This document shows positions 1 to 64,000 of a stretch of DNA of 64,000 nt, in pieces. The translations under genes were made by a program, and so were the position numbers. The stretch is from NCBI GenBank assembly GCA_038884755.1, contig JAWABJ010000001.1, forward strand, positions 636,953 to 700,952, written 5' to 3'. Source of the stretch: Candidatus Norongarragalinales archaeon (lineage in GTDB: Archaea > Micrarchaeota > Micrarchaeia > Norongarragalinales > Norongarragalinaceae). The notes beneath the pieces were generated by a model, which was not told where the DNA came from, ran no database searches, and saw only the letters and a list, made by a program, of their open reading frames with translations. Numbering within the stretch: the first letter of the stretch is position 1; each line of letters starts with the position of its first letter.

Positions 1-1100
1 GCATCACGATCAAGCTCGGCTATTCCGAAGCCGTTTTCTACAAATGCTCCTCTTGCCCCGAGCCGCAGTGCTATTCAGTAAAGCCGAAGTGCGAAAACTG
101 CGGCAAGGAATCGAAAGCCTTGCGCAAAGTCTCGTTTTTGGATTCGCCCGGCCACGAAACGCTCATGGCTACCGTAATCGCCGCTTCGAGCATAATGGAC
201 GGCGCGTTGTTTTTGATTGCGGCGAACGAAGAGTGCCCCCAGCCGCAAACCATAGAGCATTTGATGATTCTCGAGGCGGCTGAAATCAAGAACGTGGTGG
301 TAGTTCAAAACAAGGTCGACTTGGTTTCAAAGGAAAAGGCTTTGGAGAACTACAAGCAAATCAAGGAGTTTTTGAAGGGAAGCACGTTGCAAGACGCGCC
401 CGTAGTGCCGCTCGTGGCGAACGTCGGCGGTAATCTCGACGCATTGATTCAAACCATCGAAGAAACCATTCCCACCCCCGAACGCGCGGGGGAAGGAAAG
501 CAGGGTAAAATGCTCATAGCACGCAGTTTCGACGTCAACAAACCCGGAAAAGAAATCTCGAAGCTCACTGGCGGAGTGGTGGGCGGAAGCATAACCGAAG
601 GGGTTTTGCGCGTCGGCGACGAAGTAACGATTTTGCCCGGAGCACTGCGCGTGAAAAAAGAAAAAGAAACTTACCAGCCGTTGACCACGAAAATCGTTTC
701 CTTGTTTGCTGAAAACGAAAAGCTTGAGGAGGCGAGGCCCGGCGGGCTTATTGCGGTTGGAACGCAGTTGGACCCTGCGCTCACACACTCGGACTCTCTA
801 GTAGGAAACGTTTTGGGAAATAAAGAAACTCTGCCCAAAGTCTATTCCGAGTTCAAGATGGAAATAACGCAAATGAAGAGAATGCTCCAGAAGTTCACCG
901 AATCGTTCAAGCCCAGCGAGCCTCTGGTCTTGGGAGCGGGAACTGCAACGACGGTCGGATTCGTGGCCGAGCAAAAGAAAAACGTCGTGAAAATCTCCTT
1001 GAAAAAGCCAATCTGCCTCGACAAGAGCTCGCGCATTGCGGTCATGCGCAGGGCCGAAAACCGCTGGCGGTTGTACGGAACCGCAAAACTATTGGAGTAA
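1..1100 (+). CDS. eif2g: translation initiation factor aIF-2 gamma subunit (5'-partial; reading frame is open from position 3, start lies upstream of window)
   Basis: Frame 3 open from nt 3; Zn-ribbon (C-x2-C...C-x2-C) followed by RKVSFLDSPGHE switch motif and EF-Tu-like domains II/III; typical aIF2-gamma architecture. Confidence 0.85.
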   Translation, partial: ITIKLGYSEAVFYKCSSCPEPQCYSVKPKCENCGKESKALRKVSFLDSPGHETLMATVIAASSIMDGALFLIAANEECPQPQTIEHLMILEAAEIKNVVVVQNKVDLVSKEKALENYKQIKEFLKGSTLQDAPVVPLVANVGGNLDALIQTIEETIPTPERAGEGKQGKMLIARSFDVNKPGKEISKLTGGVVGGSITEGVLRVGDEVTILPGALRVKKEKETYQPLTTKIVSLFAENEKLEEARPGGLIAVGTQLDPALTHSDSLVGNVLGNKETLPKVYSEFKMEITQMKRMLQKFTESFKPSEPLVLGAGTATTVGFVAEQKKNVVKISLKKPICLDKSSRIAVMRRAENRWRLYGTAKLLE

Positions 1101-1103
1101 AAG

Positions 1104-1751
1104 GTGTGCTGGATGCGCGTGGTGCTTTTGGGGCCCCCGGGAAGCGGGAAAGGAACGCTTGGCGTGATGTTCGCGCAAGCCAAGAACATTCCACACTTGA
1201 GCACAGGCGACATGCTCAGAAAGGAAGTTGCGGAAGAAACAAAATTGGGAAGAGAAATCGGGCCGATAATAAACTCGGGAACTCTCATTCCAGACCAAAT
1301 GATGATTGAAGTAATAAGGCATAGGCTCGGGCGAGGCGATTGCGCGAAAGGCTTCGTGCTCGACGGTTTTCCTCGCACTACCGCGCAGGCAATCGCTTTG
1401 GACGCCATGCTTTCCGAAATGCGCATGGAACTCGACGCAGTGCTCTTGCTGACAGCCTCGAAAAAAGAAATAGTGCGCAGGCTTTCAGGGCGTAGGGTGT
1501 GCAGCCAGTGCGGCAAGATTTACACTGCGGAATATGCGAAAAACGCGTGCGAAAAGTGCGGCGGGAGGCTCGGCATTCGCGAGGACGACAAGCCCGAAGT
1601 GATAGAAAAGCGTTTGGGAATTTACGAAAGGCAGACTGCGCCTCTCGTCGACTACTACCGGGAGAAAGACCTGATTCTGGAAATAAACGGCGAGCAAAGC
1701 CCGCAAAAGGTTTTGAGCGACGTGCTCGCGGTTTTGAAAGAAAGCGATTAA
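1104..1751 (+). CDS. adk: adenylate kinase, long (bacterial-type) form with Zn-binding lid
   Basis: P-loop GPPGSGKGT, LID with CSQCG...CEKCG zinc knuckle, 215 aa. Confidence 0.9.
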   Translation: MCWMRVVLLGPPGSGKGTLGVMFAQAKNIPHLSTGDMLRKEVAEETKLGREIGPIINSGTLIPDQMMIEVIRHRLGRGDCAKGFVLDGFPRTTAQAIALDAMLSEMRMELDAVLLLTASKKEIVRRLSGRRVCSQCGKIYTAEYAKNACEKCGGRLGIREDDKPEVIEKRLGIYERQTAPLVDYYREKDLILEINGEQSPQKVLSDVLAVLKESD

Positions 1752-1790
1752 AACGGCGGGACAAAAGAATTATAGCATCGCGGAAACAAT

Positions 1791-1864
1791 GGGCTCGTAG
1801 CTCAGCTTGGCAGAGCGGCTGGCTTTTAACCAGCATGTCGTGGGTTCGAATCCCACCGAGCCCG
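1791..1864 (+). tRNA. tRNA-Lys (UUU), intronless
   Basis: Manual fold: acceptor GGGCTCG/CGAGCCC, D GCTC/GAGC, anticodon stem GCTGG/CCAGC with loop CTTTTAA, T-arm GTGGG-TTCGAAT-CCCAC, discriminator G. Confidence 0.85.
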
Positions 1865-1870
1865 CTAAAA

Positions 1871-1889
1871 GGAGAAACTACGTTTCTCC
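1871..1889 (+). terminator. perfect hairpin GGAGAAAC-TAC-GTTTCTCC 6 nt after tRNA-Lys; same motif recurs inside tRNA-Arg intron 2 at 20054-20078
   Basis: 8-bp perfect stem read directly; recurrence of GGAGAAAC/GTTTCTCC core at second locus. Confidence 0.4.
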
Positions 1890-1916
1890 TCTTTACTCCG
1901 CTTCCTTTGAGGGCGT

Positions 1917-2270
1917 GTGAAAATGAAGGTTCTCATGGACACAAACGTTCTGCTTGCGTTTCTAGACAACAAGACCGATTTCGCCGGCCTCATCAAGGAA
2001 ACGTACTTGTACGCAGAGCTTTACGTGCTCAAGCAAAGCATGGACGAAATCAAGGCAAAGCGCAAGGCGGCGTTCAGGCACATAGAAGAATACGTGAAAA
2101 ACAACGGCTTTCGCGTCGTTGGCGGGAGCGGAAAGGCGGATGGCTTGATCGAATCGTGGGCGAAGGCGAACAATGGGGTGGTTGCAACGCGCGATTTCGC
2201 CTTGAAAAAAAGGTTAAAAAGGGCGGGAATCCAAGTTATTTCGCTGAAAAACAACAAGCTAGGGCTCTAG
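1917..2270 (+). CDS. PIN-domain (VapC-like) ribonuclease
   Basis: N-terminal MDTNVLL acidic motif, conserved D/E positions (DEIK, VVATRD), 117 aa. Confidence 0.6.
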   Translation: MKMKVLMDTNVLLAFLDNKTDFAGLIKETYLYAELYVLKQSMDEIKAKRKAAFRHIEEYVKNNGFRVVGGSGKADGLIESWAKANNGVVATRDFALKKRLKRAGIQVISLKNNKLGL

Positions 2271-2311
2271 CTTGCCGAGCCGATTTGTTTTTTCCTTAAT
2301 GCTTTCTAGGG

Positions 2312-2884
2312 GTGTGTTTCGTGTACAAACTCGTCACTATCGAACAAACAGTCCGCATTCCGCCAAACCTGTTCGGGTTGAAGATGAAGGACGCGGCCTT
2401 GTCCATGCTGCGCGAACAGCTGGAAAGGACGGTCGACAAGGAATTGGGCATAGTGGTGAGCGTCGACAACGCGCGCATAAAAAGCTCGGGGAAAGTCTTA
2501 CAGGGAGATGGCGCCGCGTATGTTGACGTCGACTTTGACGCGCTGGTTTACGAGCCGCAAATCAACGAAGTCGTTGACGGCGAGGTGACCGAAATCGTCG
2601 AGTTCGGCGCGTTCGTGCGCATAGGGCCGGTCGACGGGCTGATTCACGTTTCGCAAATCGCGAACGACTTTTTCAGCTTCGACAAGAAAACCGGGAACCT
2701 GGTCGGAAGGGAGACCAAGAAGAACGTCAAGAAGGGGGACAAGCTGCGAGCGAAAATCGCGACGGTAAGCTTGAAGGACACGATTGCGGCGAGCAAAATC
2801 GCCTTGACCAGCAGGCCCGAAGGCCTGTCGGAAAAAAAGAAGGAAAGGGCCGGTAAAGAAAGGAAAGAAAGGAAGAGAGGATAA
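2312..2884 (+). CDS. rpoE: DNA-directed RNA polymerase subunit E' (Rpb7 homologue) with S1 domain
   Basis: Rpb7-N fold followed by S1 domain (GEVTEIVEFGAFVRIGPVDGLIHVSQI); immediately upstream of spt4 as in most archaea. Confidence 0.85.
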   Translation: MCFVYKLVTIEQTVRIPPNLFGLKMKDAALSMLREQLERTVDKELGIVVSVDNARIKSSGKVLQGDGAAYVDVDFDALVYEPQINEVVDGEVTEIVEFGAFVRIGPVDGLIHVSQIANDFFSFDKKTGNLVGRETKKNVKKGDKLRAKIATVSLKDTIAASKIALTSRPEGLSEKKKERAGKERKERKRG

Positions 2885-2887
2885 GGG

Positions 2888-3070
2888 ATGGAAAAAGCTT
2901 GCAGGAAATGCAGACGCATAGTCCAGGGCGACGTTTGCCCCGCGGACCAGTCCACCGATTTGACGAAAACGTTCGAAGGCTACATAGTGATTCTCGGGCC
3001 GGAGCAATCCGAAGTGGCCAAAGCAGTGAACGCCACCACTCCCGGAAAATACGCCTTGAAAATAAAGTGA
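2888..3070 (+). CDS. spt4: transcription elongation factor Spt4 (RpoE'')
   Basis: 60 aa, Zn-ribbon C-x2-C...C-P-x-D, conserved rpoE-spt4 synteny; stop overlaps next start (ATGA). Confidence 0.8.
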   Translation: MEKACRKCRRIVQGDVCPADQSTDLTKTFEGYIVILGPEQSEVAKAVNATTPGKYALKIK

Positions 3071-3369
3071 TGCAAAAAATGAAGGTTGTTGAAGAAAAGG
3101 AAAACAAGCTTTTCGAAAGGAAGGAAATAACGGTCGAAATCGACACTCCGGCGGGAACCCCGTCCAGGAAACAGGTTTTGGAAGAGTTGAAGAAGAAATT
3201 CCAAGGCGAGGTAGTCGTGGAAAAAATCGAGCAGAAGTTCGGGTCGAAAAACGTCACCGTCAAAGCCAGGGTTTACGCTTCCGCCGAGAAGGCGGCTTCG
3301 TTCGAGCCAGAATGGAGAATGCAAAGGGGCTTGGCAGCGCCTAAAGCCCAAGCTGAAGCAAAAGCATAA
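3070..3369 (+). CDS. rps24e: 30S ribosomal protein S24e
   Basis: MQKMKVVEEKENKLFERKEITVEID... matches S24e; the ORF-track N-terminal extension (from 2899) overlaps spt4 and is rejected. Confidence 0.8.
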   Translation: MQKMKVVEEKENKLFERKEITVEIDTPAGTPSRKQVLEELKKKFQGEVVVEKIEQKFGSKNVTVKARVYASAEKAASFEPEWRMQRGLAAPKAQAEAKA

Positions 3370-3378
3370 GGTGTTTTT

Positions 3379-3522
3379 ATGGCTGAAAAAGCAAAGAAGG
3401 AAAAAAAGTTCAAGCCCTACAAGGCCGGACGCTCTTGCCCCAAGTGCGGGGCCGGCGTGAAGCTCGCCGAGCACAAAAACCGCCTTTCGTGCGGAAAGTG
3501 CGGCTACATGGAAAAGCAGTAA
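3379..3522 (+). CDS. rps27ae: 30S ribosomal protein S27ae (Zn-ribbon), 47 aa, below ORF-track length cutoff
   Basis: [47 protein letters not shown]; C4 zinc ribbon; conserved position after S24e. Confidence 0.8.
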
Positions 3523-3547
3523 ACCAACATTTAAACGCCCTAATCGC

Positions 3548-4108
3548 GTGAATGCTATTCAGACCATGAACGGAATACTCGAAGTGAATTTGAAAGCCAT
3601 AGCCTTCAGCCTAGCAATTCTCGCGGCGCCGTTCTTTCTCCTGAAGCTCGAAGGAAAGAAAAACTTCAGGAAAGAACTTTTGCTGGGAAAGCTGAACTGG
3701 GCTAAAACACTCTTTCAAGGCTTGAAGCTCTTCGCCGTAACGTTCTTCATCCTCGTCCTCCAGGGCATCATCCTGAACCTGCTCGGGCTTTTGGACAACG
3801 AGATTGTCGTTGAAATCATAACCGCCCAGGAACCCCTCGCGCTACTCATGGCAGTAACAATAGGACCCATAGGAGAAGAACTGCTTTTTCGGGGGTACCT
3901 GCTCAAGCGCATGGGCGTGGTATTGCAAGCCGTCCTCTTCGCCCTGTTCCACTACGGCTACGCCAGCATCTCTGAAATCCTCGCGGCGCTGGCTGTAGGC
4001 GTGCTCCTGGGGCTTTACGTAAAGAAAAACAAGGACATCTACTCGGCCATAGCTGCACACTCGTTCTACAACATTTTTTCAATAACGCTCGTTTTGTTTT
4101 ACGTTTGA
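3548..4108 (+). CDS. CPBP-family intramembrane metalloprotease (CAAX protease-like)
   Basis: Multi-TM protein with EELLFRG and FHYGY/HSFYN motifs characteristic of CPBP/Abi family. Confidence 0.65.
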   Translation: MNAIQTMNGILEVNLKAIAFSLAILAAPFFLLKLEGKKNFRKELLLGKLNWAKTLFQGLKLFAVTFFILVLQGIILNLLGLLDNEIVVEIITAQEPLALLMAVTIGPIGEELLFRGYLLKRMGVVLQAVLFALFHYGYASISEILAALAVGVLLGLYVKKNKDIYSAIAAHSFYNIFSITLVLFYV

Positions 4109-4129
4109 GAGCAAGGGGGAGGAGGGAGA

Positions 4130-5137
4130 GTGGGAAAGGCGTGCACGGTTTTGGGGATTGAAAGCACGGCGCACACGCTGGGCGCGGGAATCGCCGAAGC
4201 AGGCGAACGCATTTCAATCAAAGCCAACGCCGTTTCTAAAGTCCCGCACACGAAAAAGGGCTTCGTGCCCAGGCTGCTTGCGGAACACCACGCGCGCGTT
4301 TTCAAGAAGACGGTGCAAAATGCGTTGAAGCAGTCGCGCTGCAAGCTTCCTGAGCTTGACGGGATAGCGTTTTCTCAAGGGCCGGGCATCGGGCACGCCT
4401 TGAGGGTGGGTTTCGTGGGCGCCAGAACCCTTTCCGAGCTGCTTTCAGTCCCCCTGCTTCCCGTGCACCACGGCATCGCCCACATCGAAGTGGGAAAGTG
4501 GGAGTGCGGGTTGCGCGACCCGCTTGTGCTTTACGTTTCCGGCGGAAACACGCAAATACTTGTTTTGGACCCCGGCGAAAAACGCTATCGCGTGCTCGGC
4601 GAGACGCTGGACGTGGGCGTGGGGAATTTCCTGGACGTTTTCGCGCGCGAGTTCGGGCTGAACAACGCCGTCGAAGTAATGCACCACGCTTCGCAAGGGC
4701 AGAAGTTTTTGGAAATGCCTTACACCATCAAAGGGATGAACGTGAGCTTCACGGGACTGCTTACGCACTGCGCCCGCAATTTCAAGCCTCGCGTGGAGAA
4801 AGGGGAAGTGCGCTTGCAAGACGTTTGCTTTTCCGTGCAGGAAACCGTTTTCGCAATCCTCACCGAAGCGACCGAACGCGCTTTGCTCCACTCGCAAAAA
4901 AACGAGGTTTTGGTTTGCGGGGGAGTGGCGTGCAATACGCGTTTGAAAGAAATGCTTTCGGCAATGGCGAAGGAAAACAAGGCGAAGTTTGGCTCCACGC
5001 GCGACGAGTACAACCGAGACAACGGCGCGATGATCGCGCTCGTGGGCGCGAAAATGCTTTCCGCCAGCTTCATTCCGGGCGAAAACGAGATAAGCCAGCG
5101 CATGCGCCCGGAAGCGCAGGAAATAACTTGGGCTTGA
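4130..5137 (+). CDS. kae1: tRNA N6-adenosine threonylcarbamoyltransferase Kae1 (KEOPS catalytic subunit)
   Basis: ASKHA fold, HxxH metal-binding (HHGIAH), GGVACN motif; 335 aa. Confidence 0.9.
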   Translation: MGKACTVLGIESTAHTLGAGIAEAGERISIKANAVSKVPHTKKGFVPRLLAEHHARVFKKTVQNALKQSRCKLPELDGIAFSQGPGIGHALRVGFVGARTLSELLSVPLLPVHHGIAHIEVGKWECGLRDPLVLYVSGGNTQILVLDPGEKRYRVLGETLDVGVGNFLDVFAREFGLNNAVEVMHHASQGQKFLEMPYTIKGMNVSFTGLLTHCARNFKPRVEKGEVRLQDVCFSVQETVFAILTEATERALLHSQKNEVLVCGGVACNTRLKEMLSAMAKENKAKFGSTRDEYNRDNGAMIALVGAKMLSASFIPGENEISQRMRPEAQEITWA

Positions 5138-5177
5138 ATGCCGTAATGTAAAGTATTAAATTCCTTTCAAAAGAAAT

Positions 5178-5846
5178 TTGTTTCAAAGGTGGGCAATCAT
5201 GCAGACTAAAATCATGAAGTTAGAGCACGATATGGAAAAAATGGCGAAAGTCATAGACCAGTGCGTTTCCGTAATCCAAAAAGGCGGGACGCTGACTTTC
5301 CCCACGGAAACGAGCTACGGCATAGGCTGCGACGCGACCAACGAAAAGGCGGTCAAAAGGATTTACGAAGCCAAGGAGAGGGAGGCGTACAAGCCATTCC
5401 CGATAGTGATAAGCGACTTGCGCATGGCCGAAGAGTACTTCGTTTTGAACGACAGCGCCAGGAAACTCATCAAAGCGTTCATGCCCGGGCCTTTGAGCCT
5501 GGTTTTGGACAAGAAAGGCAGCAAAATGCCCGACGAGTTCTGGCCCAAGGAAATCGGCGTCGCGTTCCGAATTCCCGGAAAGGATTTCGTGCGAATAATG
5601 GCGCAGGAGGCAGGGGTTCCGCTTGTCGCAACGTCAGCCAACCTCTCGGGCAGGACGCCAATATACCGTTTTGAAGACATCAAGCAAACGTTCAACGGCA
5701 AAGTGGAGTTGATGGTTGACGGAGGAAACCTCCCCCCAATCCGCCCCTCGACCATAATCGACTTGCGCGACAAGCAACCCATCGTGGTCAGAGAAGGACC
5801 CTTGAACATCCAAGACATCCTCCGCGAGCTTTCCAAAGAACAGTAG
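5178..5846 (+). CDS. sua5: L-threonylcarbamoyladenylate synthase (Sua5/YrdC/TsaC family)
   Basis: YrdC fold motifs (FPTETSYGIGCDATN, SANLSGR); placed between kae1 and bud32. Confidence 0.85.
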   Translation: MFQRWAIMQTKIMKLEHDMEKMAKVIDQCVSVIQKGGTLTFPTETSYGIGCDATNEKAVKRIYEAKEREAYKPFPIVISDLRMAEEYFVLNDSARKLIKAFMPGPLSLVLDKKGSKMPDEFWPKEIGVAFRIPGKDFVRIMAQEAGVPLVATSANLSGRTPIYRFEDIKQTFNGKVELMVDGGNLPPIRPSTIIDLRDKQPIVVREGPLNIQDILRELSKEQ

Positions 5847-5857
5847 GAAAAAACAGC

Positions 5858-6442
5858 ATGAGAGGCAAAATCATTGGCAAGGGAGCGGAAGCAGTGCTAT
5901 TCCTGGCCAAGCTCAAAGGCAAACGGGTTGTAGTCAAAAAACGCCTGGAAAAAAAATACCGCCACTCTGTTTTGGACCACAAGCTGAGAAAAAACCGCAC
6001 GCGCAGGGAAGAACGCGTTTTGCAAAGGCTCAACGAAAAAGGCGTGAGCGCTCCGCGTTTTATAGACGCGAAAGACGCGCAAGTGGTTTTCTCGTTCGAA
6101 AAAGGCGTTCTTGCCAAGAATGCAACCTTGTCCAGCGCGGTTTTGAAAGAAATCGGAAGGCAGCTTGCGTCCGTGCACGAGGCGGGAATAGCGCACGGCG
6201 ATTTCACCACAAGCAACATCCTCGTAGACGGCGCGCGAGTGAAAATAATCGATTTCGGGCTTTCGGTTTTCTCGCAAAGCGTGGAAGACTACGCGACGGA
6301 CTTGGTGTTATTCGAGAAAACAGTTTCTACGCGCGAATTCTCCATTTTCCTGAAGGCTTACGCTAAAGCAAAGAAAAACTCCCGAGCCGTGGTGGCGCGG
6401 TTCGCAGAAATAAAGCAACGCGGCAGGTACGTCGAACGCTAG
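5858..6442 (+). CDS. bud32: KEOPS complex Bud32 atypical kinase
   Basis: Short RIO-like kinase: G-loop GKGAEAV, VVVKKR, HGDFTTSNILV, IDFGLS; 194 aa. Confidence 0.85.
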   Translation: MRGKIIGKGAEAVLFLAKLKGKRVVVKKRLEKKYRHSVLDHKLRKNRTRREERVLQRLNEKGVSAPRFIDAKDAQVVFSFEKGVLAKNATLSSAVLKEIGRQLASVHEAGIAHGDFTTSNILVDGARVKIIDFGLSVFSQSVEDYATDLVLFEKTVSTREFSIFLKAYAKAKKNSRAVVARFAEIKQRGRYVER

Positions 6443-6444
6443 GC

Positions 6445-6558
6445 TTAAAGTTCTCCAATCCTGCGCTTTTGCTTTCTCTTCAAGCGTTTTCTTCTCTTCT
6501 TAATCCACTTCCATCTCATGTGCCCTTTCTTTTTCCACTTGCGCGGTCTTGCACCCAT
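6445..6558 (-). CDS. rpl41e: 50S ribosomal protein L41e-like basic peptide (37 aa; alternative 24-aa start at 6519)
   Basis: [37 protein letters not shown]: extreme K/R/W composition resembling L41e; below ORF-track cutoff, embedded as C-terminus of spurious ORF 6445-6831. Confidence 0.5.
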
Positions 6559-6710
6559 AGTATAGAACCTCGTAATTAACGTTAAAAATACAAGAATTAT
6601 TTGCCCCGATTGCCTTTTATTTGTATTCAAATGCCCAAATACGCTTTCCTGACTTGCGGCAGCATTTTCGAACTTCACGGTCTCATATACAGGTCTAGAA
6701 AGAAGTGTGG

Positions 6711-8738
6711 CTAAGGACGCACGAGTTTCCTTACTTCCGCACGGTCCATTCTCTTCAACTGTTCTGCGCTTTTGACGCCCTTGTCGAAAAGCTTTCTCGC
6801 GCGCACGCGCCCTATCCCGCGAATCCTGCACAAATCAAGCAATTCTTCCTTGACCCCGTGCTTTATCCTGCGCGAGAGTATTTTCGCGTTTTTGTATGCA
6901 GTGGTTTGGTTCAACAAAAACGCTATTTCCTGCATGCAATAGCAAAGCCACTCGGAATTAAGCGCGCGAGAGTGCAACGCGCCTGGCGGCAAGTCGAACT
7001 TCTCCATAACGTCCGCTTCGCTCGCCTCGTTAATCCAAGCGTTCAACACCTTGGCAGTCTTGAATTTTTCGACTGCCTCGAAATCGCTTTCCAGCATTAC
7101 TATTTCCTTGTCGTCCAGCAAGCCGTACAACTCTTCCCACAATTCGTTCTCCTCGTTTTGCTTTACGCTCAACAGCGGGCGGGATTCCGTCGCATTTTGC
7201 AGCGCCATCAAGTAATCGAAAGGATTGGTTTTCGCTTTCTTGGTGAATTCCACGAAAGCATACGCACTGGCAGGGTCGATGTAAAGCTCCGACACCCTTT
7301 TCCCGAGCGGCGTTGCCAAAAGCAACCCGCCTTTCTCCCTCAAGAAATCCATGTCCTTCAAATCCGCGACTATTTTCTCTATAATGCCGTACAGTTCTTC
7401 CATGTTCACGTATTGGAACGCGAAGAAAGTCTTTTCGAAAAACGAATAAAGCGTTTTGAAATCTCGGCAGTAGTCCGACGCTATCAACGCAAGCACGTGG
7501 CTGCGCAGCACGGGCTCGCTGGAAAGCTTGGAATGAATTTTTTCGAGCGGGCCGAAAACGTATTTTTCCTTAACTTTGTTCCGCTCGGCGGAAGAACAGC
7601 AGAATATTCCCACTCCTTTCGAATCGTAGTTGGGGCGCCCGGCTCGCCCGACCATTTGGGCGCATTCCAACGCGGGAATGAATTCGGCGAAAGCGCCGTT
7701 GAAACGCTTGAGGTCTTTCACGATAACCCATGACGCCGGATAGTCGATGCCTATCGCGAGGGTGGTCGTGCATACTATCGCTTTCACGCACCGGTCTTTC
7801 TTGAAGCCGGTTTCAATGAGCTTGCGTTGGCCGGACGGAAGCCCAGCGTGGTGGAATGCTACTCCGTGTTTCAAGCATTCGGCAAGCGCTTCGCATTGCG
7901 AAGTGGGCGTGCCTAACGCTTTCAGGGTTTTTTCCGAAAGCCATTCGCACTCTTCCTTTTCTGCCCCGTCAAGAAACTTTGAAGCCAAAGGAATCAATTC
8001 CCTTGCAAACGATTCGGCATTACGGCGCGAAGAAACGAAAACCAACACTTGCGCGTCTTTCTTTTCCTTCAGCGCGCTTTCAATCAAGCCCTTTATCCCG
8101 TCGAGCTTTTCCTTGGCGCGTCCGTCCGAAATTTCGAGTTTTTCCCCGTCGAAAACGCCCAAGTGCAACGGCGTGGGGCGGTAGTCGCTTTGAATCAATT
8201 TCGCTTCAAGCCAATCCGCAATTTCCAAAGCGTTGGGAATGGTCGCGGAAAGGCAAAGGATTTTGCAGTTTTTTCCCAGCAGCTTTGCAAGGACTATTTC
8301 GAGCGTAGCTCCGCGCGAGTCGTCGCCCATCAAATGCACTTCGTCCGCTATCACGAGCCCGACGCTCTCGATCCACTTTGGGTTATGGCGCAAAAGCGAA
8401 TCCATCTTTTCGCTTGTCACTACGATAACGTCGAAAGAATGCAGTTGCTCCGAAGAGGAATCCAAATCGCCAGTCGCAATTCCAACGCTCAAACCGTGGG
8501 GCGAAAGCTTTTCCACAAACTCGTCGTGCTTTTCGCTCGCCAGCGCTCGCAACGGGACGATGTACAACGCCTTTGTTTTAGTGCGTTTGTAGTTGTCGAG
8601 GATTTTCATTAACGCCAAAAGAGTTTTCCCGCTTGCAGTCGGGGCCGAAACGACCGCGCGCTCGCTGGAAAGCAGTCCATCGGCTAACGCTTTTGCCTGC
8701 AAAGGATTCAACTGCGAATAGCCTAACTGCGAGTGCAT
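6711..8738 (-). CDS. hel308: Hel308/Hjm (Ski2-like) DNA helicase
   Basis: Walker [13 protein letters not shown] box, two RecA domains + WH + ratchet domain length (675 aa). Confidence 0.85.
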
Positions 8739-8824
8739 TGGAAAGAAATCGCTGAAGCCTAGCTTAAAAACCTAATCAGAGTGCCTTTCCAGTGGTTATC
8801 CAAATTTTTAATGTGCTTCAACTT

Positions 8825-9121
8825 CTAGAAAGTGCAGGTTCTAAGGTAGCCGTTTGGCGTTTTATAGATAAAACCTTCAGTAAACAAGAGCTCTACAAAA
8901 AGCCCGAGTTGTTTCTTGCGTATCTGAGGGAAATGTTTTTTTAATTGCTTTGCGGTTAGCCCACCGCTTTCATGCAACTGAATCCAGACGGCTAAAGGTT
9001 CCAAACCTTTAGGTACTCTCCAAGGCGGCAAAGAATCTGCTAAACGTGTTTTTGAAGAAATCATGTTGTCACGGTGAAACCAAAAATCTAAAGAGTGGTT
9101 GCGAGAGGACAATGCCAACAT
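8825..9121 (-). CDS. hypothetical small protein, possible winged-helix; start uncertain (internal M likely)
   Basis: ORF only; AT-rich context. Confidence 0.3.
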   Translation of the reverse strand: MLALSSRNHSLDFWFHRDNMISSKTRLADSLPPWRVPKGLEPLAVWIQLHESGGLTAKQLKKHFPQIRKKQLGLFVELLFTEGFIYKTPNGYLRTCTF

Positions 9122-9417
9122 AAAAAGGCGATAACGCCTGGGAGTTTGCCTGCCCTCGCACCACAGTCTCTCTCCCTTACGGGAGAACTTTTCTGCCTTC
9201 GCTATTGCTCACGCAACACGCATTAAAAAACCTTTCGCTAAAAAGAGCTTAAGCTGCCTTGTTTCGTTTAGAAAAGGCGTAAAAAGGGCTTAGAATATGA
9301 AAAAGAGGAAGCTAAAGGTTCGTTTTCCCCAAGCCTCTTGTCTGTTTCTACACGAATTGTTTTCTTTTATACAACCTTTTAAGCGTATGCTACTACCCCG
9401 CGGGAACTAAGCCAAAG

Positions 9418-9488
9418 CAAATCAGATGACTCTATTTTCATCACAACTCGCTTTCGCGATCAGAAGTACCTCTAGTCATCATTCGAAT
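9418..9488 (-). ncRNA. candidate C/D box sRNA (2'-O-methylation guide)
   Basis: On minus strand: C box AUGAUGA (9482-9476), 12 nt, D' CUGA (9463-9460), spacer, C' GUGAUGA (9444-9438), 12 nt, D CUGA (9425-9422); canonical archaeal 12-nt box-to-box spacing. Confidence 0.45.
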
Positions 9489-9518
9489 ACAATTCTACTG
9501 GAGGATGTTAATAAGAAA

Positions 9519-9591
9519 TAGCCCCGGGCGGATTCGAACCGCCGTCCACGGATTCAGAGTCCGTTATCCTGGGCCGCTAGACTACGGGGCT
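9519..9591 (-). tRNA. tRNA-Gln (CUG)
   Basis: Manual fold: acceptor AGCCCCG/CGGGGCT, anticodon stem ACGGA/TCCGT, loop CTCTGAA, T-arm GGCGG-TTCGAAT-CCGCC. Confidence 0.8.
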
Positions 9592-9643
9592 GCAACTGGA
9601 AATCGAAAAAAAACATATGCCCGCGGGGTTTGAAAATGCTTTG

Positions 9644-10363
9644 CTATTCAAACAAAAGTATGATTATCCAAATCGAGACTACGCCGAAAAGGAAGGAAGC
9701 GAATTCTATCACGGATTTGTTCAACGCAGTTTCTTTCTTCAACTCGGGAATCAGGTCGGTGCAGGCAATGTAAATCAGCCCTCCTGCCGATAGGGGAAGC
9801 AGGACTGACGAAAGGTTGGGCACAACAGATGAAAAGTAAAACACGACCAAAGCACCCACGACTGCAGCAAAGGCTGAAAGCAGGTTGAAAAGCAACGCCT
9901 TTTTTTGCGTCATGCCCCCGTAAAGCAGTATGGTGTAATCTCCGAACTCTTGCGGAATTTCATGCGCTGCCACCGCGATTGTCGTAGTAAAGCCAAGCAT
10001 TGAGTCTTGAATGAAGGCTGCGGCTATTATCGTCCCGTCGAGGAAATTGTGGATGGCGTCGCCGATGAGGTTGAGCGTTGTGAAAGGGTGACGGTGGGTT
10101 TTGGAATGATGGTGGTGCCAGAACAAGATTTTTTCCAGGACGAAAAACAGGACTACTCCGAGCAAGGCGTATTCAAGCGTGCCGCCCGCCTCCAGGGACT
10201 CTGGAAGTAAGTCAAGAAAAACAACTGCGAGCATTGTTCCTGCAGCAAAGCTCACAAACAAGCCCAAGTTCTTTTCCGCAGTCTTGCTGACAACGAAAAC
10301 TATTCCAACCAAAGAAAGCACGCTGACGAGCAAAGTCGCAGCGATAATTTCAAGCAAAACCAA
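9644..10363 (-). CDS. ZIP family divalent metal (Zn/Fe) transporter
   Basis: 8 TM helices, His-rich loop (HHHHSKTHRH), HEIPQEFGDY signature. Confidence 0.8.
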   Translation of the reverse strand: MVLLEIIAATLLVSVLSLVGIVFVVSKTAEKNLGLFVSFAAGTMLAVVFLDLLPESLEAGGTLEYALLGVVLFFVLEKILFWHHHHSKTHRHPFTTLNLIGDAIHNFLDGTIIAAAFIQDSMLGFTTTIAVAAHEIPQEFGDYTILLYGGMTQKKALLFNLLSAFAAVVGALVVFYFSSVVPNLSSVLLPLSAGGLIYIACTDLIPELKKETALNKSVIEFASFLFGVVSIWIIILLFE

Positions 10364-10438
10364 AGCGTCCTACACCTTAAACTGCCAGTAATTAGAAGGC
10401 TAGACTGAAAATTAAAGAGTTTCGTTGTTTAAAAAAAA

Positions 10439-10735
10439 TCAGCAGCGGTAATACCCGTAGTAGTCGTAGTAGCAGTTGTACTGGTATGGATAGTACGTGC
10501 CGTACGCAACGGGGTAGTAATAGTCGTAGTAACGCCCGCAGTTGTAGCCGTAACAACCGTAGTAATAGCCGTACGGATAGTAGAAATAGCCGTACGAATA
10601 CTGGTAGGGGTAGCCGTAGTTGTAATTGTTGTAGTAATAGTTGTTGTACTCGTAATAGTAATTGTGTGAAGCGCTTGCTAACGGGGCAAGGGAAAACGCC
10701 ACCATCAAGCCCATTAGAACGCTCTTCAACTCCAT
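10439..10735 (-). CDS. secreted Tyr/Asn/Gly-rich low-complexity peptide with Cys residues (start moved to MELKS... signal peptide)
   Basis: Signal peptide MELKSVLMGLMVAFSLAPLASA then ~75-aa mature region with >40% Tyr (YYYEYNNYYYNNYNYGYPYQYSYGYFYYPYGYYYGCYGYNC...); ORF-track N-extension overlaps neighbouring gene. Confidence 0.55.
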   Translation of the reverse strand: MELKSVLMGLMVAFSLAPLASASHNYYYEYNNYYYNNYNYGYPYQYSYGYFYYPYGYYYGCYGYNCGRYYDYYYPVAYGTYYPYQYNCYYDYYGYYRC

Positions 10736-10797
10736 CCTGCACGCCCCCTTTTCAATAAAACCCTGTCGCGCTTTCGCTTTAAAGCTTTTGCCGTTTT

Positions 10798-11298
10798 TTA
10801 AAGCCTCTTGAACAGCCCGTATTCTTTCGCCCAACAGCCGAAAACTAGTCCCGAGTCTACGAACCACAATGCCGGATGCACCACGTCTATCGCCTGCGGG
10901 CCGTACTCCGCGCCCACGGCTATAGTGAAAGCTACGCGGAGCAGGTTGAAGGTGAAAAAGAAGGCGAAGTAGCCGAGCATGCGCAAGTGTGGAATGCGGG
11001 TTTTAGTGGCGTAAAGCAGCGCGAAAAACAGGGCCATCATTACCAAGCCGCTGCAGTCCACGACTATTTCGAAAGCAGCATTTTCCACCACCAAGCTCGC
11101 TCCGTCTCTCAGCACGCCGTAGCCGGCGCTTGAAAGGAGGGACTCTTGCAGTTGGGCTACGAGCAGATTGACTGGCCTGGGCTCGGCAAGCTTGAGGAGT
11201 GCGAAAATCAACGAGAAAACGGTGGTGAAATAAAACAAAAAGTGCTTTTCTTTTTCCGACAGGGAGAAAAAAGGGCGTTTGGTTTTCCGTACGTCCAT
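10798..11298 (-). CDS. exosortase/archaeosortase-family protein (short form)
   Basis: Polytopic membrane protein with conserved VVDCSGL (catalytic Cys) and Arg positions typical of exosortase/archaeosortase domain. Confidence 0.5.
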   Translation of the reverse strand: MDVRKTKRPFFSLSEKEKHFLFYFTTVFSLIFALLKLAEPRPVNLLVAQLQESLLSSAGYGVLRDGASLVVENAAFEIVVDCSGLVMMALFFALLYATKTRIPHLRMLGYFAFFFTFNLLRVAFTIAVGAEYGPQAIDVVHPALWFVDSGLVFGCWAKEYGLFKRL

Positions 11299-11301
11299 AA
11301 C

Positions 11302-11829
11302 TTACCACGGCACTTTCTTCAACTGCATCTTGTGCGCAAGCCAATTGAAAAACAAGTGCAGGAAATAAGTCAAGACCAAAAGCCAAAGCACGTCCCACCC
11401 GTTCAACAGCTTGAAGACTACGGGTTGGGAGTATGCTATAAAAAGCAGGGCGACGACCAAAAACAACAACTGGTCGAGGAGAAAGTACTGCGATCCGGGT
11501 GCAAGACCCAAACGGCGTTTCACGAAACTGCCGAGCAAGTCTCCAGCCATTGCTCCGGCAGAGGCGAAAAAGGCCAGGATAATCTTGTCTTCAACCGAAA
11601 ACCACGGCATGAAAGGAAAGAGTAATGCCACGATCGCGCCGGCCAGCGTTCCCGCGACTATCCCGGAAACAAGACCGCGAACGGTTTTGGAATCGCCGAA
11701 AACGCGTTTTCCGTCGAAAAACTTCATTCCAAAATCAACTGTCGCACCGCCGCCGAAAACCACTGGCGCGCCGTTGGAAATGAAGGCTGGAAAGACCAAA
11801 AGCAAAAGTTCCACGAAATCCACGTTCAA
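11302..11829 (-). CDS. carS: CDP-archaeol synthase
   Basis: ~175-aa membrane protein with GDLLGSFVKRRLG cytidylyltransferase motif typical of CarS. Confidence 0.75.
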   Translation of the reverse strand: MNVDFVELLLLVFPAFISNGAPVVFGGGATVDFGMKFFDGKRVFGDSKTVRGLVSGIVAGTLAGAIVALLFPFMPWFSVEDKIILAFFASAGAMAGDLLGSFVKRRLGLAPGSQYFLLDQLLFLVVALLFIAYSQPVVFKLLNGWDVLWLLVLTYFLHLFFNWLAHKMQLKKVPW

Positions 11830-11863
11830 AACCCCACGCGGGTGAAAGAATTTGTTTTAAGCA

Positions 11864-12052
11864 ATGCTTTTAACCGTTCGTTTGAAAAAAATATTAATGA
11901 CAGTCCAAGGTGACGACATAGTAAAATCGTGCAGGAACTGCTGGAACCAGCATTCTTTCGGCATCAGGCTTTCCGAAAGCAGGGGAATTCTGCACTGCCC
12001 CATCTGCCACCAAAAGTACGTGGTGGAAAAAGGGTTTTTGAAGACGGTTTGA
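11864..12052 (+). CDS. small Zn-ribbon protein (CxxC...CxxC)
   Basis: 62 aa with CRNC...CPIC pairs. Confidence 0.35.
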   Translation: MLLTVRLKKILMTVQGDDIVKSCRNCWNQHSFGIRLSESRGILHCPICHQKYVVEKGFLKTV

Positions 12053-12065
12053 AAGGGATTGCAAA

Positions 12066-12599
12066 ATGGGTTGGCTCGTTTCCAAAAAAGACTTCGAGGT
12101 CGAAGACGAGCGCAAGCTCGAGCCGCTTTTCAAGGAAGCGGTGGAATACGGCGCCGTTTTGAGCGTGCTGCACTTCGACGCCCACGCCAAGGAATCCAAC
12201 GCGGTGAAAGACTCTCTGGTGGATTTCCTCTCGCGCCTGACCAAGGAAGAGGGAGTGTTGTACTGCAAGGGGGAAATCGAGGAAACGGTAGGAAGCGAGC
12301 AGGAAGGCTTTTCATCCACCGCCGAAGTCAAGATTCTCACGGACTCTTTCCCAACGCTCCTCCGCATTTCCATGCGCTACGGGCCGGTGGCGTTGGAAAT
12401 CCTCGAGCCTCGGGAAATCAAGATGAACGTTCCCGAAATGCAGGATCTATTGTTGAGCGCAAGCGAAATCTCCAAGCAATACGCGTCTTACGTAGTCGAA
12501 AAAATTTGGGGGAAGGAAGAGCTGGAGAAATACCGCGAGCGCGTGATGAGGCAGTTGGAAGAAGGAAGGAAGCTTCGCGAAAAGGCTGAAAAGGAATAG
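12066..12599 (+). CDS. hypothetical protein (acidic, K/E-rich C-terminus)
   Basis: ORF with coding-like composition; no recognisable motif. Confidence 0.4.
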   Translation: MGWLVSKKDFEVEDERKLEPLFKEAVEYGAVLSVLHFDAHAKESNAVKDSLVDFLSRLTKEEGVLYCKGEIEETVGSEQEGFSSTAEVKILTDSFPTLLRISMRYGPVALEILEPREIKMNVPEMQDLLLSASEISKQYASYVVEKIWGKEELEKYRERVMRQLEEGRKLREKAEKE

Positions 12600-12610
12600 A
12601 ATACGTTTTT

Positions 12611-14260
12611 CTATTGCTTGAACAATTCTTCAGCCACGACCCCGTAAGCCGGACGCGTCACCGCAATGCCCAAAATCACTCCGAGCATGGTTGCAACAGC
12701 AAAGCCCGTCACTTCGACTATTCCGCTGGAAAACAGGGGGAACATCGAAGCTATGGATATCCCCGCGGTGGTGAAAACAATGAAGAAAGCGCGGGAGAGC
12801 TTTTCCTTAGCCCCGACTTCGGCCTCGTTTTCCCTTCGCTTTCTCGAAAACTCGTCGGTAATCACGATTTGGTTGTCCACTCCCGTTCCTATTATCGCGA
12901 TTACTCCAGCCATCGCGCTGAGGTCGAGCGTGCCGAAAGTGCCGAGTATCGCGAGAAGCAAAACCAATTCTATTATGCTTGTCGCGACTATGGGCAGTAT
13001 GAGTAAAAGCTTGCGGTAGCGTAGGGTGAGAAAGAGAGAAACGGCGAATACGGCGAAGAACAACGCAAACATACTGTAAAACAAGAATTGCCTACCCAGC
13101 GAGGGGGAAACGTCGTAATAGCTTCCCACTATGGTCGTTACTGGCAGCCTGCCGCCGGAAAGGATGCTTTTCAACTCCCTCAATTCCACGAGCGCGTTCT
13201 GCTGCTGTTCTTCAGGCGTAGCGCCCGAAGACATTCCGGTAATGGAATATTGCGTTATCGCATTTTGGCCCAGCGGTTCCACCTGCAACGTGGGCGCGGA
13301 GCGGAGGCCTATCGCCTTCCAAGAAAATACGCTGGAGCCGAACTGGGCTTCGAAAGACTGCGGAACGAAGTCCGCGTCTGGCTTTACCACTATTTTCTTT
13401 TCTGACTCAGGGTTTTCAGAAAACCCGCTTTCCTCCAAAACGCGTTTTACTCGCGGGTTCCCTTCCAAAAGCCCTTTCCCTACGACCACGCGCGTCTTGC
13501 CCTGCAGCGAAGAGTTGGAAACGTCTTCAGCGAAAACAAGCGTTATGTCGTCGCCTTGCTTGCGCAAAACGTCTTCAAGCGAATCTTGCGGAATTCCCGC
13601 GATCGCGCTCTTGTTCAGCAAAAGAACCGCGTTTTCAGGCCGGTCGAGAAACATCAAAACCGGAAAACCCCTTTTACCCTTGGCAGCCTGCGCGAAAAAC
13701 AACTCCCCCTCTCCGGTAATCGCGAAAGTCAAGCCCCACTGCGCGCCTCCTGCAGTGTTGGTTATTGTCTCGCCCCCGCTTCCGCCAATCGCGTTCGCTA
13801 TCACGTGCTCGCCGCTTAAAGCCTGCCTTCCGTCGATAATCGCCTCGAACTTCCCTTGCTCGCGCAAAATCCGTTCTATGTTTTCGATTACTTTCGAGTC
13901 TGCGCGCGGTATTTCCACGATTATTTCCTTATCGCCTAACGGCCTTACTATCGCCTGGCTTAACCCAAACGCATTGATGCGCGTTTTGATAGTGTCCACC
14001 ATCGACTGCATGGTTTCAGAGTCCACGCTCCGCTCTAGGGAAATGGGCACGCGCACGCCGCCGACGAATTCTATGCCCATGTGCGCGTCGAACGTCGCGG
14101 GGTTAAAGTCTTTCAAAAACAGCAGGCCTAACGCTATTACGAACGCAAGCAAGACCACTTGAACCCTGCGCCTTTGCAAAAGCTCTTTCCAACCCATTTT
14201 TACACGCTCTTTTCCTTGCGCTCGACGCTCCACAATATCAAAGGCGCGTTGCCCATCCAA
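12611..14260 (-). CDS. secD: protein-export membrane protein SecD
   Basis: N-terminal TM, large periplasmic domain, C-terminal 5-TM RND-like bundle; followed by secF. Confidence 0.8.
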   Translation of the reverse strand: MDGQRAFDIVERRAQGKERVKMGWKELLQRRRVQVVLLAFVIALGLLFLKDFNPATFDAHMGIEFVGGVRVPISLERSVDSETMQSMVDTIKTRINAFGLSQAIVRPLGDKEIIVEIPRADSKVIENIERILREQGKFEAIIDGRQALSGEHVIANAIGGSGGETITNTAGGAQWGLTFAITGEGELFFAQAAKGKRGFPVLMFLDRPENAVLLLNKSAIAGIPQDSLEDVLRKQGDDITLVFAEDVSNSSLQGKTRVVVGKGLLEGNPRVKRVLEESGFSENPESEKKIVVKPDADFVPQSFEAQFGSSVFSWKAIGLRSAPTLQVEPLGQNAITQYSITGMSSGATPEEQQQNALVELRELKSILSGGRLPVTTIVGSYYDVSPSLGRQFLFYSMFALFFAVFAVSLFLTLRYRKLLLILPIVATSIIELVLLLAILGTFGTLDLSAMAGVIAIIGTGVDNQIVITDEFSRKRRENEAEVGAKEKLSRAFFIVFTTAGISIASMFPLFSSGIVEVTGFAVATMLGVILGIAVTRPAYGVVAEELFKQ

Positions 14261-15297
14261 GTCGCGATGGAGTCGACCAGCGCACCTATCACGGCGACTG
14301 CGCCGACCTGGTAGTAGAACGGAATTTGCAGCAACAGCGACAAAGCAAGCAGGGTCCCGAACGCGATGAGCACGGACGCGTTCATAGTCAAGCCGGTTTT
14401 CATCGCGTCAAAAGCCCTTTGCGCAGCCGTCCCTTCCTTGCGTTTTACCACGCGCGCGGTAAGCATCACATCCGTGTCAAGCGAAAATCCGATTAGCATG
14501 AGCAAGGCAGCGACGCTCGCGAGAGTCAAAGGAATTCCCACTAAACCCATTACCCCGGCGGTTATGACTATGTCTGCAACCGCCCCGAAAATCACCGCGA
14601 AACTGGACGCCCACGCGCGGAATATTAGGAAGATTATGACTGCCGAGAGAATGAAAGAATACAAAACGACTTCGCGGGTTTTAGTGACGAAAAACTTGCT
14701 TAGCGAAGAGCCGACTTCCTTGAACGAAGCGTTTTCGACGGAAACCACGCTTGCCAGGGCTTGCGAAACTTCGTGCCTGTAAGAGCTTCGCGCGTTCAAA
14801 AACGCCTGTTGCGCCTGCTCTACCGCTTTTCGCGCATCAGGCTCGCCCAACTGCCTTTCGGAAAACAGCGAGTTCAACTCCCGGGCTTTTGCTAAAACCT
14901 GCCGCCCTTTTTCCGCAGCAAGAGGTGAATTCGCTATTTCCAATTGCACGAGCTCGTTGTTCAAGGAATTCATTTCCGACAAGAGCGTTTCGCCTTTCGC
15001 TAGGTTCTCGTCGGAAGGAATTTCTATTTCCACCCCGCTTCCGGCGGGCGAGGAGAAACTGCGTATGCTTGCAGAGCCGAATTGCGCCAAAGCACCCTGA
15101 ATTTCAACTATTTTTTTTGGCGAAACCTCGCCGTCAGTAAAAACGGTTATGAGCAACCCTCCTCTCAAGTCAATGCCTTGCGGTATTTGCGGAATGTAGA
15201 ACAAAGCCGCAACGATTAGCACTAAGGGGAACACGAAATACAATTTGTAGTGCTTGTTTTCGTAAGGGTTGGAAATATGCATTTTGAGTAAGCCCAC
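14200..15297 (-). CDS. secF: protein-export membrane protein SecF
   Basis: SecF architecture (TM1, periplasmic domain, 5 TM with conserved GxxxD/PxxD-like region); overlaps secD by ~60 nt. Confidence 0.75.
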   Translation of the reverse strand: MGLLKMHISNPYENKHYKLYFVFPLVLIVAALFYIPQIPQGIDLRGGLLITVFTDGEVSPKKIVEIQGALAQFGSASIRSFSSPAGSGVEIEIPSDENLAKGETLLSEMNSLNNELVQLEIANSPLAAEKGRQVLAKARELNSLFSERQLGEPDARKAVEQAQQAFLNARSSYRHEVSQALASVVSVENASFKEVGSSLSKFFVTKTREVVLYSFILSAVIIFLIFRAWASSFAVIFGAVADIVITAGVMGLVGIPLTLASVAALLMLIGFSLDTDVMLTARVVKRKEGTAAQRAFDAMKTGLTMNASVLIAFGTLLALSLLLQIPFYYQVGAVAVIGALVDSIATWMGNAPLILWSVERKEKSV

Positions 15298-15417
15298 CGT
15301 TTAGCGCCCTATCAGTGATGATTAAAAGCCGCTTAGAAAAACTAGGCGCGAGAGGCTTAAAAACTCTTTTGAAAAGCAAAGGGTTTTTCTTGATTGGCAT
15401 GGAAGATTATTGTTCAA

Positions 15418-15587
15418 GCAGGGGTAGCGAAGCCTGGTCAAGAACCTTTTTGCTCTCGCAAAAAGCTTCACCAAAAACGCGACAGGTTCAGGGCCTGTTC
15501 TCTCAGGAGTTCGAGGGTTCAAATTGAGCAAAGCGCTGGCTTTGCAACGTTTCACTCGCTTTGCTCGTGAAACTCCCTCCCCCTGCA
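15418..15587 (+). tRNA. tRNA-Leu (CAG) with two non-canonical introns (D-loop hairpin intron ~15442-15472; 50-nt intron between T-loop and T-stem 3' strand, 15525-15574)
   Basis: Exons closely parallel the intronless tRNA-Leu(UAG) at 52704-52788: GCAGGGGTAGCG..., anticodon stem ACAGG/CCTGT loop TTCAGGG, long variable arm TCTCTCAGGAGTTC, T-arm GAGGG-TTCAAAT-[intron]-CCCTC, acceptor CCCCTGC+A; T-arm intron is a perfect 10-bp hairpin GAGCAAAGCG/CGCTTTGCTC. Confidence 0.7.
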
Positions 15588-15651
15588 CTTAGACCTGCGG
15601 AAAGCATGGAGTATAAAATCAGCCCCGCTACTATATCCTATAGAAGAGGTA

Positions 15652-16098
15652 ATGGGCTATATGGCAAGCAACACCAAAAAGAGCATGCAGAAGTCCAAGG
15701 GATTCTCGGACTTTGAGCGTGAAGCGATGAAAGAGCGCGCCCAAGAGCTGATGGCGGGCAAGGCCGACGGGGAAAGCGCCATGCTCACGAAGATCGCCGA
15801 GATGCCGGAACCGGATCGCACGATGGCCAAGCGGCTCCATGCTATCGTCAAAGCCAGCGCGCCAGCCCTCTCACCCAAAACCTGGTATGGAATGCCCGCT
15901 TACGCCAACAAAGACGGCAAGGTCGTCTGCTTCTTCCAAAGCGCAAAGAAGTTCAAAACGAGGTATGCTGCACTGGGTTTTAGCGACGCGGCAAATCTTG
16001 ACGAAGGCGCCATGTGGCCGACCACCTTCGCGCTGAAGAAATTGACTGCCGCAGAAGAGGCAAAAATCGCCGCGCTCGTGAAGAAAGCAGTAAGCTGA
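15652..16098 (+). CDS. DUF1801 (YdhG-like) domain protein
   Basis: [13 protein letters not shown]...[35 protein letters not shown] pattern typical of DUF1801. Confidence 0.6.
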
Positions 16099-16169
16099 CA
16101 AAGTTTACCACGGGGCTCCGTGCAGATGGCTGCAGCGTTGCCCGGCTGGATCCCTTAAGCGTTCAGAGC

Positions 16170-16622
16170 TCAAATCCAACCAGCCTTTTTGTAGGCTCTA
16201 ATCCCTTCCTTGAGCAAAACTCCCAAGTCCTCCAGCACCTGCGCGTCAAGCGAAGAAACGTTGAAGCAAGACTTTCCCTTCAAAAACTTTCTCGTCAACG
16301 GACTTTTCGTCTTGCTCAACAGCGCAGGGTGAGAGTATACAGGCATGGAGTAAAAGCCCACGAAAGTCTTTTGCAGTATTATTCCTGCAACGTAGGTCTT
16401 CTTCGGCTTTCTCACGGGTATAGAAACTTCCTTCCTACCGTAAAGGTGCAAACCGGGCGTTCCTCCCTTAGCTCGCGAACCTACAATCGTAGGACGAAGC
16501 TCCAAACCATTGGAGTTGTCTTTCAAAAGTTTTGCTAGAGACTTGAAAACAACATTCAAGTTTTCCAAGTTCTTCCAACCTGTTTGGAGAAAACAAAAAA
16601 AGCTAGAGGCTCTTCTTCTCAA
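16170..16622 (-). CDS. DUF1801-like domain protein (start uncertain)
   Basis: FVGFYSMPVYSHPALL...KGKSCFNVSSLDAQVLEDLGVLLKEGIRAY resembles DUF1801 C-terminal half; convergent with 15652-16098. Confidence 0.45.
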   Translation of the reverse strand: MRRRASSFFCFLQTGWKNLENLNVVFKSLAKLLKDNSNGLELRPTIVGSRAKGGTPGLHLYGRKEVSIPVRKPKKTYVAGIILQKTFVGFYSMPVYSHPALLSKTKSPLTRKFLKGKSCFNVSSLDAQVLEDLGVLLKEGIRAYKKAGWI

Positions 16623-17034
16623 CTTTAGACTCGAATTGCTCGTCGTTCAATTGCCCGTTCACCCAAGCTTCGACGTCAGCGTTCGCCACAGTCCACATTG
16701 TCGTAGCGTTCCCACCGGAATATTGCACTGCGATTATTTTCTGCGAGCCTTGAGAGCTTGCAGAAGCAGCGCCTATCACGAACTTTTGCATGACGCCGGA
16801 ATCAAAGCCTTCAGGCAATTCATACGCAACATACGCTTGCGCTTCGCTCACGTCGACAAAAGGCTCCTGAATACCGCCCCCCAACAACGTCGCATATAAT
16901 TCAGTATTCCGAAGAGCCTGCTCTTCTTCAGGGTCGCTGTATTCGGCAACACCCTGCTGTGCGAAGAGGAGAAAATAAGCGGCGCCCGCGAGAGCGAGAA
17001 CGACGACGATTGCGATTATTGCAAGCTTATTCAT
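16603..17034 (-). CDS. secreted hypothetical protein
   Basis: N-terminal signal/TM anchor (MNKLAIIAIVVVLALAGAAYFLLFA), acidic mature domain. Confidence 0.5.
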   Translation of the reverse strand: MNKLAIIAIVVVLALAGAAYFLLFAQQGVAEYSDPEEEQALRNTELYATLLGGGIQEPFVDVSEAQAYVAYELPEGFDSGVMQKFVIGAASASSQGSQKIIAVQYSGGNATTMWTVANADVEAWVNGQLNDEQFESKVEKKSL

Positions 17035-17037
17035 TTT

Positions 17038-17820
17038 TTATCTCCTGTTTCCCCATCGGTTTCTTGAATCCAGAGGGCCCAAGTCTATGGTGCGCGTGTT
17101 CATCAAATGCCGGGCGGTGTTCGAATGAGCGCCTATCCCCATCATGTAAGCGAATTGCGCGGGCCCGTGAAGGTTGGGATTGAGCAGCGCAATGTCGGCA
17201 GGCCCTATCAAGCCCGGATTCAAACGCAGAATGTCGTTCGGGCCGATCAAGCCGGGGTTTATCTTGAAAATGTTCCACGGGCCTACGGCGTTAGGGCTTC
17301 TGCTGACAGTGTCGTAAATCAAGCCCGGGCTGCGAGCGAGATAACCGGGCGGTCGCGCGAAGTAAATGCCGAAATTACGGGCATCGTTCGAGTAAAACTC
17401 GTGGCGCGGAGAAGTATACCAAGTTCGTGCGGGACACGAAGCTTGCGCGCGGATTGCAGCTTGGATTGCAGCGTGTTTTGAAGCGTCAATCGCGTATATC
17501 GTAATCGCATTCTTGGACAAAAGGCATTTCAAATGTGAAGCCTTGTCTTCAGCGTTCGATAGCGAGCGCATTGCGTTATCCGTAGTCGTGATAGTGAAAT
17601 CCGGTTCCCCCCCGCTGGCGCGCGAAAACTCGGCGCCATTCCAAGAGTAGAAGTCGTTTTGGCTTCCCACGCGGATTTGAACCAACGCCTTCGAGCCGAG
17701 CAACTGCCTCATTTCGGGAGTGCCGGCCGCTTGGTTGACGAGAGTCTGCAGTTCTTCCGCGCTCGCGGCGTAAGTAGAGGCGAATAATAATAGTAACGCT
17801 ATTGCTCCCCACGCCTTCAT
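17038..17820 (-). CDS. secreted protein with triplicated (L/I)NPGLIGP(N/A)DI repeats
   Basis: Signal peptide MKAWGAIALLLLFAS; three tandem NPGLIGP repeats near C-terminus. Confidence 0.5.
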   Translation of the reverse strand: MKAWGAIALLLLFASTYAASAEELQTLVNQAAGTPEMRQLLGSKALVQIRVGSQNDFYSWNGAEFSRASGGEPDFTITTTDNAMRSLSNAEDKASHLKCLLSKNAITIYAIDASKHAAIQAAIRAQASCPARTWYTSPRHEFYSNDARNFGIYFARPPGYLARSPGLIYDTVSRSPNAVGPWNIFKINPGLIGPNDILRLNPGLIGPADIALLNPNLHGPAQFAYMMGIGAHSNTARHLMNTRTIDLGPLDSRNRWGNRR

Positions 17821-17894
17821 AGTAAAAACCAACTCAAAGGTTGTTTAAAAAACGTTGCTTACGCTTTTTTCTCCCTGCAATCGTGTCAAGGAAG

Positions 17895-19193
17895 TCAAGG
17901 CGTCAGCCTGTTCCTGTCGCGCGGGAACAAAGCGCACTCGCGAATATTACTGCGATTAGCAAGCTTCATGCAAAAACGCTCGGCGCCGATGCTCCAGCCT
18001 GCGTGCGGAACCGCGCCGTATCGAAACGCGTTGACATACCACTCGAAATCCGCCGGCTTGAGGTTTCGGGCTTTCAACTGCGCTACAAGCGTGTCGGGAT
18101 CATGTATTCTCTGCGCGCCGCTCGCTATTTCCAATCCTTTGAAAACCAAATCGTAAGATTTGCATACTTTCGGGTTTTCTTCCAAAGGCATTGCGTAGAA
18201 CGCGCGGGAAAGCGTGGGCCACCGGATTGTGAAAAACGCGTCAGCTCCGAGAATCTTCGGAAGCTGGGAATCGGCTTCTTTAGGAATGTCTTGGCCCCAG
18301 TCCACTTTGAACCCTTTCTTGTCGAGTTTTTCCAAAACCTCGTCGTAAGTGAAGCGCGGAACTTCCTTCGGAATTTCGTACTCCGCGTCCAAAAGCTTCA
18401 ATTGCGCGGCGCAGTTTTTCTTGACGCTCTTCAAAACGTGCAAAAAGAATTCTTCCAAGTAATCGAGCGCCTTGAAATCGTCTATGAAAGCGCATTCGAT
18501 ATCCATCTGAGTGCTTTCGTTCAAATGCACGGTCGTATTGTGCTTTTCAGCTCTGAAAACGGGAACAGTCATGAACACTCGCGTCATTCCGCCCAACACG
18601 GCCAGTTGTTTGTAAAGCTGCGGGCTTTGAGCCAGGAAAGCTTTCTTTTCAAAATATTTAACCTCAAAAACGTCCGTCCCGCCTTCACTCGCGCTTTCCA
18701 AAAGCGTCGGGGGGTTTATTTCCTGGAAGCCCAGTTCAATAGCTTTTTCGCGGAACGCCTTTTGCAATTCCGCGCGGATTTTGAAAGTAGCCTGGGTTTC
18801 CAAACGCCTCAAGTCCACGGAACGGTTGTCCAAACGCACGTCAATGTCTGCAGGAACTTTGCCCGTCAATTCGAACGGGACTTGTTTTACAACTTTCCCC
18901 AGGATTTCGATTTTCGAAGGCGAGATTTCGCACCCGAAGGCGGAAACGCCCGGGTTTTTCTTTACCGTGCCTTCGACGAAAACGCTTGTTTCCTTCACCA
19001 GAGTTTCGGCTGCCTTGGCGAGTTCGGGTTGTTCGATTTTTTTTATCGTCACCTGCGCCAAGCCGCCTTTCTCGCGAAGCACCAGGAACAAGAGTTTTCC
19101 CACGTCGCGCTTTTCGTGCACCCAACCCGCAACTCGCACGCGCTTTCCGTCGAGCTCGGGGGTTATTTGGGACAAGGAGTGAGTCAATTCCAT
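17895..19193 (-). CDS. aspS: aspartyl-tRNA synthetase, archaeal type
   Basis: N-terminal OB anticodon-binding domain, class II motifs 1-3 (FRAE, GAxRxxD-like ending FPRDRNRLTP); 432 aa. Confidence 0.9.
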   Translation of the reverse strand: MELTHSLSQITPELDGKRVRVAGWVHEKRDVGKLLFLVLREKGGLAQVTIKKIEQPELAKAAETLVKETSVFVEGTVKKNPGVSAFGCEISPSKIEILGKVVKQVPFELTGKVPADIDVRLDNRSVDLRRLETQATFKIRAELQKAFREKAIELGFQEINPPTLLESASEGGTDVFEVKYFEKKAFLAQSPQLYKQLAVLGGMTRVFMTVPVFRAEKHNTTVHLNESTQMDIECAFIDDFKALDYLEEFFLHVLKSVKKNCAAQLKLLDAEYEIPKEVPRFTYDEVLEKLDKKGFKVDWGQDIPKEADSQLPKILGADAFFTIRWPTLSRAFYAMPLEENPKVCKSYDLVFKGLEIASGAQRIHDPDTLVAQLKARNLKPADFEWYVNAFRYGAVPHAGWSIGAERFCMKLANRSNIRECALFPRDRNRLTP

Positions 19194-19247
19194 GCGAAAT
19201 CCACCAAATTACTTATAAGCGAGGTTGTTTTTTAAATTGAGAACGTA

Positions 19248-19379
19248 TGGGGGATCTGAGATTCGAAGTCCGGAGCTTTTCTTTCTTTTCCAAGGTTTTC
19301 TTTCTTTCGCAAAGAAAGAAAAGCTTCTCAGGTCGCCAGCTCCCAAAGCTGGCAGGATACCAGGCTACCCCAATCCCCC
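19248..19379 (-). tRNA. tRNA-Pro (UGG) with ~59-nt intron inserted between T-stem 5' strand and T-loop (19268-19326)
   Basis: Minus-strand fold: acceptor GGGGGAT/ATCCCCC+A, D GGGT/ATCC, anticodon stem CCAGC/GCTGG loop TTTGGGA (G37), T-stem CTGAG...[intron]...TTCGAAT CTCAG; intron built of TTTCTTTC...GAAAGAAA hairpin repeats. Confidence 0.65.
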
Positions 19380-19496
19380 GTGATTACAAAATTGCGGGCT
19401 GGAGGGAAATAAAACAAGCGGTTTCGCATACGTATTTATTCGCAAAACCTTTTTTCCTTTAAAACGGTTTTTTGGAAAGAGGGGAAAAGACGCGGG

Positions 19497-19829
19497 ATGA
19501 TAGGCGAATCGAGGCAGCCCAGGATAGTTTCCATAGGCAGGCAGCAGAAAAGCTTGATGGACTACCGCGAAGCTGGTGAGTACGTGCCCTACCGCAGGCA
19601 GACGCCGGCGTTTTACGCCGAGGCGAAACAGCTTTTCACCGACAACGAAATAATACTGCTCGCAATTTGGCTCGTTGTCTCTCCTTCCGCGGCGTTGGCG
19701 TACTTGATTTGGATAAAATACGAGCACTTGAGGCTTTTGGCACTGCTGCTGTTTGCGGTCGGAATAATCCACGCAGCCTACCAGTGGCAAGGCTTTTACG
19801 GGTTCGTTAGGAACCTCGCCGGTTTTTGA
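19497..19829 (+). CDS. small integral membrane protein, hypothetical
   Basis: Two predicted TM helices; ORF only. Confidence 0.4.
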   Translation: MIGESRQPRIVSIGRQQKSLMDYREAGEYVPYRRQTPAFYAEAKQLFTDNEIILLAIWLVVSPSAALAYLIWIKYEHLRLLALLLFAVGIIHAAYQWQGFYGFVRNLAGF

Positions 19830-19876
19830 AACGCGAGCGTGGGGTTTAAAGAATTCGCGACACAATTCTTTACGGT

Positions 19877-20207
19877 GGGCCTATAGCTCAGCCTGGACAG
19901 AGCAACTGCCTTCTAAGTCAGGCTTTTCTTTTCACAAAAGAAAAGCCCGACGCGGTAAAAGAAAACTCGGTTTTTCTTTGGCGCGGCGCCAACCGCACCT
20001 TTCTTTTCGTGAAAAAGAAAGGGGCAAGGCAGCAGGAGGTCGGGGGTCCGAAAGGAGGAGAAACCAAGGTTTCTCCTCTCTACGCCTCTTCCTTTCGAGG
20101 AAAGAGAAAGGCGCGTTGCGCAAGAAAAAATAGTTTTTCTTTGGCGGCGCCCTCGCCTTTCTTTTTTCTAAAAAGAAAGGCAAGGCACGGAAATCCCCCT
20201 AGGCCCG
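19877..20207 (+). tRNA. tRNA-Arg (UCU) candidate with two long (~115 and ~140 nt) introns: after anticodon loop (19917-20031) and within T-loop (20051-20190)
   Basis: Exon 1 GGGCCTA TA GCTC AGCCTGGACA GAGC A ACTGC CTTCTAA (19877-19916); exon 2 GCAGG AGGTC GGGGG TCCG (20032-20050); exon 3 AAT CCCCC TAGGCCC G (20191-20207); acceptor 7/7 bp, T-stem GGGGG/CCCCC; both introns end in the same CCTTTCTTTT-N5-AAAAAGAAAGG-GCAAGGCA module. Position 27:43 is A:G, so the anticodon stem has one mismatch. Confidence 0.55.
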
Positions 20208-20262
20208 CTTTTTTGCTGAAGAAAACGCAAGAGTTTTTATCGTTAGGCTGGTTAAGTATGCG

Positions 20263-21009
20263 ATGATAAAACTCAACGTTTTCCCCTTGGATTTGGAGTA
20301 CGACGATTCCGAAAAAAAACTTTACTTCGAGGGAGTCGAACTTTCGCCGAACGTGCGCACTCTCGGCGAAATGTCGAGCGTGGTTTTAGACAAGGTTTTT
20401 TTCGAGAAAGCCGACAAGAAACGCATTCAGTACTACATGTTCAGGGAGATTGCGAAGAAAGGCGACGTCGAGCTTTTCAAAACCCCGCCTTTGGAATTGT
20501 CTTACGACATTACGGTGATTCCCACGCTCGATTTGGGGAGGGAGTTCAACAAAACCCTGGGGCATTACCACCCGAAAAGCCCGTTTGGAGCGCGTTATGC
20601 CGAGATTTACGAAGTGCTCGAGGGTGAAGGGCATTACTTGCTGCAACGCCTTGATGAAAAAACGGGAAACGTTGACGACGTCATGCTTGTGATAGCGAAG
20701 AAAGGCGACAAAGTGGTAGTGCCGAACGGCTATGGGCACATTTCCATAAACCCCAGTTCGAAAACACTGGTTTCCGCAAACATCACGGGCGTTTTCAAGA
20801 GCGAGTACGACCCTTACAGGCTCAAGGGCGGAGGGGCTTATTACGAATTGATAGACGATTCGCTTTCTCCCAACGAAAACTACGCGAACCTTCCGCTCAT
20901 TAAAACGGTCGACGCCATGGACTTGCCTTTGAACCAGCAGTTCGACGGCGACAACATTTACGCGCAGTTCGTCGAAAACCCGACGAAGTTCGACTTCCTG
21001 AAAAAGTGA
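20263..21009 (+). CDS. pgiA: glucose-6-phosphate isomerase, cupin type (archaeal cPGI)
   Basis: Cupin signature TLGHYHPKSPFGARYAEIYEVLEGEGHYLLQ (metal-binding His/Glu) and GYGHISINP. Confidence 0.7.
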   Translation: MIKLNVFPLDLEYDDSEKKLYFEGVELSPNVRTLGEMSSVVLDKVFFEKADKKRIQYYMFREIAKKGDVELFKTPPLELSYDITVIPTLDLGREFNKTLGHYHPKSPFGARYAEIYEVLEGEGHYLLQRLDEKTGNVDDVMLVIAKKGDKVVVPNGYGHISINPSSKTLVSANITGVFKSEYDPYRLKGGGAYYELIDDSLSPNENYANLPLIKTVDAMDLPLNQQFDGDNIYAQFVENPTKFDFLKK

Positions 21010-21022
21010 TTGCCCGGCACAA

Positions 21023-22984
21023 TCATCTTCGCGCGAGGATGAGGAAAACAAGCAGCAAACCCAAAATCGAAAGGCCCATTGCCGCGTAATCGTACCACGG
21101 TTTTTCAAAACGCAGCACGACTTTCTCTCCCCGCTCGACCCCTTCCACCGCGACAAGCCCTCCTGCGGCTTCAAGCACGCGCAATTCTTTTCCGTTAGAG
21201 TAAGCTTTCCAAAGCGGGTAGTGCATTACCGAAACGAAAGCGAAGCCGCTTTCGGGCGCGGTGAAAACGAGTTCCCTCGCGCGTTCGTCAAACTCTGTTT
21301 CGAAAGCGACTCCTTCCTCAGAAGACGCCAAGCGCAACGCCTCGCTCGCGTTTTTTTCGTCGACAGAGTAATCCGAGCTTGCAGGTTTGGTTTTAGGAAG
21401 GGTGAAAACCTTGGAAAGCGGCTCGAACGAATGGCTGGAAACAAGCTCCCTCTCGAAAAACTCTTCCGCATCGTCCAAGTCAAGCAAAACGCCTTGGGAA
21501 ACGAAGCCGCCGACGCCAGGCGCTTCGTAAGTGATGACGTTGTTGCGCTGCTGCACGAGCACGAAGCGCACGTCTAGCAAGACCAGCTTGTTTTCGAACG
21601 AAACGGTGCCGTTGGAAAAGCCCAACCCGCTCACGAACGCTGAATACTCGGGATTGAGCCGCTCTGGGGGGTCGTAAAGCGTGGTGGAATTGCCGGAAAG
21701 CGAGACGAGCAGAACGTCGTCCTGCAAGTTCTGTCCTACAGTCAAAAACCGCCCTCCCCCGCCCCTGTAATCCAAAACCGAGTAGTAGTAGGAAATTACT
21801 GGAGCTACGGGAAAAGAGTATGACGGCGCGGGAATCGCCAGGGGGTTCAAATCCAATGCTATTGCCATCGTTACGAGCGCAATTGCAAACCAGCGGGGCA
21901 AATCGACGTTCGAAAACCGCGCTTCTATCGCGCGCGACGCGAAGCCGGCTGCCAGTGCGGCGAAAAAACTCAGGAAAAAAGCGGGTCTGGACAGCGTTTG
22001 GTTCAACGGCGACAGCGCTTGCGGGAAAAGCGTGTCGAGCAAAAAGAAAGCCAACAACGCTAAAATGGCGTGAGAGTGGGGCGTTTTTTCCTTAAGCGCG
22101 CGGTAAAAGAAAACTGCGCAAAGCGCGGCCACGCTGAAGCCCAAGTAAAGCGAGTGCACGGTTTCCAGAGAAAACTCGCGCTGGAACAAGCTAACCGCAA
22201 TATCCACGGGATTCACATTGCCCGCGCCGGAAGGCAGGTAGCGCGCCAAGTGCGTTTCCCGGAATTCGAACAAAAACGGCAGGAGAAAGAAGGACGAGGC
22301 GAGGATTGCGATTGCAATAGCCAAAGCCAATCGCTTTAAACCTTCGGCCGCCGCAAAACCGGAGCGCGTCAAGAAAACCCACGCGAAAGAAATGAAAATG
22401 AAATACGCGGCCGAAAGCGGGTGGGTGGAAAGGGCAACGGCAAAGAGGATTGAAAGCGCGGCCAACGCCTTTCTTTCAAATTTTTGCGAAAGGCTTTCGG
22501 CGCATAACAGAATCCAAGGAAGGAGGGCGTAAGCGAAAACGCGCGTCAACGAGCCCCACAATCTAGCTTCCACTGCCAACGGAAAGCTAAGCAACGCCGC
22601 CAAGGCCGCAACGAACGCAAAACGACCTTGCAAACCAAGCTTTTTCGCGAGGAAAAAAACTCCCGAGGCGAGGAGGAAGTATGAAACGAAAACTAGGAAC
22701 GAAAGAGAATTCCAGACTCCCATCACAACCGCGAACGCACCGCTCAGGAAGTAAAAAAAAGGCGGGTAGGTGCGCGAGAAAACGCTGTTGGTGAAAAAAT
22801 CGAAGGAAAAATCGAAATTCCCGCTTTCAAACTGGTGTTGGGCAAACCAAGTGCCGTAAGCGTGAAAGCCTATGTCGGTCCCCAAATTCGCTGGAATGCT
22901 TTGCTCGCCCTTCCAAGCGCTCGTGGCAAAAAGGCACGCTATCGAAAGCAAGAGTAGAAAAAACGCGCTTTCGTTCCATTCCAC
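21023..22984 (-). CDS. large polytopic membrane protein, possible GT-C-like glycosyltransferase / DUF2079-like
   Basis: ~13 N-terminal TM helices followed by ~250-aa soluble C-terminal domain; no WWDYG motif (not AglB). Confidence 0.4.
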   Translation of the reverse strand: MEWNESAFFLLLLSIACLFATSAWKGEQSIPANLGTDIGFHAYGTWFAQHQFESGNFDFSFDFFTNSVFSRTYPPFFYFLSGAFAVVMGVWNSLSFLVFVSYFLLASGVFFLAKKLGLQGRFAFVAALAALLSFPLAVEARLWGSLTRVFAYALLPWILLCAESLSQKFERKALAALSILFAVALSTHPLSAAYFIFISFAWVFLTRSGFAAAEGLKRLALAIAIAILASSFFLLPFLFEFRETHLARYLPSGAGNVNPVDIAVSLFQREFSLETVHSLYLGFSVAALCAVFFYRALKEKTPHSHAILALLAFFLLDTLFPQALSPLNQTLSRPAFFLSFFAALAAGFASRAIEARFSNVDLPRWFAIALVTMAIALDLNPLAIPAPSYSFPVAPVISYYYSVLDYRGGGGRFLTVGQNLQDDVLLVSLSGNSTTLYDPPERLNPEYSAFVSGLGFSNGTVSFENKLVLLDVRFVLVQQRNNVITYEAPGVGGFVSQGVLLDLDDAEEFFERELVSSHSFEPLSKVFTLPKTKPASSDYSVDEKNASEALRLASSEEGVAFETEFDERARELVFTAPESGFAFVSVMHYPLWKAYSNGKELRVLEAAGGLVAVEGVERGEKVVLRFEKPWYDYAAMGLSILGLLLVFLILARR

Positions 22985-22998
22985 CGCAAAAGCCCTTT

Positions 22999-24648
22999 TT
23001 ACATGTCCATGCCGGGACCGCCCGCTCCGCCCCCGCCAGGAGGCATTGCAGGCGCCTTGCCCTTGGAAGCGATTATGTCGTCAATGCGCAAAATCATTTC
23101 AGCGGCTTCGCTCGCAGACTGCATCGCCTGTTTCTTCACGCGAACCGGCTCTATGATTCCCAAATCACCCAAATCGTGGACGCGCGCCTTGTAAACGTCT
23201 ATTCCCAAGCCGGAGTTTTTCTTCTCGTGCTTGCTGCGCAAGTCCACGATAGTGTCAATGGGGTCCAGACCACAAGACTCGGCCAAAGCACGTGGAATCA
23301 CTTCCAGCGCTTCGGCGAAAGCGTGAATGGCCAGCTGCTCCCTTCCACCGACTTCAACCGCGTATTTGCGAAGGCGCATCGCCAACTCCATTTCAGTGCT
23401 GCCCCCGCCAGTCACGTACTTGCCATCCTCAACCGCAGACTTGACAGAGCCTATGGCGTCAACCAACGCCCGTTCAGCCTCGTCGACAACATGCTGCGTG
23501 CCCCCGCGAACCAAAAGCGTAACGCTTTTCGGGTCCTTGCACTTTTCTACGAAAACCATTTGCTCGCCCGCGACCTTGCGCTCTTCAACCAGCCCGGCGT
23601 GGCCCAAATCCTTGGTCCCGAGGTCGTCGAGAGTGGTTACAATGCGGGCGCCAGTAGCGCGAACGAGCTTTTCCATGTCGCTCTTTTTCACGCGCCTTGC
23701 GGAAAGTATTCCTTTCTTGGCGAGATAGTGCTGCGCAACGTCATCAATGCCCTTCTGGCACATGAGCACGTTCGCTCCGGAAGCCGCGATCTTGTCCACC
23801 ATTGCCCTGAGCATTTTCTCTTCCTGCTCCAAAAACGCGGTCATCTGCTCCGGCGAGGTTATGGAAATCCGCGCGTCAGTCTCAGTCTTTTCTATCTCCA
23901 ACGCCGCGTCGAGCAAAGCGATTTTAGCGTTCTCGATTTTTTTGGGCATTCCCGGGTGCACCACTTCCTTGTCGATGAGCACTCCGTTTATGAGGTTGGT
24001 CTGCATTACGTCCCCGCCCTGCTTTTTCTCTAGCTTAATGTAATCCTTGTCCACAGTAATCTTGCCGGCGCTTTCAACTGCAACTTGCGTTACCGCGTCT
24101 ACAACCATTTTCGCGAGAAAATTGCGGGCTTCGCCAGCTGAAACCGTTTTGCTCCCCATGGAAACAGCCGCGATTTTCTCGAGCGTAGCCTTGTCTTTCA
24201 AGCCCACGGTTTGCGAAACGGAATGCAATTCGTCAATCGCCTTTGCAGAAGCCATTTTGTAGCCCGCGATTATGGTCGAAGCGTGAATCGACTGGTCGAG
24301 CAAGTCTAACGCATTCTTCAAAAGCTCTCCCGAAAGCACGACAGCAGTAGTCGTCCCGTCGCCCACTTCCTCGTCCTGGGTTTTCGCGATTTCGACCATC
24401 ATTTTTGCAGCAGGATGCTCCACGTTCATTTCCTGCAAAATCGTGGCGCCATCGTTCGTTATCACTATGTCGCCCATGTCTGAAACCATCATCTTATCCA
24501 TTCCCCGCGGGCCTAGAGTCGTTTTGACTGCCGAAGCCACGGCATACGCCACGGCAATATTCGTCCTTTGCGCATCCCTTCCCAATAGCCTTGAAGAGCC
24601 TTCCGGCAACACCAAAACGTTTTGTCCGTTAATTTGTCCTTGAGTCAT
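22999..24648 (-). CDS. ths: thermosome subunit (group II chaperonin)
   Basis: 549 aa; equatorial ATP motifs (GDGTTT), apical domain, C-terminal GGM/GGAGG-rich tail. Confidence 0.95.
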
Positions 24649-24777
24649 ACCACATCCACCTCTCTTGAAAAAGCATTGATACGATTAGAAACCGCAACTA
24701 CGCTGTAGCAAAAAGCGATTGCCTGAGAATTGACCTTCCATATTTATACGCGCAAAGTGTCTTTTAAAAATTTCGGT

Positions 24778-26493
24778 TCAGGTCCTTTTGCTCCTCGCTT
24801 CGATGACCTTCCGCTTGCCCTCGATTTCCTTGTCATCTATTTTCTTGAACAGGATTTCTGGCTCCCCCAGCGTGTGCCCGCTCTTCAAACCCAATTCCAA
24901 GGCATCATCCCACTCCACGCCTTCGAACCTCACGTTCAACTGCGAAAAAATCCGCCTGGAGGTGAACGGCACGAACGGCTCGAGGATTATCGCGATGCTA
25001 CGCAGCGCGTTCGCAGTGAGAAAAACGCAGGTTTTCGCTTTTTCGGGATCAGTTTTGATAGCATGCCACGGCGCGGAGTCGTTGAAGTACTTGTTTGCCT
25101 CGCGGGCGAGGCCTACGGCGCAATGCAACGCTTCCTGAAGCTTGTACGCCAAAAGCAGTTCACGCGTTTTCTTTACGCTATCCGCAATGGTTTTCTTGAA
25201 CGCCTTGTCGCCCTCGTCAAGCTTTTTCGAAACGGGGATTTTCGAGCCGTAGTTGTTTTTCGCGAAAACTAGGCAGCGTTGAAGCAAGTTACCCAGCGTG
25301 TCGGCCAAATCGCCGTTGACGCGTGTTTGAAACTCGCTCCAGAAAAAGTTGGTGTCGCTGTGCTCTGGCAGGATGGATAGGAGATAATAACGCCAGTAAT
25401 CCGCTGGAAACCAGTCCAGCGCCTCGTCCGTAAAAATGCCCCACTTGCGAGACGTAGAGAATTTTTCGCCTTCGTAATTCAAGAATTCGACACTCTTTAC
25501 CTGGTAAGGGAGTACGGCGTATTCCGACGCGAAAAGCACCGCCGGCCACGTCACCGTGTGAAACGCAATATTGTCTTTCCCAAGAAAATGGATTATTTTC
25601 GATTGCGGACCACGCCAGTACTCCTCCCACCTTGCGCTTTCCCCTTTCTCGTCGAAAAGCTGTTTTGTAATCGAGATATAGCCTATGGGCGCGTCGAACC
25701 AAACGTAGAAAACCTTGTCTTCGTACCCTTTCAGCGGCACGCGCACTCCCCACTGCAAATCGCGCGTTATGCAACGCTCCCGCAAGCCTTCGCGAATCCA
25801 CTGCAGCGCGAAGTTTCTCGCGTTGGAAGGCCACTGCTTTTGCTTTTCAATCCACTTGCGCAGTGGCTCGCTGACTTTCGGAAGGTCGAGAAACAAGTGC
25901 CTGCTCTCGCGGAAGTCGATGTTGTTTTTTCCGCAAATAACGCACGATGGGTTCAAAAGCTCTATCGGGTCGAGGACCTTGCCGCATTTTTCGCACTGGT
26001 CGCCCTTGGCGTAAGGGTAAGCGCAATGCGGGCACTTGCCGGCCACGTACCTATCCGGTAAAAACCGCTTGTCGGTCAGGCAAAACGGAAGCTTCAGGGT
26101 TTTTTCCGCAATCAACCCCTTCGCATGCAAGCGCTTGAACACTTCCTGTGTGGTCTCGTGGTTTTGTTTTGCGCTGGTACGCCCGAAGTAATCAAAACGC
26201 AATCCCCACTTTTCGTATATGCCGCGCTGGATTTCGTAGTACTTGTTGACGTAATCGCGAATGGGCGTTTTCTCTTCGAGAGCTGCGACTTCGCAGGCGG
26301 TCCCGTGCTCGTCCGTCCCGCATACGAAAATCACGTCTTCGCCCTGCAAGCGTAAAAAACGCGCGTAAACGTCGGCGGGAAGCATGCTTCCCAGTAGGTT
26401 GCCCAAATGCTTTACCCCGTTGACGTAAGGCAACGCGCTCGTGACAACTATCTTTTCCTTTGCTTTCGCCTTTCCCTTCAAGAAGCAAACCAC
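24778..26493 (-). CDS. metG: methionyl-tRNA synthetase
   Basis: HIGH-type motif (P-Y-V-N-G-x-x-H-L-G), KMSKS-like, CxxC zinc knuckles, anticodon-binding helical domain. Confidence 0.9.
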   Translation of the reverse strand: MVCFLKGKAKAKEKIVVTSALPYVNGVKHLGNLLGSMLPADVYARFLRLQGEDVIFVCGTDEHGTACEVAALEEKTPIRDYVNKYYEIQRGIYEKWGLRFDYFGRTSAKQNHETTQEVFKRLHAKGLIAEKTLKLPFCLTDKRFLPDRYVAGKCPHCAYPYAKGDQCEKCGKVLDPIELLNPSCVICGKNNIDFRESRHLFLDLPKVSEPLRKWIEKQKQWPSNARNFALQWIREGLRERCITRDLQWGVRVPLKGYEDKVFYVWFDAPIGYISITKQLFDEKGESARWEEYWRGPQSKIIHFLGKDNIAFHTVTWPAVLFASEYAVLPYQVKSVEFLNYEGEKFSTSRKWGIFTDEALDWFPADYWRYYLLSILPEHSDTNFFWSEFQTRVNGDLADTLGNLLQRCLVFAKNNYGSKIPVSKKLDEGDKAFKKTIADSVKKTRELLLAYKLQEALHCAVGLAREANKYFNDSAPWHAIKTDPEKAKTCVFLTANALRSIAIILEPFVPFTSRRIFSQLNVRFEGVEWDDALELGLKSGHTLGEPEILFKKIDDKEIEGKRKVIEARSKRT

Positions 26494-26651
26494 CGCTTAT
26501 CGGCAAACGCAAAAAAATATGGAAAAACAAGGTTAAAAATGAGCGTCGGGATTGCGCGCAAGCGCTTCACAAAAAGGGGGGGGGAAGGCTTATGCAGAAA
26601 TGCAGGAAATCTTTTGCTTCCAGCAAGGCTAAGAATGCATTTCTGCAGCTA

Positions 26652-26676
26652 TAGAAGCCGGATGCCGGCTTCTATA
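26652..26676. promoter_or_regulatory. perfect 11-bp inverted repeat CTATAGAAGCCGG-ATG-CCGGCTTCTATA downstream of small Cys-rich gene / upstream of metG; additional palindromes TTGCGCGCAA (26554-26563) and CTGCAGAAATGCA...TGCATTTCTGCAG (26594-26650)
   Basis: Read directly; candidate operator/terminator structures in the 180-nt metG leader. Confidence 0.4.
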
Positions 26677-26826
26677 TTATGCAGCCTTCTTCAAATCCTT
26701 GATTCTCTCTGCGACGCCCTTCGCCTCTTTTTCAAGAGACTCTTGGTAGTCCTCGAGCATCTCGATTTTCTCTTCCTTCGTCAGGAAGCCGCGCATGCCG
26801 TAGCACCCGCAGTCGTATCCACCCAT
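26677..26826 (-). CDS. small Cys-rich protein (49 aa; DUF5320-like), divergent from PadR gene
   Basis: MGGYDCGCYGMRGFLTKEEKIEMLEDYQESLEKEAKGVAERIKDLKKAA; below ORF-track cutoff; TATA-like tatttaaatata in divergent intergenic region. Confidence 0.45.
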   Translation of the reverse strand: MGGYDCGCYGMRGFLTKEEKIEMLEDYQESLEKEAKGVAERIKDLKKAA

Positions 26827-26909
26827 TTTGCACACCTCCCTATTTTGTTATCGGACATACGATATACAGCAAAACGCATATTTAAATATATCGGTCGTCC
26901 AATACGTTT

Positions 26910-27212
26910 ATGGGAAAAACCGATGCTTGCTGTGACATGCGGGGGATGCTGTCGTTCTTGTTGCTGTTCTTGATTTCGAAAAAGCCCATGCACGGGAAGG
27001 AAATAGCTGACGAGCTGGAGCGCAGGAAGGGAGAAAGGCCGAGCCCTGGAACCATTTACCCCGCACTGAAGGCTTTGAAGCAATCGGGGTTCGTGAAGGA
27101 GAAGAAATCGGGCAAGACGATTACGTATACCATTACCGACAGCGGGAAGCGGGCGTTGAAGGTTTCGAGGGATAGGTTTTGCAGGACGTTCGTAGAAGTT
27201 TTCGAGGCATGA
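26910..27212 (+). CDS. PadR-family transcriptional regulator
   Basis: Winged HTH with PMHGKEIADELERRKGERPSPGTIYPALKALKQSGFV pattern. Confidence 0.75.
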   Translation: MGKTDACCDMRGMLSFLLLFLISKKPMHGKEIADELERRKGERPSPGTIYPALKALKQSGFVKEKKSGKTITYTITDSGKRALKVSRDRFCRTFVEVFEA

Positions 27213-27218
27213 GGTATC

Positions 27219-27488
27219 ATGAGCGAAGCAACCGAATTAAGAAAGGAAATAGGAAAGCTCAAGGAGAGGAACACCAAAGTAGAGGCGGACAAGGCTTGGG
27301 AAACGAGCTGGGCGAGAAAACTCTTGATTTTCGTGCTTACGTATTTGGCTATGGTCGTTTATTTTCAAGCAACGGGACTTCCGAATCCGCTCGTCAATTC
27401 CTTTGTGCCAGCATTGGCTTTCGTCATTTCCACCCTAAGCCTGCCTTTCTTCAAGAAACACTGGACTGAAAGAATTTACAGAAAGTAA
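27219..27488 (+). CDS. small membrane protein co-transcribed with PadR (hypothetical)
   Basis: Coiled N-terminus + 2 TM; 7-nt spacing after PadR stop. Confidence 0.45.
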   Translation: MSEATELRKEIGKLKERNTKVEADKAWETSWARKLLIFVLTYLAMVVYFQATGLPNPLVNSFVPALAFVISTLSLPFFKKHWTERIYRK

Positions 27489-27490
27489 AA

Positions 27491-27631
27491 TGCTCCGCCC
27501 GGGATTCGAACCCGGGTTGCTGGCTGTCCATACGGCCTTTCTTTTTTCGTCGAGGTTTTTTCTTTCCGCGAAAGAAAAAAAAAAGGTCGTTTGAAAGGCC
27601 AGCGTCCTGGACCGGACTAGACGAGCGGAGC
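27491..27631 (-). tRNA. tRNA-Glu (UUC) with ~66-nt intron after the anticodon loop
   Basis: Acceptor GCTCCGC/GCGGAGC+A, D GTCT/GGAC, anticodon stem CTGGC/GCCAG loop CTTTCAA, T-arm CCGGG-TTCGAAT-CCCGG; intron contains T10-CTTTC-GCG-GAAAG-A6 hairpin. Confidence 0.8.
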
Positions 27632-27674
27632 TCTTCTAGCATTAGGGAATAGAAAGAATTTGCTCGCGCGGGTT

Positions 27675-28337
27675 TTAAATGATTTTTCTTTCGCGAAGTT
27701 TCGAGAAGACGAGCATGGAAACCTCTTCCTTGCCTTTTAGCCTCCCGTTTTCCATGCATTTTATGACGAGCCAGTGTTTTTCCTTCGCCAAACGCAGGTA
27801 GTTGTCGTAGACGGCGTTCGCGTAAAAAGCGTCTTTCTCGTGAATGTCTTTCTTGACCCCGCGAATCTTGTTCTTCCTTTTTTCAATCAGCCTTCCGCTT
27901 TGGACCGGCGGAACGTCGAGAAATATTACTATATCGGCTTTAGGCAACCCTTGCTCCACGCGTTCTATCCACTCGAGCATTCTTCTTCTTCGTTCTGCAG
28001 TAAGCCCCGCCGTCTGGTAAGCTAGGTTGGCTTGCGTATACCGGTCTAAAACGACGATGAAGCCTTTCCGCAAGTAATCTTCAATTTCGCCTTTGCGTGA
28101 ATACCGGTCCAAAGCGTAAAGCAGCGAGGCAAAGTGCTTTGAAACTTTCCCTCGCCCCCCAAATTTTCCCTTCAAGTAAAGCGCGATTAGCTTTCCCACG
28201 GGAGTGGCGTAAGAAGGAAAGTCCATCAAAACCGCTTTCTTTCCCGAGCGCTTGAGGTTTTTCACCAAAAGCTCTGCTTGCGTTTTCTTGCCCGAAGCGT
28301 CAATGCCTTCGAAAACGATTAAAGCCACTGAACCCAC
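27675..28337 (-). CDS. tmk: thymidylate (dTMP) kinase
   Basis: P-loop FEGIDASGKKT, DRY-like motif, lid region; 220 aa. Confidence 0.85.
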   Translation of the reverse strand: MGSVALIVFEGIDASGKKTQAELLVKNLKRSGKKAVLMDFPSYATPVGKLIALYLKGKFGGRGKVSKHFASLLYALDRYSRKGEIEDYLRKGFIVVLDRYTQANLAYQTAGLTAERRRRMLEWIERVEQGLPKADIVIFLDVPPVQSGRLIEKRKNKIRGVKKDIHEKDAFYANAVYDNYLRLAKEKHWLVIKCMENGRLKGKEEVSMLVFSKLRERKII

Positions 28338-28347
28338 CGTTGGAAAA

Positions 28348-28911
28348 CTATCTTATGAAATTGCGCAGCACTGATGCCGCGAAGGGAATAAGGATGTTGT
28401 CGTCTACCTTCAAGTCCACGCTTTCGACTACTGCCAGCAAAAGCGAGTATATAACGGCGTTTTGCAGGCCCAAAAAAAACATTGACGAAGCGACGCCCGC
28501 TAGGATGAAAGCGCCAAGTCCGTCCCAGGTCTTATTCTTGTTGAACGGAAGCGGGCGCGTGCCTGAAACGCCGACGAGCGTGGCGAAACCGTCTCCGAAA
28601 GCTAGAATTGCAAGGATTCCCATCGCGAAGTTGAAGTCAACCGCGGAAAACAGGAACAGGGCGCCTGCCACGTACGTGAGTCCGCCGCGCGCGGGAATGC
28701 GCTCGCGCCTGTCGAAGGTTTCCAGCATGAAGTCTATGAACTTGTTCCTCCACCCTTCGATTTTAAGCTGCACGAACATCAAGCCCAAAAGCAGGATTAT
28801 TCCCAAAAGCAGTATGGTCAAGTCGCGGCCTGCAAAGTTGGCTATGAACAAAAGCATGGTTCCGAAGAGCATGTGCAAAATCTGTCGTCCCAGTTCCACC
28901 ATTCGCAACAC
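28348..28911 (-). CDS. CTP-dependent polyprenol (dolichol) kinase-like / DUF92 family membrane protein
   Basis: 6 TM, conserved FGDGFATLVG motif of the dolichol kinase/phytol kinase family. Confidence 0.5.
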   Translation of the reverse strand: MLRMVELGRQILHMLFGTMLLFIANFAGRDLTILLLGIILLLGLMFVQLKIEGWRNKFIDFMLETFDRRERIPARGGLTYVAGALFLFSAVDFNFAMGILAILAFGDGFATLVGVSGTRPLPFNKNKTWDGLGAFILAGVASSMFFLGLQNAVIYSLLLAVVESVDLKVDDNILIPFAASVLRNFIR

Positions 28912-28915
28912 CGTT

Positions 28916-29428
28916 TCAGGCTACTTTCTTGTTCAACAGGTTTTCGTCCAGCATCTCGTCCAAGTCGAACTTCGCATCGCCGCCGTAAAACTTTTGCCAA
29001 ATTTCGAAAACTGCAAGGTAAACCATTACAGCCAGAGCCACGCCTCCCGCAATCTGGTCGAGCGAGTGGACGCCGAGCCAAACCCTTGACAGCGATATTA
29101 TTACGGACAAGAAAAACAACGGGAGGAATAGGGACGTTCCTATCGCGCCCATGGCTAGGGCGGTTGTTGCTACGGCGTGCGTGGAGGGGAAGCCTTCGGA
29201 AGAAGGGCAGGGAATCTGACCGTTGCCCGCGATTTCACAAGGGCGTGGTTGGTCGAAAAAAGCTTTCAGGCCCACGCCCAGCGCCAAAGCCAAGACCAGC
29301 GAAATGACGAAAACCTTCTGGTTTTTGGCGAAAAAAAACACTAGAAGGAAGGCGACTGCAGCGTAGGCAAGGAAACCCCAAGTGCTGTGGAAGAAAAGCC
29401 CTATGGAATTGAAAACGGAGGTTAACAT
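28916..29428 (-). CDS. PAP2-superfamily lipid phosphatase (polyprenyl-diphosphate phosphatase-like)
   Basis: Acid phosphatase motifs KxxxxxxRP, PSxH (FPSTH), SR/HxxxD region. Confidence 0.65.
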   Translation of the reverse strand: MLTSVFNSIGLFFHSTWGFLAYAAVAFLLVFFFAKNQKVFVISLVLALALGVGLKAFFDQPRPCEIAGNGQIPCPSSEGFPSTHAVATTALAMGAIGTSLFLPLFFLSVIISLSRVWLGVHSLDQIAGGVALAVMVYLAVFEIWQKFYGGDAKFDLDEMLDENLLNKKVA

Positions 29429-29508
29429 GAGAAATCTCGAAAGGACTTAAGAAAACAAGGCTTTTTAGTCTTGCGAAAGCAAAAAAGTTTTGAAGAAAAT
29501 ACCTATAC

Positions 29509-29598
29509 GCCGGAGTAGCTCAGTTGGTTAGAGCGCTAGACTCATAAGCGCAACGCTGTGAAACCTAGAGGTCGGGTGTTCAATTCTCCCCTCCGGCA
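29509..29598 (+). tRNA. tRNA-Met or tRNA-Ile2 (CAU) elongator-type with ~16-nt intron after anticodon loop
   Basis: Acceptor GCCGGAG/CTCCGGC+A, D GCTC/GAGC, anticodon stem CTAGA/CCTAG (A31:C39 mismatch) loop CTCATAA, intron GCGCAACGCTGTGAAA, T-arm GGGTG-TTCAATT-CTCCC (one U:U). Confidence 0.65.
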
Positions 29599-29599
29599 T

Positions 29600-30364
29600 T
29601 CAACGCTTTTTCGCCACAGGCTTCATCAAAAGAAAATGCCTGTTTCCTTCAGAGTGGATGTAAATCCCGCGAAAGCCTTTCCAGTCCACGAACTTGTAGG
29701 CGGTTTCAAGCGGGTGCCCCTGCTCTTCGACCAACTCCAAAAGATAGTGCCTGCGCTGTTCGTTTAAATCGTGCAGTTGAGTTTTGACCGCGCTCAAGGT
29801 TTTGGTCTTATCCAAAGTAACCCGGTCCAAGCCCGCCAGTTTCGAAACGTCCATCTCTTTCTGGGGAAAATTCAGCCGCCCGCGAATGTAAAAACGGTGT
29901 TCGCCGGGACCGTACCTGTTCGCAACCCAGTCTGCAACCCTGAACCCCTCGTGGTTTACGTTGACTACCAAAGACGGGATGTTGTGGGGGCTCATGGTGC
30001 TTTGCTTCGTTCGATTGCCGAGCATTTCCTTGATGCGGGCATGCATCATCGTCGCTATCCCCAAACCGCGGTAGTCCCTGTGAACGCCGTTGAACAAAGT
30101 CAAAAACGAGTTTCCCTCGCCTTTCAACGCTATGTAAAAGCCGACAGGCGTTTTATCGTAAAAAGAAACCAAAACAATGCCCGGCCGTCCCAACTTAGGG
30201 TCGACTATCTGGAGCAACGCATCCTTACCCAGGTAAGGGTGTTTTTTTCTCTTGCCGCTCCTGCTCACGCTGGCGTGCAATTGAAGTTCTTCAAGCTGTT
30301 CCGCCAGCCTGTGCTCGTCAGGATGCAGTTCGCGAACCAAAATGTTTTCAGCGGGTTTTCTCAT
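29600..30364 (-). CDS. GNAT-family N-acetyltransferase with C-terminal extension
   Basis: Acetyl-CoA binding motif HRDYRGLGIATMMHARI. Confidence 0.55.
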   Translation of the reverse strand: MRKPAENILVRELHPDEHRLAEQLEELQLHASVSRSGKRKKHPYLGKDALLQIVDPKLGRPGIVLVSFYDKTPVGFYIALKGEGNSFLTLFNGVHRDYRGLGIATMMHARIKEMLGNRTKQSTMSPHNIPSLVVNVNHEGFRVADWVANRYGPGEHRFYIRGRLNFPQKEMDVSKLAGLDRVTLDKTKTLSAVKTQLHDLNEQRRHYLLELVEEQGHPLETAYKFVDWKGFRGIYIHSEGNRHFLLMKPVAKKR

Positions 30365-30375
30365 TCACACACCGT

Positions 30376-30873
30376 TCAAGCGTGAAACGCTTCCACAAAA
30401 TAGTCGCGCCCGTCCTTGCGCACGAAAATGTCGTGCATGGGAAGCGAACGCTGGTTTGACACGACGAACTCCTTCAGCATGAGTGAATCCGATGGAATCA
30501 TTTTCTCTGGAAGCTTGTCCAAATCGAACCACTCGACTTCCCCTTCTATCGAACGCGTCAATTGCAGTTGCTTCGGCTTCAGCTGCACTACAAAAAGCAG
30601 GAAATGCTGTTTTTCCTTTGCATTGTCCTGTGGCGTTATTATTTCCGAAGAAATGCCGCGCAGCGCCACGAACTCGCAATCCAAACCCGTTTCTTCGCGG
30701 GCTTCGCGCACCGCCGCTTCCTTAAGCGTTTCCCCGAAGTTTATCTTCCCGCCAGGAAAACCCCACTGGTCTTTGTAAAGCCGCTTTTCGTGCTTCAGCA
30801 GGAGAATCTTGTTTTCAAACAAAATCGCGTCAAGCACAACACCCAACGGCTTTTGCTCTTCCGCCCCGTTCAT
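30376..30873 (-). CDS. NUDIX hydrolase
   Basis: Nudix box [27 protein letters not shown]. Confidence 0.8.
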
Positions 30874-33515
30874 GAGAATTTTCCCCTCGCAAACGCCTTG
30901 TCCCCGCCGCCCTTGGCGCCCTTCGCCTTAAGCAGTTCAACCGCATTCTCCCCGCTTTGCGCGCCCGACGCCGCCGCAATAAACCCCTCCTTGTTCCAAA
31001 CTACCACGCTCGCGCGGGGGTTTAATTCTATCGTTTTCAACGCTATCTTCTCCAAAAGCCTCTGGGGCGCATTCAACTCCTGCGAAGTTTTATCTTTCAA
31101 AGAAAACTCGCGTGCGTAATTCTCCGCGTTCTTCTCCCACAAATCCTCGATTTCCTTCTTTTGCGCTTTCCACTCCTCAAAAAACCTTTGCACAGTCGAA
31201 GGCAACTCGTCCAAATGCACGCTCAAAACATCTGCAGCATCTTGCAAATACGCTTCGTGCTCGCTAACGTAAGCCAAAGCCCGGTCTCCGGCCTTGTAGC
31301 GTATTCTCAACACCCCGTCCTGAACTTGTTCTATGGCGGTTATTTTGATGAAACCTATATCCTTAGTATTTTCACAATGCGTCCCCCCGCAAGCTTGAAC
31401 GTCCCAACCTACGATTTCGACAATACGCACTTCGTCCGAAGGCGGCCCGCCTCCCTGGTAAATGCCAAAACCGTACTTTCGCTCAGCCTCTCCCCGCGGC
31501 TGGAAAGAACACTTGATTGGAAGGCCTTTGCGCACGACTTCGTTAGCCAAACGCTCTATCTCTCTCCTTTCCTCGCCAGTGATTTTCTTGTAATGCGTAA
31601 TGTTAACGTGCCCTTCATCCTCGTCTTTTCTCGAGCCGGCTTGCCAAACGTGCTTTCCCAAAACGTTTTGAGCCGCGCGAAGCACGACGTGCGTTGCAGA
31701 ATGGTGCTTTCGAATGTCCTCGCGGCGTTTTTCGTCGAGCTTCAGAGAAACTCCCTTGCCTTTCGCGAAAGGTGAGTGTTTTTCCAAACAGTGGACAACA
31801 ACGCCATCTTCCTTTTGTACATCACGAACAAAAACCCCGTCGATCCACCCGTGGTCTCCGCACTGCCCTCCGCCTTCGGGATAGAAAATAGTCTGGTCCA
31901 AAACGATTTTGTCTTCCTTCGAACCCATTACTTTCGCGTCCAAGGCGTAAGCGAAGGGCTTGTCGTAATAAACCAATTTCGTTGGCTTGAGCCCGTCGAA
32001 CTCTTTCTTTTTCGCTTGCGCCTGCTTTTCCAAAACGTGCTTTTCAGCAAGCTTCTTGTAAAAGTCGGTTGGAGCGGAAAGCTGCACGCCTTGCTGTTTC
32101 GAAACGCTTTCCACCAATTCAGGCGTAATCCCGTGGCTCTCGTACAAAACCATCATTTTGTCGGAAGTCAAAGGCTCTTTGCGCGAAATTATTTCGCGAA
32201 CCTTGTTCGAAGCGTTTTTCAGCGATTCTTCGTACTTCTGCTTTTCAACGTCTATTATTTCCTGCAGTGCAGGCAACCGTTCTTCAAACTCGGGCCACAA
32301 TTGCTTGAGTTCGCGCGCGTGGAGTTTCATCAAGTCCATCAAGCTCAAATTCAAGTTGTGGTCTTTCACGAACGAAAAGCAACGGCGGAACAACAAGCGA
32401 AGGTTATAGCCGCCTCCCGTGTTTGAGGGTATCGCACCGTCGCTCAACGCCATTAAAAGCGTACGCGAGTGGTCTGCCAAAGCGTAAATAGCTTGCATGG
32501 GCGCGATTTGCTTTTCCATCTCTTCGAGCGAAAGCCCGAGCATTGACGCTATCTTCTGCTTTTCCTCGCGCATATTACGAACGCTTTCAACGTCCAATCC
32601 TGCCGAGAGCGACGCGTATTTGCGCAAAAGCGCATCGTCAAAACGCAGTCCGGAGTGTTTTTTCGCGTACGCTATCACGGACGGAAAAACCGCATCGTAC
32701 GCGGTCAATTCGCCCGTGTAATACCACAACAACCTTTCAAAACCCCAGCCCACGTCTACCACGCGCATTGGAAGTTCTTTCGTCCCTTCCTTCGCGTCCC
32801 AGTAGTACTGCATGAAAACGCTATTCACTAGTTCGCTGCCATTCGCAAAGCTTTCGATGCACGGGCCGAACGCGCTGAAGTCTGGCATTGACCAAACGTC
32901 TTCGGCGTAAGTCAAATCGTTCTTGGGGACTTTCAAAACCTTAGTCAAAAAGTCGTAATTTAGCCGAATGCAATCGTCGAGCCAGTACGCTTTCTTGTCT
33001 TTCGGGTGGTTGAACGACTTTTGCCCGGCCATCATGAAGCCGGAAAAATGACGGCCCGTAACCCCGACGTTCGCAATGTCCACAAACCTCATGCAAGGCT
33101 GCGGCACGACCAAGGGATTCGCGGGGTATTCGAAAACTACTTTTCCGCCTTCCAACCTTTGAAAATCCACTACGTCAGCAATGACGAAAAACAAGTCGTC
33201 TCTCCACTTTGCGAGCAAAGGATAGCGTGGAATTACCTCGTGGTTGTTTTTCTTCCAGAAGTCGGCGAATTTCTTCCAAAACGCGGCGTAGCTCTCGCGC
33301 AAAGGCGTTTTCTTGAAGAAAGAGTATTCCTCGTGAGAACTGTCTCCGCACGAGTCGCTTCCGCCCGCAGTCCAATAGTTTTTGCCGCACTTTACGCACG
33401 TTTTCCTCACAAAACCCTGCTCGTCGAACAATTTCGTTTTATAATATTTCGTAGGGTTTTTGGAAAACTCGTCTTTCAAGCGTTCTTTCGACACTCCAGG
33501 CAAGTAAAGAGGCAT
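30870..33515 (-). CDS. alaS: alanyl-tRNA synthetase (archaeal type); start moved to MPLYLPGV...
   Basis: Class II core, editing domain HxxxH/CxxxH (HSATH...CGGTHC), ~880 aa; ORF-track N-extension would overlap RNase P RNA. Confidence 0.9.
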
Positions 33516-33560
33516 AATCGCTTTTACTCGCTCAAAGTTTAAAAGAGTGAAGAGGAACGG

Positions 33561-33886
33561 GGGTGTCGGGTCGTAGTCCGCTTTTTGTTGCTCGCGACAT
33601 CCGTCTAAGCGTCCGGCAAACGGGACTTGCACCCCTTATAGCCCAGCTCGTTTCACCCGACTTCCGCGCAACGTCACATTACGGTCATACTGCGCGCGGT
33701 TCGGTATCGTTTCTATTCCAGGCTCGCGCCCAAAACGCGGGCACTTGCGTGCCTCCGTCCTTTGCTTTCTTTGATTGAACTTTCTTTCTCAAAGAAAGTT
33801 CAGGAGGGTGAGCGGAACTTCCTCAGCTGCCTCCCCTTATGCAGGAAAGGCTACCGACAGTCGCGCACCCAACACCCTTAAAGTAA
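33561..33886 (-). ncRNA. rnpB: RNase P RNA
   Basis: Minus strand: P4 5' strand GAGGAAGUUCCGCUC (bulged U) and P4 3' strand ACAAAAAGCGGACUAC match universal CR-I/CR-V; P1 formed by 5' GGGUGUUGGGU / 3' ACCCGACACCC; contains a GAACUUUCUUUCUCAAAGAAAGUUC hairpin insertion (33777-33801). Confidence 0.65.
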
Positions 33887-34130
33887 GTATGCCCGAAGGG
33901 GCTTAAAAACGTAGTTGAAGTGAATAAAACGGCATTGGAAAGAAAGCTTGCAGAAACGAGAAAAAGAAAAAAAAAAGAAAATAAAAAGGAAAAAAGATTT
34001 TTTTTGAAATCCTCAACGAATTTATCTGCGTCTGCGTCTCTTTGCCATTTGTCGTATTCACCCGCTGAATTTCAAAAATTTTAATTCATCATCCGAATTC
34101 GATATATAAACATTTGCAAAAGTGATTTGA

Positions 34131-34835
34131 ATGGAAAAAAATTCGGAAAAACTGTCTGAAGCGTTTTATTCTGCTGAAGCAATGCTCGGAAAAAACTATT
34201 TCGTGCACGCTTCGTTCGAAAAATACGCCGGGCTCAAAGCCAAAGTCGAGTTCAAGGACGGAAAAATAATCGCGAAAGCGAGCGACGGTTTCGAAAACGC
34301 AGAGCGCGACGTGCTCGTAGGGTTGGCGCTGGTCCTTTTGGGCGGAATGTTTCGAAAACGCATAGACAACGCTTACACGAAAGCTTACAAAGAGTTTTCC
34401 ACGCGCGAGTCGTCAAGCGAATACCACGACACGCTGCGCAAGCTGCGGGGGCACAAGAGAAATTTGGATCCGAAAGGAAAATATTACAATCTAACCCCCA
34501 TTCGCGACACTTTGTTCATGCTTTACCCGCACGTTCTCGGGCAAACGCCCCAACCCGCCATAGGGTGGAGCGAAAAAAAGAGCAAACGCATTTTGGGTTT
34601 TCACGACGGCGCTTTCAACGCCATCACGATCAACAGAATTCTCGACTCCGAACGCGTTCCGTTGTTCGTAGTGCAGTACGTCGTGTTTCACGAATTGCTG
34701 CACTGCAAGCACAAAGTGCTTTTCCAAAGGGGCGAGAGCATGCGGCGCACCGTACATCCGAAGGCGTTCAAGGACGACGAGAAAATGTTTTCATTGGCTG
34801 AGAAAGCAGAAGAGTGGGTTCAACGGAACCTATAA
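34131..34835 (+). CDS. HExxH zinc-metallopeptidase-like protein (DUF45/SprT-like family)
   Basis: FHELLHCKH motif near C-terminus in a ~230-aa protein; TATA-like ttcgatatataaac ~30 nt upstream. Confidence 0.5.
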   Translation: MEKNSEKLSEAFYSAEAMLGKNYFVHASFEKYAGLKAKVEFKDGKIIAKASDGFENAERDVLVGLALVLLGGMFRKRIDNAYTKAYKEFSTRESSSEYHDTLRKLRGHKRNLDPKGKYYNLTPIRDTLFMLYPHVLGQTPQPAIGWSEKKSKRILGFHDGAFNAITINRILDSERVPLFVVQYVVFHELLHCKHKVLFQRGESMRRTVHPKAFKDDEKMFSLAEKAEEWVQRNL

Positions 34836-34890
34836 CAAAAATCAACCAAACCAATAAATAGCAGCTATATCAATTGATATACGATGCGTT

Positions 34891-35175
34891 ATGGAGAGTG
34901 AAGTGATTTTCAAAAGCAAAGTCTTGCGTTTCCCTACGCTGGATACGGTCTTGATGATTGAAAAAGCGGCCAAGAAGTCGTACGGCGAGAAAACCTTAAC
35001 CCAGCTTTGGAAGTCTCTTCCGAAAAAAGTGATGTGGCAAACCTTCAAGACCACCATAGACTATCTAATTTATTCAGGCAAAATTCTTATCGACAAGAGA
35101 GATAATACGGTAATCTGGACTTGGGACCCCGAAGGAATAGAAAAACTGAAAAAACGGGGCCTAATTATTAGATGA
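34891..35175 (+). CDS. hypothetical small protein, likely antitoxin partner of downstream RelE/ParE-like gene (stop overlaps next ATG: ATGA)
   Basis: 94-aa ORF; 4-nt overlap with toxin-like gene. Confidence 0.4.
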   Translation: MESEVIFKSKVLRFPTLDTVLMIEKAAKKSYGEKTLTQLWKSLPKKVMWQTFKTTIDYLIYSGKILIDKRDNTVIWTWDPEGIEKLKKRGLIIR

Positions 35176-35490
35176 TAGGAAAGACTAAAACGGGTAGCTT
35201 TTGCTGACGAGAAAACGAAACTAGAGTTTCAAAAACTTGACTGCGGAAGGTTTGAAGAAAAACAGCTTTTCGAAAGTGTTAGAAAAACCATCGATGTCCT
35301 GATCGAGAATCCTTTCGTTGGAGTCAAAATTCCAAGAAAACTGTGGCCTAGAGGGTATGCGGCATATGGGATTAAGAGCTTGTGGAAATACAATCTCCCG
35401 AACGGTTGGAGGTTAATCTACACCGTAAAAAGCAACGATGCTGAAATCATTGCAACAATCATCGAGTGGTTCGGCTACAAAAGCAAGTGA
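35172..35490 (+). pseudogene. RelE/ParE-family toxin gene disrupted by a +1/-1 frameshift after codon ~8
   Basis: ATG at 35172 gives MIGKTKTGSFC-stop; shifted frame continues ...VAFADEKTKLEFQKLD...IENPFVGVKIPRKLWPRGYAAYGIKSLWKYNLPNGWRLIYTVKSNDAEIIATIIEWFGYKSK, a clear RelE/ParE fold signature without any in-frame start. Confidence 0.55.
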
Positions 35491-35491
35491 G

Positions 35492-35797
35492 TTAAAACGC
35501 GTAGAGCTTGCGCTTGAAATCCCGCACTTTGCTTCCCTTGAAGCGAATTCCTTCGCGAGAAAGCAGTCTTTTCTTTGCCGCGGGACCGCTTTCGAAACCG
35601 CCGAGCGTTCCGTCGCTTTTCACAACCCTATGGCACGGGCATTTCGGCATTCCCGGGCTTTTGTTCAAAGCGTTGCCTACAGCGCGCGCTGCTCGCGGCT
35701 TTCCGATTGCTTTCGCTACAAGCGCGTAAGTGGAAACCCTGCCTTTGAGAATTCTTGCCGCAGCCTTGTGAACTTTTTCAGTAAAATCCATTTTCAT
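35492..35797 (-). CDS. ogt: methylated-DNA-protein-cysteine methyltransferase C-terminal domain protein (Ogt/MGMT DNA-binding domain); start moved to MKMDFTE
   Basis: PCHRVV active-site motif; 4-nt overlap with pyrI start. Confidence 0.7.
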   Translation of the reverse strand: MKMDFTEKVHKAAARILKGRVSTYALVAKAIGKPRAARAVGNALNKSPGMPKCPCHRVVKSDGTLGGFESGPAAKKRLLSREGIRFKGSKVRDFKRKLYAF

Positions 35798-36261
35798 CCC
35801 AGCAATTGCTTTTCCTTGAAAACCTGGTTGCAATATGCACAACGCAGCTTGACCGGTTCCCTCTCCTCGACGATAAACTTGAATTGCACAGTCTTGTTGC
35901 TCTCGCAACTCGCGTTAGGGCATTTCGCCACGTCCGTAATGACTTCGGGCAAAGAAACGCGAAATTTTTCGACAGCCTTGTAATCGCGAACAATATTCAC
36001 GCTTATGTAAGGAGAGAGTATCGCCAGTTTTTCCAATTCGCTCTTCCCGATTTCCTTGCCCTCGATTTTAATCAAATCCTTGAGCCCGAATTTCGTGCTC
36101 GGAACGTTAGTCAAAAGGGTTATCGAGCCTGGAAAGCTTTCGTCGATTCCCAAAATCCTCAACACCAAGAAACTCCTGCCTGCCGGAATGTGGTCTATTA
36201 CTATGCCCCGCTCGATTTTCCTCGCCTTCAAAAACTCGTTGTCTTCGCTCAAATCACTCAA
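35794..36261 (-). CDS. pyrI: aspartate carbamoyltransferase regulatory subunit
   Basis: Allosteric + Zn domain with C-x4-C...C-x2-C (CPNASCESN...CAYCNQ); 155 aa. Confidence 0.8.
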   Translation of the reverse strand: MSDLSEDNEFLKARKIERGIVIDHIPAGRSFLVLRILGIDESFPGSITLLTNVPSTKFGLKDLIKIEGKEIGKSELEKLAILSPYISVNIVRDYKAVEKFRVSLPEVITDVAKCPNASCESNKTVQFKFIVEEREPVKLRCAYCNQVFKEKQLLG

Positions 36262-39200
36262 CCCTCTCGAATTGTTTTGCCGTTTCCAAAGCCACGTCGT
36301 TCAACGAAATGATTCCGAAGTCCTTGAATTTATGCAGGCTGTCGGCAATGCGAACGGCCTGAAACGCACCCATGACCAAAGGAATCTTGCGCGCTATCGC
36401 CTTTTTCCTCAATTCGCTTTCCTTCGCGTTGTTGAAACTCACGACGAAAGAAACCTCTCCTTGTTCCATCAGCTCCCGCCAGTCTTGCGCGTTCGTATAA
36501 ACTTTCAAGCCCGCATCTGAATACTTGTGCACCAAGAGTTTTTTCCACTTTCCGCAATCGCCGACGAAAACGCTTTTGCCGAAGCGCATTCCGGCTGCGA
36601 GCAGCGCTTTCCCGAACGCTTCCTCGAAATTGTCCGCGATTCCCATGGTTTCGCCGGTGGATTTCATTTCCGCGCCTACGACAGGGTCAACTTCGGGAAA
36701 GCGGTTGAACGGGAAAACGGGCATTTTAACGCAGTAGTATTTCGATTCGGCAATTTCCGGAAACCCTTCGAGAGTCATTACTCCCGCCTGGATTTTAGCA
36801 GCTATCTTTGCAATGGGCATTCCTATTGCTTTACTAACGAAAGGAACGGTTCGCGAAGCGCGCGGGTTAACTTCCAAAACGAACGCTTCGTCGCCCTTAA
36901 CAACGATTTGAATGTTGCATAGTCCTTTGATTTGCATGGCGAGAGCGATTTTCTTTGAATAATCGATGGCTTTAGCTTTCGCTTTTGGCGAAATGCTTAT
37001 CGTGGGTATGACGCAAGCGCTGTCTCCCGAATGAATTCCGGCTTCGTCAACCTGTTCCATCACTCCCGCAATAAACACTTTCGAACCGTCGCCCACCAAG
37101 TCAATGTCGAGTTCGGTTGCGTCTTCAATAAAGTGGTCTATGAGCAGCGGGTGTCCTTCGGAAACGTCAATCGCTTCGACGATTTTCTCGCGCAACTCGC
37201 TTTCATTATGCACCAAATGCATTGCCCTTCCGCCCAAAACGTAAGAAGGGCGGATGAGCAGGGGATAGCCGACATCTGAAGCGATGGCAAACGCCTCTTG
37301 CTCGTCAAACGCCAACCCGCTTTCGACAATCGGAATTTTCAAGTCTTTCATGAGTTTCTTGAACTTCTTGCGGTCTTCAGCAATGTCGATGGCTTCAACG
37401 CTCGTTCCTAGAATGGGAATTTTGTTTTCGCGCAAAGGCAATGCCAAGTTTATGGACGTCTGGCCGCCGAACTGCACTGCTACGCCTTCAATCTCGCCTT
37501 CTTGCTTTACGACGTTCAAAACGTCTTCAATCTTCAAAGGCTCGAAATACAAACGCGAGGAAATGTCGAAGTCAGTGGAAACAGTCTCGGGATTGTTGTT
37601 TATGATAATGGCTTCAAAACCCTCTTCCTTCAACGCTGCAACGGCATGCACCGTGCAGTAATCGAATTCTATTCCCTGCCCGATGCGTATTGGCCCGGAC
37701 CCGAGAATTATTACCTTGCGTTTTGCTTTTCCAGGCTCAACCTCGTTTTGCCCGTCGGACGTCGAATAGTAATAAGGCGTCAAAGCTTGAAATTCGCCTG
37801 CGCAAGTGTCGACCATCTTGAAGGAAGCGTGCAGCCCTTGCTTTTCGCGCATGAAGCGGATTACTTCAACCGAACGGCCGGAGTATTTGCTCACCATCAC
37901 GTCCGACAACGATTGTTTCTTGGCTTTCTCGAGCGTATCCTCGTTGAAATTGTCTTTCAACTCTTCCTCGACCAACGCAACGTTCTTGATTTTCTCCAAA
38001 AACCAAGGATTGATTTTCGTAGCGTGAGCAATTTCCTCGACTGAATAGCGTTTTAACGCGGCGAGCAAGTCGAAAATGCGCGTTTCAGTAGGCTTTTCTA
38101 ACGCCTCCAGCGAAACGAGCTTCGAGTATCTCCTCTTCTCGACCGAACGCAACGCCTTGTTGTACGCTTCTTCGAAAGTCCTTCCAATCGCCATCGTTTC
38201 GCCAGTGGAACGCATGCTCGTTCCAATCTCGTTTTCAGCATACAGTTTGTCGAAAGGCCAGCGAGGCACTTTCAACACAACGTAATCAAGCGCAGGTTCA
38301 AACATCGCGCTTTTACCCGTAATCTCGTTTTCCACGTCAATCAAAGAATATCCTAGCGCGAGTTTCGCGGCAATGCGCGCAATCGGATAGCCAGTCGCCT
38401 TAGATGCAAGCGCGCTCGAACGCGAAGTGCGCGGGTTGACTTCTATAACGTAGTATTCGCCTGAAGACTGGTCTAGAGCGAATTGAATGTTGCACGCTCC
38501 AACCACGCCCAACGCGCGTACGACTTTAATCGCAGCACTTCGCAGTTTCTGGTGGTCGTCGTCGCTCAGAGTTTGCGCTGGCGCGACTACGACGCTTTCG
38601 CCCGTATGAATGCCCATAGGGTCGATATTTTCCATGCTGCAAATGGTAATGCAATTGTCGAAAGAATCGCGTATAACCTCATACTCCATTTCGCACAAAC
38701 CGGCAACGCTCTTCTCCACCAAAAGCTCGCCGGACCCGCTCGAGGCAAAGCAACTCTTGCCTTTTTCCTCGATTTCTTCTTCCCGCTCGACAATCATTGT
38801 TCCCATTCCACCCAAATTGAAGTCAGGGCGCAGGATTACGGGCAAGCCAATCGTTCCAACCGCTTTCTTCAACTCTTCAATATTCTTCACGCGCAAGCTC
38901 TGAGGAACCGGCTCGCCAATCTTCAAAAGCAAATCCCTGAATTTCTCCCTGTCTTCAGCCAATTCGATAGTTTCAATGCTCGTTCCCAAAACTTTGACTC
39001 CTTTTTCCTTCAGGAAATCGCGCAGTTCAATCGCTAGGTTAAGGCTGGTTTGCCCGCTCATGGTCGCAATAAACCCGTCCGGCTTTTCCTTTTCTATTAT
39101 TTTGCGGATTGTTTCGCCAGTCAAAGGCTCAAGATACACAATATCGGCTGTATCCAAGTCTGTTTGAATCGTGGCAGGGTTGGAATTAACCAAAACCACT

Positions 39201-39319
39201 TGCACTCCTTCTTCTTTCAAAGCCAAGCAAGCTTGCGCTCCGCTGTAATCGAATTCTGCAGCTTGTCCAATAACTATGGGGCCGCTTCCAACAAGCAAGA
39301 CTTTCTTTGGCTTGTTCAT
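36254..39319 (-). CDS. carB: carbamoyl-phosphate synthase large subunit; start moved to MNKPKKVLLVGSG
   Basis: Two ATP-grasp repeats, oligomerisation and MGS-like domains; ~1020 aa. Confidence 0.95.
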   Translation of the reverse strand: MNKPKKVLLVGSGPIVIGQAAEFDYSGAQACLALKEEGVQVVLVNSNPATIQTDLDTADIVYLEPLTGETIRKIIEKEKPDGFIATMSGQTSLNLAIELRDFLKEKGVKVLGTSIETIELAEDREKFRDLLLKIGEPVPQSLRVKNIEELKKAVGTIGLPVILRPDFNLGGMGTMIVEREEEIEEKGKSCFASSGSGELLVEKSVAGLCEMEYEVIRDSFDNCITICSMENIDPMGIHTGESVVVAPAQTLSDDDHQKLRSAAIKVVRALGVVGACNIQFALDQSSGEYYVIEVNPRTSRSSALASKATGYPIARIAAKLALGYSLIDVENEITGKSAMFEPALDYVVLKVPRWPFDKLYAENEIGTSMRSTGETMAIGRTFEEAYNKALRSVEKRRYSKLVSLEALEKPTETRIFDLLAALKRYSVEEIAHATKINPWFLEKIKNVALVEEELKDNFNEDTLEKAKKQSLSDVMVSKYSGRSVEVIRFMREKQGLHASFKMVDTCAGEFQALTPYYYSTSDGQNEVEPGKAKRKVIILGSGPIRIGQGIEFDYCTVHAVAALKEEGFEAIIINNNPETVSTDFDISSRLYFEPLKIEDVLNVVKQEGEIEGVAVQFGGQTSINLALPLRENKIPILGTSVEAIDIAEDRKKFKKLMKDLKIPIVESGLAFDEQEAFAIASDVGYPLLIRPSYVLGGRAMHLVHNESELREKIVEAIDVSEGHPLLIDHFIEDATELDIDLVGDGSKVFIAGVMEQVDEAGIHSGDSACVIPTISISPKAKAKAIDYSKKIALAMQIKGLCNIQIVVKGDEAFVLEVNPRASRTVPFVSKAIGMPIAKIAAKIQAGVMTLEGFPEIAESKYYCVKMPVFPFNRFPEVDPVVGAEMKSTGETMGIADNFEEAFGKALLAAGMRFGKSVFVGDCGKWKKLLVHKYSDAGLKVYTNAQDWRELMEQGEVSFVVSFNNAKESELRKKAIARKIPLVMGAFQAVRIADSLHKFKDFGIISLNDVALETAKQFERVE

Positions 39320-40455
39320 TTCATCAACTTCAAAAACTCTTCGAAATAAAACGCCGCGTCGTAAGGCCCGGGATTCGCTTCGGGATGGAATTGGATGGAA
39401 AAAGCAGGCAATTCTTTGTGGCGCAAGCCTTCGTTCGTGCCGTCCAAACAATTCACAAGCGTTTCCTCAGCTTCCTTAGGCAAAGACTTCGCGTCTACAG
39501 CATAACCGTGGTTTTGCGACGTAACGAACGCCCGTTCGGTATTAACATCCCTAACTGCGTGGTTCGCCCCGCGGTGTCCAAACTTCAGTTTGAACGTTTT
39601 AGCGCCCAACGCGCTCGCCAAAAGCTGGTGGCCCAAGCAAATGCCGAAAACAGGCTTTTTGCCCAACAGCTTTTTGATTTCAGCAACTTCCTTCGCACAA
39701 ACGACCGGATCTCCAGGCCCGTTCGAAAGCATAATCCCGTCAAAATCGTTTTTCAACACTTCTTCCGCCTTTGTGAAATGCGGAAATACTGTTACTGAAC
39801 AACCGCGTGCAAGCAAATTGTGCACTTGGCTTGTTTTAGCGCCGTAATCCATCAAAGCAACCCGGAATTTCTCGTTCTTGGCGGCAAAAGTCTGAAGCTT
39901 TTTCTCGCTCACCCTCTCGACGAAATTAACGCCAGCATAATCAAACTTTTCCAATTGCTTCAAAGCGTTTTCTTTCACGTTTCCGAAGTCGCTTTCGTTA
40001 ATCGCACCTTTCCAGGTAACTAATGCGGACGGCAAAACGCCGTGCTCACGAATCTTGCGCACAATCGCGCGCGAATCCACGCCAGCAATGCCCGAAACGC
40101 CTTGCTCTTTCAGCAATGCGTCGAGGCTCTTGCGTGAAGCGTAATGGGTTGGCGTTTTACAGGCTTCCCTCACTACAACGCCGTTAGCCCAAACTTTATT
40201 CTCGAAAGACTCGAAAGCGCTTTCGCCCACGCCGTAATTGCCTATCAACGGATACGCAAAAGTGAGAATTTGGCCGGCGTAAGAAGGGTCGGACAAAGAC
40301 TCTTGAAAGCCCATCATGGATGTAGTAAAAACAAGCTCGCCGGTCGAATAGCCTTCAGCGCCCAAGGCTTGGCCTAGAATTACGGAATTGTCGTCGAGAA
40401 ATAGAGCTGCGGACGCCTTAGAAAGAGAACGGGAGGAGACGGAAGACAACGGCAT
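39316..40455 (-). CDS. carA: carbamoyl-phosphate synthase small (glutaminase) subunit
   Basis: N-terminal CPSase small domain + class I GATase (GICLGHQ, HPE). Confidence 0.9.
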   Translation of the reverse strand: MPLSSVSSRSLSKASAALFLDDNSVILGQALGAEGYSTGELVFTTSMMGFQESLSDPSYAGQILTFAYPLIGNYGVGESAFESFENKVWANGVVVREACKTPTHYASRKSLDALLKEQGVSGIAGVDSRAIVRKIREHGVLPSALVTWKGAINESDFGNVKENALKQLEKFDYAGVNFVERVSEKKLQTFAAKNEKFRVALMDYGAKTSQVHNLLARGCSVTVFPHFTKAEEVLKNDFDGIMLSNGPGDPVVCAKEVAEIKKLLGKKPVFGICLGHQLLASALGAKTFKLKFGHRGANHAVRDVNTERAFVTSQNHGYAVDAKSLPKEAEETLVNCLDGTNEGLRHKELPAFSIQFHPEANPGPYDAAFYFEEFLKLMK

Positions 40456-40543
40456 GAAGCCGCCTGAAACACCTTCAACCCCACTAAACATAGCAATCTA
40501 AAATACTACTTTGCGGTGCAAGGAATAAAAGCCTTTGCGACTA

Positions 40544-40568
40544 GCACTGGAAAGCTACTCTAATTAAG
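40544..40568 (+). promoter_or_regulatory. CACTGGAAAGCTACTCT module + TAATTAAGTTTAAAAA TATA-like element ~25 nt upstream of MTase start; same 17-mer heads the two BHB-type rRNA introns upstream of their HEG ORFs
   Basis: 17/17 identity to 16S-intron 5' end (rc of 49684-49700) and 16/17 to 23S L2593 intron (rc of 44015-44031), each followed by A/T-rich TATA-like box and a start codon 30-60 nt downstream. Confidence 0.5.
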
Positions 40569-40589
40569 TTTAAAAACCCTGAATTAGTC

Positions 40590-41465
40590 GTGGTTAAGAC
40601 GAAGAAAATGATAAGCAAGTATTTGAATAAGCTCTATGTTAGAGACTGCCTTAGCTTCATGAAAGAGCTACCGGCAGGCAGCATAGACGTTATAGTAACT
40701 TCGCCACCATACAACATAGGCAAAGAGTACACTACCTACAAAGACGATAAAACTAGGATAGAGTATCTCGACTGGATGGAACAAGTAGCTATAGAGAGCA
40801 AACGAGTATTGAAAGAAAACGGCTCGTTCTTTCTTAATGTTGGCGGAAAACCGTCGGACCTTGCTATTCCTTACGATGTTGAAAACCGGTTTAGAAAATA
40901 CTTTGTCTTACAAAACGACATCATTTGGGTTAAATCAATAACAATCACTAAGGAAGATGTCGGCAAGTCTAATGGCTTAAGAAGTGACGTTTCGGTAGGT
41001 CACTATAAGCCGATTCAAAGCAACAGGTTCCTAAACAATTGCCACGAAAACATATTTCATTTTACTAAACATGGCAAAACAGAGGTAGACAAGCTTTCAA
41101 TTGGAGTGCCTTATCAATACAAATCTAACATAGAACGCTGGGGTAAGACAGAAGACAGAAGGGATAGGGGGGATGTTTGGTTTATCCCTTACGAAACGAT
41201 ACAAAGCCACAGACCACACCCGGCTACGTTTCCAGAAAAACTACCGCTAATGTGCATTAAACTACACGGAGTAAAGAAGGACATTGTAGTTTACGATCCA
41301 TTCATGGGAGTTGGAAACACGCCGTTGGCATGCCTAGAATTGGGAGTAAATTATATTGGCACCGACATCGATAAAGGATATGTTGAAATGGCTGAAGAGT
41401 TTATTCGAGAAAAGAAGGCTCAAGCCAGATTAGCTACAAAGCTCGTATCTCTTTCAGAAGAGTAA
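40590..41465 (+). CDS. beta-class DNA N4-cytosine/N6-adenine methyltransferase (SPPY motif; likely m4C)
   Basis: Motif IV VTSPPYN precedes motif I DPFMGVGNT (beta-class order); pfam N6_N4_Mtase-like; low-GC gene. Confidence 0.8.
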   Translation: MVKTKKMISKYLNKLYVRDCLSFMKELPAGSIDVIVTSPPYNIGKEYTTYKDDKTRIEYLDWMEQVAIESKRVLKENGSFFLNVGGKPSDLAIPYDVENRFRKYFVLQNDIIWVKSITITKEDVGKSNGLRSDVSVGHYKPIQSNRFLNNCHENIFHFTKHGKTEVDKLSIGVPYQYKSNIERWGKTEDRRDRGDVWFIPYETIQSHRPHPATFPEKLPLMCIKLHGVKKDIVVYDPFMGVGNTPLACLELGVNYIGTDIDKGYVEMAEEFIREKKAQARLATKLVSLSEE

Positions 41466-41916
41466 GCGCTTTTTTACGAGAAATTTTCGTAGTAGTGCTT
41501 AATTTTTTATCGTTCCACCATTCAAGCACTTGCCCAACAGGGACGATCCAAAAAGGAATATCTGGAAAAGATTCGATGTCAGAAATTATGAAACCTTCAA
41601 TTTCTCTAAGTTTCTTGAGAAAGCCTTCTTTGCCAAAAGACCGCCCAGAGCCAACCATGTAACTAGGCGAGAAGTAAATACCAGCCTTTGTGATGCTTCG
41701 AACTTCCCACTTGCCGCCTTTAGAATCTAAAAGGTCAAAACCTGCCCCTTCGCTTGGTGCAAGTTTACCATGCAAAACCTCGTAAGCAAGACGACGCTCT
41801 AACAAAAACGAAACGCGCCTCCCGTCAGTGAAGTAAAGCCTAACATCTGCTTCAGTTATTTTGAGAGCATTAGCTATCGCTTTAATATTCCAAGTAAACT
41901 TGCCGCTTGCTTTCAT
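41434..41916 (-). CDS. small putative restriction endonuclease (PD-(D/E)xK-like), convergent with and overlapping 3' end of MTase gene
   Basis: 160 aa, GFDLLDSKGGKWEVRSITK resembles D...(E/D)xK catalytic core of small type IIP REases (PvuII-size class); no database confirmation possible. Confidence 0.4.
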   Translation of the reverse strand: MKASGKFTWNIKAIANALKITEADVRLYFTDGRRVSFLLERRLAYEVLHGKLAPSEGAGFDLLDSKGGKWEVRSITKAGIYFSPSYMVGSGRSFGKEGFLKKLREIEGFIISDIESFPDIPFWIVPVGQVLEWWNDKKLSTTTKISRKKALTLLKEIRAL

Positions 41917-41964
41917 GAAAGAATAAACTAAAAGGGAATTTAAATAAACCCCTAAAAAAAAGGG

Positions 41965-42924
41965 TTAGCGGACTTTGAATTTACTTTTTATCCCCGCCTG
42001 TTCAAAGTGTTCTTTAAGCGAATCTATAAGAGCTTCAGTCATTGAATTTATTGCCTTGTGGCTAGTCCCCATCGCACCCCATTCACAGTCTGTGGACCAT
42101 TGTTCCGATTTCATTTTTGGAATAATGCGCAAAATCTTTTCAAAGGTTTCAGCGGTTATTTCCTTGTTTGGATCAACATAGTTAAGTACGATGTATCGAA
42201 ATAGCTTATTCATCACAAACACTCCGGTCCGTCTGAACAAAACATATTTTGTGGGCTGGGCATGTGCTTCAGAACAAATGTTTCTTATCGCAATCCAATA
42301 GTGATCTAGCATTTTTTCTAATATTTCGGTTGGCGTTCCTTTTAGATCGGATTTGAATATCGGCTCAAGAGAATCGGTAAATGCCTTTTGATTAATAAAT
42401 GCCCCAGATCTCGGTTCTTCGTTAGCCATCTGGATTCGGGTAGACCACACTTTTGAGGATCTATTTAGATATTCTGCTATTGCTAAAGCGTGCGGCTTCC
42501 AGTCAATACCACTAATTACTTGTTGAGGAAGGTTTGCCTTTGATACCCCGATCGTCCCTCCAAATTCTTCCTTTATATGAGGAAGAAACTGCTCTGCTAG
42601 ATCAGTTGGAACGCCTCGTTGAGTTTTATTCATTATAACAAACTGCAGCATCTCAGTGAACTCGATATTTTTTAGACCAGCGGCTTTAGGATCAACCCAC
42701 AAATTCGGACAGATTATTATTACTGGAAAAGGGTATTCTTCAACTCGTTCATCTCCAGGAGGAAAGGAATCGATGAGTTTTCGAAGACCGGCTATCCTGT
42801 GTTGGCCATCAACTTGCCAAAGTTTCTGATTAGGTGGCAAACGAATTTCGCCAAAACTACCGTTAACTTTCTTGAAGATAGGCGTTTTGTCTCTGGAATA
42901 GGCGCTGACTTTTCTTTTTTTCAC
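41965..42924 (-). CDS. DGQHR-domain protein (DndB-like / ParB-Srx superfamily)
   Basis: Diagnostic motif WQVDGQHRIAGL near N-terminus; 319 aa; 48 nt upstream of the small nuclease gene on the same strand. Confidence 0.6.
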   Translation of the reverse strand: MKKRKVSAYSRDKTPIFKKVNGSFGEIRLPPNQKLWQVDGQHRIAGLRKLIDSFPPGDERVEEYPFPVIIICPNLWVDPKAAGLKNIEFTEMLQFVIMNKTQRGVPTDLAEQFLPHIKEEFGGTIGVSKANLPQQVISGIDWKPHALAIAEYLNRSSKVWSTRIQMANEEPRSGAFINQKAFTDSLEPIFKSDLKGTPTEILEKMLDHYWIAIRNICSEAHAQPTKYVLFRRTGVFVMNKLFRYIVLNYVDPNKEITAETFEKILRIIPKMKSEQWSTDCEWGAMGTSHKAINSMTEALIDSLKEHFEQAGIKSKFKVR

Positions 42925-43273
42925 GCTGTGCAGGTTTTCTCGAGGGGTAGTCTCACGATTAGAAACATCAAAGCTTTACAGCTCTGCTTCCAAACAATTG
43001 TGAGGTTATGGTCGTTAGTAACGCTCGGCTGAACACCTCGCTTGCGCTTGGTGCGTACACCTGCGTCCTATCAAACTCATCTGCTATGAGTGACCTAAGC
43101 CGCTTCGTTTCAGGATTGGCTTCGTCCTTAGCTAGGCAGCAGTTTTTCCAAGGTTTTTTTCCTACGGAAAAAAAGCTTATGCCTTCAGGACTTATCCTAA
43201 TGGCGCGTGGCTACCCTGCTTGCTTGCAAACAACAGGCGAACCAGAGGCGCCGGATCGATGTTCCTCTCGTAC

Positions 43274-43975
43274 TTATCGATCCTTCCCTTCAAGCGGCCA
43301 AACAATCCTAAAAGATGCAACCGAACTGTCTATGTCGCCTCTTCTAGAACGCTTAAGCAATTCAAAACGAAACACTTTATCCGGATGAGCCGAATCAAAA
43401 CAATCGTAAAACTTCAACACTTGCTCGCTCCCGTGAACCATCAACGCAAACATTTGCGTTTGGCTTCCTTTCTTAACGTACGGCCCGCAAACGCGTCCGC
43501 AGCGAACTCCGAATTCGGAAACGATTTCCTTTATTTCGCCCAGAACACCCTGGTTGGCTTGAGCCAAATAAACCCGAATGTCCTTTTCAGGAATGTTCAA
43601 AGTCGTTTTCTCGAAGGAATTAACGCTTCCCTCCGCATCGAAAAAACCCCGGACGTAAGCCGCCTTAAGTTCTCCAGAGCCTTTTGAAATCCACGTTGGG
43701 GTTAGCCAAGTGGATTGGTCTCCGTTGAATTCAGCGAACTTCGAAAGTTCTTGAAAAACTTTCTTGGAAGTAATGCTCAAACACCAAACGCCATGCCGCT
43801 CGTCGAAGTAAAAGCTAGCGTTCTTGCCGAAATTCCTTTCGAGAATTCCGGCCAAAAGCTCGAGCCATCGTTTGCTCTTTTGGTAAAACCCGATTCGATA
43901 AATGCCTTGTTCAGGAATGCTCGTGATGTTTCCATCACGCAAGGCTCCGATCAAGTAAGCGATTTCTTCATTCAC
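43274..43975 (-). CDS. double-motif LAGLIDADG homing endonuclease (GTG start assumed at 43975; last 19 codons run past the 3' splice site into exon 2)
   Basis: Motifs LIGALRDGN and GFFDAEGSV; ORF-track N-terminal 78 codons (43976-44209) are translated 23S exon/intron-5' sequence and rejected. Confidence 0.7.
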   Translation of the reverse strand: MNEEIAYLIGALRDGNITSIPEQGIYRIGFYQKSKRWLELLAGILERNFGKNASFYFDERHGVWCLSITSKKVFQELSKFAEFNGDQSTWLTPTWISKGSGELKAAYVRGFFDAEGSVNSFEKTTLNIPEKDIRVYLAQANQGVLGEIKEIVSEFGVRCGRVCGPYVKKGSQTQMFALMVHGSEQVLKFYDCFDSAHPDKVFRFELLKRSRRGDIDSSVASFRIVWPLEGKDR

Positions 43976-44070
43976 GATTAATCCGAAATCTTCCTCTGCT
44001 TTTAAATCTTGAGAGAGTGGCTTTCCAGTGCTTCCAGTGAATTGCCTATGATTGTGCGTTCTAAAAGAGG
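43331..44070 (-). mobile_element. archaeal (bulge-helix-bulge type) intron in 23S at the I-CreI-like site (E. coli ~2593), carrying a LAGLIDADG ORF
   Basis: Splits AACGUCGCGA|GACAGUUCGG; intron termini CCUCUUUUAGAACGC...GCGUUCUAGAAGAGG are complementary (long terminal helix typical of archaeal rRNA introns); no group I core elements. Confidence 0.7.
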
Positions 44071-44191
44071 TCGCGACGTTCTGAACCCAACTAACGTAGG
44101 TCTTTAATGGATGAACAACCCAACCCTTGGTGGCTCCTGCACCACCAGGATGACCTGAGCCGATAGCGATGTACCAAACCGCGGTGTCGAT

Positions 44192-44393
44192 TTGTCCTTT
44201 GCAGAACAATCTTTCCCGCCCCCTACGCGTTGAGCGTCAGAGTTCAAACCGGTCACTAACATCTTTTGCGAGAGATTACCTAAACCTAACCAGCATGGAT
44301 GCCAGTGTCGGTTTAAACGAAGACTGATCGCTCAAAACACGGGGTTGAAAAAGAAAGTTCCATTCGCCTTTCAAATGAAAGAAAGGGGAAAAA
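44192..44393 (-). mobile_element. ~200-nt insertion in 23S between GAGAGUUCAU and AUCGACACCGCGG (E. coli ~2500 site); ORF-less, type undetermined
   Basis: Flanking exon sequences align to conserved domain V; insert lacks group I R/S elements; contains CCUUUC...GAAAGG hairpin. Confidence 0.5.
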
Positions 44394-44517
44394 ATGAACT
44401 CTCAACCGCGACGAGCCTGTTACCCCCGGGGTAGCTTGTCTGTCAGAATGAGCCCTCATTAAAAGGGCATCATTGTTCGTTAAGCCCTGCTTTCGCACCT
44501 GCGACCCATAAAACAGA

Positions 44518-44555
44518 TTTTTCTTTACTTGATTTTTCTTTCGTAAAGAAAAATC
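44518..44555. repeat. hairpin-repeat insertion in 23S: UUUUUCUUUACUUGAUUUUUCUUUCGUAAAGAAAAAUC
   Basis: Near-identical (35/38) to copy in 16S at 49958-49997. Confidence 0.7.
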
Positions 44556-44984
44556 ATTTGTTAAGATCACAGTCAATCCAGCATTTGTCTTTGACCCTCT
44601 ACAACGCATTTCTAACGCGTCTGAGCTGAATATTGGGCGCCTTTGTTATCTTTTCGAAGGCGTGCCGCCCCAGCCAAACCACCCACCTGCAGCTGTCTTT
44701 CTTTCGAAATGAGCAATGCAGTCGAAAAATAGCAGTGTCACACTTTCGCCTATCGCACTCCCGGAAGAGTGCGCTTGACGGCTCCTGCTTACGCTTTGAT
44801 TCTCCAACCGAATTACAACAACAGGCTGTGGTTAAGCTCCACGGGGTCTTCGTTTCCCTTTAGGATTCCTCGGCATGTTCACCGAGAAGTAGGTTCACCA
44901 GGTCCAAGGTAGGGACAGCAAGACAGTCGTTACGCCATTCATGCAAGCCGCCAATTAAGCGGCGAGGTACTACGCTACCTTAAG

Positions 44985-45709
44985 CAACTTTTCGTATGCA
45001 TTTTGCACTGAAAAGCTGGACTATATCTTCACCGTCTTAGGGTGTTCGGCGTATAGTCTCTGAGGATCCTGTCTTTGCGTCCAACTCTTGCATTATTTCA
45101 TCCAAAGTGCTCTTGCGTTGTTTTCCTTCCAAATTCATTCGGAAGGCCAAGCGCACGAGTTTTTTGAACGAGTCAAGGTCGGAATGCTCTTTTCTTTCTA
45201 ACGCTTCAACAATTTCCTTGAACAGAAGAAAGTCTTTCTCTTTCGAGACAAGCGGATACTTGTCGAAAAAAGGAATTACTTTCTCCGCCAACTGCCTTCG
45301 GTTGTCTACAACGAACTGCATTAATTCCGGTTGACCGTGTTTTTCCACGACCCTTCCGCAAGAAAGCCTGCTTCGGAATAAATCCAAAACCGCTTGTCCT
45401 TGCTTGTGTTGGGTTACGTGAAAAACCGGGTCTAAAACCAACCCGAATTTTGCAGTGTCTTCTTGTTTTAAAGACACGTTGAAACAACCTTCAGCGTCGG
45501 CGAATCCGCTCAAGAAAAAATCGGCGTTTCTTCCTTTCGTGAGTTTACTCAACCCAGCCATAGGCAACCACCTTTTTGGTTCTTTTAAAATTACAGTTTC
45601 CTGCTGATAGCATTCAACGTTTCAAGCTCTTTTCCTTACTCAGGGTCTTGAAACTCCCGCGTTCCAGCATACAGCCGAATTTAGCGACTCCCTTTAACTT
45701 GATTGCTCA
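44985..45709 (-). mobile_element. group I-like intron in 23S (E. coli ~1917 site) carrying LAGLIDADG ORF
   Basis: 5' exon ends ...GACUCU (U at -1) pairing with internal guide GGGAGUC (U:G at splice site); P-like AACGCGGGAG, Q-like UAUCAGCAGG, R-like CAGAGACUAUACG, S element AAGAUAUAGUCC (exact consensus), P9 hairpin, terminal G; ligated exons restore ..UAACUCUGACUCU|CUUAAGGUAGCG. Confidence 0.7.
45037..45567 (-). CDS. single-motif LAGLIDADG homing endonuclease (TTG/ATG start), encoded from P6 region through P7/P8 of the group I intron
   Basis: LSGFADAEGCF motif; 176 aa; R element encoded as ...SETIRR..., stop codon in P8 loop. Confidence 0.75.
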   Translation of the reverse strand: MPMAGLSKLTKGRNADFFLSGFADAEGCFNVSLKQEDTAKFGLVLDPVFHVTQHKQGQAVLDLFRSRLSCGRVVEKHGQPELMQFVVDNRRQLAEKVIPFFDKYPLVSKEKDFLLFKEIVEALERKEHSDLDSFKKLVRLAFRMNLEGKQRKSTLDEIMQELDAKTGSSETIRRTP

Positions 45710-46023
45710 AGAGTCAGAGTTACTCCCGCTCTTTGCCAGTCCTTTGCTCCCTTGAAAAGGAGTTTGAGATACTGGTAGTGAGCAGGCGTCAACCATCGTA
45801 CTCAACCTTTCGGTTTTGCGATGATTTGTGTTTTTGATAAACAGTCGCTGTCTCCTTGCCACTGCGACCTACAAACCCCCAATCGACAAAGTCTATGGAA
45901 GAATGTAGGCAGCCCTTCTTCCGAAGTTACGGGCCTAGATTGCCGAATTCCCTTACCATGGTTCTCCTGCCACGCCTTGGCTTGCTCTGCCAGGACCACC
46001 TTTCAGTAAAAAATTTCTTTGGG

Positions 46024-46063
46024 TTTTCTTTACTGAATTTTTCTTTTCCCAAAAGAAAAATTC
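46024..46063. repeat. hairpin-repeat insertion in 23S: UUUUCUUUACUGAAUUUUUCUUUUCCCAAAAGAAAAAUUC
   Basis: Shares UUUCUUUACU-N-AAUUUUUCUUU...AAAGAAAAAUU module with 44518 and 49958 copies. Confidence 0.65.
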
Positions 46064-47920
46064 TTGTACTGGTTCTGGGTACGGACACTCGAGATCACTC
46101 CCGCTCCATTTTCACGGACTCTAGGATTCAGCCCAACCCCCTTGCGGAGGCCATTCCCAGCTTCAACGAGTGCTCCTCATTACGAGACTTCCCCGTTGTA
46201 TTCAAGTTAACAACGATGCGCGTTGTGGGCCTATCCCTAAGCGTTTGGATGCGGGCTTGCGTTGCCGCACTTACTCAAGTGGTACGCGAATGTTAACGCG
46301 TTTCCCTTTCGACATCACTGTCGTTTAGTCTTAGGACCGACTTACTCTTGGTCGACTAACGTTGCCAAGAAACCCTTAGTCCTTTCGGCGTCCAGGATTC
46401 ACACCTGGAATAGTTGCTACTAGCACCAAGATCTTCATTGCAATCCGCTCCACAAGACCTCACGGCCTTGCTTCTGCGCGAACTGCACGCCCCTCTACTA
46501 AATCACGCTCAACAAAGCGTGTTCTGAAGTATCGGCGAACTGCTTAGTCCCGAGAGTTTACAACGCTCCAGTCCTTGATGGGTCCGCTGTTACGCGTTGT
46601 TTAAAGGATGGCAGCTTCTGTTCCTACCTCCCCACTGTCTGAGAACCGAAACGTCTTGAAGAACACTCAGCAGTTTCTTAGGGGCCTTAACTCCAGTAAG
46701 CGTCTTTACGCCCTCGCCGCACGCGCTTAACTCATGCGGCCAACTCCTGTCTTCTACAACGTCGTTAGCTTCGGAGTTTGATAGCAAAGTGAGGGCTTTC
46801 GCCCCCGTGCTTCGCAATCGGTAGCTCTACCTAACGACAATCTCCAACAGGGCTGAACTGCGGTTCACTTCGAAGGGAACCCGCTATCGCCAAGCTCGAA
46901 TGCACTTTCATCCCTAAACGCGAGTCACCCAAGAGGCTAGACCATCACTGGTTTCGGGCTTCCACCACCCTGAAGGGCGGCTTCACCCTGCTCACGCTTA
47001 GATCGCTTTGGCTTCGGGTCTCACGAGAGTGACTTGACGCCGGTTAAGACGTTCTCCCTCGCACCTTGCGGTGTTGCGGAGTTTTCGCTTTCGCTATGCA
47101 CAATGCTTGCCACTCTCGTGAACTCCTTGGCTCTTGCTTCAAGAAGTACGACACGACCCCGTGCCCTCTTCGGGCCTTTCGGGCCGAGTCTTCATGTCGC
47201 CTTACAATTTCAGGCACTTTTAACGCCGCTTTCGCGGTGCTTTTCAGTTTTCCCTCACGGTACTGAATTCGCTATCGGTCTTGAGTTGTATTTTAGGGTT
47301 GCAAGTTAATACTCGCGTTTTCACACAGCCAATCCAGGCTATGCTACTCTGGAATTCCTCCCATCCCCTTTCGGTTCGCTTACACGGCTTTCACGTTCTA
47401 AAGCGGCATTTTCCAATGCCCTTCAGCTCTCGATCGGGGATTAAAAGAAGGAACCCAAACTCCACATTTCTACTCTCTTTGCAGAGAGGATTCGGTTTGC
47501 CCTGATGCGCTTTCGTTCGCACTAATCACGCAATCCCTATTGGTTTCTCTTCCTCCGCTTACTAAGATATTTCAATTCAGCGGGTGTGCGCTCTTTCCAG
47601 AGCATTCGGGAACCTTGGGTTCAAAGCCTGCATGCGGCTACCCCAAGCTTTTCGCAGCTTGCCACGCCCTTCGTCGCCACTCAAGCCAAACCATCCACTG
47701 TAAGGCTTTGCAACAACTACTCCTCGATAAACCTGCACAGCTTCATGAAAATATGCACTCTTGCGAGTGCATTAAATCAGCACTTCGAATTCAAACGCCC
47801 GTGCAAGGGGTCTTGCTTTGAATTCTGTTTTCTTCGCCCGCAAACCGTTTTGAGGCGGTCAGCGGACACACGCATTTTCCTGTGATTTCCGCGCTCCGGT
47901 TTTTTCCGGCGGTTTTTCTT

Positions 47921-47977
47921 TTTTTGCTTTTCTTTCTTTACTTAATTTTTTCTTTCTTTCGCAAAAAGAAAGAAAGG
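47921..47977. repeat. TTTCTTTC...GAAAGAAA hairpin repeat copy in the 16S-23S spacer (UUUUUUCUUUCUUUCGCAAAAAGAAAGAAAGG)
   Basis: Perfect palindromic stem; member of family also at 44518-44555, 46024-46063, 49958-49997, 33777-33801, and inside tRNA introns at 19268-19326, 19917-20031, 20051-20190, 27541-27585. Confidence 0.7.
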
Positions 47978-47981
47978 TTAG

Positions 47982-48053
47982 TGGACTCGGTGGGATTTGA
48001 ACCCACGGCCTCCTGCTTGCAAAGCAGGCGCGCTGCCACTGCGCCACGAGCCC
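47982..48053 (-). tRNA. tRNA-Ala (UGC) in the 16S-23S spacer
   Basis: Acceptor GGGCUCG/CGAGUCC with G3:U70 identity pair, anticodon loop UUUGCAA, T-arm GUGGG-UUCAAAU-CCCAC; classic archaeal ITS tRNA. Confidence 0.85.
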
Positions 48054-48274
48054 ACTCGCAGCGCGCGGCTGTCAATTATTATGACAGGGGAACGAAGAGA
48101 GGCGAATGAAATTTGCAAAACGCTTTTTTGATCAAACTTTTTTCGAAAAAAAGTTTGTCCATTGCAGAGTTAGACTTAAAGGATAGCTTCTATCCTCCGT
48201 TTTACTTTGCCCAAATTAGTTCCCGGAACAAATGGAGGTGATCTAACCGCAGGTTCCCCTACGGTTACCTTGTT

Positions 48275-48490
48275 CATGTAGTTCCACATGTCGCCATGCG
48301 GCATGGACTATATCATCATCTCAATTTCTTGAGCGTCTGCGTGTAGTCTCTGAGGGGTCAATCATTTTCATGACGACTTCCCTGCTGATAGACCCCACCT
48401 GAACCGTTGCCGGTTCAGGATACACGGGTTGTTCCAGCATACAGCAGATTTTGTCTGCATCCTCGCGGATGCAGGTCGCAACATAAGTTT
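48275..48490 (-). mobile_element. 216-nt ORF-less group I intron near 16S 3' end (between GUCGU and AACAAGGUAACC; E. coli ~1506 site)
   Basis: U at -1 with IGS GCGAC pairing exon GUCGU (U:G); P2 CUGCAUCC/GGAUGCAG, P5 CUGAACCG-GCAA-CGGUUCAG, Q-like UAUCAGCAGG, R CAGAGACUACACG, P8 CUCAAGAAAUUGAG, S GAUGAUAUAGUCC, P9 CCAUGCCGCAUGG, terminal G; core elements near-identical to the 23S L1917 intron. Confidence 0.7.
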
Positions 48491-49031
48491 ACGACTTAAC
48501 CCTCCTCATGAAGATCTAGCTCGAATGCGACCGAAGTCGCAGCCTCACTAAAACCTCACTTGGATGGCTTGACGGGCGGTGTGTGCAAGGAGCGGGGACA
48601 TATTCACCGCGCGATGATGACACGCGATTACTAGGGATTCCAACTTCATGGGGGCGAGTTTCAGCCCCCAATCTGTACTGGAGTAGGGTTTAGGTGATTG
48701 CCTCCGCCTTTCGGCGTCGGAACACATTGTCCCTACTATTGTATGCCACGTGTGGCCCAGCAGATTCAGGCCATACGGACCTAGCGTCGCCTTCTCCTTC
48801 CTCCCACTTAACGCGGGCAGTCTCCACAGAGTGCCCTCCGAATTGCTTCGAAGGTAGCAACTGTGGACGAAGATCTCGCTCGTTGCACGACTTAACGTGA
48901 CACCTCACGGCACGAGCTGGCGCTGGCCATGCAACACTTCTCGGCTTGTTGGCTAAGATCTTTAGTCTGAGCTTCATACTGCCGTCTCTGCTGGTGAGTT
49001 TCCCGGCGTTGAGTCCAATTGAACCGCAGCA

Positions 49032-49719
<688 letters not shown>

Positions 49720-49957
49720 TCCTTTAAGTTTCAATCTTGCGATCGTACTCCCCAAGCGGCAGACTAAACGTTTTCACTACGGCACTGCAGCAACGCGAAG
49801 TCGCTGCAACGCCAAGTCTGCATCATTTACTGCACAGGACTACTCGGGTATCTAATCCGATTCGCTACCCTGGCCTTCGTTCCTCACCGTCAGACGTGTT
49901 TTGTCCAAGCGCTTTCGCCACCGATGGTCCTCTAAGGATTACAGGATTGTAAGCACA

Positions 49958-49997
49958 GTTTTTCTTTACTCAATTTTTCTTTCGTAAAGAAAAATTG
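49958..49997. repeat. hairpin-repeat insertion in 16S (within the ~720 region): UUUUUCUUUACUCAAUUUUUCUUUCGUAAAGAAAAAUUG
   Basis: Interrupts conserved GGGGUGAAAUCCUGUAAUCC context; near-identical to 23S copy. Confidence 0.7.
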
Positions 49998-51054
49998 TTT
50001 TACTCCTCCCCCTAAAGTACCCTTGGACTCCCCCACTCTCAAGCTCGGTAGTATTCCCTGCACGCCCATCCGTTGAGCGGATGGATTTCACAGGAAACTT
50101 GCCAAGCCGGCTACGGACGCTTTAAGCTCAATATTCGTGGATACCACTAGTTCTACCTGTGTTACCGCGGCGGCTGGCACAGGATTTACCCAGAACTTAT
50201 TCCACCGGCTATTCAAGCCGGTTAAAAGCCGACCTTTCGATCGGCACTCGGACTACCCCCATCACGCTTTCGCGCATTGTGGAATTTTCGCGCCTGCTGC
50301 ATCCCGTAGGACTCGGGCCCTTGTCTCAGTGCCCGTCTCGGGGCTCCTACTCCCATAGCCCCTACTGATTATAGGTTTGGTGGGCCGTTACCTCACCAAC
50401 AGCCTAATCAGCCGCAGTGCCATCTTACAGCAAACTTGCTCCAATTCGCTTTTTTTTCAACCGCCAACCGTTCCAGGTACGGCGGCCTATGGCGTGTTAC
50501 CCGCACTTTCGCGCGGTTATTCGCCTCTGTAAGGTAGGTTCACTACGTGTTACTGAGCCGTTTGCCGGGATTACAAGTGTAATCCCCAAACTTGCATGGC
50601 TTAGTCGTAATCCGATAGCAGTATCCTCCAGCAGGATCAACTGGTGTTGTCCTAACACCCGATTCGGGTGTTAGGACGGAGATCGCAAGAACTAACTTAT
50701 CTTGCGGAATGAGCGTCTTGCATAGAGTTATTTGCTCTCTTCTTCCCCTGCGTCGAACCCAAATGAGAATCGCTTGCCATCAGAGATGGAAGAACATAAT
50801 TCTTTGTTTGAGTGCCCATGATCGCTGTAGTAGTAAAAATAGCAACGCCAGTCATGGATTCACGCAGAGGCGAAAAACGCGATAGCAAGGCGTTTCTACG
50901 CTCTCAGATAAAGTCTTCTATGGCTTGCCGGGAACTACAGCATTAGAAAAAACACTCTTTCCGAAGAAAGAATGCCTTTATTAAATCGTCGAAAGGAGTT
51001 TAAAAAGCTTTTGAATCAACCGCGGGATGTAGCGCTTTGCAAGCGAAACAAATA

Positions 51055-51699
51055 CTACAATCCGCGAAACACGCCGGCGTATTTTTCCCTGCTTTTGAAA
51101 ACGATGAATTTTTTTCCGCGAGATTCGAAAAGAATGCTTTCGTTTTTCAAACGCGTCGCTTTCCCGATCCCGTCAGACGGGGAGATTAAAACCACGCTTT
51201 CGTCCTTGTTCAGCAAACCGTCGAGCAACACCACGCTTTCGGGGTTTTCCAACTTCGACTTTCGCAAGAGGAAAAACGCCTGCTCGAGGGAACTCGCATT
51301 GTCCGAACACAGCCATGCCACGTTTCCGGTGGAATTGCAAACCCCCCGGTACGCGTGGAAATGCACCGAAATCTGCCTGGGCTTTACGCTGACGACATGA
51401 TACACACTAACCACCTTTCCCGGAAATCCGCCCGAAACGCAAAACCCTTGAAGGGGGCGGTTTTCGGCTAGAAGGTCGAAGACCGCGAACTGCGCTAAAA
51501 AAGCAAATTTTCGGTTTGAAGACAAAAACCCAAGCCTAAAGGGTCGATAATAACAGCACCCGAGGCAAGGGGACTTTCTAACATTTTTAAAGTTTATAAA
51601 GTTTATTAAGCATTGGGGGGGAGTTCTTTTCATGCGCTCGCGCGGCTGCACCGAACGCGCCTCGAAAAAGTTTTTATTCGGCAAAAAGCTTATTCGCAA
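51055..51699 (-). CDS. hypothetical protein; N-terminal third overlaps an AT-rich promoter-like region, true start probably internal/non-ATG
   Basis: C-terminal ~110 aa have coding-like composition (..ISVHFHAYRGV..VVLLDGLLNKDESVVLISPSDGIGKATRL..); no internal ATG after residue 23. Confidence 0.3.
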   Translation of the reverse strand: MRISFLPNKNFFEARSVQPRERMKRTPPQCLINFINFKNVRKSPCLGCCYYRPFRLGFLSSNRKFAFLAQFAVFDLLAENRPLQGFCVSGGFPGKVVSVYHVVSVKPRQISVHFHAYRGVCNSTGNVAWLCSDNASSLEQAFFLLRKSKLENPESVVLLDGLLNKDESVVLISPSDGIGKATRLKNESILFESRGKKFIVFKSREKYAGVFRGL

Positions 51700-51716
51700 C
51701 AGGAGGATTGGGGCTT

Positions 51717-51833
51717 ATGGCAAAAAAACAATTGTTTTACCAGAACGCGAACACCACGGAAAGGCTGTTGGTTTTGATAGCGCTGTTCATGGCGATAATA
51801 GCGACTACGGGCGTAATCGCGCTGGCTTCTTAA
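51717..51833 (+). CDS. 38-aa single-TM peptide with strong Shine-Dalgarno (AGGAGG 8 nt upstream)
   Basis: MAKKQLFYQNANTTERLLVLIALFMAIIATTGVIALAS; below ORF-track length cutoff. Confidence 0.4.
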   Translation: MAKKQLFYQNANTTERLLVLIALFMAIIATTGVIALAS

Positions 51834-51878
51834 GGGGTTAAAGCCAGGAATTAAAAAAACTCGGCTAGTCTTAAAGTC

Positions 51879-52361
51879 ATGAAGAGCACGAAAAAACACG
51901 GAAAGCTCGAAACCGCTACTTTCGCGGCAGGCTGCTTTTGGGAGCCGCAACTCGTTTTCGACAACACGCCCGGCGTAATAGAAACGCAAGTGGGCTTCAC
52001 TGGGGGCAATGCGAAAAACCCGTCTTATTTGCTAGTGTGCACCGGCCTCACGGGGCATAGGGAAGTGGTGCAAGTTAAATTCGACCCGAAAATGATTCCT
52101 TACGAAAAGCTTTTGGAAATATTTTGGGAAGTGCACGATCCCACGCAGGCGAACGGGCAGGGAGTCAACGCCGGCAGCCAATACCGCGCCGCGGTTTTCT
52201 ACCACGGTGGAGAACAAAAAAAGCTGGCGGAAAAAACAAAAGCGGAATTGGAAAAAAAGGGAATGAAAATCGCTACGCAAATTCTCCCAGCGGGCGAGTT
52301 CTACCTGGCCGAGGAATACCACCAGAAGTACTTGCAAAAACGCGGGCTGAAAACTTGTTAG
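51879..52361 (+). CDS. msrA: peptide-methionine (S)-S-oxide reductase
   Basis: Catalytic GCFWE motif, 160 aa. Confidence 0.9.
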   Translation: MKSTKKHGKLETATFAAGCFWEPQLVFDNTPGVIETQVGFTGGNAKNPSYLLVCTGLTGHREVVQVKFDPKMIPYEKLLEIFWEVHDPTQANGQGVNAGSQYRAAVFYHGGEQKKLAEKTKAELEKKGMKIATQILPAGEFYLAEEYHQKYLQKRGLKTC

Positions 52362-52381
52362 TTGAAAAATAGTGGTTTAAA

Positions 52382-52702
52382 ATGCGTTGGAGCATCGCAC
52401 ATTCTGTCAGCGGGATGGAACAGCACGTAGTGAAGATAATTAGAAATGAATCGGAAAAAGGGCCAGTCGTAGTGCATGAAATTTCATTCAGGAGGGCTTC
52501 ACTCAATTGGCCTCCTAAAAGAAGGGAAATGCCGTGGAGTGAAGCGAAAGAAGACCTTTTGCATAAGGAAACAGTTCATGCAAAAACGCCTGAAGAAGCG
52601 GCAGAAAAATTCGTGCAAATACTTAATGAAAATGTATTTGGAATCACAAAAGACACTAGCGATTACTACCGTGATTTGCTGAAAGAAATGATTAAAGACT
52701 GA
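52382..52702 (+). CDS. hypothetical protein
   Basis: 106-aa ORF, coding-like composition. Confidence 0.35.
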   Translation: MRWSIAHSVSGMEQHVVKIIRNESEKGPVVVHEISFRRASLNWPPKRREMPWSEAKEDLLHKETVHAKTPEEAAEKFVQILNENVFGITKDTSDYYRDLLKEMIKD

Positions 52703-52703
52703 G

Positions 52704-52788
52704 TGCAGGGGGAGAGATTTGAACTCCCGAACCCCTAAGGGAGCGGGTCCTAAACCCGCCGCGTTTGACCAAGCTCCGCCACCCCTGC
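52704..52788 (-). tRNA. tRNA-Leu (UAG), intronless, long variable arm
   Basis: Acceptor GCAGGGG/CCCCUGC+A, anticodon stem GCGGG/CCCGC loop UUUAGGA, variable arm UCCCUUAGGGGUUC, T-arm GGGAG-UUCAAAU-CUCUC. Confidence 0.85.
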
Positions 52789-53028
52789 GCGAAAATAATC
52801 TGTTTGAGAGGGAATTTAATTGCGAAAGGCGGCGTGCGGGTGAAAAGGCTCAGCCGCGTTTGACAAATCGCCTGAGAATCCAGGTCTTCACCTTGTCCAA
52901 AACTGGCTTTTGCTGAACTTGTTTTGAGCTTCGCTCGGAGTTTCGAAAATTTTTGAGACCTGTGAAACCAGCGCTCTTGGCTTCAAAAGGTTTCTTTCGG
53001 GATTTCAAAGGCTCTTGCGTCAAGCGGT

Positions 53029-53769
53029 TCACCCGTACATGGGGTTTTGCTGCATTTGCTGGTAGTTCTGGTGCATGGCCTGCATTTTCTCTATCGCGTC
53101 TTTCATGTTTTGCTCTACCTGCTTTCCTTCGCTCACCAGCTGTTTGGTATCCACTTTCAGCCCGGCAAGCTTTGCGACGACATCCAAAAGCCTGGCCGCG
53201 CCCAACGGGTCCAACGGCTTGTTGGTTTCCACCATCAAGTTCGCGGCGGGAAACTTTTGCGCCGCGCACTCGGCAATCAGCACGCCAGACACGCCTTGCG
53301 TCGCGCCTTCCTTAATCAAGTCAATGCCGCTTGCGCGCAAGGCATTTTGAACTTCGGGAGTGGAGGCTATGCCGTGCACTTTTTCAGACGGCGTTTCCAA
53401 CGCAATGCCTGCGAGACTGTAGACGGCTTTAGCTTTTTTCGCTTTCGCGAAATCTATCAGCTCGCGAGCCAGGGGCAGGACTATGTCGGCGGGAATCACG
53501 AATTCCGAAAACACCACTATCAGGTTGTCTTGTTCGCTCGCGTAAATGCGAGCTGGGGAAACGGGCTTGAAGTCGTGGATTGCGGCGATTGGGGGAAAGT
53601 GAGAGGAGGAAAGGTAGCCCGCGAGCTTCATGCTCGGGCGCGAGGCGAGGAAAGACGCGCCTATCGGCCCTATCATTCCTACGCCGGGAAACCCTTCGAC
53701 GATGACGGGATTTTTCAGCGAAATTTTTTCCATTTCCCTTATTTCGACAATCATTGAGACACCGCTCAA
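53029..53769 (-). CDS. pbaA: proteasome assembly chaperone (PAC2/PbaA family) with C-terminal HbYX motif
   Basis: PAC2 fold pattern (VEGFPGVGMIG...), C-terminus ...NPMYG (hydrophobic-Tyr-X). Confidence 0.65.
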   Translation of the reverse strand: MSGVSMIVEIREMEKISLKNPVIVEGFPGVGMIGPIGASFLASRPSMKLAGYLSSSHFPPIAAIHDFKPVSPARIYASEQDNLIVVFSEFVIPADIVLPLARELIDFAKAKKAKAVYSLAGIALETPSEKVHGIASTPEVQNALRASGIDLIKEGATQGVSGVLIAECAAQKFPAANLMVETNKPLDPLGAARLLDVVAKLAGLKVDTKQLVSEGKQVEQNMKDAIEKMQAMHQNYQQMQQNPMYG

Positions 53770-53787
53770 GGCATTATCTCGACGGCA

Positions 53788-54525
53788 TTATAATAGTATT
53801 GCGCCGCGCACGAGGTTGAACAAAAACAGCGATAACGGCGCCATCACGGAAAAATACAACAGGGCTTTCTTGGTTTTTTCTTCCAGGCGGGCGACGAAAA
53901 CGCTCGAGACAAACGCGAAAACAATCAAATACGCTTGAGTCGCCAAAAGCACGGTTTCGCGCATTCGCAAGTCGGGCTTCAAGTCCAGCAGTTCGACCGT
54001 AAACCCTTCCTGGAGGGAAGAGGAAATGTTGAACAACAGCGCCAAAACCATCGGAACCAGCACGCTTCCGCCTATAAGCAGCGTGTATTTCTGGAGAGCC
54101 AGCGCGGACGAAGTTTCCCGGACTATTTCCTGGAGTGAGTAAACGTCTTCCGCGACTTCCTTGAACATTTTCCCGGAGTTGGAAGCCCCCGAGCTGTAGA
54201 ATTTCAAGACCAAATCACAAGCCCGTTGCAAGAGCATGGATGAATTCCGTTTTTTCATCTCATCTAACGCTTGCCTGACTGAGTAGCCGGTGCGGATTCT
54301 TTCCAACGCAAGGGCAAACTCTTCGCTCAAGGCGCCGCAGTCCGACTGCGCTATTGCTTCGAGCATTTTTTCTATGGGAGAGTTGGACGGGAAGGACGCG
54401 ATTTGGAAAAGAGCCTGCGGCAGCAAGTCATCTATCTCCTTCTGCCTCTTTTCCTTCCGGTACTCGTCTGCGAGGCTGCTTAGAAACCACAAACGCATTT
54501 CACAACACCTTGGGCTTTGCTTCAC
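53788..54525 (-). CDS. type IV pilus/archaellum-like assembly membrane protein (FlaJ/TadC family), C-terminal half
   Basis: T2SSF-like repeat with 3-4 TM helices; follows second T2SSF-like ORF. Confidence 0.55.
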   Translation of the reverse strand: MKQSPRCCEMRLWFLSSLADEYRKEKRQKEIDDLLPQALFQIASFPSNSPIEKMLEAIAQSDCGALSEEFALALERIRTGYSVRQALDEMKKRNSSMLLQRACDLVLKFYSSGASNSGKMFKEVAEDVYSLQEIVRETSSALALQKYTLLIGGSVLVPMVLALLFNISSSLQEGFTVELLDLKPDLRMRETVLLATQAYLIVFAFVSSVFVARLEEKTKKALLYFSVMAPLSLFLFNLVRGAILL

Positions 54526-55330
54526 TCAAGTAAAACAAGATTGCGAAATCTGCAAGCGGGAAAACTATCACGAAAAAAACCACTATGTCCGCGGTGGTGA
54601 AAGTCAAGGAAAGGAAGGAAGAGCCTATCATCACGTACGCGGAAAACAGCGCGGGGACTATCGTGCTTGCCGCTATGAACAGCAAGCCGAAAAACGCTTG
54701 TTTTGCCGCGAACTCGCGGCTTTTTACTCGCTGTTGTTGGATCAACTCGTCGGCAAGCTTTTTCATCTCCTCGTCCGCGAAACCGTGCTCGTAGGAAAAG
54801 CAAAGCTGCATCACCGCGCGTTTCACTTGAATGCTGTCGACTCTGTCGGAAAAACGAAGCAAGGCGCTTTGCACCGAATGCCCGCGCTTGAATTCCGCGC
54901 AAACGCGCGCCAATTCCTCGCCCAGCGCTCCGAAACCGCTGGCTCCGCCTTCAAGCGTTTTTTCAAAGGCGGTTGCCAGGCTCAAGTCCACGGCTGCACC
55001 CCGCAAAAACAAGGGCAAGTCCCTTTCGATTTCCGCAGCACGGCGTTTTTTCAAAAACCAAGGCAGGTAAAGCGATGCTGCAAAGACCGCGGAAAAAACC
55101 GGGAGTGAAAACGAAAGGGCTGCAACCGCATCGGACAAGGCGAGTGAAAATGCGAGTGAAACCGCGCCAAGCGCCAAAGCGAACGAAAAGCAAAACGAAG
55201 AGTACACCCGCGCGTCGAAATCCAATGAAGACTGGAGCAAATCCTTTTCCAGTTTTTTCAGCGAATGCCCGTCGAGGGGACAGGGGATTAGTGAAAACCC
55301 TTCCACAAGCGAGCGAAAGTTCAAAGCCAC
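54500..55330 (-). CDS. FlaJ/TadC-family membrane protein, N-terminal half (start uncertain; ORF-track N-terminus overlaps ATPase gene)
   Basis: T2SSF-like domain; together with 53788-54525 resembles a split FlaJ. Confidence 0.5.
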   Translation of the reverse strand: MALNFRSLVEGFSLIPCPLDGHSLKKLEKDLLQSSLDFDARVYSSFCFSFALALGAVSLAFSLALSDAVAALSFSLPVFSAVFAASLYLPWFLKKRRAAEIERDLPLFLRGAAVDLSLATAFEKTLEGGASGFGALGEELARVCAEFKRGHSVQSALLRFSDRVDSIQVKRAVMQLCFSYEHGFADEEMKKLADELIQQQRVKSREFAAKQAFFGLLFIAASTIVPALFSAYVMIGSSFLSLTFTTADIVVFFVIVFPLADFAILFYLSEAKPKVL

Positions 55331-56679
55331 TCTGCCCCCAGCCCGAACGCAAACTCTTGCGCTTTCAAAGTGAAGTCTTTGAAGCCTGCAAAGCGGGTTT
55401 TTTTCAAGAAAGATTTCCTTCGGGCGACTTCCCGCCAAAACTCCCTTAGGGAAAAACCGTAGTTTTGCAGGGTTTTTTCGGCCACCGCGCTGCATTTCAA
55501 CCCCTTGCATTCGTTGAGAACTCCGCTCGCGTCGAGGGAAAACAAAAACCGTGGCTTTGAATTTTTGACTTCGGCGATTTCAGTTACCTTGCGCATTTCC
55601 CTCGCTTTTTTTGCCTTCAAGTCGAAAAAAGAAATGCGTTTTTGCACTAAAACCAGGTCAACCGCGTCCAAATCGCCTTCGTCCACTCCGAACGCCTTGA
55701 GGCGGGACATCACGTCTAGCGAGGATTTCGAGTGGAAAGTGAAGAAAGAGCCTTTAGCCTGTCCGGCCAAAAGCGAATCCAACAGCCCTTCGGCCTCGGC
55801 CTTACTGCGCACTTCTCCCACGACCACGCGATCCGGCCTCATCCTCAAAGTGTCCCGCACTAAATCCTTCAAGCTCGCGCCGGCATCTTCGCTTGCAATC
55901 ATTTTCACCACGTGTTTTTGCAGCAAAAACAACTCTGGAGTTTCTTCCGCGACGATTATCCGCTCGTTCAACGGAACGAACGAAAACAAGGCGTTGAGCG
56001 TGGTGGTTTTACCGCTGCCCGTGTTGCCTGCAATGCAAAGCGAAACGTCCCCGTACAGCACAGTCCAGAGGAAGGCGAGCGCGTCAACGGAAACCGTGCC
56101 GAAATCGGCCAGCTCCCTCGCGTTCAGCGGGTTTCGCAAAAACTTTCGTATGGAAAGCTCCACGCCGTCGAGGCAGACGGGAGGAATGCTCGCGTGCAAC
56201 CGCGACCCGTCGGGAAGCACGGCGTTCAAGCGCGGGTTTTTCAGCGTCACCCTCCGCCCCAGTGGACGCGCGATCTTGTTCACCGCGTTTACGGCGTGCT
56301 CTTCGCTCGTGAAAAACGCGTTCGTCTCCAGCCAACCTTTTTTCCGGTGGAAAACGAAAACAGGCTTTCCCACGCCTATTACCGAAATTTCCTCGAGCTC
56401 GTCGTCCGCCAGGAGGAAGTCGAGTACTCCCAGCCCCTCGACACAGTTTTTTGCTATGCCGATTATTTTCTCCCCGCTCGCCTTCTCGAGGATAATGTTT
56501 TTCTCTTCGCATAATGCCCGCAAGAGCGAATGCAGGCCGCGCGAAGGCTCGCGCAAGAGCAGCTGAAGCAATTGCGAGAGTATCTCGTCCTCGCGTTCCG
56601 TCAATTCGATTGGTGGCACGAAATAAGGCGTTTTTTCTCTTGCGAGTTTCCAACCGAATTTTTCTTCAACGCTTTTCAA
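55321..56679 (-). CDS. type II/IV secretion-system ATPase (FlaI/TadA/VirB11 family)
   Basis: Walker A CIAGNTGSGKTTTLN, Asp box, His box; 452 aa. Confidence 0.85.
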   Translation of the reverse strand: MKSVEEKFGWKLAREKTPYFVPPIELTEREDEILSQLLQLLLREPSRGLHSLLRALCEEKNIILEKASGEKIIGIAKNCVEGLGVLDFLLADDELEEISVIGVGKPVFVFHRKKGWLETNAFFTSEEHAVNAVNKIARPLGRRVTLKNPRLNAVLPDGSRLHASIPPVCLDGVELSIRKFLRNPLNARELADFGTVSVDALAFLWTVLYGDVSLCIAGNTGSGKTTTLNALFSFVPLNERIIVAEETPELFLLQKHVVKMIASEDAGASLKDLVRDTLRMRPDRVVVGEVRSKAEAEGLLDSLLAGQAKGSFFTFHSKSSLDVMSRLKAFGVDEGDLDAVDLVLVQKRISFFDLKAKKAREMRKVTEIAEVKNSKPRFLFSLDASGVLNECKGLKCSAVAEKTLQNYGFSLREFWREVARRKSFLKKTRFAGFKDFTLKAQEFAFGLGAEWL

Positions 56680-57062
56680 CTGGATTTACGTTCTCCGGGG
56701 TTCCAGGAAAGCCTTTGCCCGACGCGCACTTTTGCGCTCCCGCCGGGAGGAAGTTCAATCAAAAAAAATGCAGGCTTGGAAGGCGTGACGAACAGCCTCC
56801 ACGGCTTTATGCGCTTGAAAACGCAAACCACCCGCTTTCGCGAGTCGAGGAAAACAGCGTCGAAAACCGGGCAGAAAAACGAGTGGATGGCGTTGCGCTT
56901 TACGCCTTCAGAATCGAACTCGAACAACAGGGAAAACGCCTTGCGTTTAAACATCAAGCCAATTGTTTTTTCAAGCGGGGTTGACGCTTGGAAAGCATTC
57001 CACAATAGCTTGTTGTTCTTGAAAATCGCAACCTTGCGCATCTGAAAACCATTAGCAGGCAA
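56676..57062 (-). CDS. DUF192 (COG1430) protein
   Basis: IGLMFKRK...LLFEF...IHSFFCPVFDAVFLD pattern. Confidence 0.6.
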   Translation of the reverse strand: MPANGFQMRKVAIFKNNKLLWNAFQASTPLEKTIGLMFKRKAFSLLFEFDSEGVKRNAIHSFFCPVFDAVFLDSRKRVVCVFKRIKPWRLFVTPSKPAFFLIELPPGGSAKVRVGQRLSWNPGERKSS

Positions 57063-57094
57063 GAGTTAAAAAGACTTTCAAGAGTTATCTACTC

Positions 57095-57784
57095 ATGCGC
57101 AAACTCTCTCACCTTGCCATTACTCCGGACGGCAACCGCAGGTATGCGGCGAAGCACAGGCTTTCTTTCCAACAGGCGTACAAGGCGGGATTCGACAAGA
57201 TCAAGGAGGTCCTTGAATGGAGCGAAGAGCCCGAACGCATCACGCTTTGGGCCATGTCTCTGGACAACCTTTTGAAACGCTCTGCGTTCGAAAAAAAGAT
57301 TTTGTTCAAACTGATGGCGCGGCACGTGCAGGAGAGCATCAACACCCAGCAGTTTTCCGATGAAGGCGTGAAAGTGAGTTTTTTCGGAAGGCGGGATTTG
57401 CTTCCGCGCGAGTTGAACGCGCGTTTCGAAGCGTTGGAAAGACAGACTGAAGGCGGTGGAAAACAGTTGAACATAGCGATCGCATACTCGGGAAGGGACG
57501 AGATTTTGAGCGCGGCGAAATCGCTCGCTTTCGACGCGAAAGCGGGAAGAATCGACCCGAGCGGGTTGAAAGAAAGCGATTTCGAAAAATACTTGTATTG
57601 CAGCGATTCGCCCGACCTCGTGATACGCACTGGAGACGCGCAACGCCTTTCCGGGCTGATGCCGTGGCAGACGGCGTACAGCGAAATCTACTTTTCCAAA
57701 AAACTCTGGCCGGAATTCGGCAAAAGCGATTACGCCGACGCCATTAGATTCTATCGCGAGACCGAAAGCCGCAAGGGAAAATAA
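57095..57784 (+). CDS. uppS: cis-prenyltransferase (undecaprenyl/dehydrodolichyl diphosphate synthase family)
   Basis: HLAITPDGNRRYA motif and C-terminal RxG/ER...SG region. Confidence 0.85.
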   Translation: MRKLSHLAITPDGNRRYAAKHRLSFQQAYKAGFDKIKEVLEWSEEPERITLWAMSLDNLLKRSAFEKKILFKLMARHVQESINTQQFSDEGVKVSFFGRRDLLPRELNARFEALERQTEGGGKQLNIAIAYSGRDEILSAAKSLAFDAKAGRIDPSGLKESDFEKYLYCSDSPDLVIRTGDAQRLSGLMPWQTAYSEIYFSKKLWPEFGKSDYADAIRFYRETESRKGK

Positions 57785-57934
57785 AACTCACTTGAATTTT
57801 ATTATCCTGCGTGGCACTTCAAGGCGCTCTGCCAAGCCTTTGCGCGCGGCATCTTGCTCGCTTGAAGCAAAAAGAATGCTCTTTCCCTGCCAAAAAGGTG
57901 GCTTTTCACCACTATCGCAGTCTATTATAAATAA

Positions 57935-59023
57935 TTAATGGCTCTTGAAAACGAAATCCATGTCCCCGATTCTTTCCAGCGCAAAAGGAACTCCGGAAAG
58001 CTTTGCAAACGCGAAAGCGAAATCCAAGCCAACGTTGGGCAAAGAAAACAACTTCGAGTGCAAAAGCCAATGCATTCGGAAAGTCTTTTCGTACGCTTTT
58101 CTCCAGCGTTGTTCGTAGTCCAAAACGCCGTTCTCGAAATAATTTTCAATCGCACTCGCCGCTTGTTGCCCGCACAACCCGCCGAAAACAATCCCTCCCC
58201 CAGTCGTGGATTTTACTTGTCCCGCCGCGTCGCCCACCAAAATGACAGAATCTTTTTGCGTTTTCGAACGCGGGAATAGGGGAATCGAGTAGTTGAACTC
58301 CCGCCCTTTCTTTTTCTCTTCCCCTAAACCCATTTTTTTCAAAAGCTTTCTTTTTCCCGAGTTCAATGCCGAAGGGTTCGTCGTAGCGAGCCCCACGCGC
58401 GCCGTGCTTTCGTTAACCGGGACAGACCACGCGAAAAAGTTGGGCGCGATCGACTGGTCGAGAAAAACGTGAACTTTGTCCGGCGTCTCTTGCGTGAATG
58501 AATATTCGGCTTCCCAAGCGGAAGCGAAGCGTCTGAAAGGTGGAAGGCCGCTTTCGCGCGCCACGAACGAACCCAAGCCGTCAGCACCCACGACCACCCG
58601 CGAGTGAAACTCGCCTGACGGCGTTGTTATGCTCAATCCGCCGTTTTGCGAGAGTTTTCTCGCGCCGGCGTTCAAAAACAACTCCGCGCCTTTGTTTATA
58701 GCCTCGCCCACGCACTTTTCGTCGAACGCCTGGCGGTCGAGGACAAACGCGACCGGCGTTTTGGTTTGCACTGAAAACGAGACGCGCGGCGAATGCACTA
58801 TCGCGCCGTGGATTTCGTTCAAAACTGTTTTCTTGAAGTCCACGCCAATGCGTTCAAGCCCGCTGGCGGAAACGAGCGCGGTGCACTTGTTGAACTTGCC
58901 CGGGCGCGCGTGTTCTTCCAAAAGCGCGACGCTAGCGCCCTTGCTTGCTATTGCTCTTGCGGTCATTCCACCGACGCAAGACGCGCCCACTACTACGCAA
59001 TCGAATTTTTTCGTTCCAACCAC
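57935..59023 (-). CDS. geranylgeranyl reductase family FAD-dependent oxidoreductase (archaeal lipid saturase)
   Basis: N-terminal FAD Rossmann VVVGASCVGG, GGR family length and motifs. Confidence 0.8.
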   Translation of the reverse strand: MVGTKKFDCVVVGASCVGGMTARAIASKGASVALLEEHARPGKFNKCTALVSASGLERIGVDFKKTVLNEIHGAIVHSPRVSFSVQTKTPVAFVLDRQAFDEKCVGEAINKGAELFLNAGARKLSQNGGLSITTPSGEFHSRVVVGADGLGSFVARESGLPPFRRFASAWEAEYSFTQETPDKVHVFLDQSIAPNFFAWSVPVNESTARVGLATTNPSALNSGKRKLLKKMGLGEEKKKGREFNYSIPLFPRSKTQKDSVILVGDAAGQVKSTTGGGIVFGGLCGQQAASAIENYFENGVLDYEQRWRKAYEKTFRMHWLLHSKLFSLPNVGLDFAFAFAKLSGVPFALERIGDMDFVFKSH

Positions 59024-59035
59024 TCTTCCTGCAAT

Positions 59036-59749
59036 TTAGTTTGAAGCGCGGAGTTTTAAGAGCGTTGCGAACATTTTCAGCGCGGTTTTCAGCCCGTTGG
59101 CGTAGGTTATGGTCCCGCCTTCGCGCATGTGCCACTCCACCGGAATTTCCTCAACTCGCAAGCCTAGTTTTTTCGCCTGGAAAAGCATGTCTACGTCCCA
59201 AACGAAATTCGACGTCCTGATTCTCGGCAAGAGCTTTTCCAAAGCGCTTTTCCTGAATGCCTTGAAGCCGCATTGCGTATCCGCGTAAGGAAGCCCGAAC
59301 AAGAGTCTTTCCAACATATTGAAAGCTTTGGCTGCAAGCAGCCTGCCTGCCGGAATCTCGGTTTTAGAAGACGGCATATAGCGGGAGGCGATTGCAATGT
59401 CGCTTTTCTCCAACGCCTTCAGCAATTTCGGCATTTCCTTTGCGGGAACGGAATAATCGGCATCCATAAAGAAAACCATGTCCGCCTTCGCATGCGCCAG
59501 ACCCTCGTTCAGCGCGCCGCCTTTTCCCAGCCTGCGTTTGAAAACCAAAAGCTTGATTTTTCCCGCCGCATCGAGCGAATTGGCGCGCGCGAACTTTTTC
59601 GCTACAGACGGCGTCGAGTCCGTGCCGTCGAAAACTATCAACACTTCGAAATCCCACTTTGCTTGCTTCAAAAAACCTATCAAGCCTTCTAGGGTTTGGA
59701 GAATGCGTTTTTCCTCGTTGTAAGCCGGAATCACGATTGAAATCTTCAA
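59036..59749 (-). CDS. family 2 glycosyltransferase (dolichyl-phosphate sugar synthase-like)
   Basis: VIPAYNEE, DxD (MDAD) motifs. Confidence 0.8.
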   Translation of the reverse strand: MKISIVIPAYNEEKRILQTLEGLIGFLKQAKWDFEVLIVFDGTDSTPSVAKKFARANSLDAAGKIKLLVFKRRLGKGGALNEGLAHAKADMVFFMDADYSVPAKEMPKLLKALEKSDIAIASRYMPSSKTEIPAGRLLAAKAFNMLERLLFGLPYADTQCGFKAFRKSALEKLLPRIRTSNFVWDVDMLFQAKKLGLRVEEIPVEWHMREGGTITYANGLKTALKMFATLLKLRASN

Positions 59750-59759
59750 GCCAACACCA

Positions 59760-61214
59760 TCACAACGCCTGCTCTAGTGGCGGGAGTTTCGCGAATGAAG
59801 GCATCGCGCTTTCGAACAAGGCGTAAACGCGCTCCAAATCCCCTCGCGTTTTGCCTTCGAACCTGGCGCTCAACAGAGGTTCGGTAAGCGAAGCGCGCAC
59901 CAGCCCCCACGCCTTTTCATCTTGATACTTTACGCCATCCGAAGTCAAAAGCCTTAACTTTCTCGCTTTCAAAGCCTTCTCTGCCTGTGCGACGGCCTCG
60001 AACTTGCGTGCACAAGGAATGCGCAGCTCGCGCGTCGCGTGATAGCGTTTTACGGTCGCCACAAGTTGCGATGCGCGTTTTCCGCTTTTGCGCAGGATTT
60101 CGCAGAATTTTGCGCTCGCAAAAATACCATCGTCAAAGCCGTTGTTGTCGGCAAAACAAACGTGCCCGGTAGTTTCACACGCGAAAACCGCGCCCTTGCG
60201 CATCGACTCGCGGACGGCAATGCGCCCCGCGTTCGTCTCAACCGCCTTTCCGCCGAGTTTTTCTATTTCCTCCCGCACCACCATCGAGCAGCGCAGTTCA
60301 AACCCCACCGAGCCACCCTTTTTTTTCGGAAGAACATCGCGGATGAACAGCACGTTTGCTTCGTCGCTTTTGATTACGCCTCCTCGCTCGTCTACGAAAA
60401 CCGCCCGGTCGCCGTCCCCGTCGAACGCCACGCCCAAATCGGCGTTCTCCGCAACAACGCGTTTTTGCAAATCGCGAACGTTCTCTGGCTTCGACGGGTC
60501 TGGCAAGTGGTTTGGAAAACGCCCGTCAGGCTCGCAGTACAAGGGAATTACTTTTGCACCGAGTTTTCGCAGCAAGCGCACTCCGACTTCGCCGACGACA
60601 CCGTTCCCACCGTCAACGACTATCTTCAAACCGCCAAGCTCGGAATTTTTCGACGCTGCAAAACGCAAGTATTCGTCCAAAACGTTTTTTCCGTGCACTT
60701 TGCCGTACGCAAGCCTCGGCTTTTCCGCGAACTTTTTCGACTCAAAAATTTTTTTTACCGCGAGCAACTGCCTCGAGCTCAACGGCCAGATGCCGGAAAG
60801 CATTTTCACGCCGTTGTACTGCGGGGGGTTGTGGGAAGCGGTTATAACTGCAGCCCCGTCGGTCTTCAGCGCGAAAGCTGCAAAGTAAGCGACCGGCGAA
60901 GGCACGACGCCCACTTCGAAAACAGTGCAGCCGGTGGAACGCAACCCCCCAACGAACGCCTTGAACAGCGAAGGCGACGAAAGCCGGTTGTCCCGCCCGC
61001 ACGCTAATCGCGGATTTCGGGTTTTGCCCGCGGCGGTTTCCTTGAGCATGAAAGTACCGAACGCCTTTCCCAAGTCCAAAGCCCGTTTTTCGTCGAAGTT
61101 TTCGCCGTAAACGCCGCGCACGTCGTAACCGCCGAAAATCCCTTCCACCACAACACCTGCCGTAAGACTAAACGCGTCCTTTCTTAAAAACGCGTAAAAC
61201 TGTTTCACCCGCAA
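59760..61214 (-). CDS. phosphoglucomutase/phosphomannomutase
   Basis: Active-site loop TASHNP, Mg loop DGDGDR, sugar-binding and phosphate-binding motifs. Confidence 0.85.
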   Translation of the reverse strand: MRVKQFYAFLRKDAFSLTAGVVVEGIFGGYDVRGVYGENFDEKRALDLGKAFGTFMLKETAAGKTRNPRLACGRDNRLSSPSLFKAFVGGLRSTGCTVFEVGVVPSPVAYFAAFALKTDGAAVITASHNPPQYNGVKMLSGIWPLSSRQLLAVKKIFESKKFAEKPRLAYGKVHGKNVLDEYLRFAASKNSELGGLKIVVDGGNGVVGEVGVRLLRKLGAKVIPLYCEPDGRFPNHLPDPSKPENVRDLQKRVVAENADLGVAFDGDGDRAVFVDERGGVIKSDEANVLFIRDVLPKKKGGSVGFELRCSMVVREEIEKLGGKAVETNAGRIAVRESMRKGAVFACETTGHVCFADNNGFDDGIFASAKFCEILRKSGKRASQLVATVKRYHATRELRIPCARKFEAVAQAEKALKARKLRLLTSDGVKYQDEKAWGLVRASLTEPLLSARFEGKTRGDLERVYALFESAMPSFAKLPPLEQAL

Positions 61215-61268
61215 CGATTAAAAAGGTAATACTTCGTAATACTTTCCTTCGTTTTTGGCGGGATTGTA

Positions 61269-61973
61269 ATGCTTACCAGAATCAGTCTTACCATGGAAAA
61301 AGAGCTGTTGGGGCGCATAGACGCGCTGGTCGACGGCGAAACCATGAAAAACCGCTCGCAAACGGTTTCCCTGCTCTTGCGCAACGCCTTGAAGGGCATG
61401 AGCGTGGGCAAGGCGCTCGTGCTTGCCGGAAAAAACAATTTCCTTTTAGATAAAATCCTCGGTTGGCTTAAGAAAAACGGGATTACCGAAGTGGTTATAG
61501 CAGTCGGGAAGGACGAGAACTTGAGAAGGAAGCTCGAAAGCTGGGAGAAGGGAATGAACAAGGAATATTCTTTCGACGAGAATAAAGGAACTGCGAACGC
61601 AATCAAGAAAGCAAAACACTTTTTGAAAGAACCGTTTTTGCTTTGCTATTCCGACGTGTTTTGCGAAGACTTGGTTTTGAAAGACTTGCTTTCGTTCCAC
61701 AACATACAGAAAGCCAAGTGCACGCTTGTTTTGACGTGGAGCAAGCAGCCGAGCAAGTACGGCGTCGCGAAAATGCTGGGCGCGAAAATAATCGACTTCG
61801 AGGAAAAGCCCTCCAGCGCCGAAGGGTTTTTGATAAACGCCGGCGTCGCAGTGTGCAATCCAGAAGTTTTCGACTCGCTCGAAGAGCCGAGCTTCGAGAA
61901 AAACGCCTTGCCCGCGATGGCCGCGCAGGGAAGCCTTTCTGGATACGTGTATTACGGAAAATGGGTTCACTGA
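61269..61973 (+). CDS. sugar-phosphate nucleotidyltransferase with N-terminal ribbon-helix-helix (CopG-like) extension
   Basis: First ~42 aa look like an RHH domain; remainder NTP_transferase (KALVLAGKNN...). Confidence 0.55.
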   Translation: MLTRISLTMEKELLGRIDALVDGETMKNRSQTVSLLLRNALKGMSVGKALVLAGKNNFLLDKILGWLKKNGITEVVIAVGKDENLRRKLESWEKGMNKEYSFDENKGTANAIKKAKHFLKEPFLLCYSDVFCEDLVLKDLLSFHNIQKAKCTLVLTWSKQPSKYGVAKMLGAKIIDFEEKPSSAEGFLINAGVAVCNPEVFDSLEEPSFEKNALPAMAAQGSLSGYVYYGKWVH

Positions 61974-61999
61974 AAAAGCAGTAACGGGGTGGGAAAAAA

Positions 62000-63004
62000 A
62001 TGCCTTTGGTGCCGATGAAGCAGATTTTGGACGAAGCCGCGAAGGGAAAGTACGGTGTTCCGCACTTCAACGTCAACAACATGGAACAGGCGCAGGCGAT
62101 AATGCGGGCTGCGGATGAAGTTTCTTCTCCGGTAATAATGGCAGCCTCGCGTGGCGCGTTGAAATACACCGACTTGATTTTCATAAAACACCTGATGCTA
62201 GCATGCATAGAGAAATACCCGAAATTGCCCGTGTCAATGCACTTGGACCACGGCAACAACCTCGAATCCGTGAAAACCGCGATTTCGCTGGGCTTCACTT
62301 CCGTGATGATTGACGGCTCGCTCAAGGAAGACGCGAAAACCCCGACTTCGTTTGAAGAAAACGTGAGGGTAACGCGCGAGTGCGTGGACTACGCGCACAA
62401 GTTCGGCGTCACGGTAGAAGGAGAGTTGGGAACGCTCGGCGGGATAGAAGATGGCGTGGGTTCGGGGCAGGCGCGCTTGACCGACCCGGGACAGGTTAAA
62501 GAATTTTTGGAGCGCACGGGGGTTGACGCGTTGGCTGTCGCAATAGGCACTTCACACGGCGCTTACAAATTCAAGATCAAGCCCGACCCGGACAAGAATC
62601 TGCTCGCGATGGACGTCATCCGAAAAATCCACTCGCTATGCCCAGATTTGCACATGGTAATGCACGGTTCTTCATCAGTCCCACAAGAGCTTTTGGACGT
62701 GATCAACAAATACGGAGGAAAAATACCGCCCACGTACGGCGTTCCATTGTGGGCGATAAAGGAAGGCATTGCAGCGGGAGTGCGAAAGATAAACGTCGAC
62801 ACCGACTTGCGCCTGGCTTCTACCGGCGCCATAAGAAAATTCATGTGGGAAAATCCCGAGAAGTTTGACCCGCGCGAGTACTTGGGGCCGGCGAGGGAAG
62901 CCATGCAAGGGGTGGTGAGGGAAAGGTTTATCGCCTTTGGTTCTGCAGGACACGCGTTTGACTACTCTCCCGCTTCGCTGGAAGACATGAAAAAAATTTA
63001 CTAA
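62000..63004 (+). CDS. fba: class II fructose-bisphosphate aldolase
   Basis: Class II FBA motifs (HLDHG, zinc ligands), 334 aa. Confidence 0.85.
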   Translation: MPLVPMKQILDEAAKGKYGVPHFNVNNMEQAQAIMRAADEVSSPVIMAASRGALKYTDLIFIKHLMLACIEKYPKLPVSMHLDHGNNLESVKTAISLGFTSVMIDGSLKEDAKTPTSFEENVRVTRECVDYAHKFGVTVEGELGTLGGIEDGVGSGQARLTDPGQVKEFLERTGVDALAVAIGTSHGAYKFKIKPDPDKNLLAMDVIRKIHSLCPDLHMVMHGSSSVPQELLDVINKYGGKIPPTYGVPLWAIKEGIAAGVRKINVDTDLRLASTGAIRKFMWENPEKFDPREYLGPAREAMQGVVRERFIAFGSAGHAFDYSPASLEDMKKIY

Positions 63005-63020
63005 GCGCAGGTGTTGAAAA

Positions 63021-63989
63021 ATGGTTGACAGGAACTTGTCTTTGGATTTCGTGCGCGTTACCGAAAGCGCTGCAATTGCCAGTGCGCGGTGGACGGGCTT
63101 GGGCGACAACCACGCTGCCGACAAGGCGGCTACCGAACACATGCGCGCGCGCTTGAACAACATAGATTTCAAAGGGAGGATAGTGATAGGTGAAGGCGAG
63201 AGGGATGAAGCGCCAATGCTTTACATTGGCGAAACAGTTGGGAACGGCAACGGCGGGGAGTTTGACTTGGCAGTCGACCCGTTGGAAGGAACAAACTTAG
63301 TTGCCAAAGGCTGGAGCAACGCTTCGAGCGTGCTGGCGGCTGGAAAGAAAGGGGGTTTGCTGCACGCGCCCGACACGTACATGGACAAAATAGCTTGCGG
63401 GCCGGAAGCCGCGGGAAAAGTAGATTTGGATTACGCGCCTGAAGAAAACATCCGCATAGTCGCCGAATCCCTGGGAAAAAAGAAGAACGAAGTGACGGTC
63501 GCGATGATGGACCGCGACAGGCATTTGGATTTGATGAAGAAAGTGCGCGGCGCTGGCGCGAAAATACGGCTTATTACCGACGGCGACCTTTCGGCCGCGC
63601 TTGCGACTGCAATGCCGGAGCACGGGATTGACTTGCTTTTGGGCATAGGCGGCGCGCCCGAAGGCGTGATTTCCGCCGCTGGAATGAAATGCCTTGGCGG
63701 GTGGTTTCAAGGGCGCTTGAAGTACAGGAACGAAGAGGAGAGAAAGCGCGGAGGGAAAATGGACATCGACGAAAGCAAGAAATTCTCGATGGAAGAACTG
63801 GCCAAGGGGGAAGTGCTTTTCGCAGCTACAGGCGTGACCGAAGGCTACATGCTCAAGGGCGTGCGTTTCGACGCAAAACACATTTACACTCACTCGCTGG
63901 TAATGCGTTCGAAAAGCAAGACTGTTAGGTTCATTGAAGCGCTGCACGACAGCGAAGTGCAAAGGGGCTTCGAAGGTGAAAAGAAATGA
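63021..63989 (+). CDS. glpX: class II fructose-1,6-bisphosphatase (GlpX)
   Basis: GlpX motifs (VIGEGERDEAPMLYIGE..., DPLEGT). Confidence 0.85.
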   Translation: MVDRNLSLDFVRVTESAAIASARWTGLGDNHAADKAATEHMRARLNNIDFKGRIVIGEGERDEAPMLYIGETVGNGNGGEFDLAVDPLEGTNLVAKGWSNASSVLAAGKKGGLLHAPDTYMDKIACGPEAAGKVDLDYAPEENIRIVAESLGKKKNEVTVAMMDRDRHLDLMKKVRGAGAKIRLITDGDLSAALATAMPEHGIDLLLGIGGAPEGVISAAGMKCLGGWFQGRLKYRNEEERKRGGKMDIDESKKFSMEELAKGEVLFAATGVTEGYMLKGVRFDAKHIYTHSLVMRSKSKTVRFIEALHDSEVQRGFEGEKK

Positions 63990-64000
63990 AAGCGGTGATA

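Follow-up and report, generated by a model that had tools for sequence, protein, structure and literature searches.

The described tRNA gene sets closest to the one reported here are those of ARMAN-2 and of the Thermoproteales. In ARMAN-2 (Ca. Micrarchaeum acidiphilum), disrupted genes make up 56% of the tRNA set (Fujishima et al. 2011, PMC3239211). Its tRNA-Pro(GGG) carries introns at positions 53/54 and 59/60, its tRNA-Cys(GCA) has a relaxed hBH intron at 59/60, and its three-unit ε2 splicing endonuclease (EndA) cuts strict as well as relaxed motifs in vitro (PMC3239211). ARMAN-1 and ARMAN-2 are both among the archaea recorded with multi-intron tRNAs (PMC4033280), and efficient cutting of relaxed motifs has been attributed only to (αβ)2 and ε2 enzymes (PMC6379350). 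For the Thermoproteales (Crenarchaeota), PMC4090602 and PMC4033280 describe up to three introns per tRNA, many non-canonical positions and relaxed BHB motifs, and near-identical introns at different positions and in different tRNAs were read as transposition (Fujishima 2010, cited in PMC4090602).

Here we describe tRNA genes in a 64,000-nt stretch of DNA, referred to throughout as the window. The window is archaeal, as Rfam identifies archaeal LSU and SSU rRNAs and an archaeal RNase P within it. Its AspRS gene (17895-19193, minus strand) has its closest relatives in Micrarchaeota MAGs at 82-89% identity, with 89% for locus L001 (labelled Ca. Norongarragalinales), 88% for L002 and 82% for L003. 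Judged by these relationships, the host is a Norongarragalinales-like member of the Micrarchaeota (DPANN). Norongarragalinales has been placed as sister to all other Micrarchaeia (PMC8561730), and two genomics papers on this order mention neither tRNA introns nor the splicing endonuclease.

The window resembles ARMAN-2 in phylum, in the intron positions 59/60 (tRNA-Leu) and 53/54 (tRNA-Pro), in having two introns in one tRNA, in mixing strict hBHBh′ with relaxed motifs, and in the disruption of about half of its tRNA genes. It differs in that the host belongs to a Norongarragalinales-like order of neutral groundwater or soil type, with rRNA of ~50% GC. The doubly interrupted tRNA is a class II tRNA-Leu with one intron in the D-loop (20b/21), whereas both introns of ARMAN-2 tRNA-Pro(GGG) lie in the T-loop, and the ε2 enzyme was shown in ARMAN-2, no endA gene having been found in the window. 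With the Thermoproteales, the window and its relatives share a transposition-type intron pattern (Sugahara 2008 and Fujishima 2010, cited in PMC4090602 and PMC4033280). In contrast to those hyperthermophilic Thermoproteota with an (αβ)2 EndA, the window’s host is a mesophilic-type DPANN archaeon, and its introns are A/U-rich and built from a pyrimidine arm and a purine arm.

A layout of two introns at unusual sites is already described for the Micrarchaeota, and the accepted picture of archaeal tRNA splicing is unchanged by what follows. Disruption at the ARMAN-2 positions (53/54 and 59/60), together with the D-loop, is now also found in an order sister to the other Micrarchaeia, which modestly extends its phylogenetic range. 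It can be argued from this that the trait, and presumably a broad-specificity endonuclease with it, is old or widespread in the phylum.

A tRNA-Leu(CAG) gene with insertions in the D-loop and T-loop

Direct reading of the sequence places the tRNA-Leu(CAG) gene at 15418-15587 on the plus strand, a length of 170 nt. The acceptor halves are GCAGGGG and CCCCUGC, the latter followed by discriminator A73, and CCA is not encoded. U8, a D-stem of GCG/CGC and G18G19 are all present, as are an anticodon arm (ACAGG-UU-CAG-GG-CCUGU), a long variable arm and a T-arm (GAGGG-UUCAAAU-CCCUC). Exon 1 (15418-15440, 23 nt) comprises the acceptor 5′ strand, the D-stem 5′ strand and the D-loop as far as A20b; within it, TGGT (15435-15438) supplies the exon side of the central helix described below, and C15439 and A15440 are the first two bulge nucleotides. 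Intron 1 (15441-15475, 35 nt) interrupts the D-loop at 20b/21. Exon 2 (15476-15523, 48 nt) holds A21-A22, the D-stem 3′ strand CGC (15478-15480), the anticodon arm with CAG at 15489-15491, the long variable arm, the T-stem 5′ strand GAGGG (15513-15517) and T-loop residues UUCAAA. Intron 2 (15524-15573, 50 nt) interrupts the T-loop at 59/60, and exon 3 (15574-15587, 14 nt) supplies U60, the T-stem 3′ strand CCCUC, the acceptor 3′ strand CCCCUGC and A73. All of these features lie on the plus strand, and both introns were delimited by intronless orthologs, folding and the register test given below.

Without 15441-15475 (35 nt) and 15524-15573 (50 nt), the gene gives an 85-nt RNA that ARAGORN calls tRNA-Leu(cag). 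The product is a complete cloverleaf, colinear with intronless orthologs (L003, L139 and others), and it has the same length as these orthologs in related genomes and as the intronless tRNA-Leu(UAG) in the window. That gene had been proposed as the intronless comparator, a role that its 85-nt length bears out; it lies at 52704-52788 on the minus strand, a correction to the original prediction. The 85-nt product and the intronless orthologs also confirm the earlier placement of a tRNA-Leu(CAG) with D-loop and T-loop insertions at 15418-15587. The tRNA-Leu(CAG) with its two non-canonical introns is a genuine gene.

The unspliced gene is called neither by ARAGORN (default and intron modes) nor by Rfam (gathering threshold over the window; E ≤ 10 on a 300-nt region). 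When one intron is removed, ARAGORN miscalls the gene as tRNA-Arg(gcg), taking the D-loop intron for an anticodon intron.

Splice motifs at the two insertions

In a canonical intron at 37/38, nucleotides 32-35 pair with the intron and the 3′ bulge ends in its third base, nucleotide 38. The register that we used has exon 1 and the intron each end in four central-helix bases followed by two bulge bases. Among the sequence-equivalent placements of each tRNA-Leu(CAG) junction, a single register gave four of four central pairs, and this held for each of the two introns. The original prediction had staked its case on BHB motifs forming at these junctions: a strict motif forms at the T-loop and a relaxed one at the D-loop, and their formation at both sites supports the view that the two insertions are BHB-type introns of the archaeal kind, located away from the canonical position.

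The T-loop intron (15524-15573) forms a strict hBHBh′ motif at 59/60. Its lower helix is the 5-bp T-stem (GAGGG/CCCUC), its central helix pairs UUCA (15518-15521; U54-A57) with UGAA (15568-15571) at all four positions, its bulges (AA|U and AC|U) are 3 nt each, and its upper helix joins 15525-15535 to 15557-15567 over 11 bp. This is the strongest BHB geometry across the whole window and a textbook hBHBh′, as in canonical 37/38 introns. The window’s tRNA-Leu introns share with those canonical introns (Marck & Grosjean 2003) a 3-4-3 geometry and a cut after the second bulge nucleotide; unlike them, they lie outside the anticodon loop, and the exon strand of their central helix is T-loop or D-loop sequence. 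The insertion had been described as a 50-nt perfect hairpin, of which the length stands, the helix being 11 bp including a U-G pair. It had also been placed at 60/61, which becomes 59/60 by the BHB cleavage rule; the two placements give the same product because there is a U on both sides.

The whole precursor folds more stably than shuffled sequences (z = -3.55). Calculated over that precursor, the fold containing the T-loop BHB has an energy of -67.3 kcal/mol against -67.7 kcal/mol for the minimum-energy fold, a gap of 0.4. The minimum-energy fold uses a competing internal hairpin in the T-loop intron, marginally more stable than the BHB, which is possible because the intron has two GCUUUGC copies, either of which can pair with GCAAAGC. 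The centroid fold includes the long upper helix of this intron.

The D-loop intron (15441-15475) is 35 nt long and not, as first proposed, 31 nt. It is laid out as A, GAA, C, a CUUUUUGC-UCUC-GCAAAAAG hairpin, C, UUC, ACCA and AA, the 8-bp hairpin of CUUUUUGC with GCAAAAAG being extended by GAA/UUC. Exon UGGU (15435-15438; positions 17a-20) pairs with intron ACCA (15470-15473) as a central helix with all four pairs. A 3-nt bulge (CA|A) contains the 5′ site, and beyond it come GAA/UUC, one C.C mismatch and then the 8-bp hairpin; the 3′ site is found in an internal loop of 5x4 nucleotides, AAGCC facing AAAA, that the D-stem GCG/CGC closes. The register test accordingly returned four of four central pairs, an upper helix of 3 bp and no lower helix; with no lower helix adjoining the 3′ site, the intron falls outside the strict hBHBh′ class. 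A canonical 5′ site combined with a 3′ site in a loop makes this a relaxed bulge-helix-loop (BHL or HBh′-like) motif, and the minimum-energy fold of the D-arm is this proposed splice motif itself. Its position, 20b/21, is given in Sprinzl-style numbering. The view that such positions require a relaxed-specificity endonuclease therefore applies to the D-loop intron with its relaxed motif and not to the T-loop intron with its strict BHB.

A window-wide scan for BHB geometry returned 39-40 strong sites per strand (minimum lengths 5 bp for the upper and 4 bp for the lower helix, G-U pairs allowed) against 11-14 in block shuffles. Strong sites are frequent by chance, and we rejected the scan as stand-alone evidence. 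Because BHB-like geometry is so common by chance, the motif is persuasive only alongside comparative data; in our reading, the decisive evidence for the tRNA-Leu(CAG) introns is comparative rather than geometric.

Intron content of orthologous tRNA-Leu(CAG) loci

Scanning metagenomes with the conserved 5′ exon of tRNA-Leu(CAG) yielded 80 loci. The 170-nt gene in the window combines a 35-nt D-loop intron at 20b/21 with a 50-nt T-loop intron at 59/60. A D-loop intron without a T-loop intron is present in L091 (gene of 120 nt; the window’s own intron, with 33 of 35 bases identical), L097 (123 nt; intron of 37 nt), L125 (133 nt; intron of 48 nt, different from that of the window) and L159 (118 nt; intron of 33 nt). 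L146 (132 nt) has the opposite arrangement, a 47-nt T-loop intron at 59/60 and none in the D-loop. The gene is intronless in L003, L083, L139 and L155, where it measures 85 nt, and in L103, L117 and L160, where it measures 86 nt.

The gene order SecD-SecF-tRNA-Leu...AspRS-tRNA-Pro is common to the window, L003, L125 and L146, and L091 has the SecF flank in common with the window, showing that these loci are orthologous and differ in intron content. At the SecF-adjacent tRNA-Leu(CAG), introns are thus absent in L003, confined to the D-loop in L091 and L125, confined to the T-loop in L146, and present at both sites in the window. The syntenic locus carries a tRNA-Leu(CAG) gene in every relative examined. 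The intronless 85-nt gene of L003, located beside SecDF, is identical to the spliced window gene at 69 of 85 positions. It is identical to the window exons across both intron junctions, including 27 nt across the D-loop junction, and the anticodon stems of the two genes differ by compensatory changes.

Every independent intron in this set has a four-of-four central helix in the required register, and the intron 4-mers involved are all different. In the D-loop, where a 4-mer close to the 3′ end of each intron matches the invariant exon sequence, these helices are ACCA/UGGU (window and L091), GGCC/GGUC (L097), GGCU/GGUC (L125) and CCAG/CUGG (L159); if each register has a probability of ~0.02 and 2-4 registers are permitted, all four D-loop matches together would be expected by chance at ~1e-5. 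In the T-loop, UUCA/UGAA in the window corresponds to UUCG/CGAA in L146, with both strands changed. Between the window and L091, identity is 94% (33/35) in the D-loop intron, 86% (73/85) in the exons and 68% in the flanking SecF DNA, and the differences within the intron are confined to the tetraloop, leaving the stems preserved. The 50-nt T-loop intron sequence has no homolog in 1.9 Mb of related loci.

Similar introns at different tRNA sites

Sequence similarity also links introns inserted at different sites. The 53/54 intron of the window’s tRNA-Pro is clearly homologous to the D-loop intron of tRNA-Leu(CAG) in L125 (38 of 44 aligned bases, z = 6.9-8.1) and the D-loop intron of a tRNA-Val(CAC) in L149 (z = 8.2), and more weakly resembles the anticodon-loop introns of the window’s tRNA-Glu and of tRNA-Leu(CAA) in L133. 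The Leu D-loop intron of L091 resembles the Leu T-loop intron of L146 (z = 7.6-8.4), as does the window’s D-loop intron. All of these pairs beat 300 dinucleotide shuffles, and the pairs given a second test scored above 500 randomisations with an unchanged purine/pyrimidine pattern: none of the 500 reached the observed score for the tRNA-Pro intron against L125, for the same intron against L149, or for L091 against L146.

A hairpin clearly homologous to the tRNA-Pro intron also occurs outside tRNA genes. This copy (CUUUCUUUCUUUUUGCGAAAGAAAGAAAA...AAAGAAAGAAAAGC; 47931-47985, minus strand) lies in the 16S-23S spacer, 5 nt downstream of tRNA-Ala, and scores 62 against 25.4 for the null that preserves the purine/pyrimidine pattern, which none of 500 randomisations reached. 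This element may function as a signal for processing, or be what is left of a mobile intron. One intron family thus spans a tRNA-Pro 53/54 site, a tRNA-Leu D-loop, a tRNA-Val D-loop and an rRNA-spacer site, and a second is found in the D-loop of tRNA-Leu in one genome but in its T-loop in a different genome.

That intron families recur in different tRNAs and at different positions suggests that introns move in this lineage; the introns of tRNA-Leu(CAG) are evolutionarily labile and probably mobile. We lean, by a slight margin of confidence, towards the stronger proposition that BHB introns move actively within this DPANN lineage of mesophiles and that the tRNA-Leu(CAG) locus gained or lost its D- and T-loop introns. 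If that is true, large-scale tRNA-intron transposition, documented so far for the Thermoproteales, extends to DPANN archaea, and the locus offers very recent insertion or deletion events from which the transposition mechanism might be deduced. The literature that we searched contains no description of tRNA-intron transposition in DPANN archaea, which is no proof of novelty. The intron mosaic and the cross-site families together provide material for studying how BHB introns move.

At 3585-3636 (minus strand) in L149, a metagenomic relative, a tRNA-Val(CAC) has a D-loop intron of ~55 nt that in-silico splicing confirmed and that belongs to the tRNA-Pro 53/54 family. Its junctions can be placed in two ways, giving a mature tRNA of 72 or 74 nt, both of which fit the BHB rule.

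Many introns share a three-arm design in which one 5′ arm is followed by two direct copies of its complement. Such introns lie at 19268-19326 (minus), 27526-27591 (minus) and 15524-15573 (plus) in the window and also occur in L125, L133 and L149. The design allows an intron to fold either as a short internal hairpin or with the long upper helix of the BHB, and it may be a structural switch or a footprint of the introns’ origin.

Proposed splicing and the probable type of endonuclease

The results above establish the tRNA-Leu(CAG) gene, its exact intron boundaries and its ability to form splice motifs at both of them. We consider it very probable that this is a functional Micrarchaeota tRNA-Leu(CAG) gene interrupted by two protein-spliced BHB-type introns; cleavage itself we infer. 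In the proposed pathway, the gene would be transcribed as a precursor of ~170 nt. In the T-loop, U54-A57 would form base pairs with the UGAA shortly before the intron’s 3′ end, with the T-stem below and the 11-bp intron helix above, an arrangement predicted to yield the canonical series of 3-nt bulge, 4-bp helix and 3-nt bulge. In the D-loop, exon UGGU and intron ACCA would pair, placing the 5′ site in the CAA bulge under the intron hairpin and the 3′ site in the internal loop that the D-stem closes. On each strand, the archaeal splicing endonuclease would then cut behind the second bulge nucleotide, and an RNA ligase would join the exons into the 85-nt class II tRNA.

By analogy with the phylum, the enzyme is most likely one of broad specificity, an ε2 type as in ARMAN-2. 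No endA gene was found by Pfam among ~50 ORFs of the window, or by six-frame tblastn over the window and 187 related loci (1.9 Mb). For tblastn we used EndA of M. jannaschii and of S. tokodaii together with fragments of ARMAN-2 EndA; the M. jannaschii sequence is identical to PDB 1A79 over residues 9-179, and the other two were read from alignments. The introns may instead be genuine BHB introns that are cut by an enzyme other than ε2, such as an (αβ)2 type, a Korarchaeum-like α2 with a specificity loop, or an undescribed type. The position of Norongarragalinales as sister to all other Micrarchaeia (PMC8561730), and hence distant from ARMAN-2, speaks for this, as does the variation of enzyme type within the ARMAN groups, ARMAN-4 and -5 being without ε2 (PMC3239211). 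We nonetheless think it rather unlikely, given that ε2 is the sole broad-specificity type so far reported in the Micrarchaeota (PMC3239211, PMC6379350) and that the 53/54 and 59/60 positions match those of ARMAN-2.

A further explanation holds that tRNA-Leu(CAG) is a pseudogene, inactivated by two hairpin-bearing elements, mobile or repetitive, that stay in the transcript. The inserted hairpin families do occur outside tRNAs, as in the rRNA spacer at 47931-47985, and standard tRNA finders leave the locus uncalled. This explanation is nevertheless very improbable, as the exons are intact and match intronless orthologs at the junctions, and both insertions sit precisely where a 4-bp exon-intron helix gives the endonuclease its register. 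The D-loop intron, moreover, persists in L091 with its stems preserved despite 68% flanking identity and compensatory exon changes, tRNA-Leu(CAG) is found at the syntenic locus in every relative examined, and half of the window’s tRNA genes bear introns, as in ARMAN-2 (PMC3239211).

A third reading, in which the two segments are group I or II self-splicing introns or house a guide RNA (box C/D, for example), can be dismissed with near certainty: group I introns do exist in the window’s rRNA operon and in Micrarchaeota rRNA (PMC6125680), and one weak Rfam snoRNA-like match (E = 3.6) overlaps the 3′ end of the gene, but 35 and 50 nt are far below the size of a ribozyme core (at least ~200 nt), and the Rfam search at E ≤ 10 gave only chance-level snoRNA or miRNA matches, none better than E = 1. 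A box C/D guide was also rejected on motif grounds, neither intron containing a pair of C (RUGAUGA) and D (CUGA) boxes.

Other tRNA genes in the window

Standard annotation of the window gives five tRNAs by ARAGORN and six by Rfam. A SPLITS-like single-splice scan, in which 38,981 BHB-like candidates were spliced in silico and passed to ARAGORN, added only tRNA-Leu(CAG) and tRNA-Pro(UGG), bringing the window to eight tRNA genes. The tRNAs for Lys, Gln, Ala and Leu(UAG) are intronless, and the other four of the eight bear introns: tRNA-Leu(CAG) with two, tRNA-Pro with one at 53/54, and tRNA-Glu and a CAU tRNA with one each in the anticodon loop. The defaults of ARAGORN and Rfam thus overlook two of the eight tRNA genes. 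Since default finders miss such genes, tRNA counts for Micrarchaeota MAGs are likely underestimates where BHB-aware tools are not used.

The tRNA-Pro(UGG) gene (19248-19379) carries a 59-nt intron (19268-19326) at 53/54. The original prediction of an intron at this position is upheld by intronless tRNA-Pro genes in L001, L002 and L125, which are contiguous there, with the addition that the gene is on the minus strand. These intronless genes are tRNA-Pro(CGG) and lie upstream of AspRS, the same position as that of the window’s tRNA-Pro. The BHB of the tRNA-Pro(UGG) intron has an upper helix of 15 bp, a central helix with three of four pairs (one U.C mismatch) and a lower helix of 3 bp. The tRNA-Glu(UUC) gene (27491-27631, minus strand) has a 66-nt anticodon-loop intron (27526-27591) of the same hairpin type, with a pyrimidine arm and a purine arm, as the window’s other introns. 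The tRNA with a CAU anticodon (Met or Ile2; 29509-29598, plus strand) has a 16-nt anticodon-loop intron (29547-29562). ARAGORN names this gene tRNA-Glu(ctc) by default and a CAU tRNA when introns are allowed, a misannotation caused by the intron.

Both tRNA-Leu genes have a AGATTATT motif 5-8 nt upstream of position 1, at 15403-15410 (plus) for Leu(CAG) and 52794-52801 (minus) for Leu(UAG). Gene duplication might have left it behind, or it may serve both genes as a leader or promoter-proximal element.

The rRNA operon and neighbouring genes

Both large rRNA genes of the window exceed their Rfam models, the LSU rRNA (44036-47722, minus strand) being 3687 nt long against a model of 2987 and the SSU rRNA (48443-50647, minus strand) 2205 nt against 1478. 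LAGLIDADG endonuclease ORFs lie within them, at 45037-45567 (minus) in the LSU and 49061-49645 (minus) in the SSU; the excess length and the internal ORFs together indicate several introns in the rRNA genes. Rfam also identifies a group I intron at 48284-48500 (minus; 51.8 bits, E = 3e-10) that overlaps the 3′ end of the SSU rRNA, a match that fits the SSU/1498 group I introns reported in Micrarchaeota (Nawrocki et al. 2018, PMC6125680). An ORF of 311 aa with a LAGLIDADG_3 domain (43274-44209, minus strand) has its start within the 3′-terminal part of the LSU rRNA match and extends past it. This ORF could encode a free-standing homing endonuclease, or belong to an intron at the LSU 3′ end that was skipped by the Rfam alignment. 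An N6/N4 DNA methylase is encoded at 40590-41465 (plus), and the adjoining ORF at 41965-42924 (minus) is weakly DndB-like (E = 2e-4, below the Pfam cut-off); the two, next to the rRNA operon, may be partners in a defence system based on restriction-modification or DNA modification.

Follow-up and report, generated by a model that had tools for sequence, protein, structure and literature searches.

The locus at 19877–20207 on the forward strand is, by its sequence, a genuine tRNA-Arg(UCU) gene of a tiny archaeon of the Micrarchaeota (Ca. Norongarragalinales), within the DPANN, and it carries two unusually long introns. Positions are those of the window, the whole 64-kb stretch of DNA that was analysed. 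The gene is very probably functional, in that it would be transcribed and both introns would be removed by BHB splicing. The two introns are members of a family of roughly 50–120-nt polypyrimidine/polypurine-hairpin introns that has relocated at the DNA level, from site to site and gene to gene, within this clade, by a copying route that we infer. Three of the seven tRNA genes in the window carry introns.

The three exons lie collinearly on one strand within 331 nt, which rules out a split or permuted tRNA gene. Exon 1 (19877–19915, +; tRNA positions 1–37) reads GGGCCTA TA GCTC AGCCTGGACA GAGC A ACTGC CTTCTA and spans the 5′ strand of the acceptor stem, the D arm, the 5′ strand of the anticodon stem and the loop residues CUUCUA with the anticodon UCU; it is the same or nearly so across 12 orthologues. 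Exon 2 (20031–20052, +; positions 38–59), A GCAGG AGGTC GGGGG TCCGAA, comprises A38, the 3′ strand of the anticodon stem, the variable loop AGGUC, the 5′ strand of the T stem and the T-loop residues UCCGAA. Exon 3 (20194–20207, +; positions 60–73), T CCCCC TAGGCCC G, provides U60, the 3′ strands of the T and acceptor stems and the discriminator G, while CCA is not encoded. An earlier note on this DNA had proposed that a tRNA-Arg(UCU) cloverleaf forms once two long introns are removed, and this proved correct: the 75-nt product of intron removal is called tRNA-Arg(tct) by ARAGORN, as are all of the spliced orthologues, and its stems are conserved through compensating changes. The spliced tRNA has standard 7/4/5/5 stems and presents the UCU anticodon in a 7-nt loop with U33. 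Among eight distinct sequences, 96.4% of the cloverleaf cells are paired, compared with at most 54% when the partners are slid by 1–3 columns, and compensatory double changes are found at three stem pairs (6:67, 49:65 and 50:64). U55 is near-universal in tRNAs; here it is replaced by C55, and this oddity, together with an A27.G43 mismatch, is common to most orthologues.

In its unspliced form the locus gave no ARAGORN match, with or without the intron mode (up to 300 nt), and no Rfam match at the gathering threshold; at E ≤ 10 Rfam returned a partial tRNA match of 15.9 bits and otherwise noise (miRNA, leaders, snoRNA). Upstream, a TATA-like archaeal box, TTTAAAGA (19845–19852, +), was read 32 nt 5′ of tRNA position 1, and a similar box is present upstream of the gene in L002, L004 and L005 (33 nt from G1 in L002); it may well act as the promoter. 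A T6 run (20209–20214, +) lies directly 3′ of the gene and is a probable archaeal oligo-T terminator. The region also contains overlapping ORFs of 51–85 aa; a protein-coding reading was rejected, since only the tRNA exons are conserved and the introns range in length from 0 to 141 nt between orthologues.

The comparison set consisted of 12 distinct genes, that of the window and 11 further syntenic orthologues from metagenomes and MAGs, all independent assemblies. The conserved synteny is membrane protein, tRNA and cupin glucose-6-phosphate isomerase (GPI). Exon identity among the orthologues is 89–99%, against 47–72% for the 80 nt upstream and 48–69% for the 50 nt downstream. Intron 1 is present in 11 of the 12 genes, the exception being L018. 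Intron 2 is present in five, where it varies from 35 to 141 nt but is always at 59/60, and is missing from seven. The orthologues without it have a contiguous T-arm, GGGGG-TCCGAAT-CCCCC, an exact match to the predicted splice product. Since there are orthologues that lack intron 2, and one that lacks intron 1, the insertion points are precisely defined.

Intron 1 (19916–20030, +; 115 nt) occupies the canonical position 37/38, with a three-hairpin architecture and a relaxed BHB. The earlier note had correctly placed the other intron in the T-loop, now specified as 59/60, but had put this one after the anticodon loop, whereas it lies inside the loop. Nucleotides 32–34 of the tRNA pair with AAG at 20026–20028, and GC|A forms the 3′ bulge; the 5′ splice site, UA|A, leads directly into a hairpin that starts at 19917. 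The central helix of the window gene has three Watson–Crick pairs and a C.C mismatch; in L011 and L013 all four pairs form. The pairing of nucleotides 32–34 with intron positions −3 to −5 holds throughout the orthologues, the exon side being invariant (CUUC) while its partners vary (CAAG, AAAG, GAGG, GAAG, UGAG). The hairpin, whose outer stem has undergone compensatory changes, always starts at intron nucleotide 2. Registers 38/39 and 39/40 would yield the same product in the window, yet they are excluded by the first intron base of L001, which is T and thereby fixes the 5′ splice site at 37/38. In the minimum-energy fold the anticodon stem faces competition from a rival 7-bp helix, CUGCCUU/AAGGCAG. 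Long-type copies of intron 1 are 80–89% identical, compared with about 50% in the flanks, and the homologues in L006 and L017 are 80–81% identical.

A strict BHB motif (hBHBh′) has a 4-bp central helix and two 3-nt bulges, and each of its strands is cut two nucleotides 3′ of the helix. [quoted passage not shown] The T stem is followed by a 4-bp helix between UCCG (20047–20050) and CGGA (20188–20191), and the single-stranded 3-nt segments are AA|A (20051–20053) and AA|U (20192–20194), an arrangement already present in the unconstrained minimum-energy fold. The helix covaries across five lineages (TCCG/CGGA, TTCG/CGAA, TCCA/TGGA twice, and TCCG/CGAA with one mismatch), and the segments that flank it are 3 nt long in all five. 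On the 3′ side, AAU forms a closed 3-nt bulge beside the T stem; the 5′ segment, AAA, leads into a multiloop and then a hairpin, and the motif is therefore assigned to the relaxed hBH/BHL type. In both introns the 5′ splice site thus falls within a 3-nt linker that joins the helix to a local hairpin. The linker is part of a multiloop instead of a closed bulge, and an endonuclease of strict specificity would leave such sites uncut. The relaxed form of the motif is accepted by epsilon2 and (alpha-beta)2 endonucleases (PMC3239211).

A processing pathway can be proposed from these features. Transcription from the TATA box, about 30 nt upstream, would give a precursor of about 335 nt containing the two BHB introns, of 115 nt at 37/38 and 141 nt at 59/60. 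Loop nucleotides 1–4 would pair with the 3′ end of the intron in a 4-bp helix, and the splicing endonuclease, which for this phylum is expected to be of the broad-specificity epsilon2 type, would cut each strand two nucleotides 3′ of that helix. An RtcB-type ligase would then join the three exons into the 75-nt tRNA, with CCA added later. The two sites are structurally equivalent, each falling after the sixth nucleotide of a 7-nt loop on a 5-bp stem; therefore one intron body can work at either, once the four nucleotides before its 3′ end match the loop. This offers a simple reason for the re-use of a canonical intron in the T-loop with only about four nucleotides changed.

It could be argued that the gene is a relic, inactivated by a 141-nt repeat that entered its T-loop, and that decoding is left to another gene elsewhere. 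Intron 2 is, after all, missing from seven of the 12 orthologues, among them the ones closest in their GPI gene, it is built of sequences that occur elsewhere as non-intronic trailer DNA, and the locus escapes standard tRNA finders. It also contains a T5 and a T6 run (intron 1 has a T5 run; the runs lie at 19971, 20134 and 20162), which could stop archaeal transcription prematurely, the presumed terminator of the gene being itself T6. Inactivation is nevertheless highly improbable. The exons are 99% identical to those of orthologues and have no degenerative changes, while the neutral flanks have diverged to about 50%, and a perfect 4-bp helix and two 3-nt segments enclose the insertion in exactly the register that restores the orthologous T-loop UCCGAAU. 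In four other lineages an intron interrupts this same phosphodiester, and the helices covary. The 64-kb window, about 9% of the 714-kb source contig, contains no second tRNA-Arg(UCU), and this gene is probably the only one of its genome.

The segments that the earlier note had seen in both introns are real: each intron has one copy of the 14-mer GTTTTTCTTTGGCG, which is found nowhere else in the 64 kb, and a repeat search returned the repeated hairpin modules. Local alignment of intron 1 (nucleotides 7–115) with intron 2 (nucleotides 33–134) scores 59, compared with 20.2 ± 3.3 for dinucleotide shuffles, none of 1000 reaching 59, and with a best score of 37 for intron 1 against the other 141-nt tiles of the window. 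The paralogy suggested by the note therefore stands on firm statistical ground. At the level of sequence, the best match of intron 2 is the intron-1 allele of a related lineage, L015, rather than the gene's own intron 1: the intron 2 core is identical to the L015 intron 1 at 88 of 107 positions (82%; score 110, shuffles 21.2 ± 3.6), and a five-way alignment of the introns is collinear.

Judged by the same alignments, intron 2 is a mosaic of a 45-nt hairpin unit followed by a nearly full-length intron-1-type copy. The hairpin-A unit (20054–20100, +) consists of GGAGGAGAAACC-AA-GGTTTCTCCTC and then CTCTACGCCTCTTCCTTT, and is homologous to tRNA 3′ trailers; the intron-1-type core (20088–20193, +) has three hairpins ending in GGCAAGGCA, then CGGAAA. 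Alignment places a second copy of hairpin A at 1868–1913 (+), 3 nt after the 3′ end of tRNA-Lys(UUU). The unit aligns with this tRNA-Lys trailer over 45 nt with a score of 51 (shuffles 16.2 ± 2.7), and with the tRNA-Arg trailer of L006 with a score of 39, neither of which is reached by any shuffle. The resemblance of the start of intron 2 to the tRNA-Lys trailer, noted previously, is thus real, but it is not identity: a search of the window for the intron 2 hairpin with up to three mismatches returned only itself. An nhmmer profile gave no hairpin-A copies beyond these three.

The mosaic could conceivably have been produced during assembly, as a chimera of the intron-1 alleles of co-occurring strains joined at repetitive hairpins. 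The sequence comes from a MAG, the region is dense with polypyrimidine/polypurine hairpins that are nearly identical to one another, and the intron 2 core is closest to the allele of another lineage (the L015 type). Yet identity to that allele is 82% and not about 100%, and the junction helix, CGGA, fits the T-loop of its own gene (UCCG), while L015 has UCCA. Nor would a chimera remove exon sequence so precisely. An independent assembly from a JGI sample (L017) has the same design, with a different type of intron 1 at 59/60, and an assembly artefact is accordingly extremely improbable.

Copies of the intron are not confined to this gene or to these two positions. Intron 2 of L017 starts directly with an intron-1-type copy, without hairpin A, and is 90% identical to the L002-type intron 1 over 50 columns. 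In L006, tRNA-Pro(CGG) has an intron that matches the L002 intron 1 at 84% identity across 44 nt (E = 1.7e-8, local database); at the other loci with a tRNA-Pro(CGG), ARAGORN detects no intron in it. The tRNA-Arg trailer of L006 contains a copy of the L011-type intron 1 (score 61, shuffles 17.8 ± 2.6). Since the family is also found in other genes and at other sites, the two introns are better described as members of a transposing intron family than as the result of a one-off duplication within a gene. An intron in tRNA-Glu(UUC) was considered as a further member and rejected; it has a similar hairpin starting at intron nucleotide 2, but its score of 27–28 is within background.

A different origin for intron 2, with no bearing on function, would be the fusion of two tandem gene copies instead of the insertion of a mobile intron. 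Copy 1, with a type-A intron 1, would have lost its 3′ end, and exon 3 would be supplied by copy 2; the trailer of copy 1 (hairpin A) and the decayed copy 2 with its type-B intron 1 would together have become the intron at 59/60. L006 resembles a precursor of such an event, with an intact type-A gene, 5 nt, hairpin A, a copy of the L011-type intron 1 and GCAGG in its trailer, and the window has the same order, hairpin A directly after T-loop position 59 and then the intron-1-type copy. This scheme deserves consideration but is the less favoured, being possible rather than probable. L012, L013 and L018 have short introns of unrelated content at 59/60, so the site was already an intron site without a tandem copy, and intron 2 of L017 lacks hairpin A and opens with the intron-1-type copy. 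Intron 2 of the window showed no remnant of the first two exons of a further gene copy, and several independent internal deletions would be required.

There are precedents for tRNAs with several introns, for 59/60 introns in Micrarchaeota and for the transposition of introns. Of the tRNA genes of Ca. Micrarchaeum (ARMAN-2), 56% are disrupted; introns at 59/60 are present, and in vitro its epsilon2 endonuclease cuts a relaxed motif at that site (PMC3239211). In Ca. Micrarchaeum acidiphilum, pre-tRNA-Cys(GCA) has a 59/60 intron and pre-tRNA-Pro(GGG) has introns at 53/54 and 59/60, which the epsilon2 splicing endonuclease cuts (Fujishima et al. 2011, PMC3239211). The present gene is like those of ARMAN-2 in phylum, in the 59/60 site, in its relaxed bulge-helix motif and in having more than one intron, but it belongs to the order Norongarragalinales, its introns (115 and 141 nt) are far longer than the 13- and 25-nt introns assayed for ARMAN-2, and it combines one canonical and one T-loop intron that are paralogous.

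As in transposed introns, similar introns are found here at different positions (37/38 and 59/60) and in different genes (tRNA-Arg and tRNA-Pro(CGG)). The transposed introns of the Thermoproteales are alike in that gain at the DNA level is inferred, the splice motif is re-formed at each site and up to three introns occur in a gene. They differ in lineage (Thermoproteota rather than DPANN). The copies described here are much longer, the second one has stayed within its gene and occupies the structurally equivalent point of a different stem-loop, and orthologous before-and-after loci are at hand. Another known system involves a 1.8-kb element encoding a recombinase, and shares with this one a second intron that is present or absent within the population and partial tRNA-gene copies nearby; no recombinase-encoding element was seen at the tRNA-Arg locus, where the additional sequences are hairpin modules of 45–140 nt. 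The long archaeal box C/D introns of tRNA-Trp(CCA) are similar in being longer than 60 nt and at 37/38, and the long-type intron 1 is likewise conserved well above its neutral flanks. An intron-encoded box C/D sRNA was rejected for the present gene, as both the C box (RUGAUGA) and the D box (CUGA) are missing from 19877–20207, and a search of the introns for Rfam families gave no match above noise, with snoRNA matches below threshold. Group I and group II self-splicing introns were likewise rejected, there being no covariance-model match in 19700–20400 even at E ≤ 10. The only group I match in the window is at 48284–48500.

ARAGORN and Rfam/Infernal both miss the gene at their default thresholds, and genomes of this clade will therefore appear to be without tRNA-Arg(UCU), a point of some consequence given that tRNA counts feed into MAG quality standards. 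A 2014 review gives a range of 11–129 nt for archaeal tRNA introns (PMC4090602), which the 141-nt T-loop intron exceeds. According to the same review, the mechanism by which archaeal introns are gained and moved is still unknown (PMC4090602). The orthologues provide an unusually clean series of loci that bears on the gain and movement of archaeal protein-spliced introns, with no intron 1, no intron 2, a short intron 2, and a long intron 2 with a copy of an intron-1 allele; beyond this series there are further copies in a neighbouring tRNA-Pro and in a trailer. The locus is a clear snapshot of intron spread and good comparative material on intron gain.

It may be, as a tentative extension, that the family is actively spreading in the Norongarragalinales between equivalent stem-loop sites, travelling with the trailer-associated hairpin unit. 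The sites involved would be 37/38 and 59/60 of tRNA-Arg, 37/38 of tRNA-Pro, tRNA 3′ trailers and possibly a hairpin loop of 23S rRNA, where there is an insertion at 46001–46066. If true, this would be a second independent lineage, besides the Thermoproteales, with ongoing archaeal intron transposition, and, in contrast to that case, it offers orthologous empty sites, filled sites and putative intermediates (the trailer copy of L006), from which one could establish if the mechanism is tandem-copy fusion, copying mediated by microhomology or an RNA-mediated route.

The window is archaeal, with a 16S-tRNA(Ala)-23S operon and an archaeal RNase P RNA, and its source belongs to the Norongarragalinales, an order within the DPANN phylum Micrarchaeota (PMC8561730). 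Standard tools recognise six tRNA genes in it. A further gene, for tRNA-Arg(UCU), was read from the sequence at 19877-20207 (+), and consists of exon 1 (19877-19915; GGGCCTA-TA-GCTC-AGCCTGGACA-GAGC-A-ACTGC-CTTCTA), intron 1 (19916-20030, 115 nt), exon 2 (20031-20052; A-GCAGG-AGGTC-GGGGG-TCCGAA), intron 2 (20053-20193, 141 nt) and exon 3 (20194-20207; T-CCCCC-TAGGCCC-G). The check by tRNA finders proposed in the earlier note gave a divided answer: in its unspliced form 19877-20207 escaped both Rfam, at its thresholds, and ARAGORN, which was also run with introns allowed, and the spliced 75-mer was called tRNA-Arg(tct) by ARAGORN. With that call, and with boundaries fixed by orthologues, the gene with two long introns described in that note holds. 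Position 1 of the tRNA is preceded at 32 nt by a TATA-like box, TTTAAAGA, and a T6 run lies just 3' of the discriminator base; comparable boxes precede the orthologous genes at L002, L004 and L005 (loci of relatives, from MAGs or metagenomes), at 33 nt from G1 in L002. Three of the seven tRNA genes in the window have introns: Arg, Glu(UUC) and Met(CAT). The last (29509-29598, +) has an intron of 16 nt, and ARAGORN without its intron mode miscalls it as Glu(ctc).

When species-representative genomes were scanned for exact matches to exon 2, one was found, in the Micrarchaeota MAG carrying L001, with the same synteny as the window (small membrane protein, tRNA, then cupin-type glucose-6-phosphate isomerase, GPI). 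Synteny, a metagenome scan and GPI homologues gave 11 further distinct orthologous genes beside that of the window. Identity of their exons to those of the window is 89-99%, compared with 47-72% for the 80 nt upstream, 48-69% for the 50 nt downstream and 66-79% for GPI DNA. Of the cloverleaf cells compared, 96.4% are paired, with compensatory double changes at three pairs (6:67 U-A/C-G, 49:65 G-C/U-A and 50:64 G-C/U-A), and sliding the partners by 1-3 columns lowers pairing to 23-54%. A decaying pseudogene is unlikely, since exons conserved amid drifted flanks, a compensating cloverleaf, and the TATA-like box and T6 run do not fit one. In the mature tRNA, C55 would be unusual and 27 and 43 would be mismatched (A27.G43), as in most orthologues; T5/T6 runs occur inside the window introns, as do T5 runs in the conserved introns of relatives. 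A second tRNA-Arg(UCU) gene possibly lies outside the 64-kb window. On this comparative evidence the locus is very probably a functional two-intron gene.

The boundaries of both introns can be placed precisely. In L001 the first base of intron 1 is T, so that 37/38 is the only junction, and in L018, which lacks intron 1, CTTCTAAGCAGG is contiguous. Seven orthologues without intron 2 read GGGGG-TCCGAAT-CCCCC, or the variants TCCAAAT or TTCGAAT, exactly what is left of the T-arm of the window once 20053-20193 has been excised, and four others have an intron at the same 59/60 phosphodiester (L017, 93 nt; L018, 38 nt; L012, 37 nt; L013, 35 nt). The splice motif of intron 2 has one layout in the five genes that carry it: positions -6 to -3 of the intron base-pair with T-loop nucleotides 54-57, a single-stranded segment of 3 nt comprises nucleotides 58 and 59 together with the first base of the intron, and U60, joined to the final two bases of the intron, makes up a 3-nt bulge next to the T stem. 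Between the T-loop and the 4-bp helix there is covariation (UCCG/CGGA in the window, UUCG/CGAA in L017, UCCA/UGGA in L012 and L013), with one mismatch in L018 (UCCG/CGAA). In the window this motif forms in the unconstrained minimum-energy fold of both the whole precursor and the T-arm alone; the minimum-energy fold also contains an alternative 7-bp helix that competes with the anticodon stem. For intron 1, nucleotides 32-34 pair with intron positions -3 to -5 in every orthologue that has it, a fourth pair (C35) is formed in L011 and L013 and mismatched in the window, and the 3' bulge is always 3 nt.

In both window introns a local hairpin starts at intron nt 2, directly 3' of the 5' splice site, and no helix closed by the far end of the intron is present there; the hairpin of intron 1 is conserved, with compensatory changes in its outer stem. 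Because a hairpin and not a closed helix borders the 5' splice site, the predicted geometry is of the relaxed hBH/BHL kind and not the strict bulge-helix-bulge. The epsilon2 endonuclease of Ca. Micrarchaeum (ARMAN-2), an organism in which 56% of tRNA genes are disrupted, cuts relaxed substrates, including a 59/60 intron (PMC3239211). Sites 37/38 and 59/60 occupy the same position in equivalent stem-loops: each follows the sixth nucleotide of a 7-nt loop that a 5-bp stem closes. One intron body is therefore usable at either, provided that the four bases ahead of the intron's final two are complementary to the loop.

The T-loop of tRNA-Arg(UCU) (window 20047-20053 plus 20194) is itself unusual. 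U55, the site of pseudouridine-55, is almost universal in tRNA. Here the loop is UCCGAAU or UCCAAAU, giving C55, in the window, L001, L002, L004, L005, L011-L013, L015 and L018, and the canonical UUCGAAU was found only in L006 and L017 among the orthologues; the other window tRNAs read (Lys, Glu) have TTCGAAT. The helix partner in intron 2 follows base 55, being CGGA or UGGA versus CGAA.

Intron 2 is a composite. The repeats that the earlier note saw shared between the introns are present: GTTTTTCTTTGGCG occurs exactly twice in the 64 kb, once in each intron, and nt 7-115 of intron 1, almost all of it, align with nt 33-134 of intron 2 at a score of 59, compared with 20.2 +/- 3.3 for 1000 dinucleotide shuffles, none of which reach 59, and with 37 for the best of any other 141-nt window tile. 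The first ~48 nt of intron 2 form a unit, hairpin A (GGAGGAGAAACC-AA-GGTTTCTCCTC, then CTCTACGCCTCTTCCTTT), which, as also claimed, matches sequence downstream of tRNA-Lys(UUU) in the window, from 3 nt past the gene (score 51 versus 16.2 +/- 2.7). It also matches sequence 5 nt past the orthologous tRNA-Arg in L006 (39 versus 19.2 +/- 2.6), and no further copies were found in the window and the loci of relatives. The remainder, nt 36-141, is a nearly full-length copy of intron-1-type sequence, with a three-hairpin layout that is the same throughout a five-way alignment. Its best match is intron 1 of L015 (88/107 identical, score 110 versus 21.2 +/- 3.6), above the window's own intron 1, so the proposed duplication within the gene stands as paralogy but not with its own intron 1 as the closest relative. 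An assembly chimera that brought in this foreign allele is unlikely: at 82% the match falls short of 100%, the T-loop that the splice helix fits is that of the window gene itself, and the independent assembly of L017 has the same design.

Two routes to intron 2, both at the DNA level, fit the data. An intron-1-type element may have been copied into a pre-existing short 59/60 intron, as favoured by the unrelated short introns of L012, L013 and L018 and by intron 2 of L017, which lacks hairpin A and opens with a copy of the short (L002-type) intron 1 at 90% identity, a better match than that to L017's own intron 1. Alternatively, two tandem gene copies may have fused, the trailer and a decayed second copy becoming the intron. 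The order in L006 favours such a fusion: its tRNA-Arg gene is followed by a 3' trailer (L006 1243-1420, +) with hairpin A, then a copy of L011-type intron 1 (score 61 versus 17.8 +/- 2.6), then GCAGG. This trailer resembles what is left of a second copy of the gene.

The family also reaches another tRNA. At 37/38, the tRNA-Pro(CGG) gene of L006 (429-579, -) is interrupted by an intron of 76 nt that shares 84% identity over a 44-nt stretch with the L002-type intron and has a perfect 4-bp helix (UUCG/CGAA); ARAGORN found no intron in tRNA-Pro(CGG) at the other loci carrying that gene. This is the pattern that in Thermoproteales has been termed tRNA intron transposition, a process whose mechanism was called unknown in 2014 reviews (PMC4033280, PMC4090602). 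Close relatives (L004 2752-2948; L015 541-737; L002 2817-2949) differ inside intron 1: L004 has an internal short-type 3' junction, AAAGAG|AGCAGG, then ~58 nt ending in a second AGCAGG, and L015 has AATAGTTTTCTTTGGCGGC in place of the internal copy. Alleles of intron 1 are recombining or undergoing rebuilding over a short timescale. Between lineages with ~72% identity in GPI DNA and only ~50% in intergenic flanks, the long-type intron 1 (window 19916-20030, L006 1097-1206, L017 609-716) keeps 80-89% identity, which points to selection on its own sequence or to lateral exchange of the tRNA gene in the recent past.

Related features occur in the rRNA operon. The 23S rRNA has a 66-nt insertion (46001-46066, -) in a hairpin loop for which the archaeal LSU model has 2 nt (position ~1753). 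Leaving aside the tRNA-Arg introns themselves, no stretch of the window matches intron 1 better than this insertion does (score 37), and the insertion's hairpin TTTTTCTTTT-GGG-AAAAGAAAAA, starting at the second inserted base and followed by AAAGAAAAC, has the same hallmarks as the tRNA introns. A possible 4-bp helix (AGUA/UACU) with flanking single-stranded segments can be seen by eye, and the insertion may be a mini-intron of this family or an expansion segment. Since the 23S match (44036-47722, -) spans 3687 nt against a 2987-nt model, and the 16S match (48443-50647, -) 2205 nt against 1478 nt, each has insertions amounting to ~700 nt. A group I intron is also matched, at 48284-48500 (-), with 51.8 bits against a gathering score of 50, and shares sequence with the 3' end of the 16S match. 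A long polypyrimidine/polypurine hairpin, CCTTTCTTTCTTTTTGCGAAAGAAAGAAAAAA, directly follows tRNA-Ala in the operon (47900-47980, -), and the 66-nt 37/38 intron of tRNA-Glu(UUC) (27491-27631, -) also starts with a polypyrimidine/polypurine hairpin, at its nt 2. Such hairpins seem to be a general trait of stable-RNA spacers, trailers and introns in this genome.

Earlier work has documented tRNA genes with several introns, introns at 59/60 in Micrarchaeota, broad-specificity endonucleases that cut relaxed splice motifs, introns that are paralogous (transposed) and intron gain at the level of populations (PMC3239211, PMC4033280, PMC4090602, PMC3293823). What is new is the instance, an unannotated tRNA-Arg(UCU) in the Norongarragalinales, for which the published accounts compared (PMC8561730 among them) do not mention introns. 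Its T-loop intron, at 141 nt, exceeds the 11-129-nt archaeal range quoted in 2014 (PMC4090602). Also new in the window is the apparent copying from one loop of a gene to the structurally equivalent position in another loop of that gene, and the set of orthologous loci catches empty, short, long and trailer-borne states.

Follow-up and report, generated by a model that had tools for sequence, protein, structure and literature searches.

A putative regulator site beside the core promoters of DNA-handling and selfish genes in Norongarragalinales (Micrarchaeota)

Within archaeal promoters, the region just upstream of the BRE is where several activators act, including Ptr2 of Methanocaldococcus, TFB-RF1 of Pyrococcus, and SurR and TrmBL1 when bound upstream. 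Separate control of selfish genes is also established, since the homing endonuclease genes (HEGs) of phage T4 introns have their own regulated promoters and I-TevI represses its own expression at its own promoter. A further group of related systems consists of damage-response motifs, such as the SOS box (LexA), the RDRM of Deinococcus (DdrO) and the DDRE of Sulfolobales, in each of which a single motif links the recombinase gene (RecA or RadA) with repair helicases, and genes of mobile elements tap into the same control. The DDRE, ANTTTC, is bound by Orc1-2 (PMC9738581). Origin recognition boxes, in ORB and mini-ORB forms, are the sites of Orc1/Cdc6 (PMC4153887, PMC1904270). Furthermore, LAGLIDADG endonucleases have contributed to gene regulation, as the bacterial transcription factor WhiA derives from them together with a helix-turn-helix domain (PMC10243135).

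The locus described here bears likenesses to each of these systems. It lies in a 64,000-nucleotide stretch of the genome of a Candidatus Norongarragalinales archaeon, an order of Micrarchaeia within DPANN, referred to below as the window, from which the element set of the source organism itself was read. Four copies of a 17-nucleotide sequence (17-mer), CACTGGAAAGNNACTCT, occur in the window, where none is expected by chance (Table 1). A search of the 64 kb with CACTGGAAAGCYACTCT and up to two mismatches returned four sites, and returned no matches in 100 dinucleotide-preserving shuffles. When the two variable bases were set to N and up to three mismatches were allowed, the same four sites were recovered and no others. 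The family is sharply bounded in the window, with no degenerate copies, since the relaxed search adds nothing to it. The original prediction had placed a shared 17-mer and TATA module in front of the methyltransferase gene, at 40521-40568, and in front of two endonuclease genes within rRNA introns; the methyltransferase copy does lie within that interval, the intron matches are exact, and a TATA box and a start codon follow each of the three. Three loci were too few, however, as a fourth copy in front of the Hel308 gene had been missed. All four copies point at a gene, with 7-9 nt, a TATA-like box and a start codon coming next. The distance from the end of the 17-mer to the start codon is 35-39 nt for Hel308 and both intron endonuclease genes, and for the methyltransferase gene it is 28 nt (GTG) or 46 nt (ATG). 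No 17-mer accompanies a third endonuclease gene, LAGLIDADG_1 at 45037-45567 in the 23S gene, in the window search at up to three mismatches.

The boxes that follow the 17-mer have the properties of archaeal core promoters. For Hel308 and both intron endonuclease genes, A/T-rich boxes of the TTTAAA type begin 26-32 nt before the start codon, at leaderless spacing, and a Shine-Dalgarno sequence is absent. The distance from TATA box to ATG is alike at several unrelated genes of the window, a sign that leaderless transcripts may be common here. From this arrangement we infer that the TATA boxes are active promoters, including those within rRNA introns, and the two intron endonucleases of the window would probably be made as leaderless mRNAs rather than from the rRNA precursor. 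In the case of the methyltransferase gene, the spacer and TATA box are identical to the consensus described below. Its true start is probably the ATG at 40608 rather than the GTG at 40590 adopted in the original prediction, because alignment to the type II methyltransferase profile sets in only at about residue 10 of the longer ORF and the GTG is too near the TATA box. The helicase has a homologue that bears the name Hel308 at NCBI.

Table 1. Positions of the 17-mer copies and of associated features in the 64,000-nucleotide window.
Feature	Position	Strand	Remarks
17-mer copy 1, CACTGGAAAGCTACTCT	40545-40561	+	Exact match; upstream of the type II DNA methyltransferase gene
17-mer copy 2, exact CACTGGAAAGCYACTCT	49681-49697	-	About 21 nt inside the 16S rRNA intron
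17-mer copy 3, exact CACTGGAAAGCYACTCT	44014-44030	-	In the 23S intron
Half repeat TCACTGGAAG before copy 3	44031-44040	-	23S intron; 17-mer and half repeat together 44014-44040
17-mer copy 4, CACTGGAAAGGCACTCT	8778-8794	-	Upstream of the Hel308 gene; G for C at the eleventh base
BRE-like spacer AATTAAG and TATA box TTTAAAAA, methyltransferase promoter	40562-40576	+	Read from sequence
Type II N6/N4 DNA methyltransferase gene	40590-41465	+	Pfam N6_N4_Mtase 5.4e-48; PADLOC MTase_II 1.4e-106
Type II restriction enzyme gene (160 aa)	41434-41916	-	Convergent with the methyltransferase gene; PADLOC REase_II 1.4e-51
AAGGAATA	40521-40528	+	On the carA strand within CTTTTATTCC, 32-41 nt before the carA ATG at 40491
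TATA box TTTAAAG, 16S intron endonuclease gene	49665-49671	-	19 nt before the ATG; no Shine-Dalgarno sequence
LAGLIDADG_3 homing endonuclease gene, 16S intron (194 aa)	49061-49645	-	Pfam PF14528 1.8e-9
16S rRNA intron with LAGLIDADG gene	roughly 49047-49718	-	Limits from comparison with relative L028
TATA box TTTAAAAG, 23S intron endonuclease gene	43999-44006	-	23 nt before the GTG start
LAGLIDADG_3 homing endonuclease gene, 23S intron (233 aa)	43274-43975	-	Pfam PF14528 8.3e-14
TATA box TTTTTAAG, Hel308 gene	8763-8770	-	24 nt before the ATG; leaderless geometry
Hel308-type DNA helicase gene (675 aa)	6711-8738	-	Pfam DEAD, Helicase_C, Helicase_dom4_arc
ORF-less group I intron (214 nt), 3' end of the 16S gene	48275-48488	-	Rfam RF00028, 51.8 bits
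Archaeal rRNA operon (16S, tRNA-Ala, 23S)	16S 48443-50647; 23S from 47722 downwards	-	Rfam

Public genomes and metagenomes were scanned for the exact 17-mer with TTTWA 6-10 nt downstream, a pattern by which the uniformity of the hits in sequence and spacing is partly built in; the window copies, one further locus (L079) and the comparisons of variants and orthologues are free of this bias. Among genomes taken one per species (185,579 species), 10 stretches match, five of them from one Micrarchaeota genome, RIFCSPHIGHO2_12_FULL_52_14, where each lies on a different contig, and the other five as single matches in unrelated bacteria, where by our own estimate about ten chance matches are expected in the whole scan. 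The same pattern in metagenomes gave 35 stretches, 27 Micrarchaeota-like and eight chance matches. In these scans the module is confined to relatives of the organism of the window. Together with the empty shuffles, this speaks against the concern, raised with the original prediction, that the 17-mer might be scattered at random. Viral contigs, searched for the 17-mer alone, yielded 27 single matches, which is the chance level, and none of these has the TATA module, so a viral source of the module was rejected.

Pooling the window with its relatives gives 27 distinct promoter contexts of 110 nt. In 15 of them the start codon lies 35-41 nt past the element, a spacing that was not part of the search pattern. 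Orientation and distance to the core promoter are fixed: the TATA box is 7-9 nt downstream in the four window copies and in L079, all found by the 17-mer alone, and no 17-mer without a TATA box occurs in 267 kb of related DNA, window included. The consensus of the 27 contexts reads (CCACTGGA)AG-CACTGGAAAG-CY-ACTCT-AATTAAG-TTTAAAA, with the second upstream repeat present in about half. The full element consists of three direct repeats placed 10-11 bp apart, CCACTGGAAG-CACTGGAAAG-CCACTCT, a spacing by which successive repeats would share one face of the DNA helix. This tandem form is found in many relatives, as it is at the 23S intron copy of the window, and the 27-bp element is CCACTGGAAGCACTGGAAAGCCACTCT. 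The site spans roughly -36 to -66 from the start codon.

This arrangement resembles that of the archaeal upstream activator sites, where a site directly upstream of the BRE, in fixed orientation and at fixed distance to the TATA box, is likewise common to a set of promoters. It differs from them in that the sequence is unrelated, and in that it is built of 10-11-bp direct repeats where theirs is a short palindrome. Furthermore, the element is unusually long and invariant within a genome, and the genes that it precedes are DNA-handling and selfish genes. Copies within one genome are nearly identical. The two intron endonucleases of the window, for example, agree at only 43 of 111 aligned residues, while a single base separates their 17-mers, a likeness best explained by selection rather than by shared descent of the whole cassette.

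The genes downstream of the element, named by Pfam or PADLOC, fall within a narrow range. LAGLIDADG_3 genes account for 10 of the 27 contexts and are found in rRNA introns, in a group I intron and as free-standing genes. N6/N4 DNA methyltransferases account for four and an Mrr-nuclease/ResIII-helicase fusion for one. Hel308, RadA and a DUF4258 gene directly upstream of radA each take three, a unit of small zinc-ribbon ORFs followed by SMC (the small-ORF/SMC unit) takes two, and an unknown gene takes one. All 26 identifiable contexts are DNA-handling genes or lie within DNA-related units, and metabolic or translation genes are absent from the 27. One-mismatch variants with a TATA box precede a type IIG restriction-modification enzyme gene, another endonuclease gene in a 23S intron and an ORF of unknown family in a 16S intron. 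Pfam returned nothing for the small zinc-ribbon ORFs, for a 79-aa ORF inserted upstream of the Hel308 element or for a 214-aa ORF in the 16S intron of L028, and these were not supported as candidate regulators.

A likeness to the damage-response regulons is found in the recombinase gene, as radA of three relatives (L055, L057, L060) has the exact element and radA of two others (L077, L078) has variants of it. The differences are that SOS and RDRM sites are palindromic operators that overlap the promoter and the DDRE is a 6-mer, and that the set described here, known from sequence alone, does not include Mre11/Rad50. In two relatives the Mre11/Rad50 operons stand beside radA and have no element, and the set is therefore not a complete repair regulon.

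Evidence for function comes from orthologous promoters. Contigs syntenic with positions 1-15,500 of the window (74-81% DNA identity) have the exact 17-mer before Hel308, and the DNA just upstream of it is not alignable; Hel308 genes that are 75-81% DNA-identical to that of the window retain the exact 17-mer beside diverged upstream DNA. At the same promoter position, CATCGGCACCTTACTCT is found where the Hel308 protein is 73% identical to that of the window, CACTGGCACGCCACTCC where it is 68% identical and CACTGGAACCGAAGCG (CACTGGAACCG...) where it is 62% identical, the last in Ca. Norongarragalina meridionalis; at 59% identity, nothing recognisable is present at the position of the element. Upstream of radA in two further lineages, an element variant and TATA box read CCACTGGAAAGGACGTCT with TTTATAAA and CACTGGAAGCACGCTCC with TTATTAAT, and a Cas4-like nuclease gene in one of these radA loci has CACTGGAA followed by ATTAAAAG. 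The Hel308 and radA promoters thus keep the element as their flanks diverge, and these comparisons support a functional site. In one relative (L075), two different promoters have the same drifted form, GGCA(C/G)G, as would be expected if sites track the changing specificity of one factor, although two sites are thin evidence.

In our judgement, with a probability of roughly 70%, the 17-mer is a cis-regulatory element that acts at the level of DNA, a putative regulator site abutting the BRE and TATA box, and marks a lineage-specific regulon of DNA-handling genes in Norongarragalinales. This reading takes in the observed position, orientation and spacing of the element, its rarity, the genes associated with it, its conservation at orthologous promoters and its modular gain and loss. 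A sequence-specific protein would bind the direct repeats next to the BRE, and we infer that the genes are co-regulated. The proposed regulon with the exact element would comprise RadA, Hel308, the small-ORF/SMC unit, DNA methyltransferases, the Mrr-helicase fusion, the DUF4258 protein and many LAGLIDADG genes, and the type IIG restriction enzyme gene would join it through its one-mismatch variant. The original prediction of a shared promoter or regulator site for selfish genes holds in so far as the element has a fixed place before the BRE and TATA box and recurs before HEG and restriction-modification genes of relatives, but its restriction to selfish genes was too narrow, because the element also precedes the core host genes Hel308 and RadA and the small-ORF/SMC unit. 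On this distribution the element is not a signal of selfish genes but one of a regulon of DNA-handling genes in which selfish genes would share, and HEG and restriction-modification genes would have joined a regulon of the host.

Gene content points to control by DNA damage, recombination or the chromosome cycle. The best guess for the mechanism is a putative activator that would be called in by DNA damage or by a need for recombination, since known archaeal activators bind at this position. Activation is favoured over repression by a narrow margin at best, as a near-consensus BRE and TATA box would equally suit a repressor that blocks TFB. A more specific scheme is possible, but we put it forward only tentatively. 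It would be an SOS-like regulon in DPANN for recombination on demand, in which HEGs of bulge-helix-bulge and group I rRNA introns, together with restriction-modification genes, joined by way of a portable 45-nt cassette and cut only when RadA and Hel308 are available. A coupling of endonuclease expression to RadA and Hel308 would in itself make biological sense because homing needs double-strand-break repair by homologous recombination. Candidates for the regulator in that scheme are an Orc1/Cdc6 paralogue and a domesticated LAGLIDADG-winged-helix protein. One free-standing LAGLIDADG member in relatives is a protein of 369 aa with a C-terminal winged helix domain, and is a candidate regulator because it follows the same domain logic as WhiA, to which it is not homologous beyond fold class.

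Within the introns, the element behaves as a separable unit. The group I intron without an ORF that the window has at the 3' end of its 16S gene is also present, about 95% identical, in two relatives (L042, L052). There a cleanly bounded 45-nt insertion (CTTTTTGCACTGGAACACTGGAAAGCAACTCTGTGTTCAGGTTTA), which holds the promoter module, takes the place of a few bases in a loop; a LAGLIDADG ORF begins about 30 nt past the insertion and is preceded by a GAGGT ribosome-binding site. The promoter unit is physically separable from its ORF, as the otherwise near-identical introns demonstrate. The insertion in L052 shows neither terminal inverted repeats nor a target-site duplication, and a miniature mobile element carrying the promoter was rejected on this ground. 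At the other 16S intron site (49047-49718), the window has a LAGLIDADG intron, L028 has an intron with the unrelated 214-aa ORF and L052 has a 127-nt ORF-less insert; the element stands near the 5' end in each of the two introns with an ORF, although these ORFs are unrelated. A reading of the 17-mer as a target site of homing endonucleases was also rejected, since the 17-mer bears no relation to the exon junctions, AAACTTAAAGGA/ATTGGCGGGGG and AACGTCGCGA/GACAGTTCGG. Under the regulon reading, the intron endonuclease genes would use an internal promoter of their own that carries the element. This is like the intron HEGs of phage T4, which are transcribed from intron-internal promoters under control separate from that of the host gene. 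It is unlike them in that the introns here are archaeal rRNA introns (bulge-helix-bulge and group I), and the element is shared with host recombination genes and does not resemble an operator derived from a homing site.

The same modularity would be expected if there were no dedicated regulator and the 45-nt unit were a strong promoter that travels with mobile genes, its uniformity reflecting recent spread or gene conversion. The discrete insertion or deletion in the group I intron fits this alternative, as do the near-identity of copies within a genome, the variation in intron content among relatives, and the proportion of contexts (15 of 27) that are endonuclease, methyltransferase or restriction genes. 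We nevertheless regard it as unlikely. The element is kept before Hel308 and radA down to about 60-70% identity of the Hel308 protein while the intergenic DNA diverges, and conservation within the same promoters is far higher in the 17-mer than in the spacer or the 5' region. Moreover, the 45-nt insertion lacks the repeats and duplication of a mobile unit, and a bare archaeal core promoter needs no 17-27 conserved bases upstream of the BRE.

A second alternative, which is compatible with the regulon reading and concerns the identity of the factor, is that an Orc1/Cdc6 paralogue binds the element as a half-site derived from an origin recognition box and used for the control of transcription. 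The likeness lies in the core CCA(C/G)TGGAAA: the core of the element, CCACTGGAAA, equals that of published origin recognition boxes, for example GTTCCACTGGAAACAGAGGGGT, with the archaeal consensus CTTCCAGTGGAAACGAAAGGGGT (PMC4153887), and one variant of the element reads CAGTGGAAAG. Orc1-2 is, furthermore, an established damage-response regulator that binds promoters in Saccharolobus (PMC9738581), and the proposed regulon contains RadA and Hel308. The match extends over only 9-10 bases, however, and origin boxes have nothing that corresponds to the ACTCT arm. Of the dyad TTCCA(G/C)TGGAA, the element has CCACTGGAA(A) alone, most copies lacking the 5' TT; the downstream G-string (GGGGT) is not present after the core, where the consensus of the 27 contexts has GCYACTCT. 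The Orc1-2 site of Sulfolobales is also different, no orc1/cdc6 gene and no origin-like cluster were found in the window or in the fetched loci, and the resemblance was noticed post hoc, in a comparison with published boxes rather than with those of the lineage itself. A paralogue of this kind is accordingly doubtful as the binding factor, and ranks after the travelling promoter. The element is not an origin box proper, because it lacks the full dyad and the G-string and its sites form no cluster at an origin; origin-like dyads form no cluster in the window, and copies of the 17-mer are dispersed at promoters, always before a TATA box.

A role of the 17-mer in the transcript rather than in DNA, whether as a protein-binding site, as part of an intron fold or as a translation signal, is very unlikely. 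The intron copies are transcribed within the rRNA precursor, and the two 16S introns offer CTGGAAAG a pairing partner, CTTTCCA or CTTTCCGG, which lies 29-44 nt short of the 3' end and by which the closing helix would be extended; this pairing may be an additional, local use of the sequence in the closing stem of those introns. A complementary partner for CTGGAAAG is nevertheless absent in three 23S introns, and at genes outside introns the mRNA would not include the 17-mer, given its place upstream of the TATA box. Furthermore, the 17-mer contains no hairpin, none of its copies falls in an RNA family reported by Rfam, and the distance that is fixed is the one to the TATA box and not the one to the start codon, which varies from 35 to 93 nt from the element.

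The sequence AAGGAATA, taken in the original prediction as a part of the module, is probably not one: it may belong to the carA promoter, and in the 16S intron the same letters lie in the terminal helix, where AAUAGCGCAAUC pairs with GAUUGCGUUAUU to close the intron. Least probable of all, and rejected, is the related suggestion that a piece of the 5' end of an rRNA intron remained at a genomic island's boundary as the methyltransferase copy, tying island and introns to one mobile source. In its favour, AAGGAATA is upstream of the 17-mer in both the 16S intron and the methyltransferase promoter, and the region between carA and the rRNA operon varies between relatives, with restriction-modification genes in both. 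Yet this 8-mer stands 17 nt from the 17-mer at one locus and 14 nt at the other (two random 30-mers from the window share some 8-mer with a probability of 0.013), has no pairing partner for its helix arm at the methyltransferase locus and is all that aligns outside the 17-mer and TATA box. Through 17-mer, spacer and TATA box (CTACTCTAATTAAGTTTAAAA), the methyltransferase promoter is identical to promoters of relatives that lie outside introns. The element is also found before Hel308 and radA, neither of which belongs to an island, and none of the scanned viral contigs carries the module.

Gene regulation in DPANN archaea is almost uncharted, and their members are uncultivated or host-dependent. 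A search of the literature for the motif string and for promoter motifs of Micrarchaeota returned no description of this motif or regulon, and the promoter element is new and lineage-specific, of a class (upstream regulator site, damage-regulon motif) that is already known. A sharply defined element, with a putative regulon that can be read from sequence and includes RadA, would provide a handle on the control of recombination and repair in these organisms, and at 27 bp it is short enough to serve as direct bait for the regulator. The arrangement suggests that archaeal intron HEGs have promoters of their own within rRNA genes and are transcribed in concert with the recombination machinery of the host, which homing requires. 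If true, this would be a concrete and testable case of selfish genes tuning to host physiology.

Close relatives differ in intron content, and one site in the 16S gene is occupied by three different contents in the window and in the loci L028 and L052 of two relatives (see the table). The 214-aa ORF within the L028 intron, which is unrelated to the LAGLIDADG gene of the window, had no match in a Pfam search and looks by eye like a PD-(D/E)xK nuclease. In both 16S introns examined (window and L028), the CTGGAAAG portion of the 17-mer, the promoter element that precedes the TATA box, is complementary to CTTTCCA or CTTTCCGG, located 29-44 nt from the 3' end of the intron, and this pairing would lengthen the closing helix. 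Such pairing of the 17-mer was not seen in three 23S introns.

At its 3' end, the 16S gene of the window carries a group I intron without an ORF. L028 has no copy of this intron; the copies in L042 and L052 contain the promoter module, as an insert, together with a homing endonuclease ORF. L028 lacks the 23S insertion of the window, which encodes an endonuclease and has no 17-mer, and has an additional 23S intron (about 1611-2288 in L028 coordinates) with no counterpart in the window.

Positions of features in the window, and of the contents of the 16S intron site in two relatives
Feature	Position	Strand	Remarks
16S intron site, window	49047-49718		672-nt LAGLIDADG intron
16S intron site, L028	L028 5909-6564		656-nt intron, 214-aa ORF
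16S intron site, L052	L052 803-929		127-nt insert without ORF
Complementary stretches in 16S intron	49688-49695 with about 49084-49090		sequence complementarity
Group I intron without ORF, 3' end of 16S gene	48275-48488	-	Rfam RF00028, 51.8 bits
23S insertion	44985-45709		725 nt; LAGLIDADG_1 endonuclease ORF 45037-45567 (-)
Hairpin repeat copies	44518-44559, 46023-46064, 47931-47972, 49959-50000, 33764-33805
Further hairpin repeat copies	19284, 27674, 43144, 53428
C/D box small RNA-like sequence	about 9440-9500	-	ATGATGA ... CTGA ... GTGATGA ... CTGA
Window-specific insertion	8795-9089		295 nt; directly abuts 5' edge of Hel308 17-mer
Variable region	40590-42924		bounded by carA and rRNA operon 3' end

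A/T-rich hairpin repeats, each about 40 nt long (TTTTTCTTTACTTGATTTTTCTTTCGTAAAGAAAAATCATTT), form a further family in the window. The copies are found at several kinds of site, among them the RNase P RNA gene and positions within or adjoining the rRNA genes.

The window-specific insertion upstream of the Hel308 promoter is not present in L051 or L070. Its 79-aa ORF gave no match in a Pfam search and looks like a winged helix protein. Between the tRNA (9519-9591) and this promoter, a conserved non-coding stretch includes a sequence that looks like a C/D box small RNA.

Among other motif-bearing loci of relatives, a motif-bearing small-ORF unit in L032 is followed by an SMC gene (from 2965) whose P-loop seems to be interrupted by an intein (GPNGSGK|CVKGDSKV...). 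In L033, a 111-aa protein with one TBP repeat (4194-4529) is encoded next to the 5S rRNA gene and to a LAGLIDADG gene that bears the motif; a normal archaeal TBP has two repeats.

The stretch of the window between carA and the 3' end of the rRNA operon contains the gene of a type II methyltransferase, that of a type II restriction enzyme of 160 aa, which has its own TATA box but no 17-mer, and a DndB/DpdB-like gene of 319 aa. In the relative L048, other genes are found at this place, a type IIG enzyme among them, and this is a variable defence-type region.

Follow-up and report, generated by a model that had tools for sequence, protein, structure and literature searches.

A probable GTAC-type restriction-modification pair and a truncated DndB-like DGQHR gene in the genome of a DPANN archaeon

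The C proteins that accompany restriction-modification (R-M) genes are Xre-type HTH proteins of about 80 aa. Proteins of the ParB-like superfamily have been described in other DNA modification systems. DndB is an ATP-modulated repressor (PMC12065111 ref. 48; bioRxiv 10.1101/2025.10.10.680097), and the DndB operator has the form TACG-N10-CGTA (PMC4507180). DpdB is an ATPase that DpdA needs in order to modify DNA, and it carries DGQQR, not DGQHR (PMC10164549). As DpdB, from the 7-deazaguanine system, also counts as a DGQHR protein, the first-pass annotation of the locus described here was too narrow in treating this family as otherwise known from phosphorothioation systems. That R-M loci and ParB-like DGQHR/DUF262 genes are linked in a general way was pointed out in 2013 (PMC3632139). 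Among Type II R-M systems, M.RsaI and M.MjaV are GTAC m4C enzymes (PMC2588503, PMC6256690).

The window, a stretch of 64,000 nucleotides from Candidatus Norongarragalinales archaeon, contains a low-GC islet (40% GC) with three ORFs between carA and the 3' end of the 23S rRNA (Table 1). All three ORFs of the first-pass annotation are present, and the low-GC island that it described is borne out: GC drops from about 0.50 to about 0.40 at about position 40500, compared with about 0.48-0.52 on either side, in carAB and in the rRNA operon. The islet probably holds an autonomous GTAC-type R-M pair together with the inactivated gene of a DndB-like autoregulator or controller. The supposed three-gene system would then resolve into a standard R-M pair and a gene fragment. 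Names can now be given to two proteins that had been annotated as hypothetical. The remainder of the window consists of housekeeping genes. On the right side, the Infernal model LSU_rRNA_archaea matched at model positions 2429-2987 and places the 23S end at 42996, with a 741-nt insertion interrupting the 23S rRNA at about 43332-44072. A search around the islet for flanking direct or inverted repeats and att-like sites gave short, chance-level matches only. Horizontal acquisition, as foreign DNA in a DPANN archaeon, is the best explanation for the R-M pair.

Table 1. Features of the islet and its boundaries (window coordinates).
Feature	Position	Strand	Basis and remarks
carA, carbamoyl-phosphate synthase small subunit	39316..40491	-	Pfam CPSase_sm_chain 1.4e-44, GATase 1.4e-50; islet left boundary
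TATA-like element TTTAAAAA	40569..40576	+	Read from sequence; upstream of MTase gene
Beta-class N4/N6 DNA methyltransferase (MTase)	40590..41465	+	PF01555 5.4e-48; PADLOC MTase_II PDLC03295 1.4e-106
Convergent 3' overlap of MTase and REase genes, 32 nt	41434..41465	.	ORF coordinates
Type II restriction endonuclease (REase), RsaI-like family, 160 aa	41434..41916	-	PADLOC REase_II PDLC03550
Spacer between DGQHR and REase genes, 48 nt	41917..41964	-	Terminator-like match and sequence reading
5'-truncated DGQHR gene (DndB-like, ParB/Srx fold), 319 aa	41965..42924	-	Profile matches and alignment of relatives
Junction from 23S rRNA 3' end to GTG of truncated gene, 71 nt	42925..42995	-	Three-frame translation
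23S rRNA 3' exon, with sarcin-ricin loop	42996..43331	-	Infernal LSU_rRNA_archaea; islet right boundary

The MTase scores 164.3 bits against Pfam N6_N4_Mtase (PF01555), above the gathering cut-off of 26.7, and this match and that to PADLOC MTase_II agree with the earlier assignment to the beta class with an SPPY motif. Motif IV (SPPY, residues 38-41) lies N-terminal to motif I (FMGVG, of the form FxGxG), which is found near residue 248. The top relatives in the PDB are N4-cytosine MTases (2e-18), and SPPY is typical of m4C enzymes, though not exclusive to them; m4C is the probable product. The protein is 75% identical to the MTases of loci L026 and L015, and 51.5% identical to that of L007, which is the partner of an MjaV-family (GTAC) REase. 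The TATA-like element TTTAAAAA lies 14-21 nt before the GTG at 40590 and 32-39 nt before the ATG at 40608. Archaeal promoter geometry suggests that it is the MTase promoter, and its distance from ATG 40608 makes this codon a more likely start than GTG 40590.

In PADLOC, the match of the 160-aa protein to REase_II spans residues 6-157 of 160 (1.4e-51), and the protein has a PD-(D/E)xK core fold. The nuclease suspected in this small ORF is thereby supported. D61, E71 and R73 are invariant in the REase family, suggesting a catalytic motif D61...E71-x-R73, in which E71-x-R73 aligns to the E-x-K of a phage homologue, with an unusual arginine in place of the lysine. In hhalign, the REase matches ORF ADO99404 of phage Syn19 (97.8%, E 1.1e-12), which its depositors labelled 'R.RsaI endonuclease'; the RsaI label used here is therefore another group's phage annotation rather than a comparison with a REBASE R.RsaI sequence. 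Searches with the REase sequence found no significant match in the PDB and, by tblastn, no match in plasmids. The spacer upstream of the REase gene contains a terminator-like hairpin and T-run (41966-41947), followed by TTTAAA (41944-41939) 23 nt before the REase ATG, and this TTTAAA may serve as a separate promoter for the REase gene, whose mRNA would then be leaderless.

The MTase and the 160-aa protein thus appear, from their sequences, to form a complete, intact and typical two-gene Type II R-M pair. The same convergent pairing occurs in at least 13 loci, and an overlap or near-abutment of the 3' ends (-35 to +4 nt) is seen in L008-L010, L012, L013, L015, L019, L020, L026, L028, L043, L058 and L079; convergent 3' overlap is a trait of the RsaI-like R-M family. 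In about a dozen archaeal loci, the R-M pair is found without any DGQHR gene. The R and M genes in the window each have their own TATA-like element, and the pair would have been acquired horizontally as a self-sufficient convergent unit, with each gene expressed from its own promoter. Like the RsaI- and MjaV-type systems, the pair combines a small PD-(D/E)xK endonuclease with a beta-class SPPY methyltransferase, and its REase family is homologous to the ORF annotated as R.RsaI. Unlike them, the window REase family has an invariant arginine at the ExK lysine, the pair comes from a DPANN archaeon and its GTAC specificity is a prediction, and some relatives have a third gene, for a DGQHR protein.

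The probable target of the pair, predicted from these relationships, is GTAC with m4C methylation. The observed/expected (O/E) ratio of GTAC is 0.74 in REase-bearing loci versus 0.94 in controls (per-locus Mann-Whitney p = 0.005). As a guide to the target, palindrome avoidance gives weak support: the GTAC signal pooled over the REase loci is modest, and within the window the tetramer avoided most strongly is GATC (O/E 0.43), while the depletion of GTAC is moderate (O/E 0.71).

The third gene of the islet presents a different picture. Its product retains the DGQHR box (residues 39-43) and the whole C-terminal helical domain, whereas about 66 residues are missing at the N-terminus, and with them the GYQR motif and three to four beta-strands of the ParB-like domain. 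The YQR box is near-invariant in 17 relatives and absent here, so the protein has an incomplete ParB-like N-domain, does not carry both nucleotide-binding boxes, and falls short of a ParB/Srx NTPase. As a consequence of the truncation, the match to TIGR03187 reaches 56.2 bits, under the cut-off of 58.85, and covers only model positions 76-275, compared with 89-123 bits from position 1 for full-length relatives. The family assignment of the first-pass annotation is supported, but the protein is not a complete member. The missing N-terminus is not encoded upstream in any of the three frames translated, and tblastn of the relatives' N-termini against the whole window gave no match. The junction contains an in-frame stop upstream of the GTG and no TATA-like element. 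A housekeeping ParB protein was considered and rejected, because its best profile matches are to DGQHR, DndB and DpdB, and the other genes of the window are housekeeping genes, with no Dnd or Dpd models among their listed matches. Searches with the protein found no significant match in the PDB and, by tblastn, no match in phages.

The first-pass annotation suggested that the three genes work together, as a three-component defence system or as an R-M variant under regulation, in which case the 319-aa protein would be a short functional isoform. The ORF is indeed open for 319 codons, with the C-terminal domain, the DGQHR box and most invariant residues kept, and it lies directly upstream of the REase gene on the same strand, as in L026 and L015. 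At otherwise invariant columns, moreover, the window protein deviates no more than its sister P0122 (8/76), and in combination with the open frame, this suggests that the deletion is recent or that the fragment is still under constraint. However, a functional isoform would have to do without the GYQR motif and the missing core strands, with a score below the curated DGQHR cut-off, and without a promoter-like element, the GTAC operator array being gone as well. The missing region is also kept in all eight of the closest relatives, which comprise six full-length proteins (378-404 aa) as well as P0122 (353 aa) and P0129 (283 aa), both of which lack their C-terminal ends. A functional three-gene system in this window is accordingly improbable, the more so as the R-M pair also occurs alone. 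Given a DGQHR gene that is truncated and promoterless, the window is better read as an apparently working two-gene R-M system accompanied by what is probably a relic. Deletion of the first approximately 66 codons along with the upstream control region would have left the remainder abutting the 23S rRNA 3' flank.

The truncation could instead be an assembly artefact, with a full-length DGQHR gene present here or elsewhere in the real genome. Metagenome-assembled genomes, of which the source is one, are commonly mis-joined at rRNA operons, and here the breakpoint is no more than about 70 nt away from the 23S 3' end. This is very unlikely, as the contig spans 714 kb, the two outer flanks that enclose the low-GC islet have the same GC (about 0.48-0.52), and the sequence that a mis-join would require the DGQHR gene and the rRNA flank to share was not found.

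Beyond the window, full-length DGQHR genes repeatedly accompany Type II R-M systems. Among 74 non-redundant loci of the full-length DGQHR clade, 25 have an MTase or REase gene within 3 kb. In the window's own clade (HMM score >= 380), seven of nine loci directly adjoin R-M genes in fixed arrangements. The gene order of the window recurs in L026, with a full-length DGQHR gene, and in L015, where the DGQHR protein is a longer fusion. In L004 and L005, the genes are arranged divergently and the REase belongs to the window's REase family, and L001 is an apparent operon of DGQHR and R-M genes. REases of the MjaV family are found near DGQHR genes in L001, L007 and L095. In L088, an MvaI/BcnI REase is found, and the locus has a small wHTH gene in addition to its DGQHR gene. 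Sau3AI/MutH-like REases with a 5mC MTase occur in L093, L094, L168 and L173, and an Hjc-like nuclease with a 5mC MTase in L139, L145 and L149. This DndB-like, ParB-fold protein hence travels with at least five unrelated Type II restriction enzyme families and several MTase classes.

Defence genes cluster, and the adjacency of DGQHR and R-M genes might be a chance effect of defence islands, devoid of functional meaning: 49 of the 74 DGQHR loci have no recognised R-M gene, and a DGQHR gene is also present in only 3-4 of 80 genome loci with the window's REase. The fixed arrangements within the window's own clade and the apparent operon of L001 make this highly improbable, as does the presence of GTAC boxes precisely where the REase belongs to the MjaV (GTAC) family or to the RsaI-like family inferred to cut GTAC. 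The idea in the first-pass annotation that the grouping of DGQHR, REase and MTase genes is non-random is thus supported.

In L001-L007, L095 and L096, the DGQHR gene is preceded by three such GTAC boxes at an exact 14-nt spacing. Across those loci, the boxes are invariant and the spacers variable, and 1.36 Mb of comparison loci contained no further instance of three GTAC at this spacing. In this one clade, then, three copies of the presumed restriction site stand in the DGQHR gene's own promoter, after the TATA box and before the start codon, overlapping the expected transcription start. Boxes in such a position are typical of autoregulators. The GTAC-N10 arrays also match the geometry of the DndB operator, 4 bp with N10 spacing. 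In other clades, the boxes have other sequences, among them GATC(T) and AACTTGTAC, and the nearest relative of the window gene has GGTGTC/GGTAAC/GGTGAC; L026, which shares the window's gene order, has degenerate boxes only. Owing to these differences, it may be by coincidence, and in one clade only, that the boxes have the sequence of the R-M target.

In the favoured reading, full-length DGQHR proteins would act by analogy with DndB, as NTP-modulated DNA-binding autoregulators that bind the 4-bp boxes and 10-nt spacers (GTAC-N10-GTAC-N10-GTAC) upstream of their own genes. They would thereby control R-M genes that are co-transcribed or share the intergenic region, as functional analogues of C proteins. 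The resemblance to DndB includes the DGQHR motif and a ParB/Srx-like N-domain with a helical C-domain. The window protein differs from DndB in its scores (20.9 bits against a cut-off of 29.1 for Pfam DndB, PF14072; 19.4 against 450 for DGQHR_dnd_1; no match to TIGR03233), its N-terminal truncation and its methylation-based Type II R-M partner. The immediate neighbours (carA, REase, MTase and rRNA) include no dndACDE genes, and there are no Dnd models among the PADLOC and Pfam matches listed for the other 46 ORFs, each list covering the top 25 families.

Because the boxes are the presumed target of the cognate MTase, such a switch could read methylation state. A more ambitious, and rather doubtful, proposal follows: that, in DPANN archaea and some bacteria, the full-length clade forms a novel class of Type II R-M controller or sensor, a ParB-fold, NTP-dependent protein that loads on promoter boxes identical to the partner MTase's sites (three GTAC, 14 nt), lets expression of the module report methylation state and replaces HTH C proteins, with the window as a decayed example whose R-M pair is autonomous. 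If DGQHR proteins do regulate R-M or sense methylation, DndB-type control would extend from phosphorothioation to methylation-based R-M, and the ParB NTPase-switch family would have a new job. The likeness to C proteins would lie in a small accessory gene upstream of or divergent from the R and M genes, with repeated palindromic boxes in its own promoter; it is functional only, as the DGQHR family consists of ParB-fold, NTPase-like proteins of about 380 aa and no HTH family was matched among the three islet proteins (Pfam).

Full-length DGQHR proteins may alternatively act on DNA as accessories rather than regulators, either as ParB-like NTPase clamps that aid the MTase or REase or as independent defence or abortive-infection effectors, with the window copy still a relic. 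Possible but on the unlikely side, this role has a precedent in DpdB, an ATPase needed for DpdA's DNA modification (PMC10164549). DpdB also provides the best PADLOC match for the C-terminal two-thirds of the window protein (2e-8) and shares its two-domain architecture; however, the protein scores only 30.6 bits against the NF041060 cut-off of 300, and no TGT family, as expected of a TGT/DpdA gene, is among the matches listed for the window. The DUF262 relatives SspE, DndI and GmrSD are modification sensors coupled to nucleases, and Makarova et al. proposed a cell-death role for such genes. DGQHR proteins share the ParB-like superfamily and a DGxxR box with the DUF262 enzymes (GmrS, SspE, DndI, BrxU), but have neither a DUF1524/HNH nuclease domain nor an EHxxP motif, and are associated with a classical R-M pair instead of being an alternative to it. 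Beside R-M systems of the same type, fusions to UvrD-like helicases occur in some DGQHR relatives, and in one there is a weak hint of a nuclease domain at the N-terminus, with an E of 0.0079 that is below the Pfam cut-off. Against a DNA-acting role, the invariant columns of the C-terminal domain include no conserved His or Glu nuclease motif, the boxes have DndB-operator geometry at the expected transcription start, and the diversity of REase and MTase partners argues against a specific protein-protein enzymatic partnership.

Among the neighbours of bacterial DGQHR genes with GATC boxes, there were no Pfam or PADLOC matches except for one TGT. A scan of viral contigs for three GGTAC-N9 units returned 95 stretches, none with a DGQHR or REase gene, and in many of these the array matches more than once, with overlaps, as tandem repeats would.

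The first-pass annotation had placed three ORFs in a low-GC islet beside carA, and all three were confirmed, including the 32-nt overlap of the convergent methyltransferase (MTase) and 160-aa genes and the reduced GC content, which is 0.39-0.42 over positions 40500-42950 versus 0.47-0.52 in both flanks. That account is largely correct, though it missed the truncation of the third gene, which encodes a DGQHR (DndB-like) protein. The host is a DPANN archaeon, represented by a MAG with a 714-kb contig, and the restriction endonuclease (REase) and DGQHR protein are identical to QXR53_03815 and QXR53_03820, both annotated as hypothetical in a Candidatus Norongarragalinales MAG. The left neighbour of the islet is carA. 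On the other side, the default Rfam pass misplaced the 23S rRNA 3' end at 44036, while a focused search located it at 42996, past a 741-nt insertion, with the sarcin-ricin loop sequence at about 43270 inside the 3' part of the gene; the islet thus measures 2.5 kb and reaches exactly from carA to the 3' flank of the 23S gene. Rfam identifies archaeal 16S and 23S rRNA, RNase P and tRNAs in the window, the remaining ORFs are housekeeping genes (thermosome, aminoacyl-tRNA synthetases, SecDF, glycolytic enzymes), and no Dnd or Dpd model is among the PADLOC and Pfam matches listed for the other ORFs.

Features of the window and of numbered comparison loci (L, genome contexts of REase or DGQHR relatives)
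Locus	Feature	Position	Strand	Remarks
Window	MTase	40590-41465	+	291 aa
Window	160-aa ORF (REase)	41434-41916	-	
Window	319-aa ORF (DGQHR)	41965-42924	-	
Window	23S rRNA gene	42996-47722	-	About 4.7 kb vs 2987-nt model; two or more insertions containing LAGLIDADG homing-endonuclease ORFs
Window	23S insertion near sarcin-ricin loop	~43332-44072		741 nt; holds LAGLIDADG ORF
Window	ORF overlapping this insertion	43274-44209		
Window	ORF in other 23S insertion	45037-45567		LAGLIDADG_1, 3.8e-20
Window	Group I intron match	48284-48500	-	51.8 bits; overlaps 3' end of 16S gene
Window	16S rRNA gene	48443-50647	-	About 2.2 kb vs 1478-nt model, hence also with insertions
Window	tRNA match	27491-27631	-	141 nt, much longer than 71 nt; probably contains an intron
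Window	tRNA match	29509-29598	+	90 nt, much longer than 71 nt; probably contains an intron
L026 (Ca. Ainarchaeum)	DGQHR → REase → ← MTase			Families and order of the window; 372-aa DGQHR
L015	Gene order of the window			654-aa DGQHR fusion protein
L004, L005	REase family of the window			Divergent from DGQHR gene
L001	DGQHR → MTase → MjaV-family REase			Apparently an operon
L007, L095	MjaV-family REase			Adjoins DGQHR gene
L007	DGQHR gene	1868-3025		In-frame stop at 2732-2734
L088	MvaI/BcnI REase, MTase, small wHTH gene			
L093, L094, L168, L173	Sau3AI/MutH-like REase, 5mC MTase			Divergent from or tandem with DGQHR gene
L174	MTase			Same group as row above; alone visible before contig end
L139, L145, L149	Hjc-like nuclease, 5mC MTase			AACTTGTAC / AACTTAT boxes
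L016 (= L018)	Two paralogous RsaI-like REase genes, two MTase genes	5977-10356		Adjoin 721-aa protein with weak DndB-domain match
L130; L131; L137; L138 (bacterial)	GATC(T) boxes, four to five	784-840; 800-856; 493-549; 434-477		Exact 13-nt spacing; overlap -35/-10 promoter
L180	GGTGTC/GGTAAC/GGTGAC boxes			Nearest relative of window DGQHR gene
L154; L161	UvrD-like SF1 helicase fused to DndB/DGQHR domain	739-3924; 2782-5931		~1050 aa

The MTase and the 160-aa protein form a restriction-modification (R-M) pair that belongs to an already known kind of system. The MTase matches PF01555 (N6_N4_Mtase, 5.4e-48) and PADLOC MTase_II (1.4e-106), carries SPPY before FxGxG, the order of the beta class, in agreement with its initial description as a beta-class SPPY enzyme, and has N4-cytosine MTases as its best solved-structure relatives. 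Translation more likely starts at ATG 40608 than at GTG 40590: too little room separates the GTG from a TATA-like element at 40569-40576, and residue 12 is the first to align with the profile. The 160-aa protein, without a family match in a Pfam search, aligns over its whole length with PADLOC REase_II (PDLC03550, 1.4e-51). Profile comparison further relates it (97.8% probability, E 1.1e-12) to a phage Syn19 ORF labelled 'R.RsaI endonuclease', the only annotated relative found, with E71-x-R73 aligned to the E-x-K of that ORF; both matches bear out the nuclease-like core proposed earlier. Archaea and bacteria yield 993 homologues of the REase, of which the best 120 are 65-79% identical to it. 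Among 80 genome loci with this REase, about a dozen archaeal ones pair it with a window-type MTase in the convergent, slightly overlapping arrangement and bacterial ones carry other MTases, and a DGQHR gene is present only in L015 and L026, in addition to a distant fusion protein in L016/L018. As the pair recurs in archaeal loci, few of which carry a DGQHR gene, it is a self-sufficient two-gene system. A TTTAAA-type element precedes each of the two genes in the window, that of the REase gene ending 23 nt before the ATG, after a hairpin and T-run just past the DGQHR stop codon, which suggests that each gene has its own promoter and that the REase mRNA is leaderless.

The DGQHR gene, on the other hand, is 5'-truncated. 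A search of 5.8 billion clusters gave only eight close homologues. Of these, six have the full length of 378-404 aa, and two lack only the C-terminal part: P0122 (353 aa), whose gene is cut by the end of its contig, and P0129 (283 aa), which ends at an in-frame stop. All eight start with about 66 conserved residues (KFPAFELxQNGKVFYLTYM...GYQRR...SPTAIILSY), in which YQR and one proline are nearly invariant across an alignment of 18 sequences. The window protein lacks this segment, its homology beginning at about the 8th residue, and its match to the DGQHR domain family TIGR03187 begins only at model position 76 and reaches 56.2 bits, short of the 58.85 cut-off, compared with 89-123 bits from position 1 for seven full-length relatives. 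The 71 nt before the GTG at 42924 belong to the 23S flank and include an in-frame stop, the missing N-terminus is encoded in no upstream frame and nowhere else in the window by tblastn, and no TATA-like element was found before the ORF. Mis-assembly at the rRNA operon is an unlikely cause, given that the two outer flanks match in composition and the low-GC islet lies neatly between them. The fragment is not decayed, with 319 open codons and deviations at 8 of 76 otherwise invariant columns, the same rate as in P0122, so that either the deletion happened recently or the remnant remains under constraint. In the window, the accessory gene is thus missing both its control region and a conserved portion of the nucleotide-binding domain, leaving the R-M pair alone, as in many other archaea.

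The three-gene linkage envisaged in the first-pass annotation is partly supported: it is defunct in the window, but it is real in relatives, and it is not random. A recognised MTase or REase lies within 3 kb in 25 of 74 non-redundant DGQHR loci, and in seven of the nine loci of the window gene's own clade. The R-M partners come from at least five REase families and from several MTase classes, and such diversity marks the DGQHR gene as an accessory module that does not depend on specificity. A general link of ParB-like DGQHR/DUF262 genes to R-M loci has been noted in reviews (PMC3632139). In L007 the MjaV-type R-M pair is intact and the adjoining DGQHR gene contains an in-frame stop, apparently marking a second decaying copy, or possibly a sequencing error; such decay agrees with the accessory being dispensable.

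Upstream of the DGQHR start codon in L001-L007, L095 and L096 (six distinct sequences, with proteins 66-74% identical to the relative P0125), a TATA-like TTTTTATAT is followed by three GGTAC boxes with exact 14-nt start-to-start spacing, or GTAC-N10-GTAC-N10-GTAC. The GTAC columns are invariant and the spacers variable in the alignment of these loci, and no such triple array occurs elsewhere in 1.36 Mb of comparison loci. From archaeal promoter geometry, transcription should start in or near the second box, which would be where archaeal repressors usually bind. DndB represses the operon to which it belongs by way of an operator, mapped experimentally as TACG-N10-CGTA (PMC4507180), that has the same geometry as this array. 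GTAC boxes are found in loci with either RsaI-like or MjaV REases. MjaV is known to recognise GTAC and the RsaI-like family presumably does so too, and the box sequence is thus the one presumably targeted by the partner MTase. Analogous arrays in other DGQHR clades have other boxes and a 13-nt period; L026 has degenerate boxes only. Among the bacterial GATC-box loci, the upstream gene in L138 is a TGT (DpdA-like), and other neighbours have no Pfam or PADLOC match. Judged by its recurrence across clades, the array itself looks like a DGQHR family trait. No description of this DGQHR and R-M arrangement was found in open-access literature text; the module with target-site boxes, built on known kinds of parts, is undescribed as far as found.

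On balance, GTAC with m4C methylation is the probable target of the window's pair, as suggested by the R.RsaI-annotated homologue, MTase kinship, GTAC depletion and the GTAC boxes. The MTase is 75% identical to those of L026 and L015 and, over its full length, 51.5% identical to the L007 MTase paired with an MjaV-family REase; M.RsaI and M.MjaV are GTAC m4C enzymes (PMC2588503, PMC6256690). GTAC observed/expected (O/E) is 0.74 (per-locus median 0.57) in REase-bearing loci and 0.94 (0.73) in controls (Mann-Whitney p = 0.005). In the window itself, GTAC (O/E 0.71) is less depleted than GATC, which shows the strongest depletion of all 4-bp palindromes (63 sites against 147 expected, O/E 0.43) and may point to a GATC-specific system encoded outside the window or formerly present in the genome.

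DndB has been described as an ATP-modulated autoregulator, and on the favoured, though tentative, reading full-length DGQHR proteins may be DndB-like, NTP-modulated autoregulators that would also govern the adjacent R-M genes, which would make them functional analogues of the C proteins that control R-M systems. Such a regulator might also respond to methylation of its operator, though this is rather unlikely. The main alternative, somewhat less likely than an autoregulator, is a DNA-acting accessory, either an ATPase that assists the enzymes as DpdB does or an independent effector, for which DpdB biochemistry, UvrD-helicase fusions and a weak nuclease-domain hint among the relatives argue. 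The conclusion for the window, a truncated accessory gene beside a stand-alone R-M pair, is the same under both readings. Two recurrent downstream partners of DGQHR were also observed (L120, L124, L126, L127, L140, L157, L162; L132-L135, L143, L147): an unannotated protein of about 174 aa, in three loci located after MTase → MjaV REase → DGQHR, and a protein of about 148 aa followed by a PC4-like ssDNA-binding protein.
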